From the NCBI GenBank assembly GCA_964016885.1, contig OZ024746.1, positions 34,596,001-34,660,000 of the forward strand: a stretch of DNA of 64,000 nt, given 5' to 3'. This DNA comes from Eledone cirrhosa. Taxonomy: Eukaryota. Below the pieces are notes generated by a model that was given only the letters and a program-made list of their open reading frames with translations, made no database searches and had not been told where the DNA came from. Shown here one piece after another: positions 1 to 64,000 of the stretch (the stretch's first letter is position 1; each line of letters begins with the position of its first letter). The position numbers and the translations under genes are program-made.

Positions 1-470
1 GTTATTTCTATACCCAGAGTTATTGTTTATATTACTACTACCGTTATTATTGTTGTTGTTGTTTACCTTTGCATTCCAACGTATTTTTGTGAAACACTTT
101 TCCAGCTCCGTTTTGCATTCCATAGGGTTAATCTTTTTGTAGATGGCAAATGTTGGTGGTAACCTTAGGATTTGTTGTTCTTGTTCACTGATTAAAGTGT
201 TCCCATAGATATTTACTGTGTGGTCATTGGTAAATTCTTCCGGTAGTTTTACATCAGTCATACGGATATTGTCGATGATATCTGGGTATTTTTGAGAATA
301 TTCGATTTTCCTTTCTTGTAGTTTTTTCTTGTTCATCCATTCTAATTTCTTCTTGAAATGCCTACAGGATTCGTTTCGAGCGTATTTCGTTTCGCGTCGG
401 ATGACGCTCATGAAGTCATCTCTCTCGTTTGCTGTGATGAGATTTCGGATTTCCTTACCGTTAATGCGTT
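1..470 (-). mobile_element. Penelope-like element, N-terminal ORF fragment (runs off window edge)
   Basis: Minus-strand translation YPDIIDNIRMTD...NIYGNTLISEQEQQILRLPPTFAIYKKINPMECKTELEKCFTKIRW aligns with YPDKIDGINMAD...NIYGNTVIDDDELSVLRLPPKFATFKKVNMISCLSEIEKSLTKLCW in the PLE ORF at 54424. Confidence 0.78.
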
Positions 471-477
471 TCTGTTA

Positions 478-661
478 TTAATTCTGGCAATATTACGCAA
501 ATATGACCCTCCCCAAGTATAACAATATCTGTTTCGACATACGATTTCATATAAAAAACCTCGCTAAACTAATTCATCGCCGCTATATATATATCTATAT
601 ATATATATGTAAGTATGTATGTATATGTACATACATATATGTATACAGACGTACAGTAGCA

Positions 662-721
<60 letters not shown>

Positions 722-800
722 CATATATGCACGCATGAGTTTAGCGGACGCTTATTATAACGCCGCTTTGTTCGTTTGTAAACAAACTGAACAGCCTGAA
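478..800 (+). mobile_element. PLE 3'-terminal (pseudo-LTR) segment, inverted relative to the adjacent ORF
   Basis: atgaccctccccaagtataacaatatctgtttcgacatacgatttca matches the PLE 3' end at 58080-58127 and the reverse complement of about 60900-61210. Confidence 0.7.
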
Positions 801-876
801 TTTATGCCATACGGTGTTAAGGCAACCACGTCACCTTTTTTTTTTTTTTTTTTTTTCGTTCAACACTGACACAGGA

Positions 877-919
877 ACGATGTACTAGTTTCAAGCTTGA
901 TAGCTATCATCAGCACCGT
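877..919 (-). ncRNA. Minimal type I hammerhead ribozyme
   Basis: Reverse complement reads acggtg CTGATGA tAGCT-atca-AGCTt GAAA CTAG TA catcgt: 6-bp stem I, intact core, palindromic stem III (ACTAGT), GUA cleavage triplet. Confidence 0.85.
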
Positions 920-1126
920 ATACCCATCTGCCAGACAGTTGAACGTTCGAAAGTATATACTTTCCTTATGAAAATTAACGGCTGAGCAGCCTAATTTGCA
1001 TATTGAGTGAGTTAAATCGGTCAGGCATACCGAAAACGATAAGTTGAAAATATACATACATAAGTTACATTTAAGTAAGTGCCATACTAAGAGTGAGAAA
1101 TGAAATTTCGTTTTCATTTTTTTCAA

Positions 1127-1187
<61 letters not shown>

Positions 1188-1198
1188 TTAGAAATTAG

Positions 1199-1384
1199 AA
1201 GCTTTCACCGTATTTTAGACTAAAGAAATTTCTAGCCTGATAGTGGGGTTTATAACCCTCGGAGAAATGGAAAAACATGAGTGTTGCCGTACATGGCAAC
1301 ACTCATCTTTTTCCATTTCTCCGAGGGTTATAAACCCCACTATCAGGCTAGAAATTTCTTTAGTCTAAAATACGGTGAAAGCTT
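1199..1384. repeat. Near-perfect fold-back (90-bp arms, 6-nt centre) next to (TA)n
   Basis: 1199-1288 is the reverse complement of 1295-1384 with one visible mismatch. A diverged single-arm copy lies at about 58262-58390. Confidence 0.93.
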
Positions 1385-1477
1385 ATATATTTCTTATTTC
1401 TAATTTTGAAACTCGCGCACCGTTTCAAAAACATACTTACATGTTTACATTTATAATTTGCTTGTTTATATATATAA

Positions 1478-1625
1478 CAAAGGAATTATGGTAAGGAACA
1501 AGATGGACCATAACGCAACAGAGTACTCAATACTTAGGGTAGTAGAGTGGGAAATAGGAACAAGTATGACCCCGACGGCAGAGCTCAAACCGTTTCGACG
1601 GCTATTTCTGGACTCCTTCAACCAA
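1478..1625 (-). repeat. Dispersed (TA)n-anchored terminal repeat with possible decayed HHR 3' half
   Basis: Homologous to 58540-58680 (+) and 31855-31945 (+). Contains gtcGAAAcggtt on the minus strand, but the upstream core reads TTGAAGG. Confidence 0.55.
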
Positions 1626-1996
1626 TTTCAAAACCATGGCAAGTAGACGTGGTGATAATGTGTGGTAAAAAATAGCTACTCTTAACACATGTTCTTAAAT
1701 TATCGTGATCTATCAACTCATGTGGAAAGATGCATTTGGAAAAAAACCATCAAACCTAGGTTTGTCTCTACATTTGTGTCTCCATATGGGTATCAATATA
1801 GACCACCTAATGGGCCATCTGATACTGTTGCGTCATGGATTGTGTCATGTTATCATGACATAACGATTTCACCAAAGATATACGAATTACGGCCAACTCC
1901 ACGATCAAACAAGCTGCGAACTCTAATGTAAAGTTAATGTATGTGTGTGTATACATATATATATATTGTGCAGTAAGAAGCACATACACACACACC

Positions 1997-2077
<81 letters not shown>

Positions 2078-2658
2078 CTGTGTGTGTTTAAATATGTGAT
2101 AGACAAAATAGTGCGGTTGACAAAACTCATTTAAAAGGATAAATTAAGGTATACAAATCGACTATAATAACTATTAACATCCAGAGAGTTACAAAGTATA
2201 AGTGTTTCGCAATTTAGTAATGAGAAATATAAAACTGGTATTACTTGTCAATGGATCTCCAAATCAATATAATTATCACTGCTAAAAATCATTAGAAGGT
2301 TAATAAAGCACATGTGTTAAAAGAGGAACAATCCTTGAGTATTCCGTGCCGGGCGGCGCAAACAGAACGCTCGACTACTAAACATAGCAGCCCAATATAT
2401 CAAAATTAAAATTTGTATTTAAAAACTGACAATATTCCCTTATAATCAAATAATCACAAGTAAAAAATTGCGAGTTGTTTATAACGCAGTAAGGAGAGAA
2501 ATTGACACACCCCACACACATCTACAAACATACATATATATATATATTCTGTATGTATATATATATATATATATATAGATAGATAGTTAGATAAATATAC
2601 ACGGGTGTTTATGATTTTGTATAGAAGAAAATTGCAAACTTGACTGTCACCACAGAAT

Positions 2659-2699
2659 ATGAACCTGAAGAGTGCGAAAGCATGGAAGTACTTGTTCAT
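2659..2699 (+). ncRNA. Minimal hammerhead ribozyme with one core substitution
   Basis: atgaac CTGAAGA gtgc-GAAA-gcat GGAA GTAC TT gttcat: 6-bp stem I, GNRA-capped stem II, palindromic stem III. GAAA is mutated to GGAA. Confidence 0.65.
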
Positions 2700-2707
2700 T
2701 TAACACT

Positions 2708-2806
2708 TAACATTTAATATTCTACCATACTATTTCATTCTAATAGCAATATAAATGTTAAAGGATTGTAGATAAAAAGAGTAAATCAAAGTTGGAATTC
2801 CTTTTA

Positions 2807-2882
<76 letters not shown>

Positions 2883-2997
2883 TATATATATACATTAATA
2901 AAAGGAATTCCAACTTTGATTTACTCTTTTTATCTACAATCATTTAACATTTATAATGCTATTAGAATGAAATAGTATGGTAGAATATTAAATGTTA
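2708..2997. repeat. Inverted repeat (~103-bp arms) enclosing a (TA)n tract
   Basis: 2708-2810 is the reverse complement of 2895-2997; the spacer is (TA)n. Confidence 0.9.
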
Positions 2998-3010
2998 TAT
3001 ACATATACAT

Positions 3011-3301
3011 TTGAAGACTAAAACCCAAAGAGGGCTCGATAAGGATAAATATATATCAAATATATAAGAACCGTGGAGCAAATATTTATTAAAATAACAG
3101 ATTAAAGTTTAAGCAAATAATCGCTGCTTTCACCCTTAACGGGATCTTCTGAAACTAAAAAAAAATATAAGGTAATATTGTGAATTTTTAACTAAACATT
3201 TTAATTTTTATATATTGGGCTGTTATTTTTAGTTTCAAAAGATCCCGTTAAGCGTGACAGCAGCGATTCTTTGCTTAATCTTTAATCTTTTATATTAATA
3301 A

Positions 3302-3305
<4 letters not shown>
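3011..3305. repeat. Fold-back element with decayed HHR-like core; second family member at 35200-35420
   Basis: Arms about 3075-3160 and 3225-3303. A consensus across both loci reads CTGAAGA tccc-gttaa-gggt GAAA gc. 3011-3150 matches the reverse complement of about 35270-35407. Confidence 0.8.
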
Positions 3306-3339
<34 letters not shown>

Positions 3340-3432
3340 AAGAGTTAAACAAAATTCAATGAGTATATCAAAGAATGAGTTTTACAGTATATTGGAAGCA
3401 CTCTACGGTTCCGGAGTTATTAATATTAGAGG

Positions 3433-3708
3433 ATAAATATTAATAAAATAGATGTTCTTTTGATCAATTACATTTTATTATACATATTTCGGATGTACAA
3501 CAGTACGTCCTCATCAGACAAAATATTATGATATATCACATACCCTGAAATGTTAAATAGTTAAGATTTAATCACGGTAGTGATTTAACATCTGAGGGTA
3601 TGTCATCTATCATTATATTTTGTCTGATGAGGACGTACTGTTGTACATCCGAAATATGTATAATAAAATGTAATTGATCAAAAGAACATCTATTTTATTA
3701 ATATTTAT
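3433..3708. repeat. Fold-back (~126-bp arms) carrying a hammerhead on each arm
   Basis: 3433-3558 pairs with 3583-3708; (TA)n on both sides of the insertion. Same family as 59826-60213. Confidence 0.9.
3617..3669 (+). ncRNA. Type I hammerhead ribozyme (mirror copy 3472-3524 on - strand)
   Basis: attttgt CTGATGA GGAcGTAC-tgtt-GTACaTCC GAAA TATGTA TA ataaaat. Confidence 0.8.
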
Positions 3709-3711
3709 ATA

Positions 3712-3764
<53 letters not shown>

Positions 3765-4437
3765 TTCGTTTCTCAATCTGTTTAGCAAGATTCTTTATCT
3801 GAAAACGTGTGTTGAAACCGATATTGTTATACTTTGGGAGGGTCATGTTGCCAATAAGAAACACATTGACCAGTGCTTACATTTCAATTTATTATAAAAA
3901 AAACCTTCTGACTGGAGATTCGTTTCTTTGTTTAAAAGACTCAATGTTTAGACAAATCACAGAGGCAATAAACATAAATGAGCTCCAACCAAAATTAAAT
4001 AAAAAACATGAATGGATCAGCAACATCACAACTTACAATTAAGGACAAAATGAAAAATACACACACACATAGAACAAACAACCAACCAGTAACATGTAAA
4101 TAAACAAATAAATAAACAAATATAAACACACACAGACACCCGGATGTAACACATGCGCAAACTAAGCACACAACACACACAAAAACAAGATGGCGTAGGA
4201 CAGAACAAAGGAGAGGCACAAAAACAAAGAACAAAATCCCCAGTCACTGAAGAGGTCACATAATGTGTGACGAAAGAACTTTGACAATATATGAACAATC
4301 GTCTGGTTGTGGTACCAACCAACCAACCGGAAATTTATAAATTCATAAATTTATAAATTTAATTTGTAATAAATTAAAGTGAAAGCATGGTGCGTATGTT
4401 TCTTATTGGCAACATGACCCCCCCCCCTCAAGTATAA
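3765..4437 (+). mobile_element. 5'-truncated PLE (end of GIY-YIG ORF + 3' region) with inverted 3' terminus upstream
   Basis: 3933-4042 encodes KDSMFRQITEAININELQPKLNKKHEW, as in the 50906/56814 ORFs. 3765-3900 is the reverse complement of 58030-58165. (TA)n on both sides. Confidence 0.88.
4243..4285 (+). ncRNA. Minimal hammerhead in PLE 3' region
   Basis: gtca CTGAAGA gGTCACA-taatg-TGTGAC GAAA GAAC TT tgac. Confidence 0.8.
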
Positions 4438-4439
4438 CA

Positions 4440-4481
<42 letters not shown>

Positions 4482-4504
4482 ATGTGTGTGTGTGTGGGGG
4501 GGGG

Positions 4505-4550
<46 letters not shown>

Positions 4551-6233
4551 ATGTGTATGTGTATGTGTGTGTGTCTGGGTGTGTGTCTGTGTGTGTGCGC
4601 GTGCGCCACCGTCTGTAATATCAACTTATGCAATGTTAAGATAACCAAATCACTTTATCAAGTATTAATTTCACATCTCTTATCATATATTTCAATCATA
4701 TCAATGATATTCGACACTTAGCTGAAATTAAACGTTGATAGGGGAAGGTTTTTTTTTGTATCTCACTAACATCCTTTGTGTATTTAAGTAAGTCTGAAGA
4801 ATATGGGGACAATCTATAGTAGACAGGATTTGATATATTTATTTTAGTGTATGTGTATAAGAGGTTTAGGTTTTTTTTATTGTGCTTTGTACACCAGTTA
4901 TCTCATGTACCAGGTATTGTCGTATAAACACGTTTCATATCAATTTCGTGTGTACAATGCTATGTGTAATATGCTGTATTATTGGAGGGCTTCTTTAGAC
5001 GCCTATTTCTGAGCATTAGAGTGAAGTTAAGATAAGACTGGCGCATATATATGTATATATTACTTTTTTGTTGATGCTTGTGTCTGTATGTCCGTATATG
5101 TTTTAGCTGTAAACAATTTTTTGAAACCATTCCTTATCTAAACCCAAAACTGCTTATCGTTTCTAGAACCTTTGTAACACAGTTTATATAAAACCTAATA
5201 GTGGCTCTAGCATTAACAGCTCAGAATACTTTCTCTAATCATCAATCTGTGGAGACTGAATTCATTTATCGCTATTTTTCCAGAAAACTGTAACAAACAT
5301 TTATCGAATTCAAACTCATAGTTCCAGAATAAATTATTAATCCTATTAATGTAATCCAGTATAAAATTGTACCAGTCATTTACTTGCCTTCATGATACGT
5401 GTTTGTCTGTGTGTGTATATGTATATTTGTGAAACTAGTGTGTGGGATCGAATGCAATATATTTAGGATTTAGATATCTGATATCATATAGATGACCTGG
5501 TGGAAATTCATTCTCATAGCATTTACACCTGAGGGTGCCGCAGTTGATTCTTGTTGCGTTTAGCTGCAAGTCAACTGTGGTGTATCTATGCAGAGGATGA
5601 GTCGATTTTTAATATCCACTAAATATATCAAAATTATATTCATATAACCTTAATTAACACGACAACATTGTCATGACTAAATCATCTTTGATCATAGATT
5701 GCGTTATAAGTATTGACCGATTGTCTCTATTTGAAGGTATTGGTCAAATAGCGCCAGAATTAATTTCGTATTTCATCCTAGCGTGGTCGATATTATAATG
5801 TACCAGTAACGCACTAGTATCGATATAATAGGTTTTCCCCTCCCCACAATCTATTAGCCTTGTGCCTAAATCAAAAACCATTATTTGACGCTTTCCTCCC
5901 AAAATTCAACATATATCTTAGTAGGATTTAATCGTATTCACATTTACCAAATGATAGTCTAAACCTGAATTTAAATTATTTTCGCACACTTCATGTTGCT
6001 TTACTCTCTCAGAATTAGGTACAATGATGGATACTAAGTTTTACAATCCAATATATGTGCATTGGTGTTTGAAGATGTTAAAACCCACGCTCAAATTTAT
6101 TAAGCAGTGTTAAATATAAAACAAAATCTGTCTGGGATTCTGTACATTTCTGTTTTAATCGCCAGAATCAGCATTTTCGTTCTTTCTAATGTAATTTTAT
6201 GCATTTATCGAGGGGAAACTGATTTACGTTAGT

Positions 6234-6445
6234 GCAGGTACGTGACCTAGTGGTAAGGGTGTTGGGCTTACGATCATAAAGCCGTGGATTATGTGTTGTG
6301 TTCTTGAACAAAACACTTCGTTTTCTGTTGCTCCAGTACAGTCAGCTGAAATACCAGCAATAGCGGTTTCATTCTAATCCTTCGATGGCCTGGCATCCTC
6401 TCACGACACGGAAATCGTGTTATGTACCGGCCTGATGAGCTTCCG
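6234..6445 (+). mobile_element. Decayed tRNA-derived SINE (second family)
   Basis: A-box-like gtgacctagtggtaagg followed by a ttgtgttcttgaacaaaacactt central domain; B box apparently deleted. Confidence 0.5.
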
Positions 6446-6840
6446 GGATCGAGGCAGACTTTAAACAAATTCTTTACAGTGTAATCTGTTTGCATTTGTA
6501 GTTTACCAATGCATATACGATGTACATGTTATTTAAGTTATTGTAACTTGCCACTCCAAAATGTAAGTTGTCGTAGTTCCACTGTCAATTTATTAATGCT
6601 ACAAATTTAATTAAAACGCAACCAAAATATTTATACGTTCAAATAGAAACTAAATATATCAATATTTAGAATACGTATTATTACTGTAGTTGTAAAACAT
6701 CCTATTAGCCGCATGATCAGGAGGAAATTAACAAATGTTTTGAAGGATAAATTTAAAATCACGGTTAAATGAAGTTTTGTGCAAACTGCCCTCGGTCAAC
6801 TGTACAATATTTCAAAGTAACGCGAAGCTTTTTAGTTGAC

Positions 6841-7160
6841 ATTACTTTTAGGTGAATTGTTACGTCCCTTTACGATCTGAGTTCAAATCCCGCCGAGGTT
6901 GACTTTGCCTTTCATCCTTACGGGGTCGATAAAATAAAGTACCAATAATGCACTGGGTAATTGCTGGCCTTGTGCCTAAAGTAGAAACAATTACTTTTAG
7001 GTGAATTGGCAGTACCGGTAGAGGGTCGGACGCCAAGCTTTATAGCATAGTTACGTCCCTTTACGGTTTGAGTTCAAATCCCGTCGAGTTTAACTTACGT
7101 GGTCGATAAAATAAAGTACCAGTAATTGCTGGCCTTGTGCCAACAGTAGAAACAATTATT
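6841..7160 (+). mobile_element. Tandem pair of tRNA-derived SINE copies (cephalopod OR/OK-like)
   Basis: Two copies with B box gagttcaaatccc and 3' end ggccttgtgc...gtagaaacaatta. attacttttaggtgaattg is repeated at 6841 and 6990. Confidence 0.8.
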
Positions 7161-8159
7161 TTTCCGCCTAGGAATGGGAGAACTCCTGTAGTATTTTCAA
7201 TGACACACTTTCCAAATATCATTTGAAGTCTACAAGCTCAAATGATACTTACATTTAGGACCTGTAATATCTCTACCATATCTTCCCCGCTAAATGCTAA
7301 TGTTTATATAGCTAGTAGACAAGTGTGGGTCTATTACCAACCTACATAGAAGAATATTGATTTTCTGAATCATGAAACTTGTACCTGCATTAATTACCTT
7401 CTATATCTCAGGTACAAAATCTGTTCATGATCATCAATTCATACACTAGCACACAACAATGACATTATATCAGTGAAAATTATGAAAGAAAAAAAAAATT
7501 ATTCCCACTCCTCTCATATTACCGAACAGTATATCGTCCATCTATCTTCTTGCAACCATCTATTTCATAATGATGTGTGGGTTAACTTAATTATATGTAT
7601 TTTTTTTAATTACACTGAATGAAACCAAGAACTATATGCAGAATGTAATGAAACGGAATTTGAAAGCTCTCACAATTTCTCGTTACTCATCATAAAATCC
7701 AAATGAAAATAAATTGAATTCCTGAAACGATACGTTTAATAAAAAAAAAAAAGAGGTAAAGTATTTTAATGAATATAGCATAATCAAATTCCTTTGATAC
7801 TCGTTTAATATATTTTTTCATTGTTATTTTTGTGGTATTCAGGTCCCGAAAAGGAAGAGGGGTATAAAGGGGAAGATGAAACTCATTATAATTATTGAAC
7901 AGTTAGTGCCACCTGATTGAAAATTAATCTTCAATTTTCAAGATTAAAATTGAAGAAGCAAATTTAATGAGGATGCAAAATAAAAAAAAATAAAAAATAT
8001 CAATGAAAGTAATATGAAAATTGCATAAAATGCTAAAAGTTAAGTGAGCAATAAGATAGAATACGAGAAAGAAATTGCTCGTTGAGTTTAAAAGATGTTG
8101 AGCCTTGAACGCTGTCCAGCTGGTGTACTTGCCATTGATGATGACGGGGACGCCGGCGA

Positions 8160-8341
8160 GTATGGTGAGGATGATCGTGATGGTGACGATGATGAAGATG
8201 ATAATAATGATGATGATGACAACAACGGTTACGCACACGACGATGATGATAATAATGACGACGGTGATGCTGATGATTATAATATTGATGATGATGATAA
8301 TGATGCTGACGATAATGATGATGATGATGATGATGATGCTA

Positions 8342-8395
<54 letters not shown>

Positions 8396-8440
8396 ATAAT
8401 ATTAGTGATTGAAAAGTTGATGGTGAAGATGGGAATGATG
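8160..8440. repeat. (GAT/ATG)n microsatellite, degenerate on the left
   Basis: Long gatgatgat run; it generates the poly-D, poly-M and poly-H/I pseudo-ORFs. Confidence 0.9.
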
Positions 8441-9226
8441 ATGCAATATATTTATTTAGTTTTAGTAGCCTTCATGATATTAGTATTCCTGTCTTCATAT
8501 TTTTGTATTTATAAATATTCTCAGCTTTCATTCCTGATTTTATTATTAAATGAATGAAGGTCCCCATACTGTCGCTCATTGGTCAGACGATCTCACCAAG
8601 TGGCATACTATGCCACATTTAGCATACGAGTGTAGAATCCGTCTAAAGTTCTTTCCAGTTTTAGAGTAAGTATTGAAGAAGCTATATAGTAGACAGGCAA
8701 AATTTGCCTAAAAGAGGCGCCTTTACAGCAAAGAGGGTAGTCAGATCCGCACGGCATCTATGGAGACCTAAAGACGAAGTTGTTAGTGAAGATGTTTTTT
8801 GTGGTAGACAATAGAAATTAGAGCTATAAAAAGACAACAAGAGAAACATATATCAATGCAGATGAGGGACAATATAAATTGCAATCCCTCTGAATCGCTG
8901 AATATGATTAGCAATAGAATCAGCTAACGACAGAGATATGAGGTAATCCTTGCAACCAGTGTGATCTACAGAGTGATTGTTTATTACCTGATTCTGATTT
9001 CAATATCTTTCTATTGATGAGCCTTATCATAATGACCTTTATCATATCACAAACAATGACAAAACTATCTTCATAATCGTTCGCGTATACAACATTATCT
9101 TAATCTTCATTGACATAAGCGAGTTCCTTGCCTTATAGACGTCGTCATCGCATACATAACTTCACCAAGTCTTAAAAGATTACCATCACCATCATATAAT
9201 AATAAAAATAATAATATTAATAATAA

Positions 9227-12200
9227 TGCTTTCTTTATTAACCACAAGGGTTTACACAAAGTAGACATTAAGGACAGTACAGGACAATACAGGAGGTACA
9301 AAAGGGCATTTCTGCGTGTACAAAAAACAAAAAACAGAGGATGCAATAATACAACAATGAAAAAATTCTCCGATAGGGGGGAGACTTCCGAGGGACATTT
9401 GTGGAGAAAGCCCATTAAAAAAGGCCACAGTGACCCTGACCACCAGGGCAAGTGCCCTCTCCCAGTTTTCCACCTTTAATGTACAGACACATACTCAGAT
9501 TAGGTCCATTCACTCGGGCCATACTTGCTTCTCTCACCCATCTTTCAACAATATCGGGAAGAGAGCACTTCCCTCTCTACCCTGATTTTCCTTTTCAAAT
9601 GGAATTTGAAAAAGTTAATCAGGACATCACCGAAGAGGTAAGTGCTCGTCTTCAGCCCTTTCAAACGTGTCCACCATACTATCTCTTTCGCCATAACCAC
9701 CAGACAGATAAAAACTGCCTGCCCTTTCCGGTTAAAGGAGGAGGGCGGGGAAATCCTCACGATGGACTTAGCTGATAGCTGGATCCGTCCTACACGTGAC
9801 AGCAGGTGTTCGACATAAACCAACAAGTCAGCAATGCTCGGTCACTGGACGAGTGCGTGCAGGACGGTTTCGTCGCCCTGCGCGCATCTTGGACATTCCC
9901 GGCTGTCGGCACCTCCATGCCTGTAGAGTTTATCCCGAAATGGCAAAGCTCAATGTAGCACTGCCAGGCCAGTGATTTCTGGAAGTTGTCCATAGGCCCC
10001 GGCCCGAAAGTTCTTCCGAAGAGATTGGCTAGTTGATTTTCGTCGATGCATAGTATTTCTCCAAGTACGTCGTCGCTCTTCCTTACCACTAATCCTCTAT
10101 AGAACGCCAAGGTGCAGTTTCCACCGATCACATTGCCCGATTGGTCGAGGGCTGTGTGCGCCTGAAGACATTCCAGTCTCTAAGCGCTCCCGCTCGGTCT
10201 TCGCTTGATCCAGGAGCAGCTCCCTCAAGGATACGAGCTGGGGAGAGACACGTCTACCAAACGGCGCCCACACCTGATCACCGTCGAGGAAGAGGTGGAG
10301 ATGTCGTAGCCTGAGCGCGTGTCTGAGCATCATCAGCCACGGCATGCCCAGCCCTCCACGTAGCGGGTGTTGACAGCAGATGGACCGTCTGACCATTGGA
10401 GCGCGTCCCTTACACAAAAAGGGAAAGAGCAAACGCTCCAGCGCACTCAGGCCAGGCTTAGGACAAGGTACGACGGTAAGGCGGTAGTAGATGACTGACA
10501 CGATGTACGCGTTAGCCACCTCCGCTCGACCTTTCAGGGATAGCTTCATATCCGCCCATTTCTGAGTGAGAGAAGCCACCCTGCTCGTCATCTCGTCCCA
10601 GTTTTAGTCCATCTGGCGGTCCGGACCGAACCAGACCCCCTAGCAATTTAACCGGTCCGTCCGTCCAGCGCCCGACGACGCTGTTGGACGGCATGGACCT
10701 GCCTCTCCAGGTGCCGAGCTTCAGACCCACTGACTTTTCCTGGTTCATCATTGCTCCTGTCACCGCGTCGAATTCTCTTAGTGTAGTGCCGTTCGCCTCG
10801 ATGTGTTTGGCGTGCGACACCACTACGGTGACATCGTCCGCATATGCTGACACGGATCTTCCGCATCCTAGTTCGCACGGGACCCCCCTGAACGTTTCCA
10901 GTTTGTGCAGTAATGTCTCGACAGTCAATACGTACAAGAGAGACCAGAGGTAACATCCTTCGCCGACCGAGCGCATTATTTTGAACGGTTCCGAAAGATG
11001 ACCGTTCACTCTCACCACAGAGCAGATGTCGCTGTGCATGGCAGCGATCCAGCCTCTGAAGACGGGCCCAAAGCCAGCCGCCCTCAGGACTGCCGCTAGC
11101 TATCGATATTCGACCCTATCGAAAGCTTTCGACTGATCTTAATTGATCAAGGGCCCATCCGTGCCAGGTTTCCTAGCTACCCTCGCCACGATGTATCGCA
11201 TGAGGTGGAGGTTGTCGAGGATGGATCTGTTGGGAATGGCGAATGTCTGCGCCTCTCCCACCAGACCACCAACGACATGCGCCAACCTCTTTGCTAGCAC
11301 CTTGGCCAAAATCTTGAACTCTGTGTTTAGCAGAACTATGGGCCTGACATTATCTATGTTAACCCCCTTGTTCGGATCCTTTCTCAGCAGCGCCACCTCT
11401 CCTCTGCTCACAGAGCTGGGAATTCTCCCGTTCTGTTGCCAGTTGCAGTAGATGTCCGCCAAGATGATTCCAAACAAGTCTGGCATCTTGCTCCATTTTA
11501 TTAGGTAGATGGGGGACAGACTGTCCCTGTACCCATCTTTCTTGACCATTCGCTTGGCTTCATCTAATTTCTCCTGAGTTACCTCGATTGTTTCGCATTT
11601 CTTGGCTGCTTTGGCAAACGACACATTTGCAGTGGTGTTGATGTTTTCGTTGTTATTCTCTTTGTTGTTGTTGCTGTTGTTGTTATTGTTATTTTTGTTA
11701 TTGTTATTTTTAGTTTCAGTTGTCGTGGTGGTGGCGTCAGTGGTGTTCGGTGTGGAAGAGTCGATCCTGGGTGAATCCATTTCGATGTCACGAGATAATA
11801 ATTTATTTTTTTCTTTTGTTTCTGTTGTCGCTGTAGTGGTGGTGGGGATGGCGGCTTTAACACCTGCAGTTTTTGGTAATGGCGGGAAATGAATGTCTGC
11901 ATGAGACAAATTTAAATTATTGCTACTGCTTATGTTCTTATTGTTGGCAAACGTAGTAATATTTACAATTGTGGTGTTGGTGTCAGGTGTTAGTTTGTGA
12001 GGAAGGCTCTCAGCTTGGTGTGCCTGTGAGTCGTCCATGATTTTTTCAAAGGAATTTTTTGTTTGATAATTATAAAAGTTTAAATTTTGGCCTCAAGGCC
12101 CCAATCATATTGAGTGTCCTTATCCGAAAACAATATATGTGAAATTATAAATACTTAACAACAAATTTTTCCATAAATGGCAATTTGAAACAACTGAAAA

Positions 12201-12251
12201 CAACAAACCTTTGCGGAGCTAACGATAATACGATTTCCTACGTAGGTCGCC
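9227..12251 (-). mobile_element. Tx1-type non-LTR retrotransposon, internally deleted and frameshifted
   Basis: RT motifs RPIVLLNTEFKILAKVLAKRL, DQSKAFDRV and AYADD; C-terminal CPRC..ETVLH; AATAAA at 9234-9239 (-). The ORF1 5' part (SFAKAAKKCETI) is fused to RT at about 11489. Both ends abut (AAT)n. Confidence 0.88.
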
Positions 12252-12295
<44 letters not shown>

Positions 12296-12296
<1 letters not shown>

Positions 12297-12512
12297 TGTC
12301 ATAGGCGTACTGGGGACTATCTCCAAAAGTTTCCAGGGATGGTTAAAGAAAATCGGCCCCTTCACGCTTTTTGGAACGCTTCAAAAGGCATGCTTGCTTG
12401 GAACAGCAAGAACCCTCCGATACGTCCTGAATATCTGAGGCTGCAGGTAGTGGCTTGATATTCAATCCAACGGACTTTCCAGTTAACCAACATCAATGAC
12501 TGAGATTCAAGG
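12296..12512 (+). mobile_element. Dong/R4 LINE family A, short 3' fragment
   Basis: Near-identical to 13858-14075 (IVIG.LGTI...KACLLGTARTLR + 3' UTR); lies between (AAT)n tracts. Confidence 0.9.
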
Positions 12513-12521
12513 AATAACAAC

Positions 12522-12585
<64 letters not shown>

Positions 12586-14075
12586 GGGAAAAGTGAGAAG
12601 GAGTTGGATGTGCTTGTTGACACTGTCCGTATTTTCAGCAGTGATATATGTATGCAGTTTGGTATTGGTAAATGTGGAGTCATTGTGATGAAGAGGGGTA
12701 GGTTGAGCAGAAGTAACGGGATCCAGGTACCAACAGGTGAGATGATAAAGGAAATTGACTCTGAGGAAGGATACAAGTATTTGGGCGTTCTGGAGGCTGA
12801 TGGCATAAAGAACAAAAAAATGAAGGAATTGTTAAGAACTGAATACATTCGGAGAGTAAGGAGCGTATTGAAGTCACATCTGAACAGCAGAAATGCCATA
12901 AGCGCAGTAAATTCCCGAGCTGTGTCTATTATTAGGTACAGTGCGGGAATTCTGAGATGGAATGTTGCTGAACAAAAAGAAATGGATAGGAAGACTAGGA
13001 AGCTATTGACTATCTACAACATGTTCCACAAGAGGAGTGATGTCGATAGACTCTACCTAAGGAGATCTGAGGGTGGAAGAGGTCTTATCAGCATAGAGGA
13101 CTGTGTTCAGATGGAGAAAAACAACCTATACAAATACGTGACCTATAGTAAGGAGCCAATGCTCAGAACTGTACTGAAGGAGGGGACAGTAGGCCAGGGG
13201 ATGTCCAAGGAGGAAATAACATCAAGGAGGAAGAGCAGCCTTAAGGGAAAATCCCTTCATAGTACCTTCTTTGAGAAAACTGAATTTAGAGATCCACAGA
13301 CATGGAACTGGTTGAGAAGAGGAGACCTCAAAAAGGCTACAGAAGGAATGCTAATGGCTGCGCAGGAGCAGGCCCTCAAAACGAAGTGGTTGAAGCACCA
13401 TATCTACAAGGAGGAGGCTAGCCCATTGTGCAGGATCTGTGGAGAGAGAGAGGAGACTGTGGCTCACATTGTGTCCGAGTGTAAACACCTAGCCCAGACC
13501 CACTATAAGGGCTGGAGACACGATGTGATGGGCAGGGTGATCCACTGGCACCTGTGCAAAGTAAACAATCTACCACATTCTGAGAAATGGTATGAGCATA
13601 GGCCAGAGGCGGTGATGGAGAACAGTCAGGTGAAGGTGCTGTGGGATTTTAGGATACAGACGGACAAAAAACTGGAACACAATAGACCTGACCTGGTGGT
13701 TGTGGACAAAGAAAAAAGATCGTGCCTGATTGTGGATGTGGCCTGCCCGTTCGACACGAGAGTGCAAGAGAAGGAGAGGGAGAAAATTAACCGATAGCAG
13801 GACCTAAAGTGGGAGGTGAAAAGGATTTGGAACTGCCATGAAGTCAAAGTGATCCCGATTGTCATAGGCGCACTGGGGACTATCTCCAAAGGTTTCCAGG
13901 GATGGTTAAAGAAAATCGGCCCCTTCATGCTTTTTGGAACGCTTCAAAAGGCATGCTTGCTTGGAACAGCAAGAACCCTCCGATACGTCCTGAATATCTG
14001 AGGCTGCAGGTAGTGGCTTGATATTCAATCCAACGGACTTTCCAGTTAACCAACATCAATGACTGAGATTCAAGG
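12586..14075 (+). mobile_element. Dong/R4 LINE family A, 5'-truncated
   Basis: RT C-terminus (YKYLG), RLYL.R.EGGRGL, CCHC zinc finger CRICGEREETVAHIVSEC, RHD and NRPDLVV..D REL endonuclease motifs; premature TAG at 13795; (AAT)n flanks. Confidence 0.92.
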
Positions 14076-14109
14076 AATAACAATAACAATAATAATAATA
14101 ATAATAATA

Positions 14110-15455
14110 AACACGCTTGCCATACCAGTAGTAACCTACAGTTACAATGTCATCAACTGGTCAAGCACAGAGATCTGTAGGCTCGATACAAAAATTCGAA
14201 AATTCTTAACCATGCACAGAATGCATCACCCTAAGGCAGATATAGATAGAATATATCTCCCTAGGAAAGAAGGAGGACGTGGGTTAATCCAGTTAGACAT
14301 TGCGTTGAAAACTGCAGCAATTGGATTATCTACATATCTAAGTGAATCACATGATTGGATGATCAAACTCGTTTTGAAACACAAAAGCATCAAAAGATCA
14401 TATTCCATTACAAAAGATGCACAAAGATACAGTAATGGACTACAATTTTCAGAAGTCCCATTTACTGCTGAAATGGAAAACACAAAAAAAGCAAAGCAGG
14501 TAAAAGTAACTGCAAAGAAAGAACTGCTACAGAAACTGGCTAAGAAATGGCAAGAAAAGCCTCTGTATGGAAAATACCCAGAGCGAGCTAACAATCCTGA
14601 TGTTGACAAAACTTTAACCCATCAGTGGTTGGCATCCTCTGGACTGAAATCGGAGACTGAAGGACTGATTATATCGACACAAGATCAGTGTCTGCCAACA
14701 AAACATTACCAAGCCAACATAATAAAAAATAGGTGCAGCCCATTATGCCGTGTATGCAAAAAACAACCAGAGACCATTGACCATATAATTTCAATGTGCA
14801 GTCCTATAGCTCCAACCGAATACCTAAACAGGCATGACAGAGCTGCACAATACATACATTGGATAATGTGTAAGCATTTTGACCTGCCCCATCAAAAGAA
14901 TTGGTGGGAGCATCAACCACCTCCCATACTTGAAAAAGATCACATCTCAATCTTGTGGAACTTTAGCATCCAAACAGACCGAAAAATAGATGCAAACAGA
15001 CCTGATATAATATTGAAAGACTTTCAAAAGAGGGTATGCCTGCTAATTGATATGTCTGTTCCAATAGACAAGAATGTATCTATAAAAACATTTGAAAAAT
15101 TGAGCAAGTATAAGGACCTGGAGATAGAAATTAGAAAAATGTGGAAATTGAGAACTAAAACAATACCAGTGGTTGTAGGCGCTCTGGGAATGATACCTAA
15201 GGGGTCTAATGACTACTTATCTCAAATCCCAGGAAACCCGCGTATAGGAGAAATGCAAAAGATAGTACTAATGGGAACTGCCCATATACTAAGGAAGATT
15301 CTGTCAATATAAGTACATCACAAGTCTAAACACTAAAGATGCATGTGTGAATATGTATGTTCTTTCTTGAACATGGCGGACCTTGTTGTCTCTTGAGGCC
15401 ACTGGTTGTGACTTGGTGATAACTCGTATGAACATAAAGCAAGATAAATGCAACT

Positions 15456-15457
<2 letters not shown>
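14110..15457 (+). mobile_element. Dong/R4 LINE family B, 5'-truncated
   Basis: CRVCKKQPETIDHIISMC, RHD, NRPDIILKD, KYKDL motifs. Highly similar to 22820-24167; followed by (AAT)n. Confidence 0.92.
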
Positions 15458-15514
<57 letters not shown>

Positions 15515-15759
15515 GACACACATGGTGGATAGAAGGTCGAGAAATCGCTCCCGTAAGTTTTGATTTTTTAACATATTTAAATCAATCGTGAAATAACAAT
15601 TCTTAGTACAAATGTTGCATAAAACATCCGGCTTGAGTCCCACAAAATTCGGATCCATAATATATTGTTATATCGCTCAAATATTCAATTTTGTATTATA
15701 CATTTTATATTCAAAAAAGAAAATGGTTATAAATGGAAGAAAAACTCCCAAATAACAGC

Positions 15760-16260
15760 AATTTCACCAACATCAGAAACTAGATACACCACCTACCCCA
15801 TCGCCCCTCTGTGTACACTAAACACAACAGCCAGATAACGGCAATTTCACCACCACCACCACCAATCTCAACATAATAATAATAATAATAATAATAATAA
15901 TTACTATTATTATTGCCTCAAGTTTTAGTTTTAACAAAATGTTTAATTCCAATATTAAGAAAATATGTCAACACATATACGCGACTAACGATAATTTCAC
16001 TAAAGATAATTTAAACACCAATACCACCACCACTACCACGATGAAAACTCTGGTCAAGTCGACTCAAATTTCTACTCCAACTTCAACACCATCACTACAG
16101 TAATACGACCACATCACCACCACCACTGCCTCATTACAGCTACCGCCGCTATCTCTGCCACTACCTCCTGCTAGTTGCTGCTAGCACAGCACCGCCACCA
16201 CCACCACCACCACTGCCTCATTATCACTACCGCCGCTATTCTCTCCCTCTACCCCCTGCT
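15760..16260. repeat. Degenerate (CAC)n/(AAT)n low-complexity region
   Basis: Repeated caccaccac; local duplication of caccaccactgcctcatta at about 16118 and 16205. Confidence 0.6.
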
Positions 16261-16529
16261 ACATTGTAGAATTCCCACTAAAAGAGGAAAACATCAAAAT
16301 ATATAAATAGACTGAATTGATGACCCGGTCAAAACCAAAAAAACTAAAATCAAAATGAAAGCAGCACAGCAACAACGGAAAACGTAAAGGAAATAAAAAT
16401 GAAGAGAAAAACAAACGGACGGACAGAGAAGGGAAGGGAAAAACTAAGTCAGACATTCAAATACTACATTACAATAATCCTTATGCTTATTCATTTTTGG
16501 GGTCTTTTCTGCCTGTTTGTTTGTTTGTT

Positions 16530-17900
16530 TATTTGGGTTCGTCTACAGCTTGATAATGCCACACAAAAGTCACGTGGAGTGACGAAACCACCGGAGACGA
16601 GTAATTCACCGGTGGTTATGTAACCATACATTCGCCAATCCTCGATAAGAGTGTTTAAATGTCGAACCTAAACAGTTCGAATAACGGTGAAATGGAGACT
16701 AGAATGTCATGTGACAGACTCTCACCCAACAGGTGTTCCCTGGCTCAGCAGCAGGGACCTGGCTGTCAACCATATACTGCTGGTGTCGGAGGAAGAAGAA
16801 GAAGAAGAAGGAAAGGGACCAGAACCAACTGGACGAAAGAATTGAATAGAACTGTTATGCAATGTTACTCGAAGAGTAACCCCAAGGAGAAAGGCTATAG
16901 GAAAAGGATGCATAACATCTGGAACGAGATTGGTCCATTTAAATTAGATGAACAAAAACTGGCCGGGCAGGCTTGGGTAATAAGAACTAATGGGTGGATA
17001 AGCGAGCTGGAACTGGAGGAACTGAGCAGAGAGATTAGCTTGGAGATGGAGAATGGAGTATGCCAGGCAAACGAGCCAGTGGGAAATGAAGGTGAAGAGC
17101 TCGAGAGAACGGAGGAACCACCCGTAGCAGACAATAATCTGAATGCTGAGATAAATAGTACCTGGGACAGAGATACGGCCACTGAGGAGATGAATGCTGA
17201 CGGGCTTGGACAAGATTTGGTTGATATCCTAAACTTAGTGGTAGATGCATTGAACAATGATAGTGGGAGACCTATGAACCTAAGATTTGTAGAAAGGAAA
17301 CAGTTAAAAGAAACAACAGCTAAGGTAAACAAAGTCATCCCATACCTTGAGGCGAGGAGCCCTCACCAGTGCAACAATATCCCCAATGCAACAGCAAATA
17401 CGGTGAGGAAACTACTTGGCATAAAAGCGAGAGGAAACAACAGACAAGAAAGAGCAGAGCCTTGGTGGAAGAAACGACTGAGTGGTCAAATCAAGGAAAT
17501 GAGAAATGACATTGGAAAGCTTGAGTCCCTGCAGAATGGAACACTAAAAAACATACACACTAAAAATAGACTGGAAATAAAGTACAAAACTAGGAGGAAA
17601 AAGCTAAATATTATCTTAGAAGAACTGAATCAACACATTGTAGCAATGAGTGCAAAAATCAGGCGGTACAAGAACAGAGTCAGTCAGTATAGACAGAACC
17701 GCATGTTCGACAACAACCAGAAGATGCTGTTTGGACAGCTTGAAGGGAAAGATAGAGGCAACGGCTTGATCCCTGAGGCGGAACAAACTAAAACATTCTG
17801 GAGAGGAATATGGGAGCAGGATGTTAAACATAATGACCAGGCAGTCTGGATTGAGACAGTACAGAAGGAGATCAGTGAACAGGCACACCAACAAACCGAT
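16530..17900 (+). mobile_element. Dong/R4 LINE 5' portion (5' UTR + ORF N-terminus), 3' half missing
   Basis: ORF 16659-17903 has WTKELNRTVMQCY...GYRKRMHNIW, EPWWKKRL, RQNRMF and FWRGIW, typical of the R4/Dong pre-RT region. It ends abruptly at a Tx1 junction. Confidence 0.85.
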
Positions 17901-19339
17901 TAGACGTCCGCCAAGAGGCCTCCGAACAAGTCTGGCATCTGTACGTAAAGTTCATAGGGCAAACCATCCAAACCAGGCGATTTACCCCTTGTGCAGCCAG
18001 TCATTGCCTCCCTTACTTCAGCGGCTGTTATCGCAACACTTCGCCTCAGTGGCCGAGAGACGCGGCAGTCCGTCGAGGTAGACACTAAAGTCCATCCCTC
18101 AACCCGGCCCACCGCTGCCCCCGAACAGCTGAGCGAAGTGTCGCTGAAAAGCTTCACACATTTGCCCCGGATCGAGTAGCATGCGCCCGTCATGGTCCAC
18201 CAAAGACCGGATCGTGGCGTTGTTGCCACGACGCGCCTCCGCCACTCGGGCCCATTGAACGGCTTTCGTCCCCTCGTGTCTGAGAGCACGCACCCTTGCT
18301 CTGACAACGCAGACTTCGTGCTTTGCATTGAAGAATTGGTCAAGGGCCAATTTCGCCGCAAGCACGTCGGTCGCAATGCCTTTGCTAAGCGCCTCGTCTA
18401 ATTTTCTAACTAGTTCTCCCTCTGCTCTATTTTTCTCTATTGCTAAAGCCTGACTAAACCTAATGGATTCTATTCTAATCGCACTTTTCAGAGCAAACCA
18501 CCACTTGTTGTTGACGATGGCCCCCGTCAACGCCCGCTTAACTAGTTCGCTAATCCGGTCTCTGTAGGCCTTGCGCGCTGGTAAGGACGCGTTTAGCTTC
18601 CAGGAGCCGGGTCCTCGTCTATGAAGCCTATCTAAGTCAAGCACACAGATCACGAATTTGTTGTCCGTGTAGCTGACTATCTTGAATTGTGGACAGCCTA
18701 TGCTAGACCTATCTATTTCCCTACAAAATACTCTATCTAGATATGATCTGGATGACCCTATGCGATTTGTCCAAGTCCACATTGGCACATTCGGGAAATC
18801 CAATCGGTACCTGTCAGACAGTTCAAAACGCCTGAGCAGGTTGGTGAGGCTCTTGCACCCTCCACCCCTATCCGCTAATCCCACACAGTCCCAGCGTACA
18901 TCTAAGATCCCGTTCCAATCGCCCACTAACACTAAAGAGCGGGACGTTCCAAGAAAGGGCTCCAGACGCCGGAAGAAATCAGGCCGCCCTGCTCCTGTCG
19001 GGGCATAGACGGCCACTAGCCTGAAAGCTTGCCCGTCTCCACTGGTCACGTCCAGCACCACCAGCTTACCCTCTGGGTCCAGGAAGATGGCCCGTATGGC
19101 GAGATCCAAACCTCTCCGAAAAGCACAGCAACTCCGCCCCCCGATCCAGGACGGCTGGGAGATGCGTACACATCGTAGCCGCCGAATATCGGTGCGAAGG
19201 CCCGTGCTTCGGAGATTCTGGTCTCGCTGATGGCCACTACATCTATATTTAGTGACCTGAGGTCGTTGAGCAGGTGACCCTGCTTCCATGACGACCCCAA
19301 GCCACGCGCATTTATGCTGCCTATTCTGAGTGAGGTCAT
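17901..19339 (-). pseudogene. Tx1 ORF2 (APE endonuclease + linker), frameshifted and truncated
   Basis: Split across ORFs 19046-19339, 18099-19289 and 17900-18376. Confidence 0.85.
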
Positions 19340-19606
19340 GTTTAAAATAGAGTGGAAAAGATGGGAAAGACCACTTACCGTACTTTTCGTAGAGGAGGGA
19401 TGGTTTTTACATCCCTTTTCACTTGATCGTCTGGTGAAGGGACCGTTGAATCGTCCCTTCGACTGGTCGTCGGCTCTTCTATGAGACTGTCTGAATATAC
19501 TTTTCGATTGATAGTTCCTCCTAGGTCCCTGAAATCACCAACTGCGTTGGGGAATTTCGTTTTAGTGTTTGTGTATTGTTTCTGTGCTATTTTTAGCAGT
19601 CTTATG

Positions 19607-21478
19607 TTAGTTGGCGTTTTGATTGGTGCTGGTATTATGTAGTCGTTGTTGTGAAATGTCTGTGTGTTCAATTATGTAAGTCATTAGTTTCTTGTTGTGT
19701 GTATTTATTGCCGTGCATTTGTTTTTCTGGGGGTGGGGTGTGGTTCTGCTATTTTCTTTTCGTTGTTGCTGGGTGTGTGTGTTTTGTTGTTGTGTTTGCG
19801 ATGTTGGTGCTTGTGGTGGTGGTGTTGAATGTGTTGTTGGCGGTGGGGTTGTCGCCGGTGGTGGTGGTGGTGCTAGTGTGGGTGGTGATGGTGTTGGTGG
19901 TGTTGCTGCTGTAGGTCTCTTTGCAGTAGACCTTACCCTTTTCTCATTTCTTTCCTCCCTTTTCAAAGGCAACGATGCGCTGCTTCTGCGCTTGTGCCTT
20001 CTTACGACCTTTTGCCATCCCTCTCCCACCTCACACCCCATGTCTGATTCTGTGAAGTCGGGGAGGGGTACCAGCTCCTCTCTTTCACTTGTTGTTGTTG
20101 GTGATGTTTGCACTGGAGTCTCTGTTGCAGCTGCATTTGGTATTGCTGTTGTTGTTGTTAATATTTCCACTGCTGCTGCTGTTTTTGATTTCCGTGGAAT
20201 GGGTATGGGTGCCACTGACCTATCGTTCCTGGTTGCCGCTTGTCCTGTTGCTGGTAGCCGTGGATCCGGTTTCGGAAGGAGGGGGGTTTTCTCCTTTCTC
20301 AGGGTCTTCTCGTTGCAGAAGGCCCTGAGGTGAGTCTTCGATCCACAGCGAAAGCATTTCGGGCGTTTTCCCTCAACACTTATGGGCAGTTGAGTGCCGT
20401 TATCGAAGTCTATCACATGCGGGATAGCTTCGATGCACGCCTGGTTGGTTTGGATTAGCATCTCAATGGAGGTGCCGACCCAATCTTCTCTTACTTTCTT
20501 CTGTACTTGCAGTACAGTTGTTTTGTCCTCGATTCCGACGAGGACAGACGCGGCTAGCCAAGAAGGGGCCATCCGGGGGGGGGGGACGTGGGTCAGTTTA
20601 ACCCTCACAATTTTTTGCCCGCAGTAGGAGGGCACCAACACCATTTCCTCGCTCCTTAGGGTCACTACGGATTGGGCCTTTGCCTCCTGGGGTGTGGCAA
20701 AAAGTACGTCTACGGTGGCATATTTTTTGCCTCGGGTGATGTGCGTTTTCTGCTGCCACACAGACCCCAAGGCTTTTTGTATTTGAGCCTCTGTGGCTCT
20801 TTCCACCCTACGGGATTTTGTACTTACTATATGGTACGTGACCGTACAGTGCTGTTGGGTTTCGAAAAATGTTTCCGCTGCCTTGCAGATTGCTCGGTGT
20901 CCAGTCTTTGTCACCATCTTCTTCGCTTCCTCTAATTCCTCATTTGTTATGAGGATTGTTTCCAAGTTTTTCGCAATACCTGCAAATGAGATTGGTCTTT
21001 CTTTGCTGCTGTTGTTGTTGTTGTCGTCAGAGCTGCTGTTACTTTTGTTGTTGCTGCAGGTACTACGACTACTGCCGCCGCCGCTGTTGCTGTGGTTGTT
21101 GTTGGTGTTGCTGCTGCTAATGCTGTTGTTGTTTATGCTGCTGGTGATGCTGTTGCGGCTGCTACTGTTGTTTTCATTGTCACTGTTGCTGTTGTTATTA
21201 CGGCTGCTACTGCTATTATTCCTGACGTCAGACGAATGAACTGGGTTTTCGTATTTCCCGCACACCTGTTTCGTCGCTGTCGTCGTCGTCGTGGAGAAAC
21301 CTTGCACGCTTTGCACGAGACTTTTCTTTTCTTTCGTCGCTTGCGAAAGAGAAGGGAGGGAGAGAGACACATTTAAAGAAGGGAGCGAGAGAGACAATCT
21401 TCTCTCAGCTGTAGTGATGATTGAGGAAGAAGACGGAATGAGTGGGAGTGACCTATGAAATTTCTTTTTCGTAGCCAT
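19607..21478 (-). CDS. Tx1 ORF1 gag-like protein with zinc knuckle
   Basis: 623-aa ORF with CFRCGSKTHLRAFC (CX2CX4HX4C), an Asn/Ser-rich N-terminus and a Pro/Thr-rich C-terminus; lies directly upstream of the APE ORF. Confidence 0.85.
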   Translation of the reverse strand: MATKKKFHRSLPLIPSSSSIITTAERRLSLSLPSLNVSLSLPSLSQATKEKKSLVQSVQGFSTTTTTATKQVCGKYENPVHSSDVRNNSSSSRNNNSNSDNENNSSSRNSITSSINNNSISSSNTNNNHSNSGGGSSRSTCSNNKSNSSSDDNNNNSSKERPISFAGIAKNLETILITNEELEEAKKMVTKTGHRAICKAAETFFETQQHCTVTYHIVSTKSRRVERATEAQIQKALGSVWQQKTHITRGKKYATVDVLFATPQEAKAQSVVTLRSEEMVLVPSYCGQKIVRVKLTHVPPPRMAPSWLAASVLVGIEDKTTVLQVQKKVREDWVGTSIEMLIQTNQACIEAIPHVIDFDNGTQLPISVEGKRPKCFRCGSKTHLRAFCNEKTLRKEKTPLLPKPDPRLPATGQAATRNDRSVAPIPIPRKSKTAAAVEILTTTTAIPNAAATETPVQTSPTTTSEREELVPLPDFTESDMGCEVGEGWQKVVRRHKRRSSASLPLKREERNEKRVRSTAKRPTAATPPTPSPPTLAPPPPPATTPPPTTHSTPPPQAPTSQTQQQNTHTQQQRKENSRTTPHPQKNKCTAINTHNKKLMTYIIEHTDISQQRLHNTSTNQNAN

Positions 21479-21696
21479 GTTGTTTTTTTTTTGTTTAAAA
21501 TAAATATTGGGTACAAAACCCCAATAAGCAGCTATTTAACCCCGAAGGGCCAAATAACGGGCAGAAAGACCCCTCTCACGAGGAGGAGGGTGTTTTTGTC
21601 TACAAGTTCGTTAAAGTTTTAAACAATTTACAATTGTTATAGTGTTCAAAATTTACAATACCTTACAGAGCCGAGCCTCCGTCAACCATAGCATTC

Positions 21697-21726
<30 letters not shown>

Positions 21727-21727
<1 letters not shown>

Positions 21728-24167
21728 GAAATGGAAATGGAAATCCCCAGGAAAAGACAAAATACAAATGGAATTCCCCAGGAAAAGACAAAATACAAAT
21801 CTTTTGGATAAATGCCTTCACAGAGTCTCGTGAGCTGTTAGCCCAACTTTACAATGAAATAGTTAAGGAGTCAGAAAAGATACCATCATGGCTAGTTAAC
21901 GGCATTACATTCCTGCTTCCGAAGAATGATGAGACAAACAATCCCAAAAATTACAGACGGATAACTTGCTTGACCACAATGTATAAAATTTTAACATCAG
22001 TCCTAACTGAATACACATATGACCACCTGATAACAAATGACCTATTTCCCATTGAGCAGAAAGGGTGTAAACGAGGCTCATATGGCTGTAAGGATCAGCT
22101 TCTGGTTAACAAAATGATATTGGAAGATTGTTATAATAGACACAAAAATCTATCGATTGCTTGGATAGATTATAAAAAAGCATTCGATAGTTTGCCACAC
22201 AGTTGGATTGAAAAATGTTTAGAGATTTTCAAAATATCCCCCGTTGTCAGGAGGTTTTTGTCATTCAGTATGAAGACATGGAAAAGGACACTCCTTTTGA
22301 ATAGTGAAACAAAATCACTGGAAGCTGGAGAAGTCAATATTAATTGTGGAATTTTTCAGGGTGACTCTTTATCACCGCTTTTCTTCTGCATCGCACTTAT
22401 ACCATTAAGTAAAATGCTCAATGAAACAAAACATGGATATAAAGTCTATGACAAAACCATTAATCACCTGTTCTACATGGATGACCTGAGACTATTTGCA
22501 AAAAATGATGAACAATTGCAAGGGCTATTATCCACTGTGAAGCAGTTCAGTGATGACATTAAAATGGAGTTTGGACTAGATAAATGCGCCAAAGCAACGT
22601 TCACCAGAGGAAAGCTGCTGAAGAGTTCAGACATTAATCTTGATCGGGGGAACGTGATAAGAGAACTTGATCAAGAAAAAACTTACAAATATCTAGGTGT
22701 TTGTGAAGGAGGCGGAATCAAGCACTCGACAATGACGGAAAGGATAAGGAAGGAATGTTACCGCAGAGTAAGAGCAATCTTAAGAACGGAATTGAATGCA
22801 AGGAATAGTATCGATGCCATAAACACGCTTGCCATACCAGTAGTAACCTACAGTTACAATTTCATCAACTGGTCAAGCACAGAGATCCGTAGGCTCGATA
22901 CAAAAATTCGAAAATTCTTAACCATGCACAGAATGCATCACCCTAAGGCAGATATAGATAGAATATATCTCCCTAGGAAAGAAGGAGGACGTGGGTTAAT
23001 CCAGTTAGACATTGCGTTGAAAACTGCAACAATTGGATTATCTACATATCTAAGGGAAACACATGATTGGATGATCAAACTCGTTTTGAAACACGAAAGC
23101 ATCAAAAGATCATATTCCATTACAAAAGATGCACAAAGATACAGTAATGGACGACAAATTTCAGAAGTCCCATTTACTGCTGAAATGGAAAACACAGAAA
23201 AAGCAAAGCAGGTAAAAGTAACTGCAAAGAAAGAACTGCTACAGAAACTGGCTAAGAAATGGCAAGAAAAGCCTCTGTATGGAAAATACCCAGAGCGAGC
23301 TAACAATCCTGATGTTGACAAAACTTTAACCCATCAGTGGTTGGCATCCTCTGGACTGAAATCGGAGACTGAAGGACTGATTATATCGGCACAAGATCAG
23401 TGTCTGCCAACAAAAAATTACCAAGCCAACATAATAAAAAATGGGTGCAGCCCATTATGCCGTGTATGCAAAAAACAACCAGAGACCATTGACCATATAA
23501 TTTCAATGTGCAGTCCTATAGCTCCAACCGAATACCTAAACAGGCATGACAGAGCTGCACAATACATATATTTGATAATGTGTAAGCATTTTGACCTGCC
23601 CCATCAAAAGAATTGGTGGGAGCATCAACCACCTCCCATACTTGAAAAAGATCACATCTCAATCTTGTGGAACTTTAGCATCCAAACAGACCGAAAAATA
23701 GATGCAAATAGACCTGATATAATATTGAAGGACTTTAAAAAGAGGGTATGCCTGCTAATTGATATGTCTGTTCCAATAGACAAGAATGTATCTATAAAAA
23801 CATTTGAAAAATTGAGTAAGTATAAGGACCTGGAGATAGAAATTGGACAAATGTGGAAATTGAGAACTAAAACAATACCAGTGGTTGTAGGCGCTCTGGG
23901 AATGACACCTAAGGGGTCTAATGACTACTTATCGCAAATCCCAGGAAACCCGCGTATAGGAGAAATACAAAATATAGTACTAATGGGAACTGCCCATATA
24001 CTAAGGAAGATTCTGTCAATATAAGTACATCACAAGTCTAAACACTAAAGATGCATGTATGAATATGTATGTTCTTTCTTGAACATGGCGGACCTTGTTG
24101 TCTCTTGAGGTCACTGGTTGTGACTTGGTGATAACTCGTATGAACATAAAGCAAGATAAATGCTACT
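21727..24167 (+). mobile_element. Dong/R4 LINE family B, 5'-truncated just upstream of RT
   Basis: Lies between (AAT)n tracts; carries an uninterrupted RT-ZF-REL frame. Confidence 0.93.
21970..24024 (+). CDS. Dong/R4 reverse transcriptase + CCHC + restriction-like endonuclease (partial ORF)
   Basis: EQKGC, WIDYKKAFDS, GIFQGDSLSP, LFYMDDL, YKYLG, CRVC..H..C, RHD and RPDI..D motifs in 684 aa. Confidence 0.92.
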   Translation: MTTMYKILTSVLTEYTYDHLITNDLFPIEQKGCKRGSYGCKDQLLVNKMILEDCYNRHKNLSIAWIDYKKAFDSLPHSWIEKCLEIFKISPVVRRFLSFSMKTWKRTLLLNSETKSLEAGEVNINCGIFQGDSLSPLFFCIALIPLSKMLNETKHGYKVYDKTINHLFYMDDLRLFAKNDEQLQGLLSTVKQFSDDIKMEFGLDKCAKATFTRGKLLKSSDINLDRGNVIRELDQEKTYKYLGVCEGGGIKHSTMTERIRKECYRRVRAILRTELNARNSIDAINTLAIPVVTYSYNFINWSSTEIRRLDTKIRKFLTMHRMHHPKADIDRIYLPRKEGGRGLIQLDIALKTATIGLSTYLRETHDWMIKLVLKHESIKRSYSITKDAQRYSNGRQISEVPFTAEMENTEKAKQVKVTAKKELLQKLAKKWQEKPLYGKYPERANNPDVDKTLTHQWLASSGLKSETEGLIISAQDQCLPTKNYQANIIKNGCSPLCRVCKKQPETIDHIISMCSPIAPTEYLNRHDRAAQYIYLIMCKHFDLPHQKNWWEHQPPPILEKDHISILWNFSIQTDRKIDANRPDIILKDFKKRVCLLIDMSVPIDKNVSIKTFEKLSKYKDLEIEIGQMWKLRTKTIPVVVGALGMTPKGSNDYLSQIPGNPRIGEIQNIVLMGTAHILRKILSI

Positions 24168-24197
<30 letters not shown>

Positions 24198-24200
<3 letters not shown>

Positions 24201-24566
24201 TGCAGGGTCTGTGGGGAGAGAGAGGAGACTATGGCTCACATTGTATCCGTGTGTAAACACCTAGCCCAGACTCACTACAAATGCTGGGGACATGATGTGA
24301 TGGGTAGGGTGATCCACTGGCACCTATGCAAAGTAAAGAATTTACCACATTCTGAGAAGTGGTATGAGCATAAGCCAGAGTCGGTGATAGAAAACGATCA
24401 GGTGAAGGTGTTGTGGGATTTTAGGATACAGACGGACAAGAAACTGGAACACAATAGACCTGACCTGGTGGTTTTGGACAAGGAAAAAAGATCGTGCCTG
24501 ATCGTGGATGTGGCTTGCCCATTCGACACGAAAGTGCAGGAGAAGAAGAGAGAGAAAATTAACTGT
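24198..24566 (+). mobile_element. Dong/R4 family A-like endonuclease fragment
   Basis: CRVCGEREETMAHIVSVC...NRPDLVVLD, close to 13427-13795. Confidence 0.88.
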
Positions 24567-24619
24567 TACATGAATGTATATATAATTTATTTTGCAATAC
24601 ACTTTATGCTTAATTAAAA

Positions 24620-24932
24620 GCATTTTGAAGACCGTAAAGACCACGTTCACCCTGACCACCAGGGCAAGCGCCCTCTCCCAATTGTTCTATTCATCAAACT
24701 ACGAGTGTATATTCAGAACGATCCCGTTCACTTGAACCATTCTCGCTACATTCACCCACCTTTCACCAAACTTGCTAGGAGAGAGCACTTGCCTCTCCAC
24801 CCTTATTTTCCTCTTCAAGTGAAACTTGAAAGAGTTAATCAGAGTTTCGCTGAAGAGGAAAGTGTCTGTCTTTAACCCTTTCAACCTTGTCCACCACACA
24901 ATCTCTTTTACCATGGCCACCAGGCAGATGAA
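24620..24932 (-). mobile_element. Tx1 3' fragment
   Basis: Similar to 9425-9715 (MAKEIVWWTRLKGLKT...FKFHLKRKIRVER). Confidence 0.8.
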
Positions 24933-25506
24933 ATGATGATGATAATAATGATAATAATCAATATCAACATGATCAGTAACATCATGTGTAAAATGTTATA
25001 TAGTATATGTCTATTTTCTATTTACCAACGCCCACGAAATTCTCAATGGAAAAAAAAACGATGCAGTTTTCCAAACGCTAATCTGTCATTATCATTGTTT
25101 CAGATATATCATTATTTTCTTCAAGTGAAGGATAGATTTTACATCACACTATGACATTCTTATTTAAAGATACTAATTTCTACCTTAAGCAGTGTTGCAT
25201 TCGGTTACGTAATTATTACATAACGATCAATGTTTTCAAGAAAGACCAAACAATGGAAAATGTTTTTTTAAAATATATATTACCTTACATCCTAGGCATC
25301 ATTAGATTGCCATACCACCCGTGGCAGCCATCTTCATCCTGTAGTTCATATCATAAGAGGCAACGGGCCGGCTACAAAACGGATACCATTGGAGCCCAAT
25401 AATGTGAAAGGCTAACTTCGAAGAACTCATTAGAAATTAAAGCGAGTCATTGAGAAAAGTACAATATTATCCGATAAAGAAATGAGGGTGTTAATATTTC
25501 ATAATT

Positions 25507-25691
25507 GTTTCTACTTTAGGCACAAGGCCAGCAAATTACCCAGTACATTACTGGTACTTTATTTTATCGACCCCGTAAGGATGAAAGGCAAAGTTAACCT
25601 CGGCGGGATTTGAACTCAGACTGTAAAGGGACGTAACTATGCTAGAAAGCATGGCGTCCGACACTCTACCCATACTGCCAATTCACCGCCC
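25507..25691 (-). mobile_element. tRNA-derived SINE with 15-bp target-site duplication
   Basis: Full copy with A and B boxes on the minus strand; TSD taatatttcataatt at 25492-25506 and 25692-25706. Confidence 0.9.
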
Positions 25692-25751
25692 TAATATTTC
25701 ATAATTACGAGATGGAAAGATATTCTGTCACCACAAAAAAGTGAATGAATT

Positions 25752-25788
<37 letters not shown>

Positions 25789-26344
25789 CATCGATTTGAG
25801 AAAGAAACTAGCAAAAGGACGAAATATACATGCTGAGTGAGTAATTGTATGGTTACACTAGCTAGAACATGACATTGTCTCTTCTCAAATGAATTATGTT
25901 TTATTCTCTCTGTATTTGTTTACAGGAGGTCAGTTAACATTTACGTTAGCATATAAAGTTAATCAGCTATAATCAAACATAGTGGATTGGTCAACTATTT
26001 TCGTTGAATGGAATGGGTTATAACAGATATATTATATTATGAGATCATCGGTGTCTCATTGCTCTTTTTTGTTTCAAATGTGTGTTCAAAAATATTAATT
26101 GCATTTATTTTCAAATAATACAAATAGTTTCATAATGCAAATATATTATATTGACATTCTTTATCGTCGGTACATGAATGAAATCTTCCCCTAACATTTA
26201 TATTCTGTTACATGACCTGAACTAAATACAATTTAAACGTTCATTTTCTTAATAGTTGCAGTTATTAGGCTGCTGGGGTGGTAGGGCAACGCCGAACAAG
26301 GCAGTGCCTAACACGAAACAGCAACGCTACAATTAGAAAGAGAG

Positions 26345-26525
26345 GACGCACTGGATTGACTGTATCGGTTGAGGCTTTGCAGCATAGAGTTGTGGTCCTT
26401 TACGGTCAGAGTTCAAATCCTGCCGAGGTTACCTTTACCTTTCATCCTTACGGGGTCGATAACATAAAGTACCAGTAATCCACTGGGATAATTTTCGGCT
26501 TTGTGCCAAAAGTAGAAATAATTAA
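26345..26525 (+). mobile_element. tRNA-derived SINE, diverged copy
   Basis: gagttcaaatcctgccgaggtt...ggggtcgataacataaagtaccag...gtagaaataatta. Confidence 0.82.
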
Positions 26526-26557
26526 TATATATATATATGTGTGTGTGTGTGCGTGTG

Positions 26558-26649
<92 letters not shown>

Positions 26650-27929
26650 AAAGGAAACCAACAAAGCAAACAACGCAGTAAAATGAAGAAATATAATAGA
26701 TTGCCGCTTTATATAGTAGCGAGATAGTCTTAAAATTCAGGATACTAGTCTTTTATCAGGTTATATATGAAATAGAAAGAGGTAGAGGGTGAAGGGGAAG
26801 GAATGGAAAACATTCAAGATAAAGAGTGTGTTCAGTTACTTTTGGGGGTGTATTCAACAGTAAAGCGAGGATGCACAACATGCTGTTTAACTTCTGTGTG
26901 TTTGTGTATGTGAGTGTATGTGTGTTTATGTGTGTGTGTGTATGTGTATGTTTGCCTGTGTGAGAATGTGTGTGCAAGTGTTGGGTTTGGTTGTGGTGGG
27001 CATGTGTGTGATTGTGTTGTGTTATGATATAATGAGGAAGACTGTTATTAGAGGAAATAATTCCAACCGAAATTATAATTTTTGCATGCAAGAAATGCGA
27101 GTGACTGAAGTTCACACTGTAGTAACAAGATGCAGATACGTTGGAATGGAGATGGAAAATAAAATGTAGTGGCTGGAAACTGTTCGCATTACCAAATATA
27201 TTAAAAGGAAGTCAATTGGCAGTCTTATGGTTCTCAAAACCATTCTACGTGTGTCTTCCCTGATCCTTTTTAGAAACGTTTTATTATACACTGGAAAGAT
27301 TTTCTCCGAATATCGAAGTTATTATCAGCAGAAAATATTCAATGAAGCCTCTGTGAAAGTATTCTTTTACAATGAAATTATCAATGTGCAATTACAGAAT
27401 TAGTCTATCGCTGTGGCTTTGTGGGTGTGCTGCAGACTTCCGTGCATTGCAAAGTTAGTACATAAAAAGTACAAAGTTATGCATAAAATATTCTGTACAT
27501 TAAATCAGCATAAGTAGCGTCTCGTGCATAAAATATAATTTGAAAATTTCAAATAAGTGAGATTATTCATGCAGTTAGTAGGCAAAAACAAAATAAACAA
27601 TTGATCAAATTCTAAAACCATGGATAACAAGTATATTTCTAATAAGTAAAAGTGTCATCGAATTTCTTGAGAGATACAAACGGTGTGTAGGAATGTGTTT
27701 AACCCAATTAGGTTCAGTATTCAGCAAGACCATTCTATATATTATTGTCTGGTAATATAAGTACATGTGTCGTCTTAATAGGTTATCTCGCATGTCATAA
27801 ACAGAAGACAGCAGTTATTAGATTACGTCCTTGCATACTTACATACATATATATATGACATGTGTACACAGCTATCACACTTCAAAATTATATATGTGTA
27901 TGTATATATATTTATATATATACATACAA

Positions 27930-28340
27930 AATATATAAATTACCGCACATGGCATCCTAGCGGGTATCACAAACCTACACCACTAAAAATAGCAGCCAGG
28001 TTTACTCGACATTTGAAATAGCACAACAAATTAACGGAGCTGAATATATAAAAGGTTAGGAACACAAAGGTATATATTGAGTTAGGAACTCAAAGGTATA
28101 TATTGAGTTAGGAACGCTTTTATATTCTATTATAATATACGGCTCAGAAATATCTCTTTCTTAGAGCTATTTTACTGTAAGAGACTATTTTGAGTTCCTA
28201 ACTCAATATATACCTTTGATATATTTGGCTCCGTTAATTTGTTGAGCTATTTCAAATGTCGAGTAAACCTGGCTGCTATTTTTAGTGGTGTAGGTTTCTG
28301 AGACACGCTAGGATGCTGTGCGGTATTTTATATATTTTAT
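27930..28340. repeat. Imperfect fold-back element
   Basis: About 27935-28095 pairs with about 28189-28332; internal ~25-bp tandem repeat caaaggtatatattgagttaggaac; TA-rich flanks. Confidence 0.82.
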
Positions 28341-28380
28341 ATATAGCATACTTAGATATGTCTAGGATATTAATTCATCA

Positions 28381-28451
28381 CCCACTGATGAGCTTGGATT
28401 GGTATTTCTATTCACAATTAACTTTGCGAAACAACAACAGTGTTGTCTGGG
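28381..28451 (+). ncRNA. Type I hammerhead ribozyme with full stem III
   Basis: ccca CTGATGA GC...GC GAA ACAACA-acag-TGTTGT C tggg: GUC triplet, predicted cut after 28447. A partial copy lies at about 31945-31975 (-). Confidence 0.78.
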
Positions 28452-28625
28452 TGGTTGGTAGTTACCACAATTCCGGTTTGTATTTATTTTCTTAATTCTT
28501 TCTTAAATTGAGACAAGCGAACCCAATAGTCTATAGTTAGTATTCTTTTCACCTTAGCGAATCAGCTCCTTACGATTTGAACACATATATGTATATATCT
28601 GTGTTCGTTTTTCTTTTATATTCTA

Positions 28626-31345
<2,720 letters not shown>

Positions 31346-31363
31346 ATATATATATATATATAT

Positions 31364-31697
31364 ATAGTTTTAATATAGATGAGATTCTACAGGACTAGAA
31401 CTATCTCATTCATTTGAAATCATCAGGAATCTGGGTATCAAAAAATAAATATGGTATTTATAGGTCTCTACAAGTGGTAGGAGAGGGTGGGGAGTGGGAT
31501 GGGTGCAGGTCATTGGTTGATAGAAAAGGGAATTCATTAAAAGCTAATTCGACAAAGCTATAGTTTATTTTTATTTTTATTTTTATTTATTTATGTTTTT
31601 AGAGTAACATTTTTATTTTTTGATACCCAGATTCCTGATGATTTCAAATGAATGAAACAGTTCTAGTCCTGTAGAATCTCATATATATTAAAACTGT
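31364..31697. repeat. Fold-back (~88-bp arms) with hammerhead on each arm
   Basis: 31364-31452 pairs with 31609-31697; flanked by (TA)n. Confidence 0.88.
31629..31679 (+). ncRNA. Type I hammerhead ribozyme
   Basis: agattc CTGATGA tTTC-aaat-GAAt GAA ACAG-ttctagtc-CTGT A gaatct; GUA triplet, predicted cut after 31673. The left-arm copy has GAAA changed to GAGA. Confidence 0.82.
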
Positions 31698-31761
31698 TAT
31701 ACTCTGCTATGTATTGAGTACCTTACTTACTGTGGTTACCTCCGATTCAACCCGGAATAAC

Positions 31762-31829
<68 letters not shown>

Positions 31830-33716
31830 GTACATGTAGGAAAAGAGGCGACTCTTTTCCAATTACCCACTCTACTACCCAAAGTATCGAACAAACTCGT
31901 GCATTATGGTCCACCTGGCTTCTTACCACATTTTCTTTGTTATGTGAATAGAAATACCAATCCAAGCTCATCACGTAAGAAACGGAGAATCGGTGGTGCG
32001 ACGAATTAAAATGTATTAGACATATTACAATCGTCTCTCTGGCGACCAGCTCGAGGGCACCAGCTACAATTCAAAGTACCGTATCAGTAGGAGAAGCCGG
32101 ACACATCGCTAGACGAATGAAAACAAAAAAAAACACAATAAATCACTGTATAATTGGTGTAGATTTGTTGACCTAGGGATTAACTGAATGTCTTTAGGTT
32201 TACCGAAGTCATGCCATTTTCACGAATTCAGTGTCGTTTGAATGTGGTTCTTGCCAGCACTGTCTACGTTTATCAATATGTAAACAGACGATGAGGCGAG
32301 CTCTGATACATGTGTTTATTGTGTTTAGAAATAAGAAAATATAAAAGTTGCAGGCTTGCAGCACATGGTGTGCATAGATGTTAGTAATGTTGAAATTAGC
32401 AACCACCAAGAGTTGTATAGTCATCGACATTATGCTGGGTTCTACTATAAGCATCGATGATTCCACTATAGGCACTAATCATTCAAGTTATGGAGCAGGC
32501 TAATGTATGGTAGGCACATGATTGGGTACATTTTTATTTTCAGACCAGTACTTGAAATGATATAATTTTGCCTTAGATTCATAACAATATTGTGGAGGGT
32601 TCAACAGGTTAAAAATCAATTGATTCACTAGAAAGGTCTCTTCGTTAAAATAGAAGTTCTTTTTGTATTCAAAGTAAAGATTCGGATAGCATTTTTGTAA
32701 TACGTGTGTTCTGTAAAGCTTGTGTGTATGTGTATGTGTATGTGTGTGCATATATGGGGGTATTTTGTGGCAATAGTTCAAGTTATTTTCAGGATTGTAA
32801 AAATAGCTAAAAATAGCTAAAATTGATATAAAGATGATTGAAACTTCTATTGAAAATACAAATAAAGGAAACACGTTTTCATGGAGTATTGTTTTTAGTT
32901 TGCTGAAATTTTTATAAAGATAGAAAGGTTGTTAGTTGATTTGTTCATCTTGAATAACAGGAAAATACATACAATCAAGAAAATATAAGCAACCACGTAA
33001 AGATTAATTATATATTGAAAATGTATATATATTGTAGGTATCTATGGATAACGTTTGTGGTAGTAAAATCGGTAAAATATGAGAAAACATTTTGTTAGAT
33101 CTACCTCGGATCTAAGATAAGATGCTTCTACCCTCTCTTCCGTCATCATGCTGGATTTCATACAATAATCAATACTCGATAAATCATTTACCTGTGTCAA
33201 TGAAATCTGTTTTATAAAAGTAACCCGAGATGAATTTAGGCTCACGGCGATGAACTAATAAAATAATGAGCCAGTACAGAAAAACGTAAGAAATTATAAT
33301 TTTTCTTGTTTTATTATTTTTTCTCTCATGTTGGTGATGGAATTATATACCCATTTCCGCCTTCAAGGTAAAATATCAGAATATGATGTTTAGTTAGATA
33401 TTTTACCAGCAAATTACATTCTATTGGCTATAATACTTGAAGCGTTCATATTAAGGTATTGAAACAAAAAGTCGTAATATTTGTAAATCAAAACTAATCC
33501 TAAAGAAAGGAAAGAAACTTATTTTGAATTCTTATACGTGATACACTTCCCTGTATCATACTGAATATCAATCAATATCACTATTTCAAAGTGTATAGTT
33601 GAAGGTTCAGAAAATATGAATATTATACACGAAGTCATTTACACATACAACCACACGCATACACATCATGTAAACATATACAAACATGTATATATATATG
33701 TGTATGAACATGCACT

Positions 33717-33759
<43 letters not shown>

Positions 33760-33767
33760 GTATAAAT

Positions 33768-33880
<113 letters not shown>

Positions 33881-33929
33881 TACATGTGTATGTGTGTGTG
33901 TATATATGGGAAGTGTGTCAGCAGAAAAA

Positions 33930-34830
33930 AAATGGTCTCTGCCCCCCAAAAGGTATTTCAAATCCAAAGTACATTCAAGCGTATAATAAGGTATTTTGGA
34001 ACGCGGACCGCCAACAGGCCTAATCGGGGAAAAATTGCATGCCTAGACAATATGTAAAGAAAATAAACCAAATACTCTGATGGCTGGATAATCTTTAAGA
34101 TTTTCCTCGATGAAGCCGGAAAAATGCATGTTTTCACCTAATGCGGGCTCTAGGGATCAAGAAAATGATTTTTGTTATGTGCATAATATGCCTTGAAATA
34201 TCTGGAAAATCGGCTAGACGTAACGCCTCAAAAAAAACCTAAAAAGCTTAAAAAATGAAGTTGTTCACCTAATGCGGGCCCTGACATTAAAGAGTGGATT
34301 TTCTTTGCTCACATTATGAAGAAGAGACGGACTAATACGTAGTTACAATTTCAGGGAAATCAGTCTGAGGTAAGACCTGAAACAACCCCTAAAGCCTGAA
34401 GCAACACAGTTTTTCCCCTAATGATCAAAAAGTTGAATTTTTTAATGTGCATAACACTGCGTGAAACATAAGTAGTACACATGTAAATTTTGAAAAAAGT
34501 CCGTTGGGTACTTCTCGAGGTTTAAGGATTCAAACTCACACACACACACACAGACATACATCCTCAGGGAAGTGACGTAATGCTGACAGTCAGACATACA
34601 TACTGATATTATAAGGGAACGACGTTATATGTATGTATCTATCTAAAAAGGGAAAGACTAAGAATTATAGTGAGAGATGGCTAAATCGCCTAATGCGGTC
34701 CCTAGGGCATTGAAGATTTGAAATTTGTTTTGCTCAGAACACTCCCGGAAACATAAGTATTACATATGTAAAGTTTGAAAAGGTCGGTTGGGTGGTTCTT
34801 TAGTTTTAGCGATTCAAACTCACACACCGA
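33930..34830. repeat. Decayed internally repetitive element, possibly non-autonomous Helitron/Helentron-like
   Basis: cctaatgcgg recurs at about 34137, 34268 and 34689; 34440-34545 resembles 34725-34828; followed by a cagacataca-type microsatellite. The class assignment is inference only. Confidence 0.35.
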
Positions 34831-34847
34831 GCGCTCTATCTAAAAAT

Positions 34848-34887
34848 TATTTTTGAAAAGCATTAGAAATGTGCAACCGGTAAAAAT
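34848..34887 (+). ncRNA. Variant minimal hammerhead (U3/A8 core), second copy at 38532-38570
   Basis: TTGAAAA GCATT..AATG(T/C) GCAA CCGG TA aaaa; palindromic ACCGGT; ~120-nt shared tail then (TA)n. Confidence 0.55.
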
Positions 34888-35026
34888 TTAAACTAAAACT
34901 GAATACTAACCAATATTTATTACTAATTTATACTTATTCTTAATTAACTTATTTTTCACTTTGAAAAATTTGTCAGCAATTTCATTTCCTTTTTACTAAT
35001 ATATATCAACTCGATTGTCACACCTC

Positions 35027-35059
<33 letters not shown>

Positions 35060-35061
35060 GA

Positions 35062-35141
35062 TATATATATGAATGAATGTTACAACACTATTTCAGTATT
35101 AAGTACTCATTTCTCTCAGCTGTATACGAATATACATATAC

Positions 35142-35205
<64 letters not shown>

Positions 35206-35428
35206 TAAAATAATAGATTAATGTTTAAGCAAATAATCGCTGCTTCCACCCTTCAGGGTATCTTCAGAGAAGATCTCGCTAAGGGTGAAAGCAGCGATTC
35301 TTTGCTTAAACTTTAATCTGTTATTTTAATAAATATTTGGTCTACGGTTCTTATATATTTGACATATATTCATCCTTATCGAGCCCTCTTTGGATTTTAG
35401 TCTTCAAATTTATTATTATTACTATATA

Positions 35429-35460
<32 letters not shown>

Positions 35461-35530
35461 CGTATATGTATATTCGTATACGGCTGAGAGAAATGAGTAC
35501 TCAATACTGAAATAGTGTTTTAACATTCAT
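35062..35530. repeat. Nested inverted repeats: outer ~80-bp arms around (TA)n containing a second fold-back
   Basis: About 35065-35145 pairs with 35458-35530; the inner 35200-35332 hairpin belongs to the 3011-3305 family. Confidence 0.85.
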
Positions 35531-35724
35531 TTTACAAACGAGATATAGTTGGTGTGAGTGTGTATATGTGTGGTTATGCGCGCGCGCGTGTGTGTGTGTG
35601 TCTGTGTGAGAGTATGTGTGTGTGTGTGAGAGTGTGTGTTTTAAAATGAGAAAAGTTGACTGTGTGAGAAATTTTTAATGGTAGATAAAGTGCCGTACGT
35701 GAGTCTCTGCAAAGATGTAAATAT

Positions 35725-35902
35725 AATTGTTTCTACTTTAGGAACAAGGCCAGCAATTACCCCTGCATTACTGGTACTTTATTTTATCGACCCCGTAAGG
35801 ATGAAAGGCAAAGTCAACCTCGGCGGGATTTGAACTCAGATCGTAAATTGACGTAACTATGCTGGAAAGCATGGCGTCCGACCCTCTTCTGATACTGCCA
35901 AT
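35725..35902 (-). mobile_element. tRNA-derived SINE
   Basis: Highly similar to 25507-25691 and 41264-41440. Confidence 0.88.
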
Positions 35903-35961
35903 ACCATATGCTACTCAGTGATTGAAATTAGTATATTTCAGACGTTATTTTGACAATATTG

Positions 35962-36039
<78 letters not shown>

Positions 36040-36053
36040 AATATATATATATA

Positions 36054-36169
<116 letters not shown>

Positions 36170-36621
36170 CAGCAGCGATGTGTGCAAATGGCTACTAAGA
36201 TAAGTGTGTGTGTGTGTGTGTGTGCGTGTGCATATGTGTGTGTGTGTGTGCGTGTGTGTGTGTGTATAGCAGAGTAATTCGATGGTCAGTAAGAATGTGT
36301 CTGAAAGCAATGGGGGGTATTTTAACATGTCAAAAGATATTTTTCAGCTTTTGTCTTATACGGAGAAGTGCGCGTGTGTGTGTGTGTGTGTGTGTATAAG
36401 TCTCTTTGTATGTTGATGTACGCGTGTGTATGTGTTTGTGTATATATGTGTGTGTGTGTGTGTGTGGGTGGACCAGTATTTTTTTCCCCCTGGTAAATTG
36501 GTGTACATTATTCGATTTTTTCAGTAAAATCGGTTCTCGTAATAGAACATCAAAAATCTTAACAATAAAAGGTGTGAAATGATATTCACTATATATATAT
36601 ACACATACATATATTCACTAC

Positions 36622-36652
<31 letters not shown>

Positions 36653-36779
36653 TACATATATATGCACACATATTTTTTTGTATTGCACCATAGAGCATGT
36701 GTGTTTACGTGTGTCATTGTGTTTATATGTGGGGAGAGATGTGTGCTGATTTAGGTATGTATGTTGACGTGTGTATGTT

Positions 36780-38122
36780 GTGGGTTCGTCTTAGGTAGAA
36801 GTGTTTAGACGGGGTCCGTATTTGTTAATGAAGTAAGATTCCTTGCTGATGCGCTGGGTGTGGGTGGCATTATCTTTAAATTTGTAGAGGGGAAAGATTC
36901 TGAAGTCGGGATGATTTTGGGCGGCACAGGTATCAATGTGTTCACTCAGTGGTATTTTCCTGTATTCCCGTATTTTAATTTGGGATCTATGGACAGTCAT
37001 GCGTTGGCGGAGGCTGTTTTTGGTCTGGTCTATGTATTGTTCTCGACAACCTGAACAAGTTAATACATATATTAGATTTTCCGATGCACATGTGATATTG
37101 TGTTTTACTATAAAACGTTGTCCATCTTTGAAATAGAATTCCGAACCCTCTATTAGGTTGATGCAAATGCCACAGTTGGGTCTATCGCATTTTTTGACTG
37201 TGGGTTTCGTTGTTGTGGTTGGCAGTACTTTGGCATGTGTTAAGATGTTTTTCATTGACTTGGATTGTCTTTTGCTCTTTATGATATCGTGTGTTCGTAG
37301 AATTTGGTTCATTCTATGGTCCTTTTTCAATACAGGGATGTTCTGGAGGATGGTGTCAAAGGCCTCATTGTTGAGGGGGTTGTGTGTGGAGATGTATGGA
37401 AGAGCTTTTAGTTTTGGTTGATTTACTTTAGGGTGTCTAAGGTCCTGGGTACTGAGTTTTAGGGCACGTTGGATTCCATTGTCAATTAGTGATGCAGGGT
37501 AGTCCCTGCCTATGAGTGTGTCCTTTAGTTCTTGTAGCCGTAAGTAGCAGATGTTTTTATTCTCTTGGCTAAGTTGTAGGGAATATTAATGTTAACGTGT
37601 CTAGGGTGGCAAGAGTTGAAGGGGAGATATTGCTTGGAGTCTGTGGGCCTGTAGTATATGTCTGTTTCTATTTTTTGTTATGGATCTTAATGAGGATGTC
37701 GAGGAAGGGGAGTTGTTGATGGCTGTATTCCATCGTGAAGTTAATATTTGTGTTGAGCCCATTTATAAGGGTGTGAAATTCTTTAAGTTTTTCGATGTTT
37801 TTGTGCCAAAGGATGAAGCAGTCATCTAGATATCGCTTCCAGTTCCTTTCAATTTGTAAGTGGAGGGTGTTTCCAAATTTGTTTAGGACATTAGTGTAGA
37901 GGGTGATTTTCAGGTATCCCATGACTAGGTTGGCATAAGTAGGGGCTGTTTTCGTTCCCATAGCGGTCCCAGATTTCTGCCTGTAGGGTTTGTTATTGAA
38001 AACGAAGTAATTGTTCTCCAAGATAAATTTGAGTCCCTCTATCACAAATTCTTTTTTGATGCGTTGTGGGAGTTCATTGTGGAAATTATCCAGCCAGAAT
38101 TGGATAGCTTCTATTCCTAGGT
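36780..38122 (-). mobile_element. Neptune-like PLE, 5'-truncated (RT C-terminus + GIY-YIG)
   Basis: GTAMGTKTAPTYANLVM, RYLDD, LPFLD; Cys-rich linker KCDRPNCGIC; NLIYVLTCSGCREQYIDQT...R...H; stops and frameshifts. 38220-38690 is probably its inverted terminal repeat. Confidence 0.88.
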
Positions 38123-38152
38123 CGCAGCATCGAACACCTTACTACTACTACT

Positions 38153-38193
<41 letters not shown>

Positions 38194-38687
38194 TACATAC
38201 ACACACACACACACATATTTGTTGTGAAAGAGTCATTTCTCAATCTTGGCGCAAAACCAATTTTTTATCCACATGACCTCTACCGGCCAATCAAAATTGT
38301 TTTGACCAAGAATTTTTGCTGGAGCCACTTTTTTAACATAAAAACAGTCTTGGCGCAAAATCAACTTTTTACATTCACATGACCTCTACCGACCAATCAA
38401 AATTGTTTTGACCACAAGCATTTTTGCAACACAAAAATAACGCTGGAGCCACTTTTTTAACATAAAAACAGGTAGAATTCCCAAAACTAATCAGATCAGA
38501 GCAAACAGCACGGACACTCTATCTCAAAATTATTTTTGAAAAGCATTTAGAAATGCGCAACCGGTAAAAACTTAAAAACTTGAAACCACAACTGAATACT
38601 AACCCATACAATCACTAATACTCTTTTATTCCTAATTAAACCATTTTTCAACTGTGAACAATTTGTCAGCATTTTCTATTCCGTTTA

Positions 38688-38759
<72 letters not shown>

Positions 38760-39560
38760 GGGAGGGGGGTATGTGTGTGTGTGTGTGTGTGTGTTTCTGT
38801 ATATGTGTATGGAGAAAATATCCGTAAACGGGAAGAAGGAAATACTTTTCAAACCAACCGGCTAATCTTTCTTCAAGTGAATTCATCTTAAATGTTTAAT
38901 GTTGTATTAAATATTAACAACCTCAAGAAATCCTTATTTGTGACAGAGATTACTAGTATATATGCACAGACTTACAATTCGACTATAATGATACTGTTCA
39001 ACCCGACGTTTAGTGGAAGACATATTCTGAAGGGGATTCAGTGTGGGACCAACGAAAAAAAAATGTTACTGAGTGATCCCCTTACCAAACTAGGCATCTA
39101 TTATGTTGTGCAGTGTATGCTTGTATATAAAGGTGATTGTATAAAAAGTCTCTAAGTTCATGTTATAGATCCGGTTGAATAAGAAAATTGGATTAGGAAG
39201 CAGTGAAGTGGGTAATTCACAAATCATGAAGCCTAAGCCTATCCGATTCAAACTGGCAAAAATACAGTGCCAGATAAACATTGCTAGCGATGTTTAAATG
39301 ACACTGTATATTTACCAGTTCTTACCAGTAAGAAACATCTTATAATTTATATATAGCCACAGCCCCCAAAACTTCAGATGTAGACTCTACTGTGAAACCA
39401 CTACGAAGACATTGCAAATGCCAGGGGTAAAAATATAAAAATATATATATATGTAACAATATATATATATATAACAATATATATATATATAGAAAAAAAG
39501 ATGAAATCTAAAATGCAACTGGAGTCTTATTTTACAAAAAAATATATATATTATTTGGTT

Positions 39561-39598
39561 CCTTTAACGGTTTCGCAGTTCTTCTGCTTTTCACAAGT
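39561..39598 (-). ncRNA. Variant minimal hammerhead in inverted PLE terminus
   Basis: Reverse complement reads ctt GTGAAAA GCAG-aagaa-CTGC GAAA CCGT TA aagg; ~70-nt tail then TA repeat. Confidence 0.5.
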
Positions 39599-39729
39599 AG
39601 ATTTGAGATGGAGGTTCTGTGGTTTTTCTCACATCTGGTTGGTCTTTGAATGTTACTTGTTTTATATTGAAAAAAGTGGCTCGAAACGCCAGGTTTTTAG
39701 AGAAGTAATTTTATTGGTTGCTCAATAAG

Positions 39730-42270
39730 TATACTAAATGTCACGCCAGTTAGAAAACTATAACCCTACCCTGCCCACACAGATACTGTTCCAAAATCGT
39801 AGGAACACAAAGGAAAAAAATCTCCAACCCGGACTATCAACAAACCGAACCTCAATACGTCCGAAACTTCATACAAGACCACACAACAACAAGGGAAATG
39901 CCATTAGATATAATAATACCATTGAAAAAACATTCAAGAAAAAAATATTTTTTAGACCACGGCTACAGGACCCTCGACACCCGGTGGCACAAACTGATTT
40001 TGAAAAACCGAAAATAATCAACCTTTCAAATACAAACCTCTCAGGCCAACAAGTAAAAATTCTCTCAAAAGGATTGAAATTCACACCAACACCACAATAC
40101 TCTAACCTCAATGAGTAAAATACGATATCTCACACTTCTGTACAAAATTACGTCTGACAGAGGAATTCTTTGACAAGGCGAATAACGACCAATCAATTGT
40201 ACGGAATAAAAGCAGCTACAACCCACCAAAAGGTAGAAACAGAGTTCTGGACAAATTTTGTGACCACATAGCTACTTTTCCATACCATGAACTACCGCAA
40301 CCTAAACCCAAACCCAGCACGAGTCGAAGGGAATGGGAGATTATCCATGAACTAAAAACAATACGGACATTATAATTAAGGAAGCGGACAAGGGAAGTAC
40401 TGTTGTCATTGTGGATGCTGAAAAATATAAAAATTCTATGTTCTCTCTCTTACAAAATAATAATTACTATGAAACAGTAAAAAAACTACCAGCAATCAAA
40501 AACAATGACCAGATTAAACACACTGATATGTCGATACCAGGAATACTTAACTAAAAAGGAACGCGATTATTTAACATATGTTGAATACAAAACCAGCAAC
40601 CTTTACGGACTTCCGAAGATCCACAAGTGTAAAATAATTAACGATGCCTGTAAACAATCCACCTCAGCCTGCGTGAACACAGACCTTAAATTAAGACCGA
40701 TTGTAGCGGGCCCACAATGTGAAACACAGACTGAGCAACTTTATAGACATACTACTAAAACCAATTCTCAAAACCAAACATTGTAAGAGAAGATCTGGAC
40801 CTCTTAAACCACCTCCCCAAACATGTCAACAATGACACTATTATTGTGTCTTCCGATGTAGTGAACATCTACGCAACGATCCCACGCCAATACGGACTAG
40901 AAGCAATAGGATTATGGCTAGAGAATACCCCAATGAGATACCTGGCAGAATAGACAAATACTTCATCACCGACGGATTAAAATTTATCTAACAGAACAAC
41001 TTTTTTATTTCGATCAAAGCAGTACTTACAAACAAATATCGCGGACTGCAATGGGTACAAAAGCCGCTCCAACTTATGCCAACTTAGTCATGGCACATTT
41101 AGAAGTCCAGATATATGAACAGTCCAAATCAAAATACGGATTGAACTTCCACAAATATTTATCATAGAAATGGAAACGCTACTTAGATGATTGTCTCATT
41201 CTTTGGTCCCACACACTCGACCAACTGAATGATTTCAAAAACTTAATAAACCGCATCAATAATTGTTTCTACTTTAGGCACAAGGCCAGCAATTACCCAG
41301 TGCATTACTGGTACTTTATTTTATCGACCCCGTAAGGATGAAAGGCAAAGTCAACCTCGGCGGGATTTGAACTCAGATCGTAAAGGGACGTAACTATGCT
41401 GGAAAGCATGGCGTCCGACCCTCTACCGATACTGCCAATCCATCAATAATCACATCCAATTCACAATGGAATACAGCCAAGATCAACTCCCATTTCTGGA
41501 CATCTTAATCTTTAAAAAACACACAAATATTGAAACTGACATGCACTACAAACGAACAGATTCCAAACAATACCTGCTATTCACCTCCAACCATCCAGAG
41601 CACATGAAGACGAACATTCATTTTAACCTAGCAAGAAGAATTTGCACAATTGTCTCCAATTGTGAAACGCGAAATAAAGACTTCAAGAACTAAAGGAAAT
41701 TCTACTCGAAAGATAGTACCCACCATTACTAAATAATGGAATAGAAAGGGCTATCGCAATAGGAATTGATGAATTACGAAAACAGAAACAAATTCAAGGT
41801 ACGTCCAATATTCTATCATATATCTCAACACACAACCCAAGAAATACGGACGCTTACAACATTATTCACAAGAACATCCCACTACTGAAACAAGACCCAA
41901 GAATGAACAAAACTCATGAAACACACAAAATAATACAACCGAAATCACCAATGCTAAATTACCTACCACAAACCCACAACCAACTGTCAAACAATGTGGT
42001 CGCTCTAATTGTGCAACCTGCCCTCACATCATTGAAGGCAACACGTATACATTTAAATCAGGACAAAATTTTGCTTCGCCAACAGTTCATCGCCAAAAAT
42101 TACGAGATCCAACCACGATACAGATACCATTAAGCGCACATCTAGACATATGCGCAAGTAATAAGACGCCCAAATTCCAAGTCTTCCCATTTTACCTTTA
42201 CGCTGACAATGCAACAGAACAAATACGAATAAAAAAGGAAAATATGTTTATTCAAAAATATTCCTACTAA
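39730..42270 (+). mobile_element. Neptune-like PLE, near full ORF but decayed
   Basis: LSKGLKFTPTP, IKEADKGS, LYGLPKIHK, LRPIVAG, TAMGTKAAPTYANL, RYLDD, LPFLD motifs across broken frames; interrupted by a SINE. Confidence 0.88.
41264..41440 (-). mobile_element. tRNA-derived SINE inserted in PLE RT, 10-bp TSD
   Basis: TSD catcaataat at 41254-41263 and 41441-41450. Confidence 0.92.
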
Positions 42271-42282
42271 CGAATCATTTTC

Positions 42283-42315
<33 letters not shown>

Positions 42316-42589
42316 ATATATTCTCTTCATCTTAACATGCTAACCATTCACCCACACACACATAAAATCCATACACACACACACACATAACACACACATA
42401 CAAGCACACACACCCACACACACAACTCCCTCCCACATTTCTACTAATAGAATCATCTTCCTATACACACACACACACGCACACACTCACACACACACAC
42501 ACAATCACACAAATAAACATACATATCTTTACTTTCTTTATTTCAATAGAAAATCTGTATTCGGAACCCCAGGTAACCAACCATATTCA

Positions 42590-43140
42590 CTGAACCAGAA
42601 CAATTCTCTCATCCCATTTCTCTTGACCATTATCTTTTGCTTGTCATAAAATTCTCTAAAAGGCTACAAAATAAATTCCCACATACGGGCGCAAAATTTA
42701 ATGAATTTGTTCACATGAAAGACATAATTTCATTTATAACCAATCAAATTATATTTATTAAAAAAAGCCTTCGAGAGCCACTTTACTGAAAGTAAAAAGA
42801 AATTCAAACAAACTTACGCGAAAGCTGATATACTTAGTCACATGACAACATCAACTAACCAAAGATTACTCATATATGAAAAAAGAACCTGCTATATTCT
42901 CTGACCTAGAACAATTCTCCCATCCCATTTCTCATGACCATTATCTTATGTTTCTCATAAAATTCTGTAAAAGGCTACAAAATATATTCCCAAATACGGG
43001 CGCGATATTTAATGAACTTGTTCACGTGACAGCCATAATTTCATTTATAACCAATCAAATTACATTTATTTAAAACAAGCCTTCGTGAGTTCCTTTTTTT
43101 AAGTAAAAAGAAATCCAAACACTCATATATGGAAAAACAA
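42590..43140 (+). repeat. Diverged ~310-bp tandem duplication downstream of the Neptune-like ORF
   Basis: ctga.c.agaacaattctc.catcccatttctc recurs at about 42590 and 42901. Confidence 0.75.
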
Positions 43141-43207
43141 CCTGATTTTTAATTTTAATTGTAATTTTAATCTTAATAATTTTTATTTCTTTATTTTTTA
43201 TTTTTTA

Positions 43208-43345
43208 TGTTACATCCCTTTACGGTCTGAGTTCAAATCCCGCTAAGGTTAACTTTGTCTTTCATCCTTACGGCATCGATAAAATAAAGTACCAGTAATA
43301 CACTGGGATAATTGCTGGCCTTGTGTCAAAAGTAGAAAGAATGAT
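43208..43345 (+). mobile_element. tRNA-derived SINE, 5'-truncated
   Basis: gagttcaaatcccgc...gataaaataaagtaccag...gtagaaa. Confidence 0.82.
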
Positions 43346-43407
43346 TAATATTCGAAAAACTCAGATTACATTTATTGTATTCAGCCATGTAGAGCGACAT
43401 TTTCTTT

Positions 43408-43479
<72 letters not shown>

Positions 43480-43915
43480 GTACATATATTTATATATATA
43501 TGTGTGTGAGTGTGTATGTATAGTATATGAAACCATTTATTGTATACCAATGAATTTTCTTTTGATAGCCATTTTCTTGTCATTTCCATCATTTTCAATT
43601 AATCATTGTTCGAATCATTGGTGTCAAATAACATAACGGCTGCTATATTTTCTGACTGCATTTCCCGAGCAATAAATTCTACAATTAAAAAAAATTGTTT
43701 TCATAAAAATAAAATGATGCAGCGATATTCTCAAAATGAATGAAATAAAAGTAAATATACATTTGCAAAAATGTGCATATAAAATATATACAAAGGAAAT
43801 AGCTTGGAAAATAATGTATATATATGTATGATGTATTAGACACACACATACACACACATGCACACACACACACACGCAAACGCATACGCATACACAAAGT
43901 GTTATATATATATAC

Positions 43916-44013
<98 letters not shown>

Positions 44014-44474
44014 ATGTATATATGCGTATGTGTGTGTATGTATGTATGCATATATCTATATACATATATCTATATACATATATATCTATATACATATATA
44101 CAAGTGTGTGTGTGTTTTTTATTTATGTATGTATACATTATATAGGGAAACTGGGAGAGATGGTGAATCGTAGAGAGAGTTAAAAGAATAGAGCCATGTG
44201 AAATTCTATATTTCATAAGTGTGATATGTAAACATTACTTTCTGTGATGTTTTCTGCAGAAGAGTAGAAGATAGAGGAACTAATATTTACTTTCTGACAA
44301 ACAGATATTTCTTTGAATGTTGTTTCCAATTGAAATTGTCACAAACGAACAGGCAAAAAATCTCTCAGTAGAAGATCTTTTTATCCTTTATCGCTATCAA
44401 ATTTGACTCATAAATTAGATGAAAATAGATGGAATTGTGTACATACTAATAGGTAAATTTAGTGTATATATATA

Positions 44475-44554
<80 letters not shown>

Positions 44555-44703
44555 CAAGGGGAAGCTTAGTAAAATCTAAGCTTTGGCTGTGGGCAAGCAA
44601 AGTCGAACTATCGAGTTATTCTCGTCTTAATGTTAAGCTCTGACCATAGCAATACACATACACTCATACACACACTCACGCATACACACACTCTCACATA
44701 CAC

Positions 44704-44793
<90 letters not shown>

Positions 44794-45271
44794 ATGTGTA
44801 TAGAATGCAGTAGGTTACGAATTGCACTATATTTTAATTTATTACTTAAGCGGGTAGTAGACAAATAGGATAACATGCATTTCAATGTAAATTATCAGAT
44901 ACAATCACTTCTGGGAACATTTACGTCTATAAATATTATTGATGTAGTTTGTATTACGTAATTCGATACAGCGGAAGCTTACGTTGTTGATTATATACCA
45001 TATATCAAGTCTTACTCGACTTAATATATGGTATTTAGCCCCAGATACATTTTTGACTGCATTAGTAACGGTAGGAAAACTAGATTTATAAGAAAGACCT
45101 TTTAACCAAAGACAGGAAACTACCTACACCATATTTATATGCATGTGGCTGTTTTTTATTTGCAATTGTTGACCATTTTACACTATTATCCGTGTCAAAT
45201 GTGGCTTTTCTTTTTTAGTGTTCCACTATAATTTTACCTATAACCTATCTTATCCTCTATCACGCAAATCC

Positions 45272-46130
45272 TTGTAGTAAGAAGCAGAGGCGCTAAAGAT
45301 GTCTTCATTGGCCGAGATGCCGGAAATTCTGATTGAGACGCTTTTAACTAAGATATCGTTAGCGCCTCTGCACCTTACTACAACGACGCCCTCGCCCACA
45401 ACGGATTTAAAGAATAGATCACTTATCTAGAAACCACCCCAAGACTACCTGGGTGGAATAGGCATATGCAGATTAGTTGGTACAACCCTCCTTCAATTGA
45501 GAAGTTTCTACACCCATAGAAATTGCTGAACATACACTTCCCCACGCAACATAGGTACTACACTATCTTTAATAAGGATACAACAAGACTCTCCTACTCC
45601 ATTAATCCAAACCTAGCTAGGAATATAGCCAATCTCAACACTACACATTTAAATAAACCTACTACCTCCGAACCCAATCTCCGGACGGGAGCGTTGTGCA
45701 ACTGCCAAAATAAGGAAGCCTGCCCACCTGAAAACAAATGCCTGACAAATGACAACGTATAGAAATGTGATGTCATCTCAGGCACTGATGACAACAAAAC
45801 GATTTACATCGGCATGACTTCCAACAATTTTAAGAGCCGATGATGTGCCTATACCCACTCTTTCAGAAGACCGAACAAATCAAAGCATACAACACTCGCC
45901 TCCTATGTCTGGGACCTCAACAGGAAATCCACCCTTTCATGCTTAAATGCAAAGCGCGCTCATACAAGAGAGGACACAAGTGCTGCTACCGTTGTATTTC
46001 AGAGAGCTACGAAACACTGTTTGCCAAGGGCCCGGTACTGAATAAAGTCTCTGAGCACAGCCCGAATTGCATGCACAAAAACTTTACAGCGTTCAAATAT
46101 CGTAAGCCAGTGTTGATGCCAGATGGCTAA
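45272..46130 (+). mobile_element. Decayed PLE 3' fragment (third lineage) with short 5' inversion
   Basis: APYYNDAL, WYNPP, CNCQNKEACP..NKCL and IYIGMT..FK.R motifs. 45272-45305 is the reverse complement of about 45350-45383. Confidence 0.78.
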
Positions 46131-46377
46131 AAACATTCCCTTTTTTAAAAAAAAAAAACACTGGATACATTATCTCCTCCACCTCCATCCTACCCTACCC
46201 ATAACCCCATCACGATGCGCCACAAGGCACTAGGGATATGTAAGTACTTCTTACCTATCTGATTTTTCTTATGTATAACGTACTTCATTAAATGCATGTA
46301 TATAAGTATGTATTTGATTATGTATGTGTGTGTATAAGTATGTATATGATTATGTATGTGTATATGTATGTTAGAGG

Positions 46378-46480
<103 letters not shown>

Positions 46481-46523
46481 AATATTTACATATATACATA
46501 TATTAAAAATATATGTATATATG

Positions 46524-46656
<133 letters not shown>

Positions 46657-46859
46657 GGTGGCTGCCAACTCGTTTTCGAGTACGGCCAATACTTTATATA
46701 CATGTAGGAGAACCCGTACCGATGCGCTGAACGAGTGTGACATTTTAGTCTAGCCATCGATTTGAAAACTCTGGTAAAAACACTACACTTGTGACAATTA
46801 TGGACACATAGTGGTGGGCCCATGGTACCATGTGACGACAAGTGCAGAGAGATCTCCAG

Positions 46860-47262
46860 ATATAAAGCAATGCCTGTGCCGTGAAGCTTTTATAGTGAGC
46901 AAAGGCACTGCACAAAACCAGTCCCACTCTCTTAACCAAGATGATATGTACCAAAAAGAAGAACAAGTCAACATCATTGGATACCATCAGGGTTGCAGGT
47001 GTTATATCAGAGTTTTCCTTCTAGAATTGTGCCTTGACAAAGGCTAAGGGGTCATCTCTCCCGGTGATTTTGGATGGCCATTGACTCTTTAGAGCTCCTT
47101 TGCCCTTTGACAGGTTTTGTTTTTAGTCCTGCAGGATGTCTAAAGTCACCCTCCTCACTAAGAAACCTTGGTGGGGTTGCCAGTTTAGTCGCCAACGACC
47201 CGACCATGAGACAGGTTGTGCTGGGATACATGTTACCAGTAGCATCAACTGGTGACCTGACC
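46860..47262 (-). mobile_element. Probable RTE-type LINE 5' UTR fragment
   Basis: ggcgactaaactggcaacccc and ctagaaggaaaactctga resemble RTE-clade 5' UTR motifs as I recall them; no coding region attached. Confidence 0.4.
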
Positions 47263-47305
47263 AAATATATATATACATATATATATACATGTATATATAT
47301 ATAAG

Positions 47306-47397
<92 letters not shown>

Positions 47398-47399
47398 TA

Positions 47400-48572
47400 C
47401 AACATTAAATTAAGGTTGACATGTCTGAGAGACATGCGCCATATTAACTGCAGAATAACCTCAAAGATTCCTATGAATAGATCCGAGTATTTTTTATCAA
47501 CTAGAAATAGATTGACACATATATATATATATATAAAATAAACACATGAAAGAATCCCAGGGAATAATTTGCAAAATATGTAAGCACGCATTGATAGGTA
47601 GGTAACTAATTAAATTTTAACTAGAACTTCAAATATTGATACCTTCTAAAATGATTAATCTCCTTTGTATATATTTCTTTAAAAAATATATTTCACCAAT
47701 TAACCAGTAAATCACACAGGTCAAATCCTGGATGGTCACCAAAGGAGAACATCCATGCATCTGTGCTTACACAGCAAATGCAAATCTGTGAATGACTCGA
47801 ACCACGTGTTGCATTTTATATCGAACCGCGTCACCCCAGTGGCGTCAATAGGATTATAAAAATATATTTTTTAAAGAAATATTTACAAAGGATATTAATC
47901 TTTTTAAAAAGTATCTATATTTGAAGTCCTAGTTAAACTTTAATTAGTTACCTACCTAGCTATGTATGCTTACACACTTTACACATTATTCCCTGTTTAT
48001 TTTATATATATATGTGTGTCAATCTATTTCTAGTTGATATAAAATGCTCGGATCTATTCATTAGAATCTTTGAGCTTATTCTGCAGTGAATGTGGCGCAT
48101 GTCTCTCAGACATGACAACCTTAATTTAATTTTGGATATATATATATATATACAGCCCCTTGATTGTAGAGCTAATTCAGTTGAATGGACTCGGCTACTA
48201 TTTCTATCTGTCGATAATCCTATTCACGCCACTGGGATGACGCGGTGCGATGTCTGTATTTTTTATAAAATGCAACGCGTGGTTCGAGTCATTCACAGAT
48301 GTGCATTTGCTGTGTAAACACAGATGGTTGGATCTTCTCCTTTGGTGAACATCCAGGATTTGACCGCTGTGATTTACTGGTTAATTGGTGAAATTTATTT
48401 TGTTATATAACGAAATATATACAAAGGAGATTAATCATATTTGAAGTTCTAGTTAAACGTTAATTAGTTACCTACCTAGCTATGTGTGCTTACACACTTT
48501 ACAAATTATTCCCTGAGATTGTTACATGTGTTTATTTTATATATATATGTGTCAATCTATTTCTAGTTGATA
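47400..48572. mobile_element. 533-bp non-coding unit (family A): inverted partial copy + ~1.3 tandem copies
   Basis: 47400-47858 is the reverse complement of parts of 47860-48570; gtcaatctatttctag recurs at 48018 and 48551 (period 533); (TA)n flanks. Confidence 0.82.
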
Positions 48573-48594
48573 TATATATATATATATATATATA

Positions 48595-49480
48595 CAAAAT
48601 TAAGATAAATTAAATGAATTTAATCCAAATCGAAATTGTGGGTATGATGTGTAGACACAACACGTGGTAGCGGCCAGTGGAAGATTTGAACTCGCTGTGT
48701 GAGCATGGATAGCTGACATTATTCTTCCTTGTTGACAATCCAATAATATCCACTTTCCGTGACTTACCATCTGATTAATTGGTGAAATATATTTCTTTAA
48801 TGGGATATATACAAGGAAGGTTAATCATACTTAAAGGTATACATTTAATTATTATCCAAACTAGCCATGCGTGGTTACACGCTTGTAAAAATTATCTCCT
48901 GTGGTTATTCATGTATATTTATATGTTAATCAATTTCTAGTTATTTTAAAATGCTCGGATATATCTTTGAGCTTATTTCCAGGCGATATGGCGCACGCCG
49001 TTATGGCATGACACCCACAATTTTGATTTGGATTAAATTCATTTAATTTATCTTAACTTTGGATATAGATATATATATATACGGCTCCTTAATTGTAGAG
49101 CTATTTCTGTTGAAGGGAATTTGACTGCTATTTCTAGTTGTCGAATACCTATTCACGCCACTGAAACGGAGCTGCTGTGATGTGTAGACACAACACGTGG
49201 TAGCGGCCAGATGAAGATTTGAACTCGCTGTGACAGCATGGATAGCTGGACATTATTCTTCTTTGTTGACAATCCAATAATATCCACTTTCCGTGACTTA
49301 CCATCTGATTAATTGGTGAAATATATTTTTTTAATGGGATATATACAAGGAAGGTTAATCATACTTAAAGGTATAAATTTAATTATTACCCAAACTAGCC
49401 ATTTGTGGTTACACGCTTGTAAACATCATCTCCTGTGATTATTCATGTATATTTATATGTTAATCAATTTCTAGTTATTA
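48595..49480. mobile_element. 533-bp non-coding unit (family B, related to A): short inversion + ~1.6 tandem copies
   Basis: gatgtgtagacacaac recurs at 48646 and 49179 (period 533); 48595-48642 is the reverse complement of about 49014-49061. Confidence 0.82.
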
Positions 49481-49533
49481 TATATATATATGTATGAAAT
49501 ATAAGAATCAAAGAACTATTCAAAACATTTTTG

Positions 49534-49580
49534 TGCTTACAACTGTTTCCTCCAAACCGAGGTTTGGATTCTTCGGAGCA
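49534..49580 (-). ncRNA. Hammerhead ribozyme with U4C substitution
   Basis: Reverse complement reads tgct CCGAAGA aTCCAAAC-ctcg-GTTTGGAg GAAA CAGTTG TA agca; ~45-nt tail then TA repeat. Confidence 0.65.
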
Positions 49581-50510
49581 ATTTATTAATGAATGGACAG
49601 TTATATGACCTCCTTTTCACCCAAGAGACATACAGATACATATGCAAATATTGTGGGTCAACATTCATTACAGCATTTAGAGTGACAGTACACACTTAGA
49701 GATTACATTCATATTAAAATGTACAATAAAAAATAAAAAATACAGGTTAAAATACAACATGAAAATAAGCGGTTATATAGTGCAAATGTTATATGTGTGG
49801 CAAGCACGTGCGTCTTGTTTATATAGTGTGGCAGAGAGTTACGTGTAGTAGAAGCACTTAGGTAGGTAAACAAGAGTGTTAGGTTGGTTGATCTGGTGGC
49901 AAATTCTTTATATGTTTGTTATAGTCTGTGTGTGGAGAAATGATATAAGCATTAAAAATAGTGCAAGCATTAAAGATATTAAAAGTATTGGAAATGCACA
50001 GCGAAGGGGTGATATGGACTTCATGTACTTCGACATTTTCATAGTCAGGGGAGTCTATTTTTCAGATTATATGCCCCTCACATAATCCACGACAATTCGA
50101 TATTGAGCGTTTGATAATCCAGTTATATTTTATATAACTGCTCTGTAATTCATCTTATGTTTTTAAATTGAGCTACTTAACTTGCTGGTAATAAGGTAGT
50201 AATATATTACTGCCTACCACTATTTAGGGTTTGTATAAAAAAATATATATAACTGCAAAAGGTTTTTGTATTTACATAACAATAAATAGTATAATTAATA
50301 CTATATATATGTATGTATACAAACAAACATACATATACACACATACATAATCATATACATCTTATACATAAACAAATACATACACACATACATATATACA
50401 TATATATATATGTGTTTGTATATGTGTATATGTATGTGTGTATTGCATGCATGTATGTGCATGTATGTGTATATATGTATGCTTGTTCATGTATATATAT
50501 ATATATATAT

Positions 50511-53500
50511 TTATACTCTGGGAGGGTTATGTTGCCAATAAGAAACACACGCACCAGTTGCTTTCACTTCAATTTATTATAATAAATTTGTAAGAAATTT
50601 ATAAATTTATAAATTTCTGGTGTTTTGGTTGGTTCCACAACCAGATAGTTGTTTATATATTGTCATAGTTCTTTCGTCACACACTCTGTGACCTCTTCAG
50701 TGACTGGGGATTCCTTTCTTTGTTTCTGTGCCTCTCCTTTGTTCTGTCCTACGCCATTTTGTTTCTGTGTGTGTGTTGTGTGCTCAGTCTGCGCATGCGC
50801 CACATCCAGGTGTCTGTGTGTGTGTATGTTCATTTATTTATTTGTTTATTTACATGTTACTGGTTGGTTGTTTGTTCTATGTGTGTGTGTGTTTTCATTT
50901 TGTCCTTAATGGTAAGTTGTGATGTTGCTGTTCCACTCATATTTTCTATTTAAATTTGGTTGTAATTCTTTTATGTTTATTGCCTCTGTGATTTGTCTAA
51001 ACATTGCGTCTTTTCTGTGTGTAGATTCTATTTTTATTTCTATGTTCTCTAATTTACCCTTGTGTTCTATTTTAGCATGTTGGTAGAGTACAGATGATTC
51101 TTTACTATCTTGAAGGTCTCGCCAGTGTTCATTTATCCGTTCCCCTACACTACGATCTGTCTCACCTATGTACACTATATTTTTGTCTTTACGTTGGCCT
51201 TCAGTACATCTTATGCTATACACGACATTTCTAGTTTCACAATTAATATGGGGGCTTATTTTACAGGTTATACATTTCTTATCTATACATGAGGGTCTTT
51301 GAAAAGGGTATGTATTGCTAATAAGTGTTTTTACGGGGGTACCTGTTCTTTCTACTATCTTAATATTGAGTTTATGTTTATCTAGGGCCCTTCTAAATTT
51401 GTAAGCTAATTCACCTCTAGGGGTTGTATCGATGAACATTACACTCTGGTATTTATTGCTATCATACCATGAGTTTATTCTATTAGCCTTGTTCCTAGTT
51501 CTTTCTATTCTATTCCAAAATTTGCTCCTATACAAGGGGCAGGTCCCATTTATGTCATTATTTACCATTTTTACCCATTTGGTTCTGGCTCCTCTATACA
51601 CTCTGATTTTATCTCTCTGATTGTAGCCAGATAACTGCATACGGTGGATGAAGCGTTGTATGTGTCTCTCTAGTTCTTCGGGGTTGCACATGCGGGACAC
51701 GTTTCTCATCACCCGTACCAAATCCGGAATCAGGATGTTGATTTTGGTATGGTCCGAAACGGCCGAGTTTCGGTGGATCAGATATTTGGAAGTCATGGGT
51801 TTGGCATTATGGGAATGGAGGATTTGTTTTTTGTTATTAATGGTATCTAACAAGAGCTATGTGTCTAGTACAGGTAATCGATGGTGGGGGTGTTTACTTG
51901 GGTAGTCTATAGTAACTTTAATGCTCTGGTTCATGGAGTCAGCTATTTGCTGGATGCTTTCCATAGTGTTTTTCTCTAGTTTCTGACTGTTCTCTAGTGG
52001 GGGTGTCTTAACTACGATGTTTATATCATCAACGTAGCGGGAGTACATTATCAGGGTTAAGAGGTCTTCTAATTATTCTTTAAGTTTAAGTTTAAGTCTA
52101 CTGTCCCACCATACCATGAATAAGTTAGCTATGTCGCCTGCAATGCTAACACCAATGGCTGCTCCTTCCTCTTGGGCATATGTTTTTCCATTAAATTTGA
52201 ACTTATGTTCCTTAAGGGCTAGTTTTATGCTGGCCCCTGCCGCATGTGCAATCATTTTCTTCAGTTCATCGTGGTTTTCGGGTGTCCGTATGTCTCTGGT
52301 CCACCCGTTCAATCTATCTGTGTTGGTTTTCTTGGCCATTGAGGTAATGGTAGGTGGTCTGCCTTTTGCTGGTCTTGTAGGGCACAGGTTGCTAAGGTCA
52401 TATGTGTCTAGGTAATTATTACTATAGGTAAGTTTAAGTAGGAGTGCCAGCTCACTGGTATCAATCCCACGGAACTCAACATTGCTCTCACTGATCATTT
52501 CTACGCATTTCTCCACAGCAAAATCCACGTCAATAGATGGATACAGGGACACAACATCCATGCTACCTATTATGCAGTTTGTTAGGTCCCTAGATCGGTT
52601 ACCATCGCCGATTCTGCTGAGGAGGTCCTCCGTGCTATCACATACATCTGGGGACATTTAAATGATGGCGCGTATGATCAGGGAGAGGAAGTAGGACAGT
52701 CTGTAGTTACTAGCAATGTTAGCTCCACAGACTGGCCGTGTTGGTGTTCCCGCGACAGGGTCACTGCCGGTTTTATGGTCTTTTCGAAGCCCATACAACG
52801 CCGGCACGTCATTGTTCCAGGCCTGGAAGTTGTTGGTAGTCCTTTTGTAGGGCTCCATTATATTCGTCCACATCACCATATGGGCATTGAGGGCTTTTTC
52901 TCTATCCTCATGCTCCTGTGGTGTTACCTCTCTTGTGTTAGTGATGTCGGATTGCATTGCCAGGATGTAGTTTGGCAGGCTGTCAACCGACATTCTGCCA
53001 GACTTGAATGTTGGAAAGCATGCTATCTCTCCATTACGCGAGCGCTGCATGAGCTTACGCAAGCCATTTGCAGATTTTTCTCCCAGTTGCTGGGCCTCCA
53101 TTCTATTATGCTTATTGCTATACTGTTCTATAATATTTCTAAGTTCGTATCTATCTATACTAAATTGTGCTTCTGTTTGTTCATCGACCTGCGACGGCAA
53201 TTGCGTGCGTTTGTTAAATTGTAAAGTCGTGGCGTGGACTCGTCGCAGGTCGAACGATTTATCGGAGGGATTATAAAAAGTAGAGTTCCAGGCTGCTGCT
53301 TTATGTGTACTAGTGCTATTGTTATTGTTAGTTGTGTTGTTTCTATTTCTATTTCCACAAACAGCCTCATGGTCGTTTCTATGTCTCTCATAATTACTCC
53401 TGTCTCTTTCCAATGGCTCATTGTTGTTATCTACCCTATTGTGTGTGTCTGTGTGTTCGTCTTGGTTATTTTCTTTGTCCTTAGTTTCCCTTCTCCTTTT

Positions 53501-54425
53501 AATCCTATTACTTTCCCTTATTTCTGTGATTTCTGTGCTACTGTCATTACATGTTTTCTGTGTTTGTGTGTTTGTTAAGATTGTGGTGGTGGTGAGAGGC
53601 ATTGAATGTGTGTGTATTGTTGTTTTTGATGTGTGCTGATGTTGATGTCTGTTGTTGTTGTCTCCGTGTGTGTTATTATTGTTGTGTGTGTTGTTATTGT
53701 TGTTCGTGTCTGCGTGTCTGTTGTTGTTGTTTCTGGGTATGTTATTATTGTTATTGTTGTTGTTGGTGTGTGTTGTTGTTATTGTTGTTTGTGTCTGTGT
53801 GTCTGTTGTTGTTGGGATGTGTGTTGTATATGTGTGTGCGTATATTGTTGCTTTTGTTTTTGTTTTTGTTTTTGAAGCTCCAGCGTAGTTTTGTAAATGA
53901 TGTTTCTATTTCTGACAGACAACTAATCATATTTACCTTCTTGAATGTCGCAAATTTCGGGGGTAGACGTAATACAGATAACTCATCGTCATCTATTACT
54001 GTGTTGCCGTATATATTTGTGTTGTTGTTGTTGTTGAAATCATCTGTTAATGAGGTGTCGGCCATACTTATACCGTCAATTTTGTCGGGATATCTATTGG
54101 TATTCTCTACAGTATCCTGTTTTAGTTTCTTGCTAAAGTGCTTATCACATTCTTGAGTAATGTACTGTTCTTCAGGACGTATAAGGCTTATAAATATTAG
54201 TTTCTCTCTTGGTGTGGTGATCCTAGCTATTTTTTGTATTAGGTTACGCTTATCTTTTTCTTGATGACTTAATTCTCTATAGATCTTTTTTTATGTTTAG
54301 AATTAGTGTTCGTTTTAGCCTATTTGCTTGTTTTTTGGTGAGTTGTAATCTTCTGATGTCGGTGTTGATGGTGTTGGTGTAAACTCGACGAGGCACATTC
54401 TTTTATGATGTGTAGTTGTCGAGAT
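50511..54425 (-). mobile_element. Penelope-like element, left arm of head-to-head pair
   Basis: KSGR, YGLRKDHK, TRPVCGA, GSMDVVSLYPSI, EGAAIG, RYVDD, LPVLD, then VVYSIRC...VYIGETDR...R..EH (GIY-YIG). HHR at 50662-50704 (-). Confidence 0.92.
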
Positions 54426-54439
54426 GTTATGGTTTTTCG

Positions 54440-57400
54440 TAGACAACAGAAACAAGAAACTAAAGTGGCTTAAGCAGATAAAGCTAAATCAGGATACTGT
54501 AGAGAATACCAATAGATATCCCGACAAAATTGACGGTATAAATATGGCCGACACCTCATTAACAGATGAGTTCAACAACAACAACAACACAAATATATAC
54601 GGCAACACAGTAATAGACGACGATGAGTTATCTGTATTACGTCTACCCCCGAAATTTGCGACATTCAAGAAGGTAAATATGATTAGTTGTCTGTCAGAAA
54701 TAGAAAAATCACTTACAAAACTATGCTGGAGCCTCAAAAACAAAAACAAAAACAAAAGCAACAATATACGCACACACATATACAACACAAATCCCAACAA
54801 CAACAGACACACAGACACAAACAACAATAACAACAACTCACAAACCAACAACAACAACAATAATAACATACCCAGAAACAACAACAACAGACACGCAGAC
54901 ACAAACAACAATAACAACACACACAACAATAATAACACACACGGAGACAACAACCACACACATCAACAACAGCACACATCAACAACAACAACACACACCC
55001 ATTCAATGCCTCTCGCCACCACCACAATCTTAACAAACACACAGACACAGAAAAGAAGTAATGACAGTAGCACAGAAATCACAGAAATAAGGGAAAGTAA
55101 TAGGATTAAAAAGGAGAAGGGAAACTAAGGACAAAGAAAATAACCAAGACGAACACACAGACACACACAATTGGGTAGATAACAACAATGAGCCAGTGGA
55201 AAGAGACAGGAGTAATTATGAGAGACATAGAAACAACCATGAGGCTGTTTGTGGAAATAGAAATAGAAACAACACAACTAACAATAACAATAGCACTAGT
55301 ACACATAAAGCAGCAGCCTGGAACTCTACTTTTTATAATCCCTCCGATAAATCGTTCGACCTGCGACGAGTCCACGCCACGACTTCACAATTTAACAAAC
55401 GCACGCAATTGCCGTCGCAGGTCGATGAACAAACAGAAGCACAATTTAGTATAGCTAGATCCGAACTTAGAAATATTATAGAACAGTATAGCAAGAAGCA
55501 TAATAGAATGGAGGCCCAGCAACTGGGAGAAAAATCTGCAAATGGCTTGCGTAAGCTCATGCAGCGCTCGCGTAATGGAGAGATAGCATGCTTTCCAACA
55601 GACAAGTCTGGCAGAATGTCGGTTTTCAGTCTGCCAAACTACATCCAGGCAATGCAACCCCACATCACTAACACAAGAGAGGTAACACCACAGGAGCATG
55701 AGGATAGAGAAAAAGCCCTCAATGCCCATATGGTGATGTGGACGAATATAATGCAGCCCAACAAAAGGACTACCAACAACTTCCAGGCCTGGAACAATGA
55801 CGTGCCGGCGTTGTATGGGCTTCGAAAAGACCATAAAAAGGGCAGTGACCCTGTAGCGGGACCACCAACACGGCCAGTCTGTGGAGCTAACATGGCTAGT
55901 AATTACAGACTGTCCTACTTCCTCTCCCTGATCATACGCGCCATCATTTAAATGTCCCCAGATGTATGTGATAGCACGGAGGACCTCCTCAGCAGAATCG
56001 GCGAGGGTAACCGATCTAGGGACCTAACAAACTGCATAATAGGTAGCATGGATGTTGTGTCCCTGTATCCATCTATTGACGTGGATTTTGCTGTGGAGAA
56101 ATGCGTAGAAATGATCAGTGAGAGCAATGTTGAGTTCCGTGGGATTGATACCAGTGAGCTGGCACTCCTACTTAAACTTACCTATAGTAATTATTACCTA
56201 GACACATATGACCTTAGCAACCTGTGCCCTACAAGACCAGCAAAAGGCAGACCACCTACCATTACCTCAATGGCCAAGAAAACCAACACAGATAGATCGA
56301 ACGGGTGGACCAGAGCCATACGGACACCCGAAAACCACGATGAACTGAAGAAAATGATTGCACATGCGGTAGGGGCCAGCATAAAACTAACCCTTAAGGA
56401 ACATAAGTTCAAATTTAATGGAAAAACATATGCCCAAGAGGAAGGAGCAGCCATTGGTGTTAGCATTGCAGGCGACATAGCTAACTTATTCATGGTATGG
56501 TGGGACAGTAGACTTAAACTTAAACTTAAAGAACAATTAGAAGACCCCTTAACCCTGATAATGTACTCCCGCTACGTTGATGATATAAACATCGTAGTTA
56601 AGACACCCCCACTAGAGAACAGTCAGGAACTATAGAAAAACACAATGGAAAGCAGCCAGCAAATAGCTGACACCATGAACCAGAGCATTAGAGTTACTAT
56701 AGACTACCCAAGTAAACACCCCAACCATCGATTACCTGTACTAGACACAGAGCTCTTGTTAGATACCATTAATAACAACAAAACAAATCCTCCATACCCA
56801 TTATGCCAAACCCATGACTTACAAACATCTGATCCACAGAAACTCGGCCGTTTCGGACCATACGAAAATCAACATACTGATTGCGGATTTGGTACGGGTG
56901 ATGAGAAACGTGTCCAGCATGTGCAACCCCGAAGAACTAGAGAGACACATACACCACTTCATCCACCGTATGCAGTTATCTGGCTACAATCAGAGAGATA
57001 AAATTAGAGTGTATAGAGGAGCCAGAACCAAATGGGAAAAAATGGTAAATAATGACATAAATGGGACCTGCCCCTTGTATAGCAGCAAATTGTGGAATAG
57101 AATAGAAAGAACTAGGAACAAGGCTAATAGAATAAACTCATGGTATGATAGCAATAAATACCAGAGTGTAATGTTCATCGATATAGCCCCTACAGGTGAA
57201 TTAGCTTACAACTTTAGAAGGGCCCTAGATAAACATAAACTCAATATTAAGATAGTAGAAAGACCAGGTACCTCCGTAAAAACACTTATTAGCAAGACAT
57301 ACCCGTTTCAAAGACCCTCATGTATAGATAAGAAATGTATAACCTGTAAAATAAGCCCCCATATTAACTGTAAAACTAGAAATGTAGTGTATAGCAAACG

Positions 57401-58161
57401 ATGTACTGAAGGACAATGTAGAGACAAAGATATAGTGTACATAGATGAGACAACTCGTAGTGTAGGGGAACAGATAAATGAACACTGGCGAGACCTTCAA
57501 GATAGTAAAGAATCATCTGTACTCTACCAACATGCTAAAATAGAACACAAGGGTAAATTAGAGAACATAGAAATAAAAATAGAATCTACACACAGAAAAG
57601 ACGCAATGTTTCGACAAATCACAGAGGCAATAAACATAAAATAATTACAACCAAAATTAAATAGAAAATATGAGTGGAACAGCAACATCACAACTTACAA
57701 TTGAGGACAAAATGAAAACACGCACAAAGAACAAACAACCAACCAGTAACATGTAAATAAACAAATAAATAAATGAACATAAACGCACACAGGCACCCGG
57801 ATGTGGCGCATGCGCAGACTGAGCACACAACACACACACACACAGAAACAAAATGGCGTAGGAGAGAACAAAGGAGAGGCACAGAAACAAAGAAAGGAAT
57901 CCCCAGTCACTGAAGAGGTCACAGAATGTGTGACGAAATAACTATGACAATATATAAACAACTATCTGGTTGTGGAACCAACCAACCAACCAGAAATTTA
58001 TAAATTTATAAATTTATTATAAATTTATTATAATAAATTGAAGTGAAAGCAACTGGTGCGTGTGTTTCTTATTGGCAACATGACCCTCCCAAAGTATAAC
58101 GATATCGGTTTCAACACACGATTTCAGATAAAGAATCTTTCTAAACAAATTCAGAAACGAA

Positions 58162-58165
<4 letters not shown>
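54440..58165 (+). mobile_element. Penelope-like element, right arm of head-to-head pair
   Basis: Same motifs in ORFs 54424, 55196, 55952 and 56814; ends in (TA)n. Confidence 0.92.
57906..57948 (+). ncRNA. Minimal hammerhead in PLE 3' region (mirror 50662-50704 -)
   Basis: gtca CTGAAGA gGTCACA-gaatg-TGTGAC GAAA (T/G)AAC TA tgac. Confidence 0.8.
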
Positions 58166-58228
<63 letters not shown>

Positions 58229-58390
58229 TATGTGTATATATGTATATATATGTACATCAATACGCATCTTTTTCCATTTCTCTGAGGGCTCTAAACCCCA
58301 CAATCAGGCTAGAATTTATTTAGTAAAATATATGGTGGAAGCTCTATTTTCAAATTTCAAACTTGCTCGCTGTTTCAAAACATACTTACT

Positions 58391-58477
<87 letters not shown>

Positions 58478-58483
58478 ATATAT

Positions 58484-58680
58484 GAAAATGTATCACTCCG
58501 ACGGCAGAGCTCAAGCCGTTACGACGACTATTTCTGAAGTCCAGAAATAGCCGTCTTAAACGGCTTGAGCTCTTCCTTCGGGGTCATACATTTTCCTATT
58601 ACCCACTCTACTACAATAATTATTGAGTACCATGGTGCGTAATGGTCGATCAGGTTTCTTACCACAACTCCTTCGTTATA
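58484..58680. repeat. Short fold-back + tail of the 1478-1625 family
   Basis: About 58484-58536 pairs with 58542-58595; flanked by (TA)n. Confidence 0.75.
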
Positions 58681-58722
58681 TATATATATATATATATGTG
58701 TATGTATATATATATATACATA

Positions 58723-58784
<62 letters not shown>

Positions 58785-58789
<5 letters not shown>

Positions 58790-59330
58790 CTGCTTATCTC
58801 GATATTAAGTTCTGGTATATCAAATTATTACCATAGAACCACCTTAAATCATAGACACACTATATATTTCCGGGGGTACATTGTACCCTCAGATATATAT
58901 TAACCTTTTTCAATAATCTCCAGTATATAGAGATACACATTTGTTGTTCTATTTATTTACTATAAATCTTTTTTTAGTGGCGATTATAGACGGCGAGTCT
59001 ACGATTTCCCGCCTTCACTATACACCAATGTATTACGGGTCACTTTCACGACCTTTTAGACCTGTATTATTTGGAGTGAGGTCATATATTTTGTCGTTCC
59101 TGGGGTTTTTAACCCTAGGATAGGAAAATGCTTCTCTGATGATCGTTGCTTTTCCATTAATATCCTCGTGATATTTAATGTTTTACACCGTAAAACTGTA
59201 CAGTTAGGGCCATTTGAATAGGTAAATATTTATATTATATTTTTTAATGTTGATTAATTCTAATTGTATATTAATTTTGATTAATTTTGAAAAATTGGTT
59301 GAATTTTACTTGTTCTGCTTATCTCGATAT
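58785..59330 (+). mobile_element. 525-bp non-coding monomer with 21-bp terminal redundancy and decayed hammerhead
   Basis: ttgttctgcttatctcgatat at 58785-58805 and 59310-59330; HHR-like fold at 59126-59215; (TA)n on both sides. Confidence 0.72.
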
Positions 59331-59439
59331 ATATATATATATGTGTGTGTGTATGTATGTTTATATGCATGGATACGTATATATGTGTATGTGCATGTGT
59401 ATGTGTATATATATATGTATGTGTATATATGTATATATA

Positions 59440-59490
<51 letters not shown>

Positions 59491-59665
59491 GTATATATGT
59501 ATATACGTATATATGTATATGTGTATGTGTGTATATATATATATTTATATATATATACACACATATAATATATTTATATATATATATATATATATAAATA
59601 TATTATATGTGCGCATATATATATAAATATATATATATACACACATACACATATACATATATACG

Positions 59666-59740
<75 letters not shown>

Positions 59741-59825
59741 AAAGTTATATTTAAAATTGTTGGGTTACAACTAGTAAATATTTATAACTGGTATAAAAGC
59801 ACTCGACAAATATTTGGAGTATATT

Positions 59826-60391
<566 letters not shown>

Positions 60392-60879
60392 TGAGAGATA
60401 GAGAGACCGATGGGGGAGAGTGGTAGAAGTGTGAGAGGGAGAAATGTATTGTTCGAAGGAATAGGTGAGTGTGAGCGAATTTTATGTGTTAAGTTTTTCT
60501 ATTAAATCTAATGTATTTGTATCTGTTCTAATTATTATCAGATTAGATTAGTAGCGACAGCTGTGTTAATTCTTAAGACAAATCTATATAGTACATCACT
60601 GGCTGATTAATGAAAGTAAACATTATGAATGTAGATGAAAACGAATGATCCATGATCTTCGAACGTGTTCTCTCCGTTAGGAAACGAGACTTAATTTGAA
60701 GACTCATTTATTTCAGTTAGGTAATGTGAGTGACAATTGCAACAAATGTTATGTGATGGATTTTTCACACACTTCCTCACAATCTCCGTTATTCTCTCAT
60801 ACTCTCTGTGTCTAGGTTTTTAACTTTTTCTCTCTCTTGTCTCTCTCTGTCACTCGCTTTCTTTCTCTGATGGTTGCTG

Positions 60880-62287
<1,408 letters not shown>

Positions 62288-62829
62288 ATTTTTAAGGTAA
62301 GAAATTCTATAAATATTCTGTTACAACTTTAAAAGAATTAATCTTTAAAGCGTATTTAAATAATTATTACATATGTATCAAAATCTAATACCATACATAA
62401 TTCACCATCAATACATATAATATATTTAGATCATATATTACTCAAATTATTTAATTATGATGTTCTCTTTATGAAATCTTAACTATTCTTTAATTTTCAT
62501 TTAATTTCCACGATTAAACTGCAGTTACATTTACTCTCAAAAGTTATTCACCATATACAAACATTTATAACATATCTCTACTCTCACATTCCACGATATT
62601 TCGAAAACCATAAATCATCTTTTGCAAATATCATAAAAGATGTCTAGTTAAATATTGAACTGTCCTAATCAAATCATATGATAACGAGACTCTTAATGAA
62701 ATAATTCTAATACATATAAATATCAATTAATTATTACCACAATAAGGCAAAAACATATATATATTAAATTATTAATTGTCAATATTTTTTCGAAACGTGT
62801 ACAATGCCTACAAAGTTTTACCAATTTTA

Positions 62830-64000
62830 TGGTGACAACTACTGAATAAATCGTTTTTTTTTGTTTGTTTTTTTTATTTGGTGATTAAATTGTCATAATT
62901 TGCAATTATCTGTAGAGTCTTGAAGTTACAAATATTGCAATTTTGCGAAATAGTTGCGTTCTGATAGGAATAGGCATACTGTAATTTGGTCCAAGAGATT
63001 GAGTATTTCATATTATTGTCCTTTAAAGACCATATTAATTGCGCATGTGAAGTTCATAATTTCTTATCTGGTATACTAAAAGAATGTCTATGATTAAACC
63101 AACGTTCCTTAAATGTGGATGAAGTGGCACCAATATAGTTATGTATATTATTATTTGTCTTAATGCTACATTTATATACTAGATTCTTGTCAAGGCAATT
63201 ATTTTGTAAAGGACATTCGGACTTCTTTCTACAATTACATTTCTTCTCAATGTTATTTCCAGACCTTAACCTATTCACATTATTATTTACAAGTGTTCTA
63301 CTATTATTTGTATTTAAACTATTATTGTTATTCCCGTTAACTAATGTATTGTTATTATTATTGTTATTATTGCTAATTATTTGTTGGTTCCAATTAAGAT
63401 TTTTACTATTTATTTTTGCAATATTTTGAGCAATATTCATAGTTGTTGATAAAAATCGTTAACTGTGTCTATTGAAAATAGAGTAATATTTATGTGACCA
63501 AGGGGAGCATTTATCCAAGGCTTTAAAAGATAAGTGTGCTACCGGTGTTTTAATAGCTAAATATGCTGGCGGAGCATACCAAATTATAGATCTAGATCTT
63601 ACTATTTCCCCGAGTTATTCCTCAAGTTGTTGTTATAATATTTATTTTTATTATGATTAGTGTGATTCTAATTAATATTATTTTCAGTATTTTTTCTGTA
63701 TACTCAATATTATTGTTATATCCAGCTTTATGTAACCCTTCATTATAATATACAGCCTTACTATTAAATATGGATCTATTAGCTGATAGCCTGGATATTC
63801 GTTGTTGTACACTGTTGACTATTGCATTCTTAACACTTTTAGCATGATTAGAATAAAAACTAACATTATTTAAATTCTCATTGAGTTTATAGAAAGGATA
63901 ATAAAGGCCTGAGTTCAAATTAAGAGTCACGTCTAAAATATTAAGTATTTTATTATTGTTTTCTACTTCTAATTTCAGGTCGTAATTTTTGAAGATTTTA
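62830..64000 (-). mobile_element. PLE (third lineage) RT thumb + GIY-YIG, decayed; runs off window edge
   Basis: LDVTLNL, SNH, RISRLS, IIWYAPP, CNCRKKSECPLQNNCL, NLVYKC, NYIGATSSTFKERWFNH motifs. Confidence 0.85.

Follow-up and report, generated by a model that had tools for sequence, protein, structure and literature searches.

Two nested insertions of a repeat in the genome of Eledone cirrhosa, denoted A and B, carry a type I hammerhead that is hidden from the usual search because, judged by its sequence, the C-G core pair 3-8 is swapped to G-C or U-A. That the motif is a hammerhead is near certain. A and B represent two subfamilies of a single dispersed, non-autonomous lineage of the Penelope-type/retrozyme kind, with about 2,000 copies. 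The reading that we consider probable, which draws on the anatomy, copy number, hammerhead topology, covariation at 3-8, fixed 3' ends and stronger folding of the plus strand, is that of a protein-less Penelope-type (non-LTR retrozyme) element with a unit of about 530 nt and a swapped type I hammerhead that likely self-cleaves; for being copied into (TA)n, the element probably relies on a reverse transcriptase (RT) borrowed from a Penelope-like element (PLE).

Within the window, that is, the entire stretch of 64,000 nt analysed here, A and B occupy positions 47400-49482 and are nested within (TA)n. A consists of a 5'-inverted piece on the minus strand (47400-47857, with the sequence match starting at 47382), the 3' end of which lies at the position denoted End2 and is joined to (TA)n at 47265-47399, and of a forward partial tandem of 1.3 units (47860-48572, plus strand), which at End1, its 3' terminus, runs into the (TA)n at 48570-48594. 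B comprises a short 5'-inverted piece (48575-48649, minus strand), which matches 49007-49081 on the opposite strand and ends at End2 in the TA run flanking A, followed by a forward partial tandem of 1.6 units (48645-49482, plus strand) that likewise terminates 3' at End1 and continues into (TA)n; B appears to have been inserted at the end of A. Each forward piece contains an internal TA tract, at 48136-48152 in A (followed by a GGC(T/C)C..GAGCT motif) and at 49062-49081 in B, which corresponds to the End2 position in the alignment with other copies. The period of 533 in partial tandems, the 5' inversions and the (TA)n flanks described in an earlier, sequence-only reading of this DNA were all recovered, with a spacing of 533 or 534 (520 in one A segment, owing to indels) and with the inversion of A extending over 47382-47857 against 47860-48572; the hairpin motifs named there sit at the coordinates given. 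No frame of 120 or more amino acids was detected inside the A and B units; a TA-repeat-rich frame on the minus strand extends into 47400-47609.

The hammerhead lies mid-unit, in the order 5' strand of stem I, NUGANNA, U, CCA, about 40 nt, UGG, U, GAAA, stem III, A, 3' strand of stem I. This is the type I topology, a three-way junction with an open stem I, in the order I-core-II-GAAA-III-H17-I. Stem I has 9 bp and stem III 8-9 bp, both stable, and stem II spans about 40 nt. The forward A copy (48336-48430, plus strand) has stem I at 48336-48344 and 48422-48430, the core GUGAACA (G3-C8) at 48345-48351, U10.1-U11.1 with a long stem II (48352-48389), GAAA at 48390-48393 and A17 at 48421; its stem III is mutated at 15.3 in this window copy. 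In the inverted piece of A (47659-47748, minus strand), the core GUGACCA (G3-C8) is found at 47739-47733 and GAAA at 47694-47691, with the predicted cut between 47668 and 47667. B has two plus-strand hammerheads with the core UUGACAA (U3-A8), one at 48723-48820 (core 48732-48738, GAAA 48784-48787, A17 48811) and the other at 49257-49354 (core 49266-49272, GAAA 49318-49321, A17 49345), so that the two cores are 534 nt apart, one per tandem repeat. Loop II (GATTAAT) is complementary to ATTAATC immediately 3' of stem I (48380-48386 with 48430-48436; 49308-49314 with 49354-49360), a possible pseudoknot that might provide the tertiary contact between stem I and loop II; the changes seen in it are all one-sided and of the G-U type.

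Every one of the four copies that extend across the motif has the core, and of the three options left by the sequence-only reading, a highly variant hammerhead was the correct one. The literal CTGANGA...GAAA is indeed absent from 47400-49480, as had been noted, but the conclusion that there is no canonical ribozyme holds only to that extent, given the hammerhead with the swapped pair. The possibility raised there that a family consensus would restore an ordinary hammerhead was borne out for the sister subfamilies, which have the canonical CUGANGA (159 genomic matches), and not for the consensuses of A and B, which keep the swapped core. A scan of these consensuses for CUGANGA that allowed a single mismatch did not pick up the cores, which depart from it at two positions. 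No ribozyme family of Rfam matched the A/B region at E<=10 or the whole window at E<=1, a result of little weight because the canonical hammerheads elsewhere in the window likewise went unmatched.

The core reads GUGANCA (G3-C8) in A and UUGANAA (U3-A8) in B and in a further subfamily, C. Across the genome, the G3-C8 pattern has 312 matches and the canonical C3-G8 pattern in the same context 159, with none in the controls for either, and about 1,500 matches were obtained for the U3-A8 core UUGANAA. When positions 3 and 8 were left free, in a pattern the spacing of which excludes most A copies, there were 1,630 matches (75 in the forward control and none in the reverse one); the first 100 of these, an unselected genome sample inspected by eye, included 94 U-A, 3 G-C and 3 other. 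A set of 205 copies was assembled from 223 raw detections in sampled loci after removal of 5 duplicates and 13 with a poor G12 context; it is non-random and includes a targeted search for C-G. The 3-8 states in this set are U-A in 118, G-C in 42, C-G in 35, A-U and U-G in one each, and mismatched in 8, that is, a Watson-Crick pair in 196 of 205. G12 A13 A14 and A15.1-U16.1 are each retained in 200 of the 205 copies and the AUA cleavage triplet in 194; U4G5A6 and A9 are kept in most. Positions 10.1-11.1 form a U-U mismatch, rather than the usual G-C pair, in 200 copies, under all three 3-8 states. Among core nucleotides 3-9, only N7 varies apart from the 3-8 pair, as expected of a hammerhead. 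A relaxed hammerhead descriptor matched the B unit of the window and none of 2000 shuffles of each unit; the forward A copy, mutated at 15.3, fails it. Among 50 copies chosen to represent the three 3-8 states (48 distinct, all 48 paired at 3-8 by construction), 95.8% of the stem cells are paired, compared with 38-61% in slid controls, and two-sided changes were observed at four of the nine stem I pairs, one of these in a single row.

An initial search of the 3.0-Gb genome gave 3445 and 2151 candidates for the two units, of which the best 40 of each were scored, and for a 16-mer common to A and B the genome yields 1,514 exact matches, compared with 2 for a control. The lineage is a series of at least seven subfamilies with 70-91% identity and units of 525-560 nt; among six subfamily consensuses, 319 of 473 gap-free columns are invariant. 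A and B, which had been taken for diverged families, are divergent at 76% identity, but they are homologous subfamilies of this lineage (identical at 366 of the 480 consensus columns that align), and hairpins common to both are therefore expected by descent.

To trace the history of the swap, positions 3 and 8 were masked and a tree was built from 184 segments; it includes a few double detections, and its bootstrap is unsettled and its root unestablished. In this tree, 38 G-C copies and 3 mismatched ones occupy one branch (100/99) among C-G neighbours, and U-A copies lie on the other side, with one U-A row amid C-G copies; the most divergent subfamily has C-G in 21 of its 26 detections. From the placement in the tree and from the state of this subfamily, we infer that C-G was the ancestral 3-8 pair and that at least two double changes followed. 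The covariation at 3-8 reflects only two or three independent double changes. Both clade-level changes give Watson-Crick pairs, one of them via two transversions, and no subfamily with a mismatched 3-8 state was seen in the sampled loci.

The plus strands of the six subfamily consensuses fold more stably than shuffled sequences (z of -4.5 to -7.0, compared with -0.9 to -2.8 for the minus strands; 25 shuffles each), and with 57-66% of the bases paired in the predicted fold, the RNA is highly self-paired. RNAalifold finds many two-sided changes among the consensuses and pairs the invariant TGGCG with CGCCA (of the type at 48227-48231) in a predicted long-range helix. The hammerhead-competent fold lies above the MFE of the isolated domain by medians of 4.2 (C-G), 4.8 (G-C) and 5.7-5.9 (U-A) kcal/mol, and in B an invariant TTACCA/TGGTGA hairpin is predicted to sequester G12-A13. 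The tail, at 48093-48117 in A and 48989-49013 in B (both plus strand), contains TGGCG and a hairpin, at 48098-48114 and 48994-49010, respectively. The sequence-only reading had placed a candidate ribozyme near this TGGCG-CATGTC hairpin at the 3' end; the tail is not the ribozyme, and the hammerhead is located about 135-165 nt upstream of End1. The conservation of hairpins proposed there is confirmed for CATGTC/GACATG, which covaries (two-sided changes at two of six pairs in the six consensuses), but not for GGCTC..GAGCT, which is not part of the consensus fold and is weak in the A copy (z=+0.6). A role of the tail as the start of an open reading frame was ruled out by stops in subfamilies A and C. 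ATGGCG recurs in the A and B tail consensus (48090-48097, 48986-48993) and upstream of the hammerheads in PLE pLTRs near 50770 and 61430. It resembles a YY1 site, so that, besides forming an RNA helix, it may act as a promoter element.

The termini were surveyed in 258 pieces from 138 of 150 loci after removal of overlapping duplicates; because loci L001-L060 were picked as the best full-length matches, lengths are biased upward. The 3' ends fall at End1 in 100 pieces, at End2 in 94, at End0, the TA tract just before End1, in 18, near the predicted cut site in 4 and elsewhere in 42. Each of End0, End1 and End2 coincides with an internal UA tract, 200 of these 212 ends are joined to TA repeats, and the tail between the ends measures 110-135 nt. 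A 5'-5' inversion was found in 88 of the 138 loci, and 97 of the 258 pieces exceed 1.05 units, with a maximum of 2.85. The copies thus have the anatomy of PLEs, with partial tandems, 5' truncation and inversion, and an optional tail. The 5' ends show no significant pile-up at the predicted cut site (8 in a 5-nt window, with a maximum of 10 elsewhere and a mean of 2.3), which suggests that the RT usually reads through, on a circle or on uncleaved RNA. In one locus (L022), the inversion junction lies exactly at C1.1, the predicted start of the 3' cleavage product, and pieces in L032 and L034 also start there; one exact match of a 5' end to the cut site is explained by stem I homology at an inversion. 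Tandem overlaps differ at 672 of 18,521 nt (3.6%) over 85 overlaps, among which no two loci share more than two differences of the same polarity. These differences fit, as weak evidence, one template copied twice and are compatible with a circle.

Under the reading that we favour, tandem copies would be transcribed on the plus strand, and the hammerhead, which likely still self-cleaves in A and B, would cut each unit once, after AUA, in a reaction that is probably slow or aided by a protein; the monomers would then probably be ligated into circles. A PLE endonuclease, most likely a Neptune-like one, would nick (TA)n, and, as the coincidence of the ends with internal UA tracts suggests, the nicked end would anneal to one of two or three such tracts and prime reverse transcription, which would give rise to End1, End2 and the tail between them. 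Passage of the RT through the cut site would yield copies longer than the unit, and template switching would produce the 5' inversions. Source copies that lose the 3-8 pair would not be amplified, whereas those with double changes would be.

It is unlikely, but should be weighed against this scheme, that the fold of the hammerhead persists mainly because it serves as a structure that is slow or depends on protein, with an RT-binding or regulatory role, and that copies derive from uncleaved multimers rather than circles. The MFE disfavours the active fold, the 5' ends do not peak at the cut site, Poseidon_Ac uses mainly an uncleaved RNA substrate (PMC11167929), and minimal PLE hammerheads cleave weakly in vitro (PMC4209133), all of which would fit such a structure; yet the 3-8 pair belongs to the active conformation (PMC3884650), and the tandem overlaps, weak as this evidence is, point to one template copied twice. 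That the hammerhead is dead, with the 3-8 swaps being double substitutions that arose by chance and became fixed in a small number of master copies, is improbable: both clade-level changes ended in Watson-Crick pairs, a mismatched subfamily was not seen, and the variable core nucleotide apart from the pair is N7, against which stand the few independent swap events and the large share of columns (319) that are invariant in any case.

The two other options of the sequence-only reading found no support. Naiad-type PLEs lack a canonical hammerhead and target (TA)n, and they too show tandems, inversions, tails and a bias to (TA)n (PMC8557442), which would fit a ribozyme-independent parasite of such an element; the ribozyme-free part of this reading is contradicted by the complete hammerhead, canonical in 159 relatives, and we regard such a parasite as very improbable. 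Still more remote is a new self-cleaving class at the TGGCG/CATGTC and GGCTC..GAGCT hairpins, despite the conservation of the CATGTC hairpin and the TGGCG/CGCCA helix: no Rfam match was obtained, attempts to fit the topologies of twister, pistol and HDV-like ribozymes by eye failed, and the hammerhead already supplies a cleavage site.

Among known systems, U3-A8 and U10.1-U11.1 are natural hammerhead variants (Perreault et al. 2011, PMC3088659), and both occur in A/B; G3-C8 is not named in section 8 of that paper, and in the A/B lineage the core variants co-occur in one high-copy animal element. About 1,300 U3-A8 motifs are found in Schistosoma PLEs (Cervera 2014, PMC4209133). A/B share with the pLTR hammerheads of Schistosoma mansoni U3-A8 in a PLE context and the layout of partial tandem and inversion, but the latter are minimal, of the dimer type and have G10.1-C11.1, whereas the A/B lineage has a stem III of 8-9 bp, U-U at 10.1-11.1 and the G3-C8 state too. 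Animal non-LTR retrozymes resemble A/B in their short non-coding, self-paired tandem units with one type I hammerhead each and in their thousands of copies (PMC7229834; 10.64898/2026.07.22.740005; for background, also PMC6765202; a search of PMC6155905 by term for this context gave no match). Their units are of 170-400 nt (Cervera and de la Pena 2020, PMC7229834) and up to 972 (Li et al. 2026, 10.64898/2026.07.22.740005). The A/B lineage differs in mostly having 1-1.7 units with 5' inversions, in its long stems II and III and in that about nine out of every ten pattern matches show the swap in the core; its circles are conjectural.

Reverse transcription of Poseidon_Ac starts at two internal sites that bracket the tail, and insertion in vitro does not require the hammerhead (Frangieh et al. 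2024, PMC11167929). Poseidon_Ac and A/B both have a pair of fixed 3' ends on the downstream side of the hammerhead, but the tail is 30-40 nt there and 110-135 nt here, and the RT start in Poseidon_Ac is not homologous to the cut DNA, whereas the A/B starts coincide with UA tracts matching (TA)n. C3G/G8C, a laboratory double mutant also described in the Poseidon_Ac work, is partly active and restores cleavage in part (PMC11167929, PMC8495972; also PMC3884650). Partial tandem, inversion and an optional tail are the PLE signature (PMC8557442); the lack of a canonical hammerhead, characteristic of Naiad-type PLEs, does not extend to the A/B lineage. Three short A/B motifs are absent from the supplement of Craig et al., a comparison made less reliable by line breaks and cut runs in that text.

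No earlier natural example of the G3-C8 form may exist: in the literature covered, in part, it appears only as laboratory double mutants, and priority is uncertain. We advance tentatively, as a real possibility, that this is the first natural self-cleaving G3-C8 hammerhead and that it has been amplified to copies in the hundreds, within a lineage whose 3-8 pair has been C-G, U-A or G-C. If so, the lineage would represent an evolutionary rescue experiment, with catalysis under selection in Penelope-type parasites. The need for hammerheads in Penelope-like elements is debated, and Craig et al. suggest that hammerheads may simply parasitise PLEs (PMC8557442). A lineage in which both partners of a pair belonging to the active fold have changed twice speaks for selection acting on this fold. 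Screens based on CUGANGA would then undercount genomic hammerheads, the standard core search detecting less than one tenth of the pattern matches of the A/B lineage, and supposedly hammerhead-less PLE groups, such as Naiads, which were screened with the cuganga string, may hide swapped cores. The lineage also offers natural pairs of wild type and variant for kinetics, and ends at internal UA tracts provide a testable rule for the starts of PLE reverse transcription in elements that target (TA)n.

A candidate source of the RT was sought among GIY-YIG frames (10,597 genome candidates, of which the best 150 were scored); the A/B family profile had no match in the 50 loci checked among the best 150 listed. 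Taken together, the PLE frames in A/B loci look like fragments of unrelated neighbours. A family with RT and GIY-YIG, with frames up to 938 aa, targets (TA)n and is Neptune-like by its C-terminal endonuclease and cysteine linker, on our reading of PMC8557442; the similarity between the Neptune-like pLTR and A/B scores within shuffles. This young autonomous PLE family (L262, L263:5402, L266, L269, L272, L280, L281) has a minimal hammerhead of its own with a palindromic stem III, a U3-A8 core and A17, and like A/B it ends 3' at either of two internal TATA tracts, which lie 76 and 142 nt past the cut site.

Several other repeat families carry hammerheads. An abundant family with a unit of about 497 nt (window 27940-28620) has a canonical hammerhead (28385) and TATA-GGCTC..GAGCT twice per unit; its two-end layout (28120-28620) is like that of A/B, and the TATA-GGCTC..GAGCT region is common to both (profile E about 3e-7 to 1e-6, 2 of 20 loci). 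Unrelated families combine canonical cores with the U10.1-U11.1 mismatch and A17 (L263:6000, L279:342, L266:184, L269, L278:5665; window 31635), two of them with a very long stem II. At 28734-31346, the window contains about 4.8 units of a 541-nt repeat in an inverted tandem, with CUGACGA hammerhead cores. Finally, a 3.8-kb inverted PLE pair at 50368-58249 encodes RT and GIY-YIG-like frames and has two 3' ends about 70 nt apart, with hammerhead cores at 50700 (minus strand) and 57910 (plus strand).

Follow-up and report, generated by a model that had tools for sequence, protein, structure and literature searches.

The 546-bp insert at positions 58785 to 59330 of the window, by which we mean the whole analysed stretch of 64,000 nucleotides, is best explained as a dead monomer of a non-autonomous Penelope-like element (PLE), that is, a metazoan non-LTR retrozyme, which a PLE protein would have pasted into a (TA)n tract. 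We give this reading a probability of roughly 0.7. Non-LTR retrozymes and PLE pseudo-LTRs are the known classes into which the element is best read, and neither had been named in an earlier note on this DNA. Because G12 of its hammerhead core is replaced and two complete units are lacking, we call the copy a likely dead monomer of a non-LTR retrozyme family and do not count its membership as proven. The window itself is AT-rich animal DNA, dense in (TA)n tracts and in fragments of retroelements, and includes PLE-type RT/GIY-YIG genes. The PLE-type coding region at 36794-38138 has 14 longer relatives carrying HTH_animal (14/14), RVT_1 (12/14) and GIY-YIG (4/14), and the C-terminal piece of an inverted PLE pair at 50368-58249 matches RT/GIY-YIG/HTH_animal clusters in the Atlas (0.95-0.96). 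In a direct Pfam search of the window ORFs, GIY-YIG went undetected and RT matches stayed below the cutoff. The best named relative of one window protein comes from Octopus bimaculoides (52% identity); this one match points to a probable cephalopod host.

The insert is bounded by an exact 21-bp direct repeat (58785-58805 and 59310-59330) with a period of 525. The 546 bp between the TA tracts thus comprise one 525-bp non-coding unit and 21 bp of the next, which bears out the earlier description of a monomer with 21-bp terminal redundancy between (TA)n tracts. With up to three mismatches allowed, the 21-mer has just two matches in the 64-kb window, against 0.01 expected; its first T and last AT can equally be assigned to the TA tracts. 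The left flank is a (TA)n target microsatellite (58677-58785, called by TRF), and the right flank a (TA)n / TA-TG microsatellite (59327-59738). On the plus strand, the 5' copy of the repeat represents the end of a partial preceding unit and is followed by the 525-bp monomer (58806-59330), whose longest stop-free frame measures 68 codons, also when the monomer is doubled end to end. The 3' copy, the putative RT start and 3' end, leads into (AT)n. Just 3' of the unit junction lies a predicted plus-strand hairpin (58809-58839; 5+4 bp with a 2-nt bulge, then CAC), a candidate RT-recognition element. An AU-rich long hairpin (59216-59315, plus strand) shares its last 6 nt with the first 6 nt of the 3' repeat, and the region around it (59207-59330) folds with a z of -4.04.

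Searches with blastn and nhmmer found no second copy of the 525-bp unit in the 64-kb window, so the word 'family', used for it in the earlier note, is here attached to a single copy. The unit contains no RT/GIY-YIG ORF of the kind that marks an autonomous EN+ PLE, and ARAGORN called no tRNA, which argues against a tRNA-SINE head. Two exact-pattern scans of bacterial/archaeal genomes returned 0 matches. Insertion into (TA)n, a partial-tandem end and a hammerhead near the 3' end are all present, as in the PLE insertions described in PMC8557442, and the short non-coding unit with one type I hammerhead is that of a non-LTR retrozyme. Tandem arrangement of at least two units with complete hammerheads is absent from the insert but present in the 541-bp array described below; the same is true of an inverted 5'-truncated partner copy.

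The hammerhead of the 525-bp unit lies on the plus strand, just downstream of a 9-bp hairpin (59099-59119). Its stem I 5' strand (59128-59135) pairs at seven of eight positions with the 3' strand (59206-59213) and leaves the open ends of the three-stem structure in stem I. The core box CUGAUGA (59136-59142, CTGATGA in the DNA) supplies C3-U4-G5-A6-N7-G8-A9 of the consensus given in PMC3088659. The 49-nt stem II domain (59143-59191) opens with a U.U at the core, continues with four of the next five pairs and an internal loop, and closes with a fully paired (6/6) inner hairpin (59159-59175). The second core box (59192-59195) reads AAAA instead of G12-A13-A14-A15, so that position 12 is an A, as the earlier note had recognized. 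Stem III (59195-59204) is a 10-nt palindrome, and the GUU triplet (59203-59205) provides the A15.1-U16.1 pair and H17; cleavage is predicted between 59205 and 59206, 125 nt from the 3' end. The palindromic stem III, GUU site and inner stem II hairpin that had been proposed were thus all recovered.

Two further features had not been described in the earlier note. A predicted pseudoknot joins a 5' strand (GGAAAA, 59123-59128), whose last base is also the first of stem I, to TTTTCC in the stem II internal loop (59150-59155). The 10.1-11.1 position, expected as a base pair, holds a U.U mismatch here and C.A in 4/5 copies of the 541-bp unit; U.U is reported as tolerated, and an active natural U10.1-U11.1 mismatch described, in PMC3088659. 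For stem III, no cis hairpin is predicted in either unit, and the calculated self-duplexes (-13.4 kcal/mol for the 525-bp unit, -9.0 kcal/mol for the 541-bp unit) make both palindromes fit, on the modelled energies, the dimer model put forward for PLE hammerheads (PMC4209133, PMC6765202). The free-energy fold uses the pseudoknot strands as a nested helix in preference to the hammerhead, under an energy model that cannot draw pseudoknots, and an inhibitory alternative fold of these strands is possible. With one predicted hammerhead lacking G12, the 525-bp copy is probably inert.

A sister element, also bounded by (TA)n at both ends, occupies 28734-31346. It is built of 541-bp units in two outward-pointing arms, a minus arm (28734-30051) and a plus arm (30052-31346), and bears five hammerheads, all with GAAA (5/5). 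Comparison of its full-length units shows differences at 7-12 of the roughly 541 positions. Most variable columns are private (19/22); of the three shared ones, two form one CpG and one is arm-specific. The left genomic end reads ...TCTCTCATAC followed by (AT)n, and the right end lies ~114 nt past the junction motif; relative to the cut, the 3' ends fall at 80 and 194 nt, one per arm. The proposal that both elements share a 3' end running into TA repeats therefore holds for one of the two array ends and fails for the other. At 30052-30070, a 14-bp slipped duplication of the minus arm precedes the start of the plus arm, which lies at most 5 nt from the predicted cut and is possibly a trace of the 5' end of a cleaved RNA. 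A hairpin parallel to that at 58809-58839 is found at 30692-30715. In the sister element, insertion into TA targets, two inverted arms with 5' truncation and the two different 3' ends match the PLE pattern reported in PMC8557442, and the array is a better experimental object than the 525-bp copy.

Compared directly, the hammerheads of the two units align without gaps over 98 columns, based on three of the five sister copies (the two with one-base deletions were left out), and keep an identical core-to-core spacing of 56 nt. Stem III reads ACTGTACAGT in the 525-bp unit and ACTAATTAGT in the 541-bp unit, each 10/10 self-complementary, and both have the GUU site. The predicted 6-bp pseudoknot occupies the same place, 5' of stem I and in the stem II internal loop, with different sequences (GGAAAA/TTTTCC and GAAAAG/CTTTTC, respectively). 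In a 23-pair structure that includes the pseudoknot, drawn with both sequences in view, 19/23 pairs are kept in the 525-bp copy and nine have both partners changed (two in the pseudoknot, two in stem I, three in stem II and two in stem III), compared with 0-2 in slid-partner controls; this is a comparison of two lineages and carries no covariation statistic. Within that scope, it supports the earlier claim of homologous, covarying hammerheads. When the core was held fixed and the rest shuffled, 18/22 pairs were attained in 3/100000 trials. The non-core identity of 34/85 (40%) was attained by 593/100000 shuffles and at 705-907 of 120896 real positions. Given these two nulls, the hammerhead structure is far better conserved between the units than the sequence.

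The pairing null also bears on the possibility that AT-rich repeat DNA has produced the hammerhead shape by chance, which we consider very improbable. A descriptor for type I hammerheads that allowed any base at position 12 matched the 525-bp site, the five 541-bp copies and a pair at 59927/60112, and had matches in 0/150 block-shuffled windows. A chance origin would agree with the missing G12, with the unremarkable local fold of 59118-59216 (z -0.70) and with the Rfam results: no hammerhead reached the gathering score in the window, none was among the 150 of 220 matches listed at E<=10, and none appeared at E<=10 when the 525-bp or 541-bp unit was scanned alone.

Somewhat less improbable, yet still unlikely, is a convergent hammerhead in two unrelated families, with the 21 bp as the ordinary TSD of an island in a TA tract. 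Unanchored searches indeed fail to link the families. A CM built from the five 541-bp hammerheads gives the 525-bp motif 17.6 bits (E=0.15, not significant), below a microsatellite and an antisense match; the 525-bp unit is not among the 18 matches of a 541-bp junction CM at E<=10; and neither nhmmer nor blastn returns a cross-family match between the units. In addition, real AT-rich tiles attain similar global scores. Against convergence stand the identical spacing and the ungapped 98 nt, as well as the shared pseudoknot and stem II interior, which were attained in 4/2000 shuffles and 1/2000 background segments. A comparison with six further window hammerheads did not show these two features there (local scores of 8-14, as against 27). 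Furthermore, the 21-mer pairs into the element's own hairpin. Common ancestry of the two hammerheads is very probable.

Similarity between the units extends, with less certainty, beyond the hammerhead. Both show the same order of parts: an upstream hairpin, the hammerhead, an AU-rich hairpin, the junction motif and a GTTC..GAAC-CAC hairpin. The upstream hairpin occupies the same place in a different sequence and, in the 541-bp unit, is drawn from a predicted fold. The register defined by the junction is the best of 105 rotations, and with the hammerhead removed its score is attained by 0/500 shuffles. The 100 nt after the 21-mer resemble the 100 nt after the 541-bp junction (3/2000 shuffles, 3/2000 background segments); among seven window sizes tried, 100 nt alone is clearly beyond the controls, and its score is attained by 25-66 of 24180 window tiles. 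Shuffle tests of whole-unit similarity gave 0/300, 0/500 and 0/1000. These overstate the similarity, which is not beyond that of real AT-rich DNA, because real window tiles approach or exceed the scores: the best tile reaches 30 versus 34 for the whole unit, and the hammerhead-removed score is attained by 4/4756 tiles with the 525-bp unit as query. Against the other 541-bp copies, the 525-bp unit scores 14-33 and not 34. We consider common ancestry of the whole units probable, at lower confidence than that of the hammerheads. A tile at 32101 that resembled the 541-bp unit (score 22) was rejected as a chance match without the hammerhead motif.

These comparisons clarify the nature of the 21 bp, which are better read as a partial second unit than as a target duplication. 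They end in the 541-bp junction motif, the sequence that follows shares the post-junction likeness, and the terminal hairpin of the element itself is closed by their first 6 nt; they are thus more probably element sequence than the ordinary TSD that had been held out as an alternative. The insert might instead be the 5'-truncated 3' end, or pseudo-LTR, of a longer autonomous PLE, preceded by a very short second copy of 21 bp, in which case no 525-bp unit would exist. We consider this unlikely. It is in keeping with PLE insertions being heavily 5'-truncated, with partial tandems and tails of 30-40 bp at either end (PMC8557442), with the palindromic-stem-III hammerheads that PLE ends bear (PMC4209133), and with the several such PLE ends in the window. 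It does not account for the likeness of the 100 nt after the 21-mer to an internal junction of the 541-bp array (best of the seven sizes) or for the similar lengths of the 525-bp and 541-bp units, and no ORF remnant was detected in the 525-bp unit (no tblastx match elsewhere in the window). Similarity of the 525-bp unit to any PLE end within the window was likewise not found.

For the preferred reading of a dead non-autonomous monomer, the position of the cut site constrains the template. Since the insert runs through the predicted cut site, the template would have been a circle or an uncut multimer and not a cut linear monomer. We infer the following pathway. A tandem source locus would be transcribed, and two adjacent hammerheads in the transcript would dimerize via the palindromes of their stems III and adopt a fold with the 6-bp pseudoknot between the stem I 5' flank and the stem II internal loop, leading to cleavage after GUU that is probably slow. 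The PLE protein would then receive a ligated circle or else a multimer that had been cut incompletely, with odds near even. At the target, the GIY-YIG domain would nick (TA)n, and the RT would initiate within the RNA, at the ...CTCGATAT junction. This point lies 125 nt beyond the cut in the 3' direction and just upstream of the small hairpin, which comes after the junction only if the RNA is circular or tandem. Copying would pass the cut site and stop 21 nt into the second round or unit. The resulting copy, with one hammerhead and A12, could not release unit-length RNA and would have decayed since.

Properties of PLE proteins are consistent with this pathway. Craig et al. (2021, PMC8557442) describe PLE insertions that target (TA)n, form partial tandems and carry inverted truncated arms and tails. 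In Frangieh et al. (2024, PMC11167929), a PLE protein in vitro starts RT internally, downstream of the hammerhead, requires RNA 3' of the start, acts on AT-rich targets and uses uncleaved RNA as template. The RT start given there lies 111-118 nt into the ORF and the cut at +26, which by subtraction places them ~85-92 nt apart. Pseudoknots of the kind predicted here were shown to be needed for fast hammerhead cleavage by Perreault et al. (2011, PMC3088659). Less favourable to the pathway is that in Xenopus just 1/9 tested retrozyme dimers cleaved in vitro (bioRxiv 10.64898/2026.07.22.740005). In that preprint, the connection of animal retrozymes with PLEs is drawn from their co-occurrence and from the phylogeny of pseudo-LTRs.

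The earlier note proposed a stricter form of this pathway, in which a ligated 525-nt circular RNA is copied through one full turn and 21 nt more. The data agree with a circular template and agree just as well with an uncleaved tandem transcript, and we place the strict rolling-circle version somewhat below even odds. It would explain why the insert corresponds to the cut-to-cut monomer in circularly permuted form, with identical 21-bp ends, and it agrees with the accumulation of metazoan retrozymes as circles (PMC7229834). The mostly private variation in the 541-bp array, as if one template unit had served each arm, points weakly in the same direction, although such star-like variation would also arise from a young, homogeneous source array. 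On the other side, uncleaved RNA yields the same product and was the dominant substrate of a PLE protein in vitro (PMC11167929). The start of the 541-bp plus arm close to the predicted cut would suit a partly cleaved linear multimer; as a single case, it weighs little.

A broader possibility is a previously undescribed radiation of ~530-nt circular retro-RNAs with two diverged branches in this host, a pseudoknotted, dimer-activated hammerhead whose core mismatch is missed by standard models, and a conserved hairpin, just past the RT start, that only a circle or tandem would contain. We regard this as doubtful; the radiation that the earlier note suggested is unproven on one copy and two lineages. 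If true, the hairpin would let the PLE RT roll round a circle while priming in (TA)n, and the element would offer a small natural substrate for testing PLE copying of circular RNA.

The class of element is already known, while this variant of the hammerhead is uncatalogued. Like the metazoan non-LTR retrozymes described by Cervera and de la Pena (2020, PMC7229834) and Li, Clavereau and Pollet (2026, bioRxiv 10.64898/2026.07.22.740005), the 525-bp element is a short non-coding unit with one type I hammerhead. Those retrozymes likewise occur as monomer, dimer and multimer copies with a proposed dependence on PLEs, and their monomers are possibly dead offspring. Its length falls inside the 51-972 bp range of vertebrate retrozyme families and exceeds the 220-390 bp of coral, mussel and axolotl units. 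In contrast to metazoan retrozymes, the 525-bp copy stands alone as a monomer and has A at position 12. Within its ~49-nt stem II are an internal loop and an inner hairpin, and a predicted Watson-Crick pseudoknot takes the place of loop 1-loop 2 contacts. The main text of PMC7229834 nowhere uses the word 'pseudoknot'.

The hammerhead further resembles those of PLE pseudo-LTRs, as described by Cervera and de la Pena (2014, PMC4209133) and in PMC8557442 and PMC11167929. Shared features include a type I core near the 3' end, a palindromic stem III implying dimers, a long helix II, an extra nucleotide after A9, (TA)n targets, partial tandems, a 3' end ~80-190 nt past the cut and, for the 541-bp array, inverted arms with two 3' ends. 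It departs from them in a 10-nt palindrome, in an extra base also on the 3' side of stem II and in a 10.1-11.1 mismatch instead of the conserved G-C. The 525-bp unit also differs from PLE pseudo-LTRs in having no RT/GIY-YIG ORF and no detectable similarity to the PLE ends in the window. Base pairing that connects the stem I side with stem II is also a feature of pseudoknotted hammerheads; it is estimated in ~40% of hammerheads in the portion of PMC3088659 considered. The pseudoknotted examples in that portion are prokaryotic or phage, or single-copy in vertebrates, whereas the one here is predicted, repeat-borne and dimer-type and joins the 5' flank to an internal loop. The filters given there would reject both the 525-bp and 541-bp motifs for a core change or a mismatch beside the core.

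In the literature covered, outside which lie Lunse et al. (on dimeric PLE hammerheads) and the bioRxiv supplements, we found no description of cephalopod retrozymes or of a pseudoknotted dimer-type hammerhead. A search for Penelope-like, hammerhead and octopus returned Craig et al. alone, and one for cephalopod and hammerhead ribozyme returned Craig et al. and a twister paper. As the class is known, the finding is not a new biological principle. The variant, with its long stem II, predicted 5'-flank pseudoknot, 10.1-11.1 mismatch and 10-nt stem III palindrome, is held by compensatory change across two families, and such hammerheads may be under-counted in animal genomes because Rfam misses them. 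In the 525-bp and 541-bp elements, footprints of PLE-style insertion are directly visible, and the two mark out a putative RT start site and a candidate cis hairpin. A 0.5-kb RNA would thereby be enough to test whether a circle or an uncleaved multimer serves as the PLE template.

Further type I hammerhead shapes were found in the window by motif scans at 913, 3517/3624, 4247, 28385, 31635, 50700 and 59927/60112, and six other window hammerheads lie 52-165 nt from a TA tract. The inverted pair at 50368-58249 is a broken PLE with 3786-bp arms (95%) and RT and GIY-YIG-like regions; each outer end has a minimal hammerhead shape (50700, minus; CTGAAGA at 57910, plus), and related end fragments occur at 3934-4463 and elsewhere. 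A second broken PLE lineage at 36794-38138 (minus strand) has a Cys-rich linker before its endonuclease-like region, and motif scans found no hammerhead at its end. Between TA tracts, an inverted pair at 59740-60212 (98.5%) carries one type I hammerhead per arm (59927, minus; 60112, plus) and has unequal outer ends, a PLE-like tail pattern. Another inverted pair at 3423-3718 has a hammerhead in each arm (3517, 3624), 3' ends 141 and 52 nt past the cut, and a core context similar to that of the 59740-60212 element. Type I shapes beside TA tracts at 28385-28460, 31366-31763 and 913, none of which reaches the Rfam gathering score, include longer stems III at 28385 and 31635. Fold-back segments adjoining TA tracts (1180-1404, 2708-2997, 3083-3304, 27921-28345, 35072-35531 and 58480-58599) are probably truncated PLE-type insertions.

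Other repeats are present as well. A dispersed repeat of 140-185 bp, in which ARAGORN called no tRNA gene, is found in at least six places (6856-7163, 25494-25687, 26374-26532, 35715-35907, 41255-41443 and 43208-43352). Nested non-LTR retrotransposon fragments span 12487-24617, and the one at 21643-24024 lies beside (AAT)n with an RVT_1 match (E 4.5e-27). We take this fragment to be of the type with RT and a restriction-like endonuclease, and that at 18099-21535 to be of the apurinic-endonuclease type.
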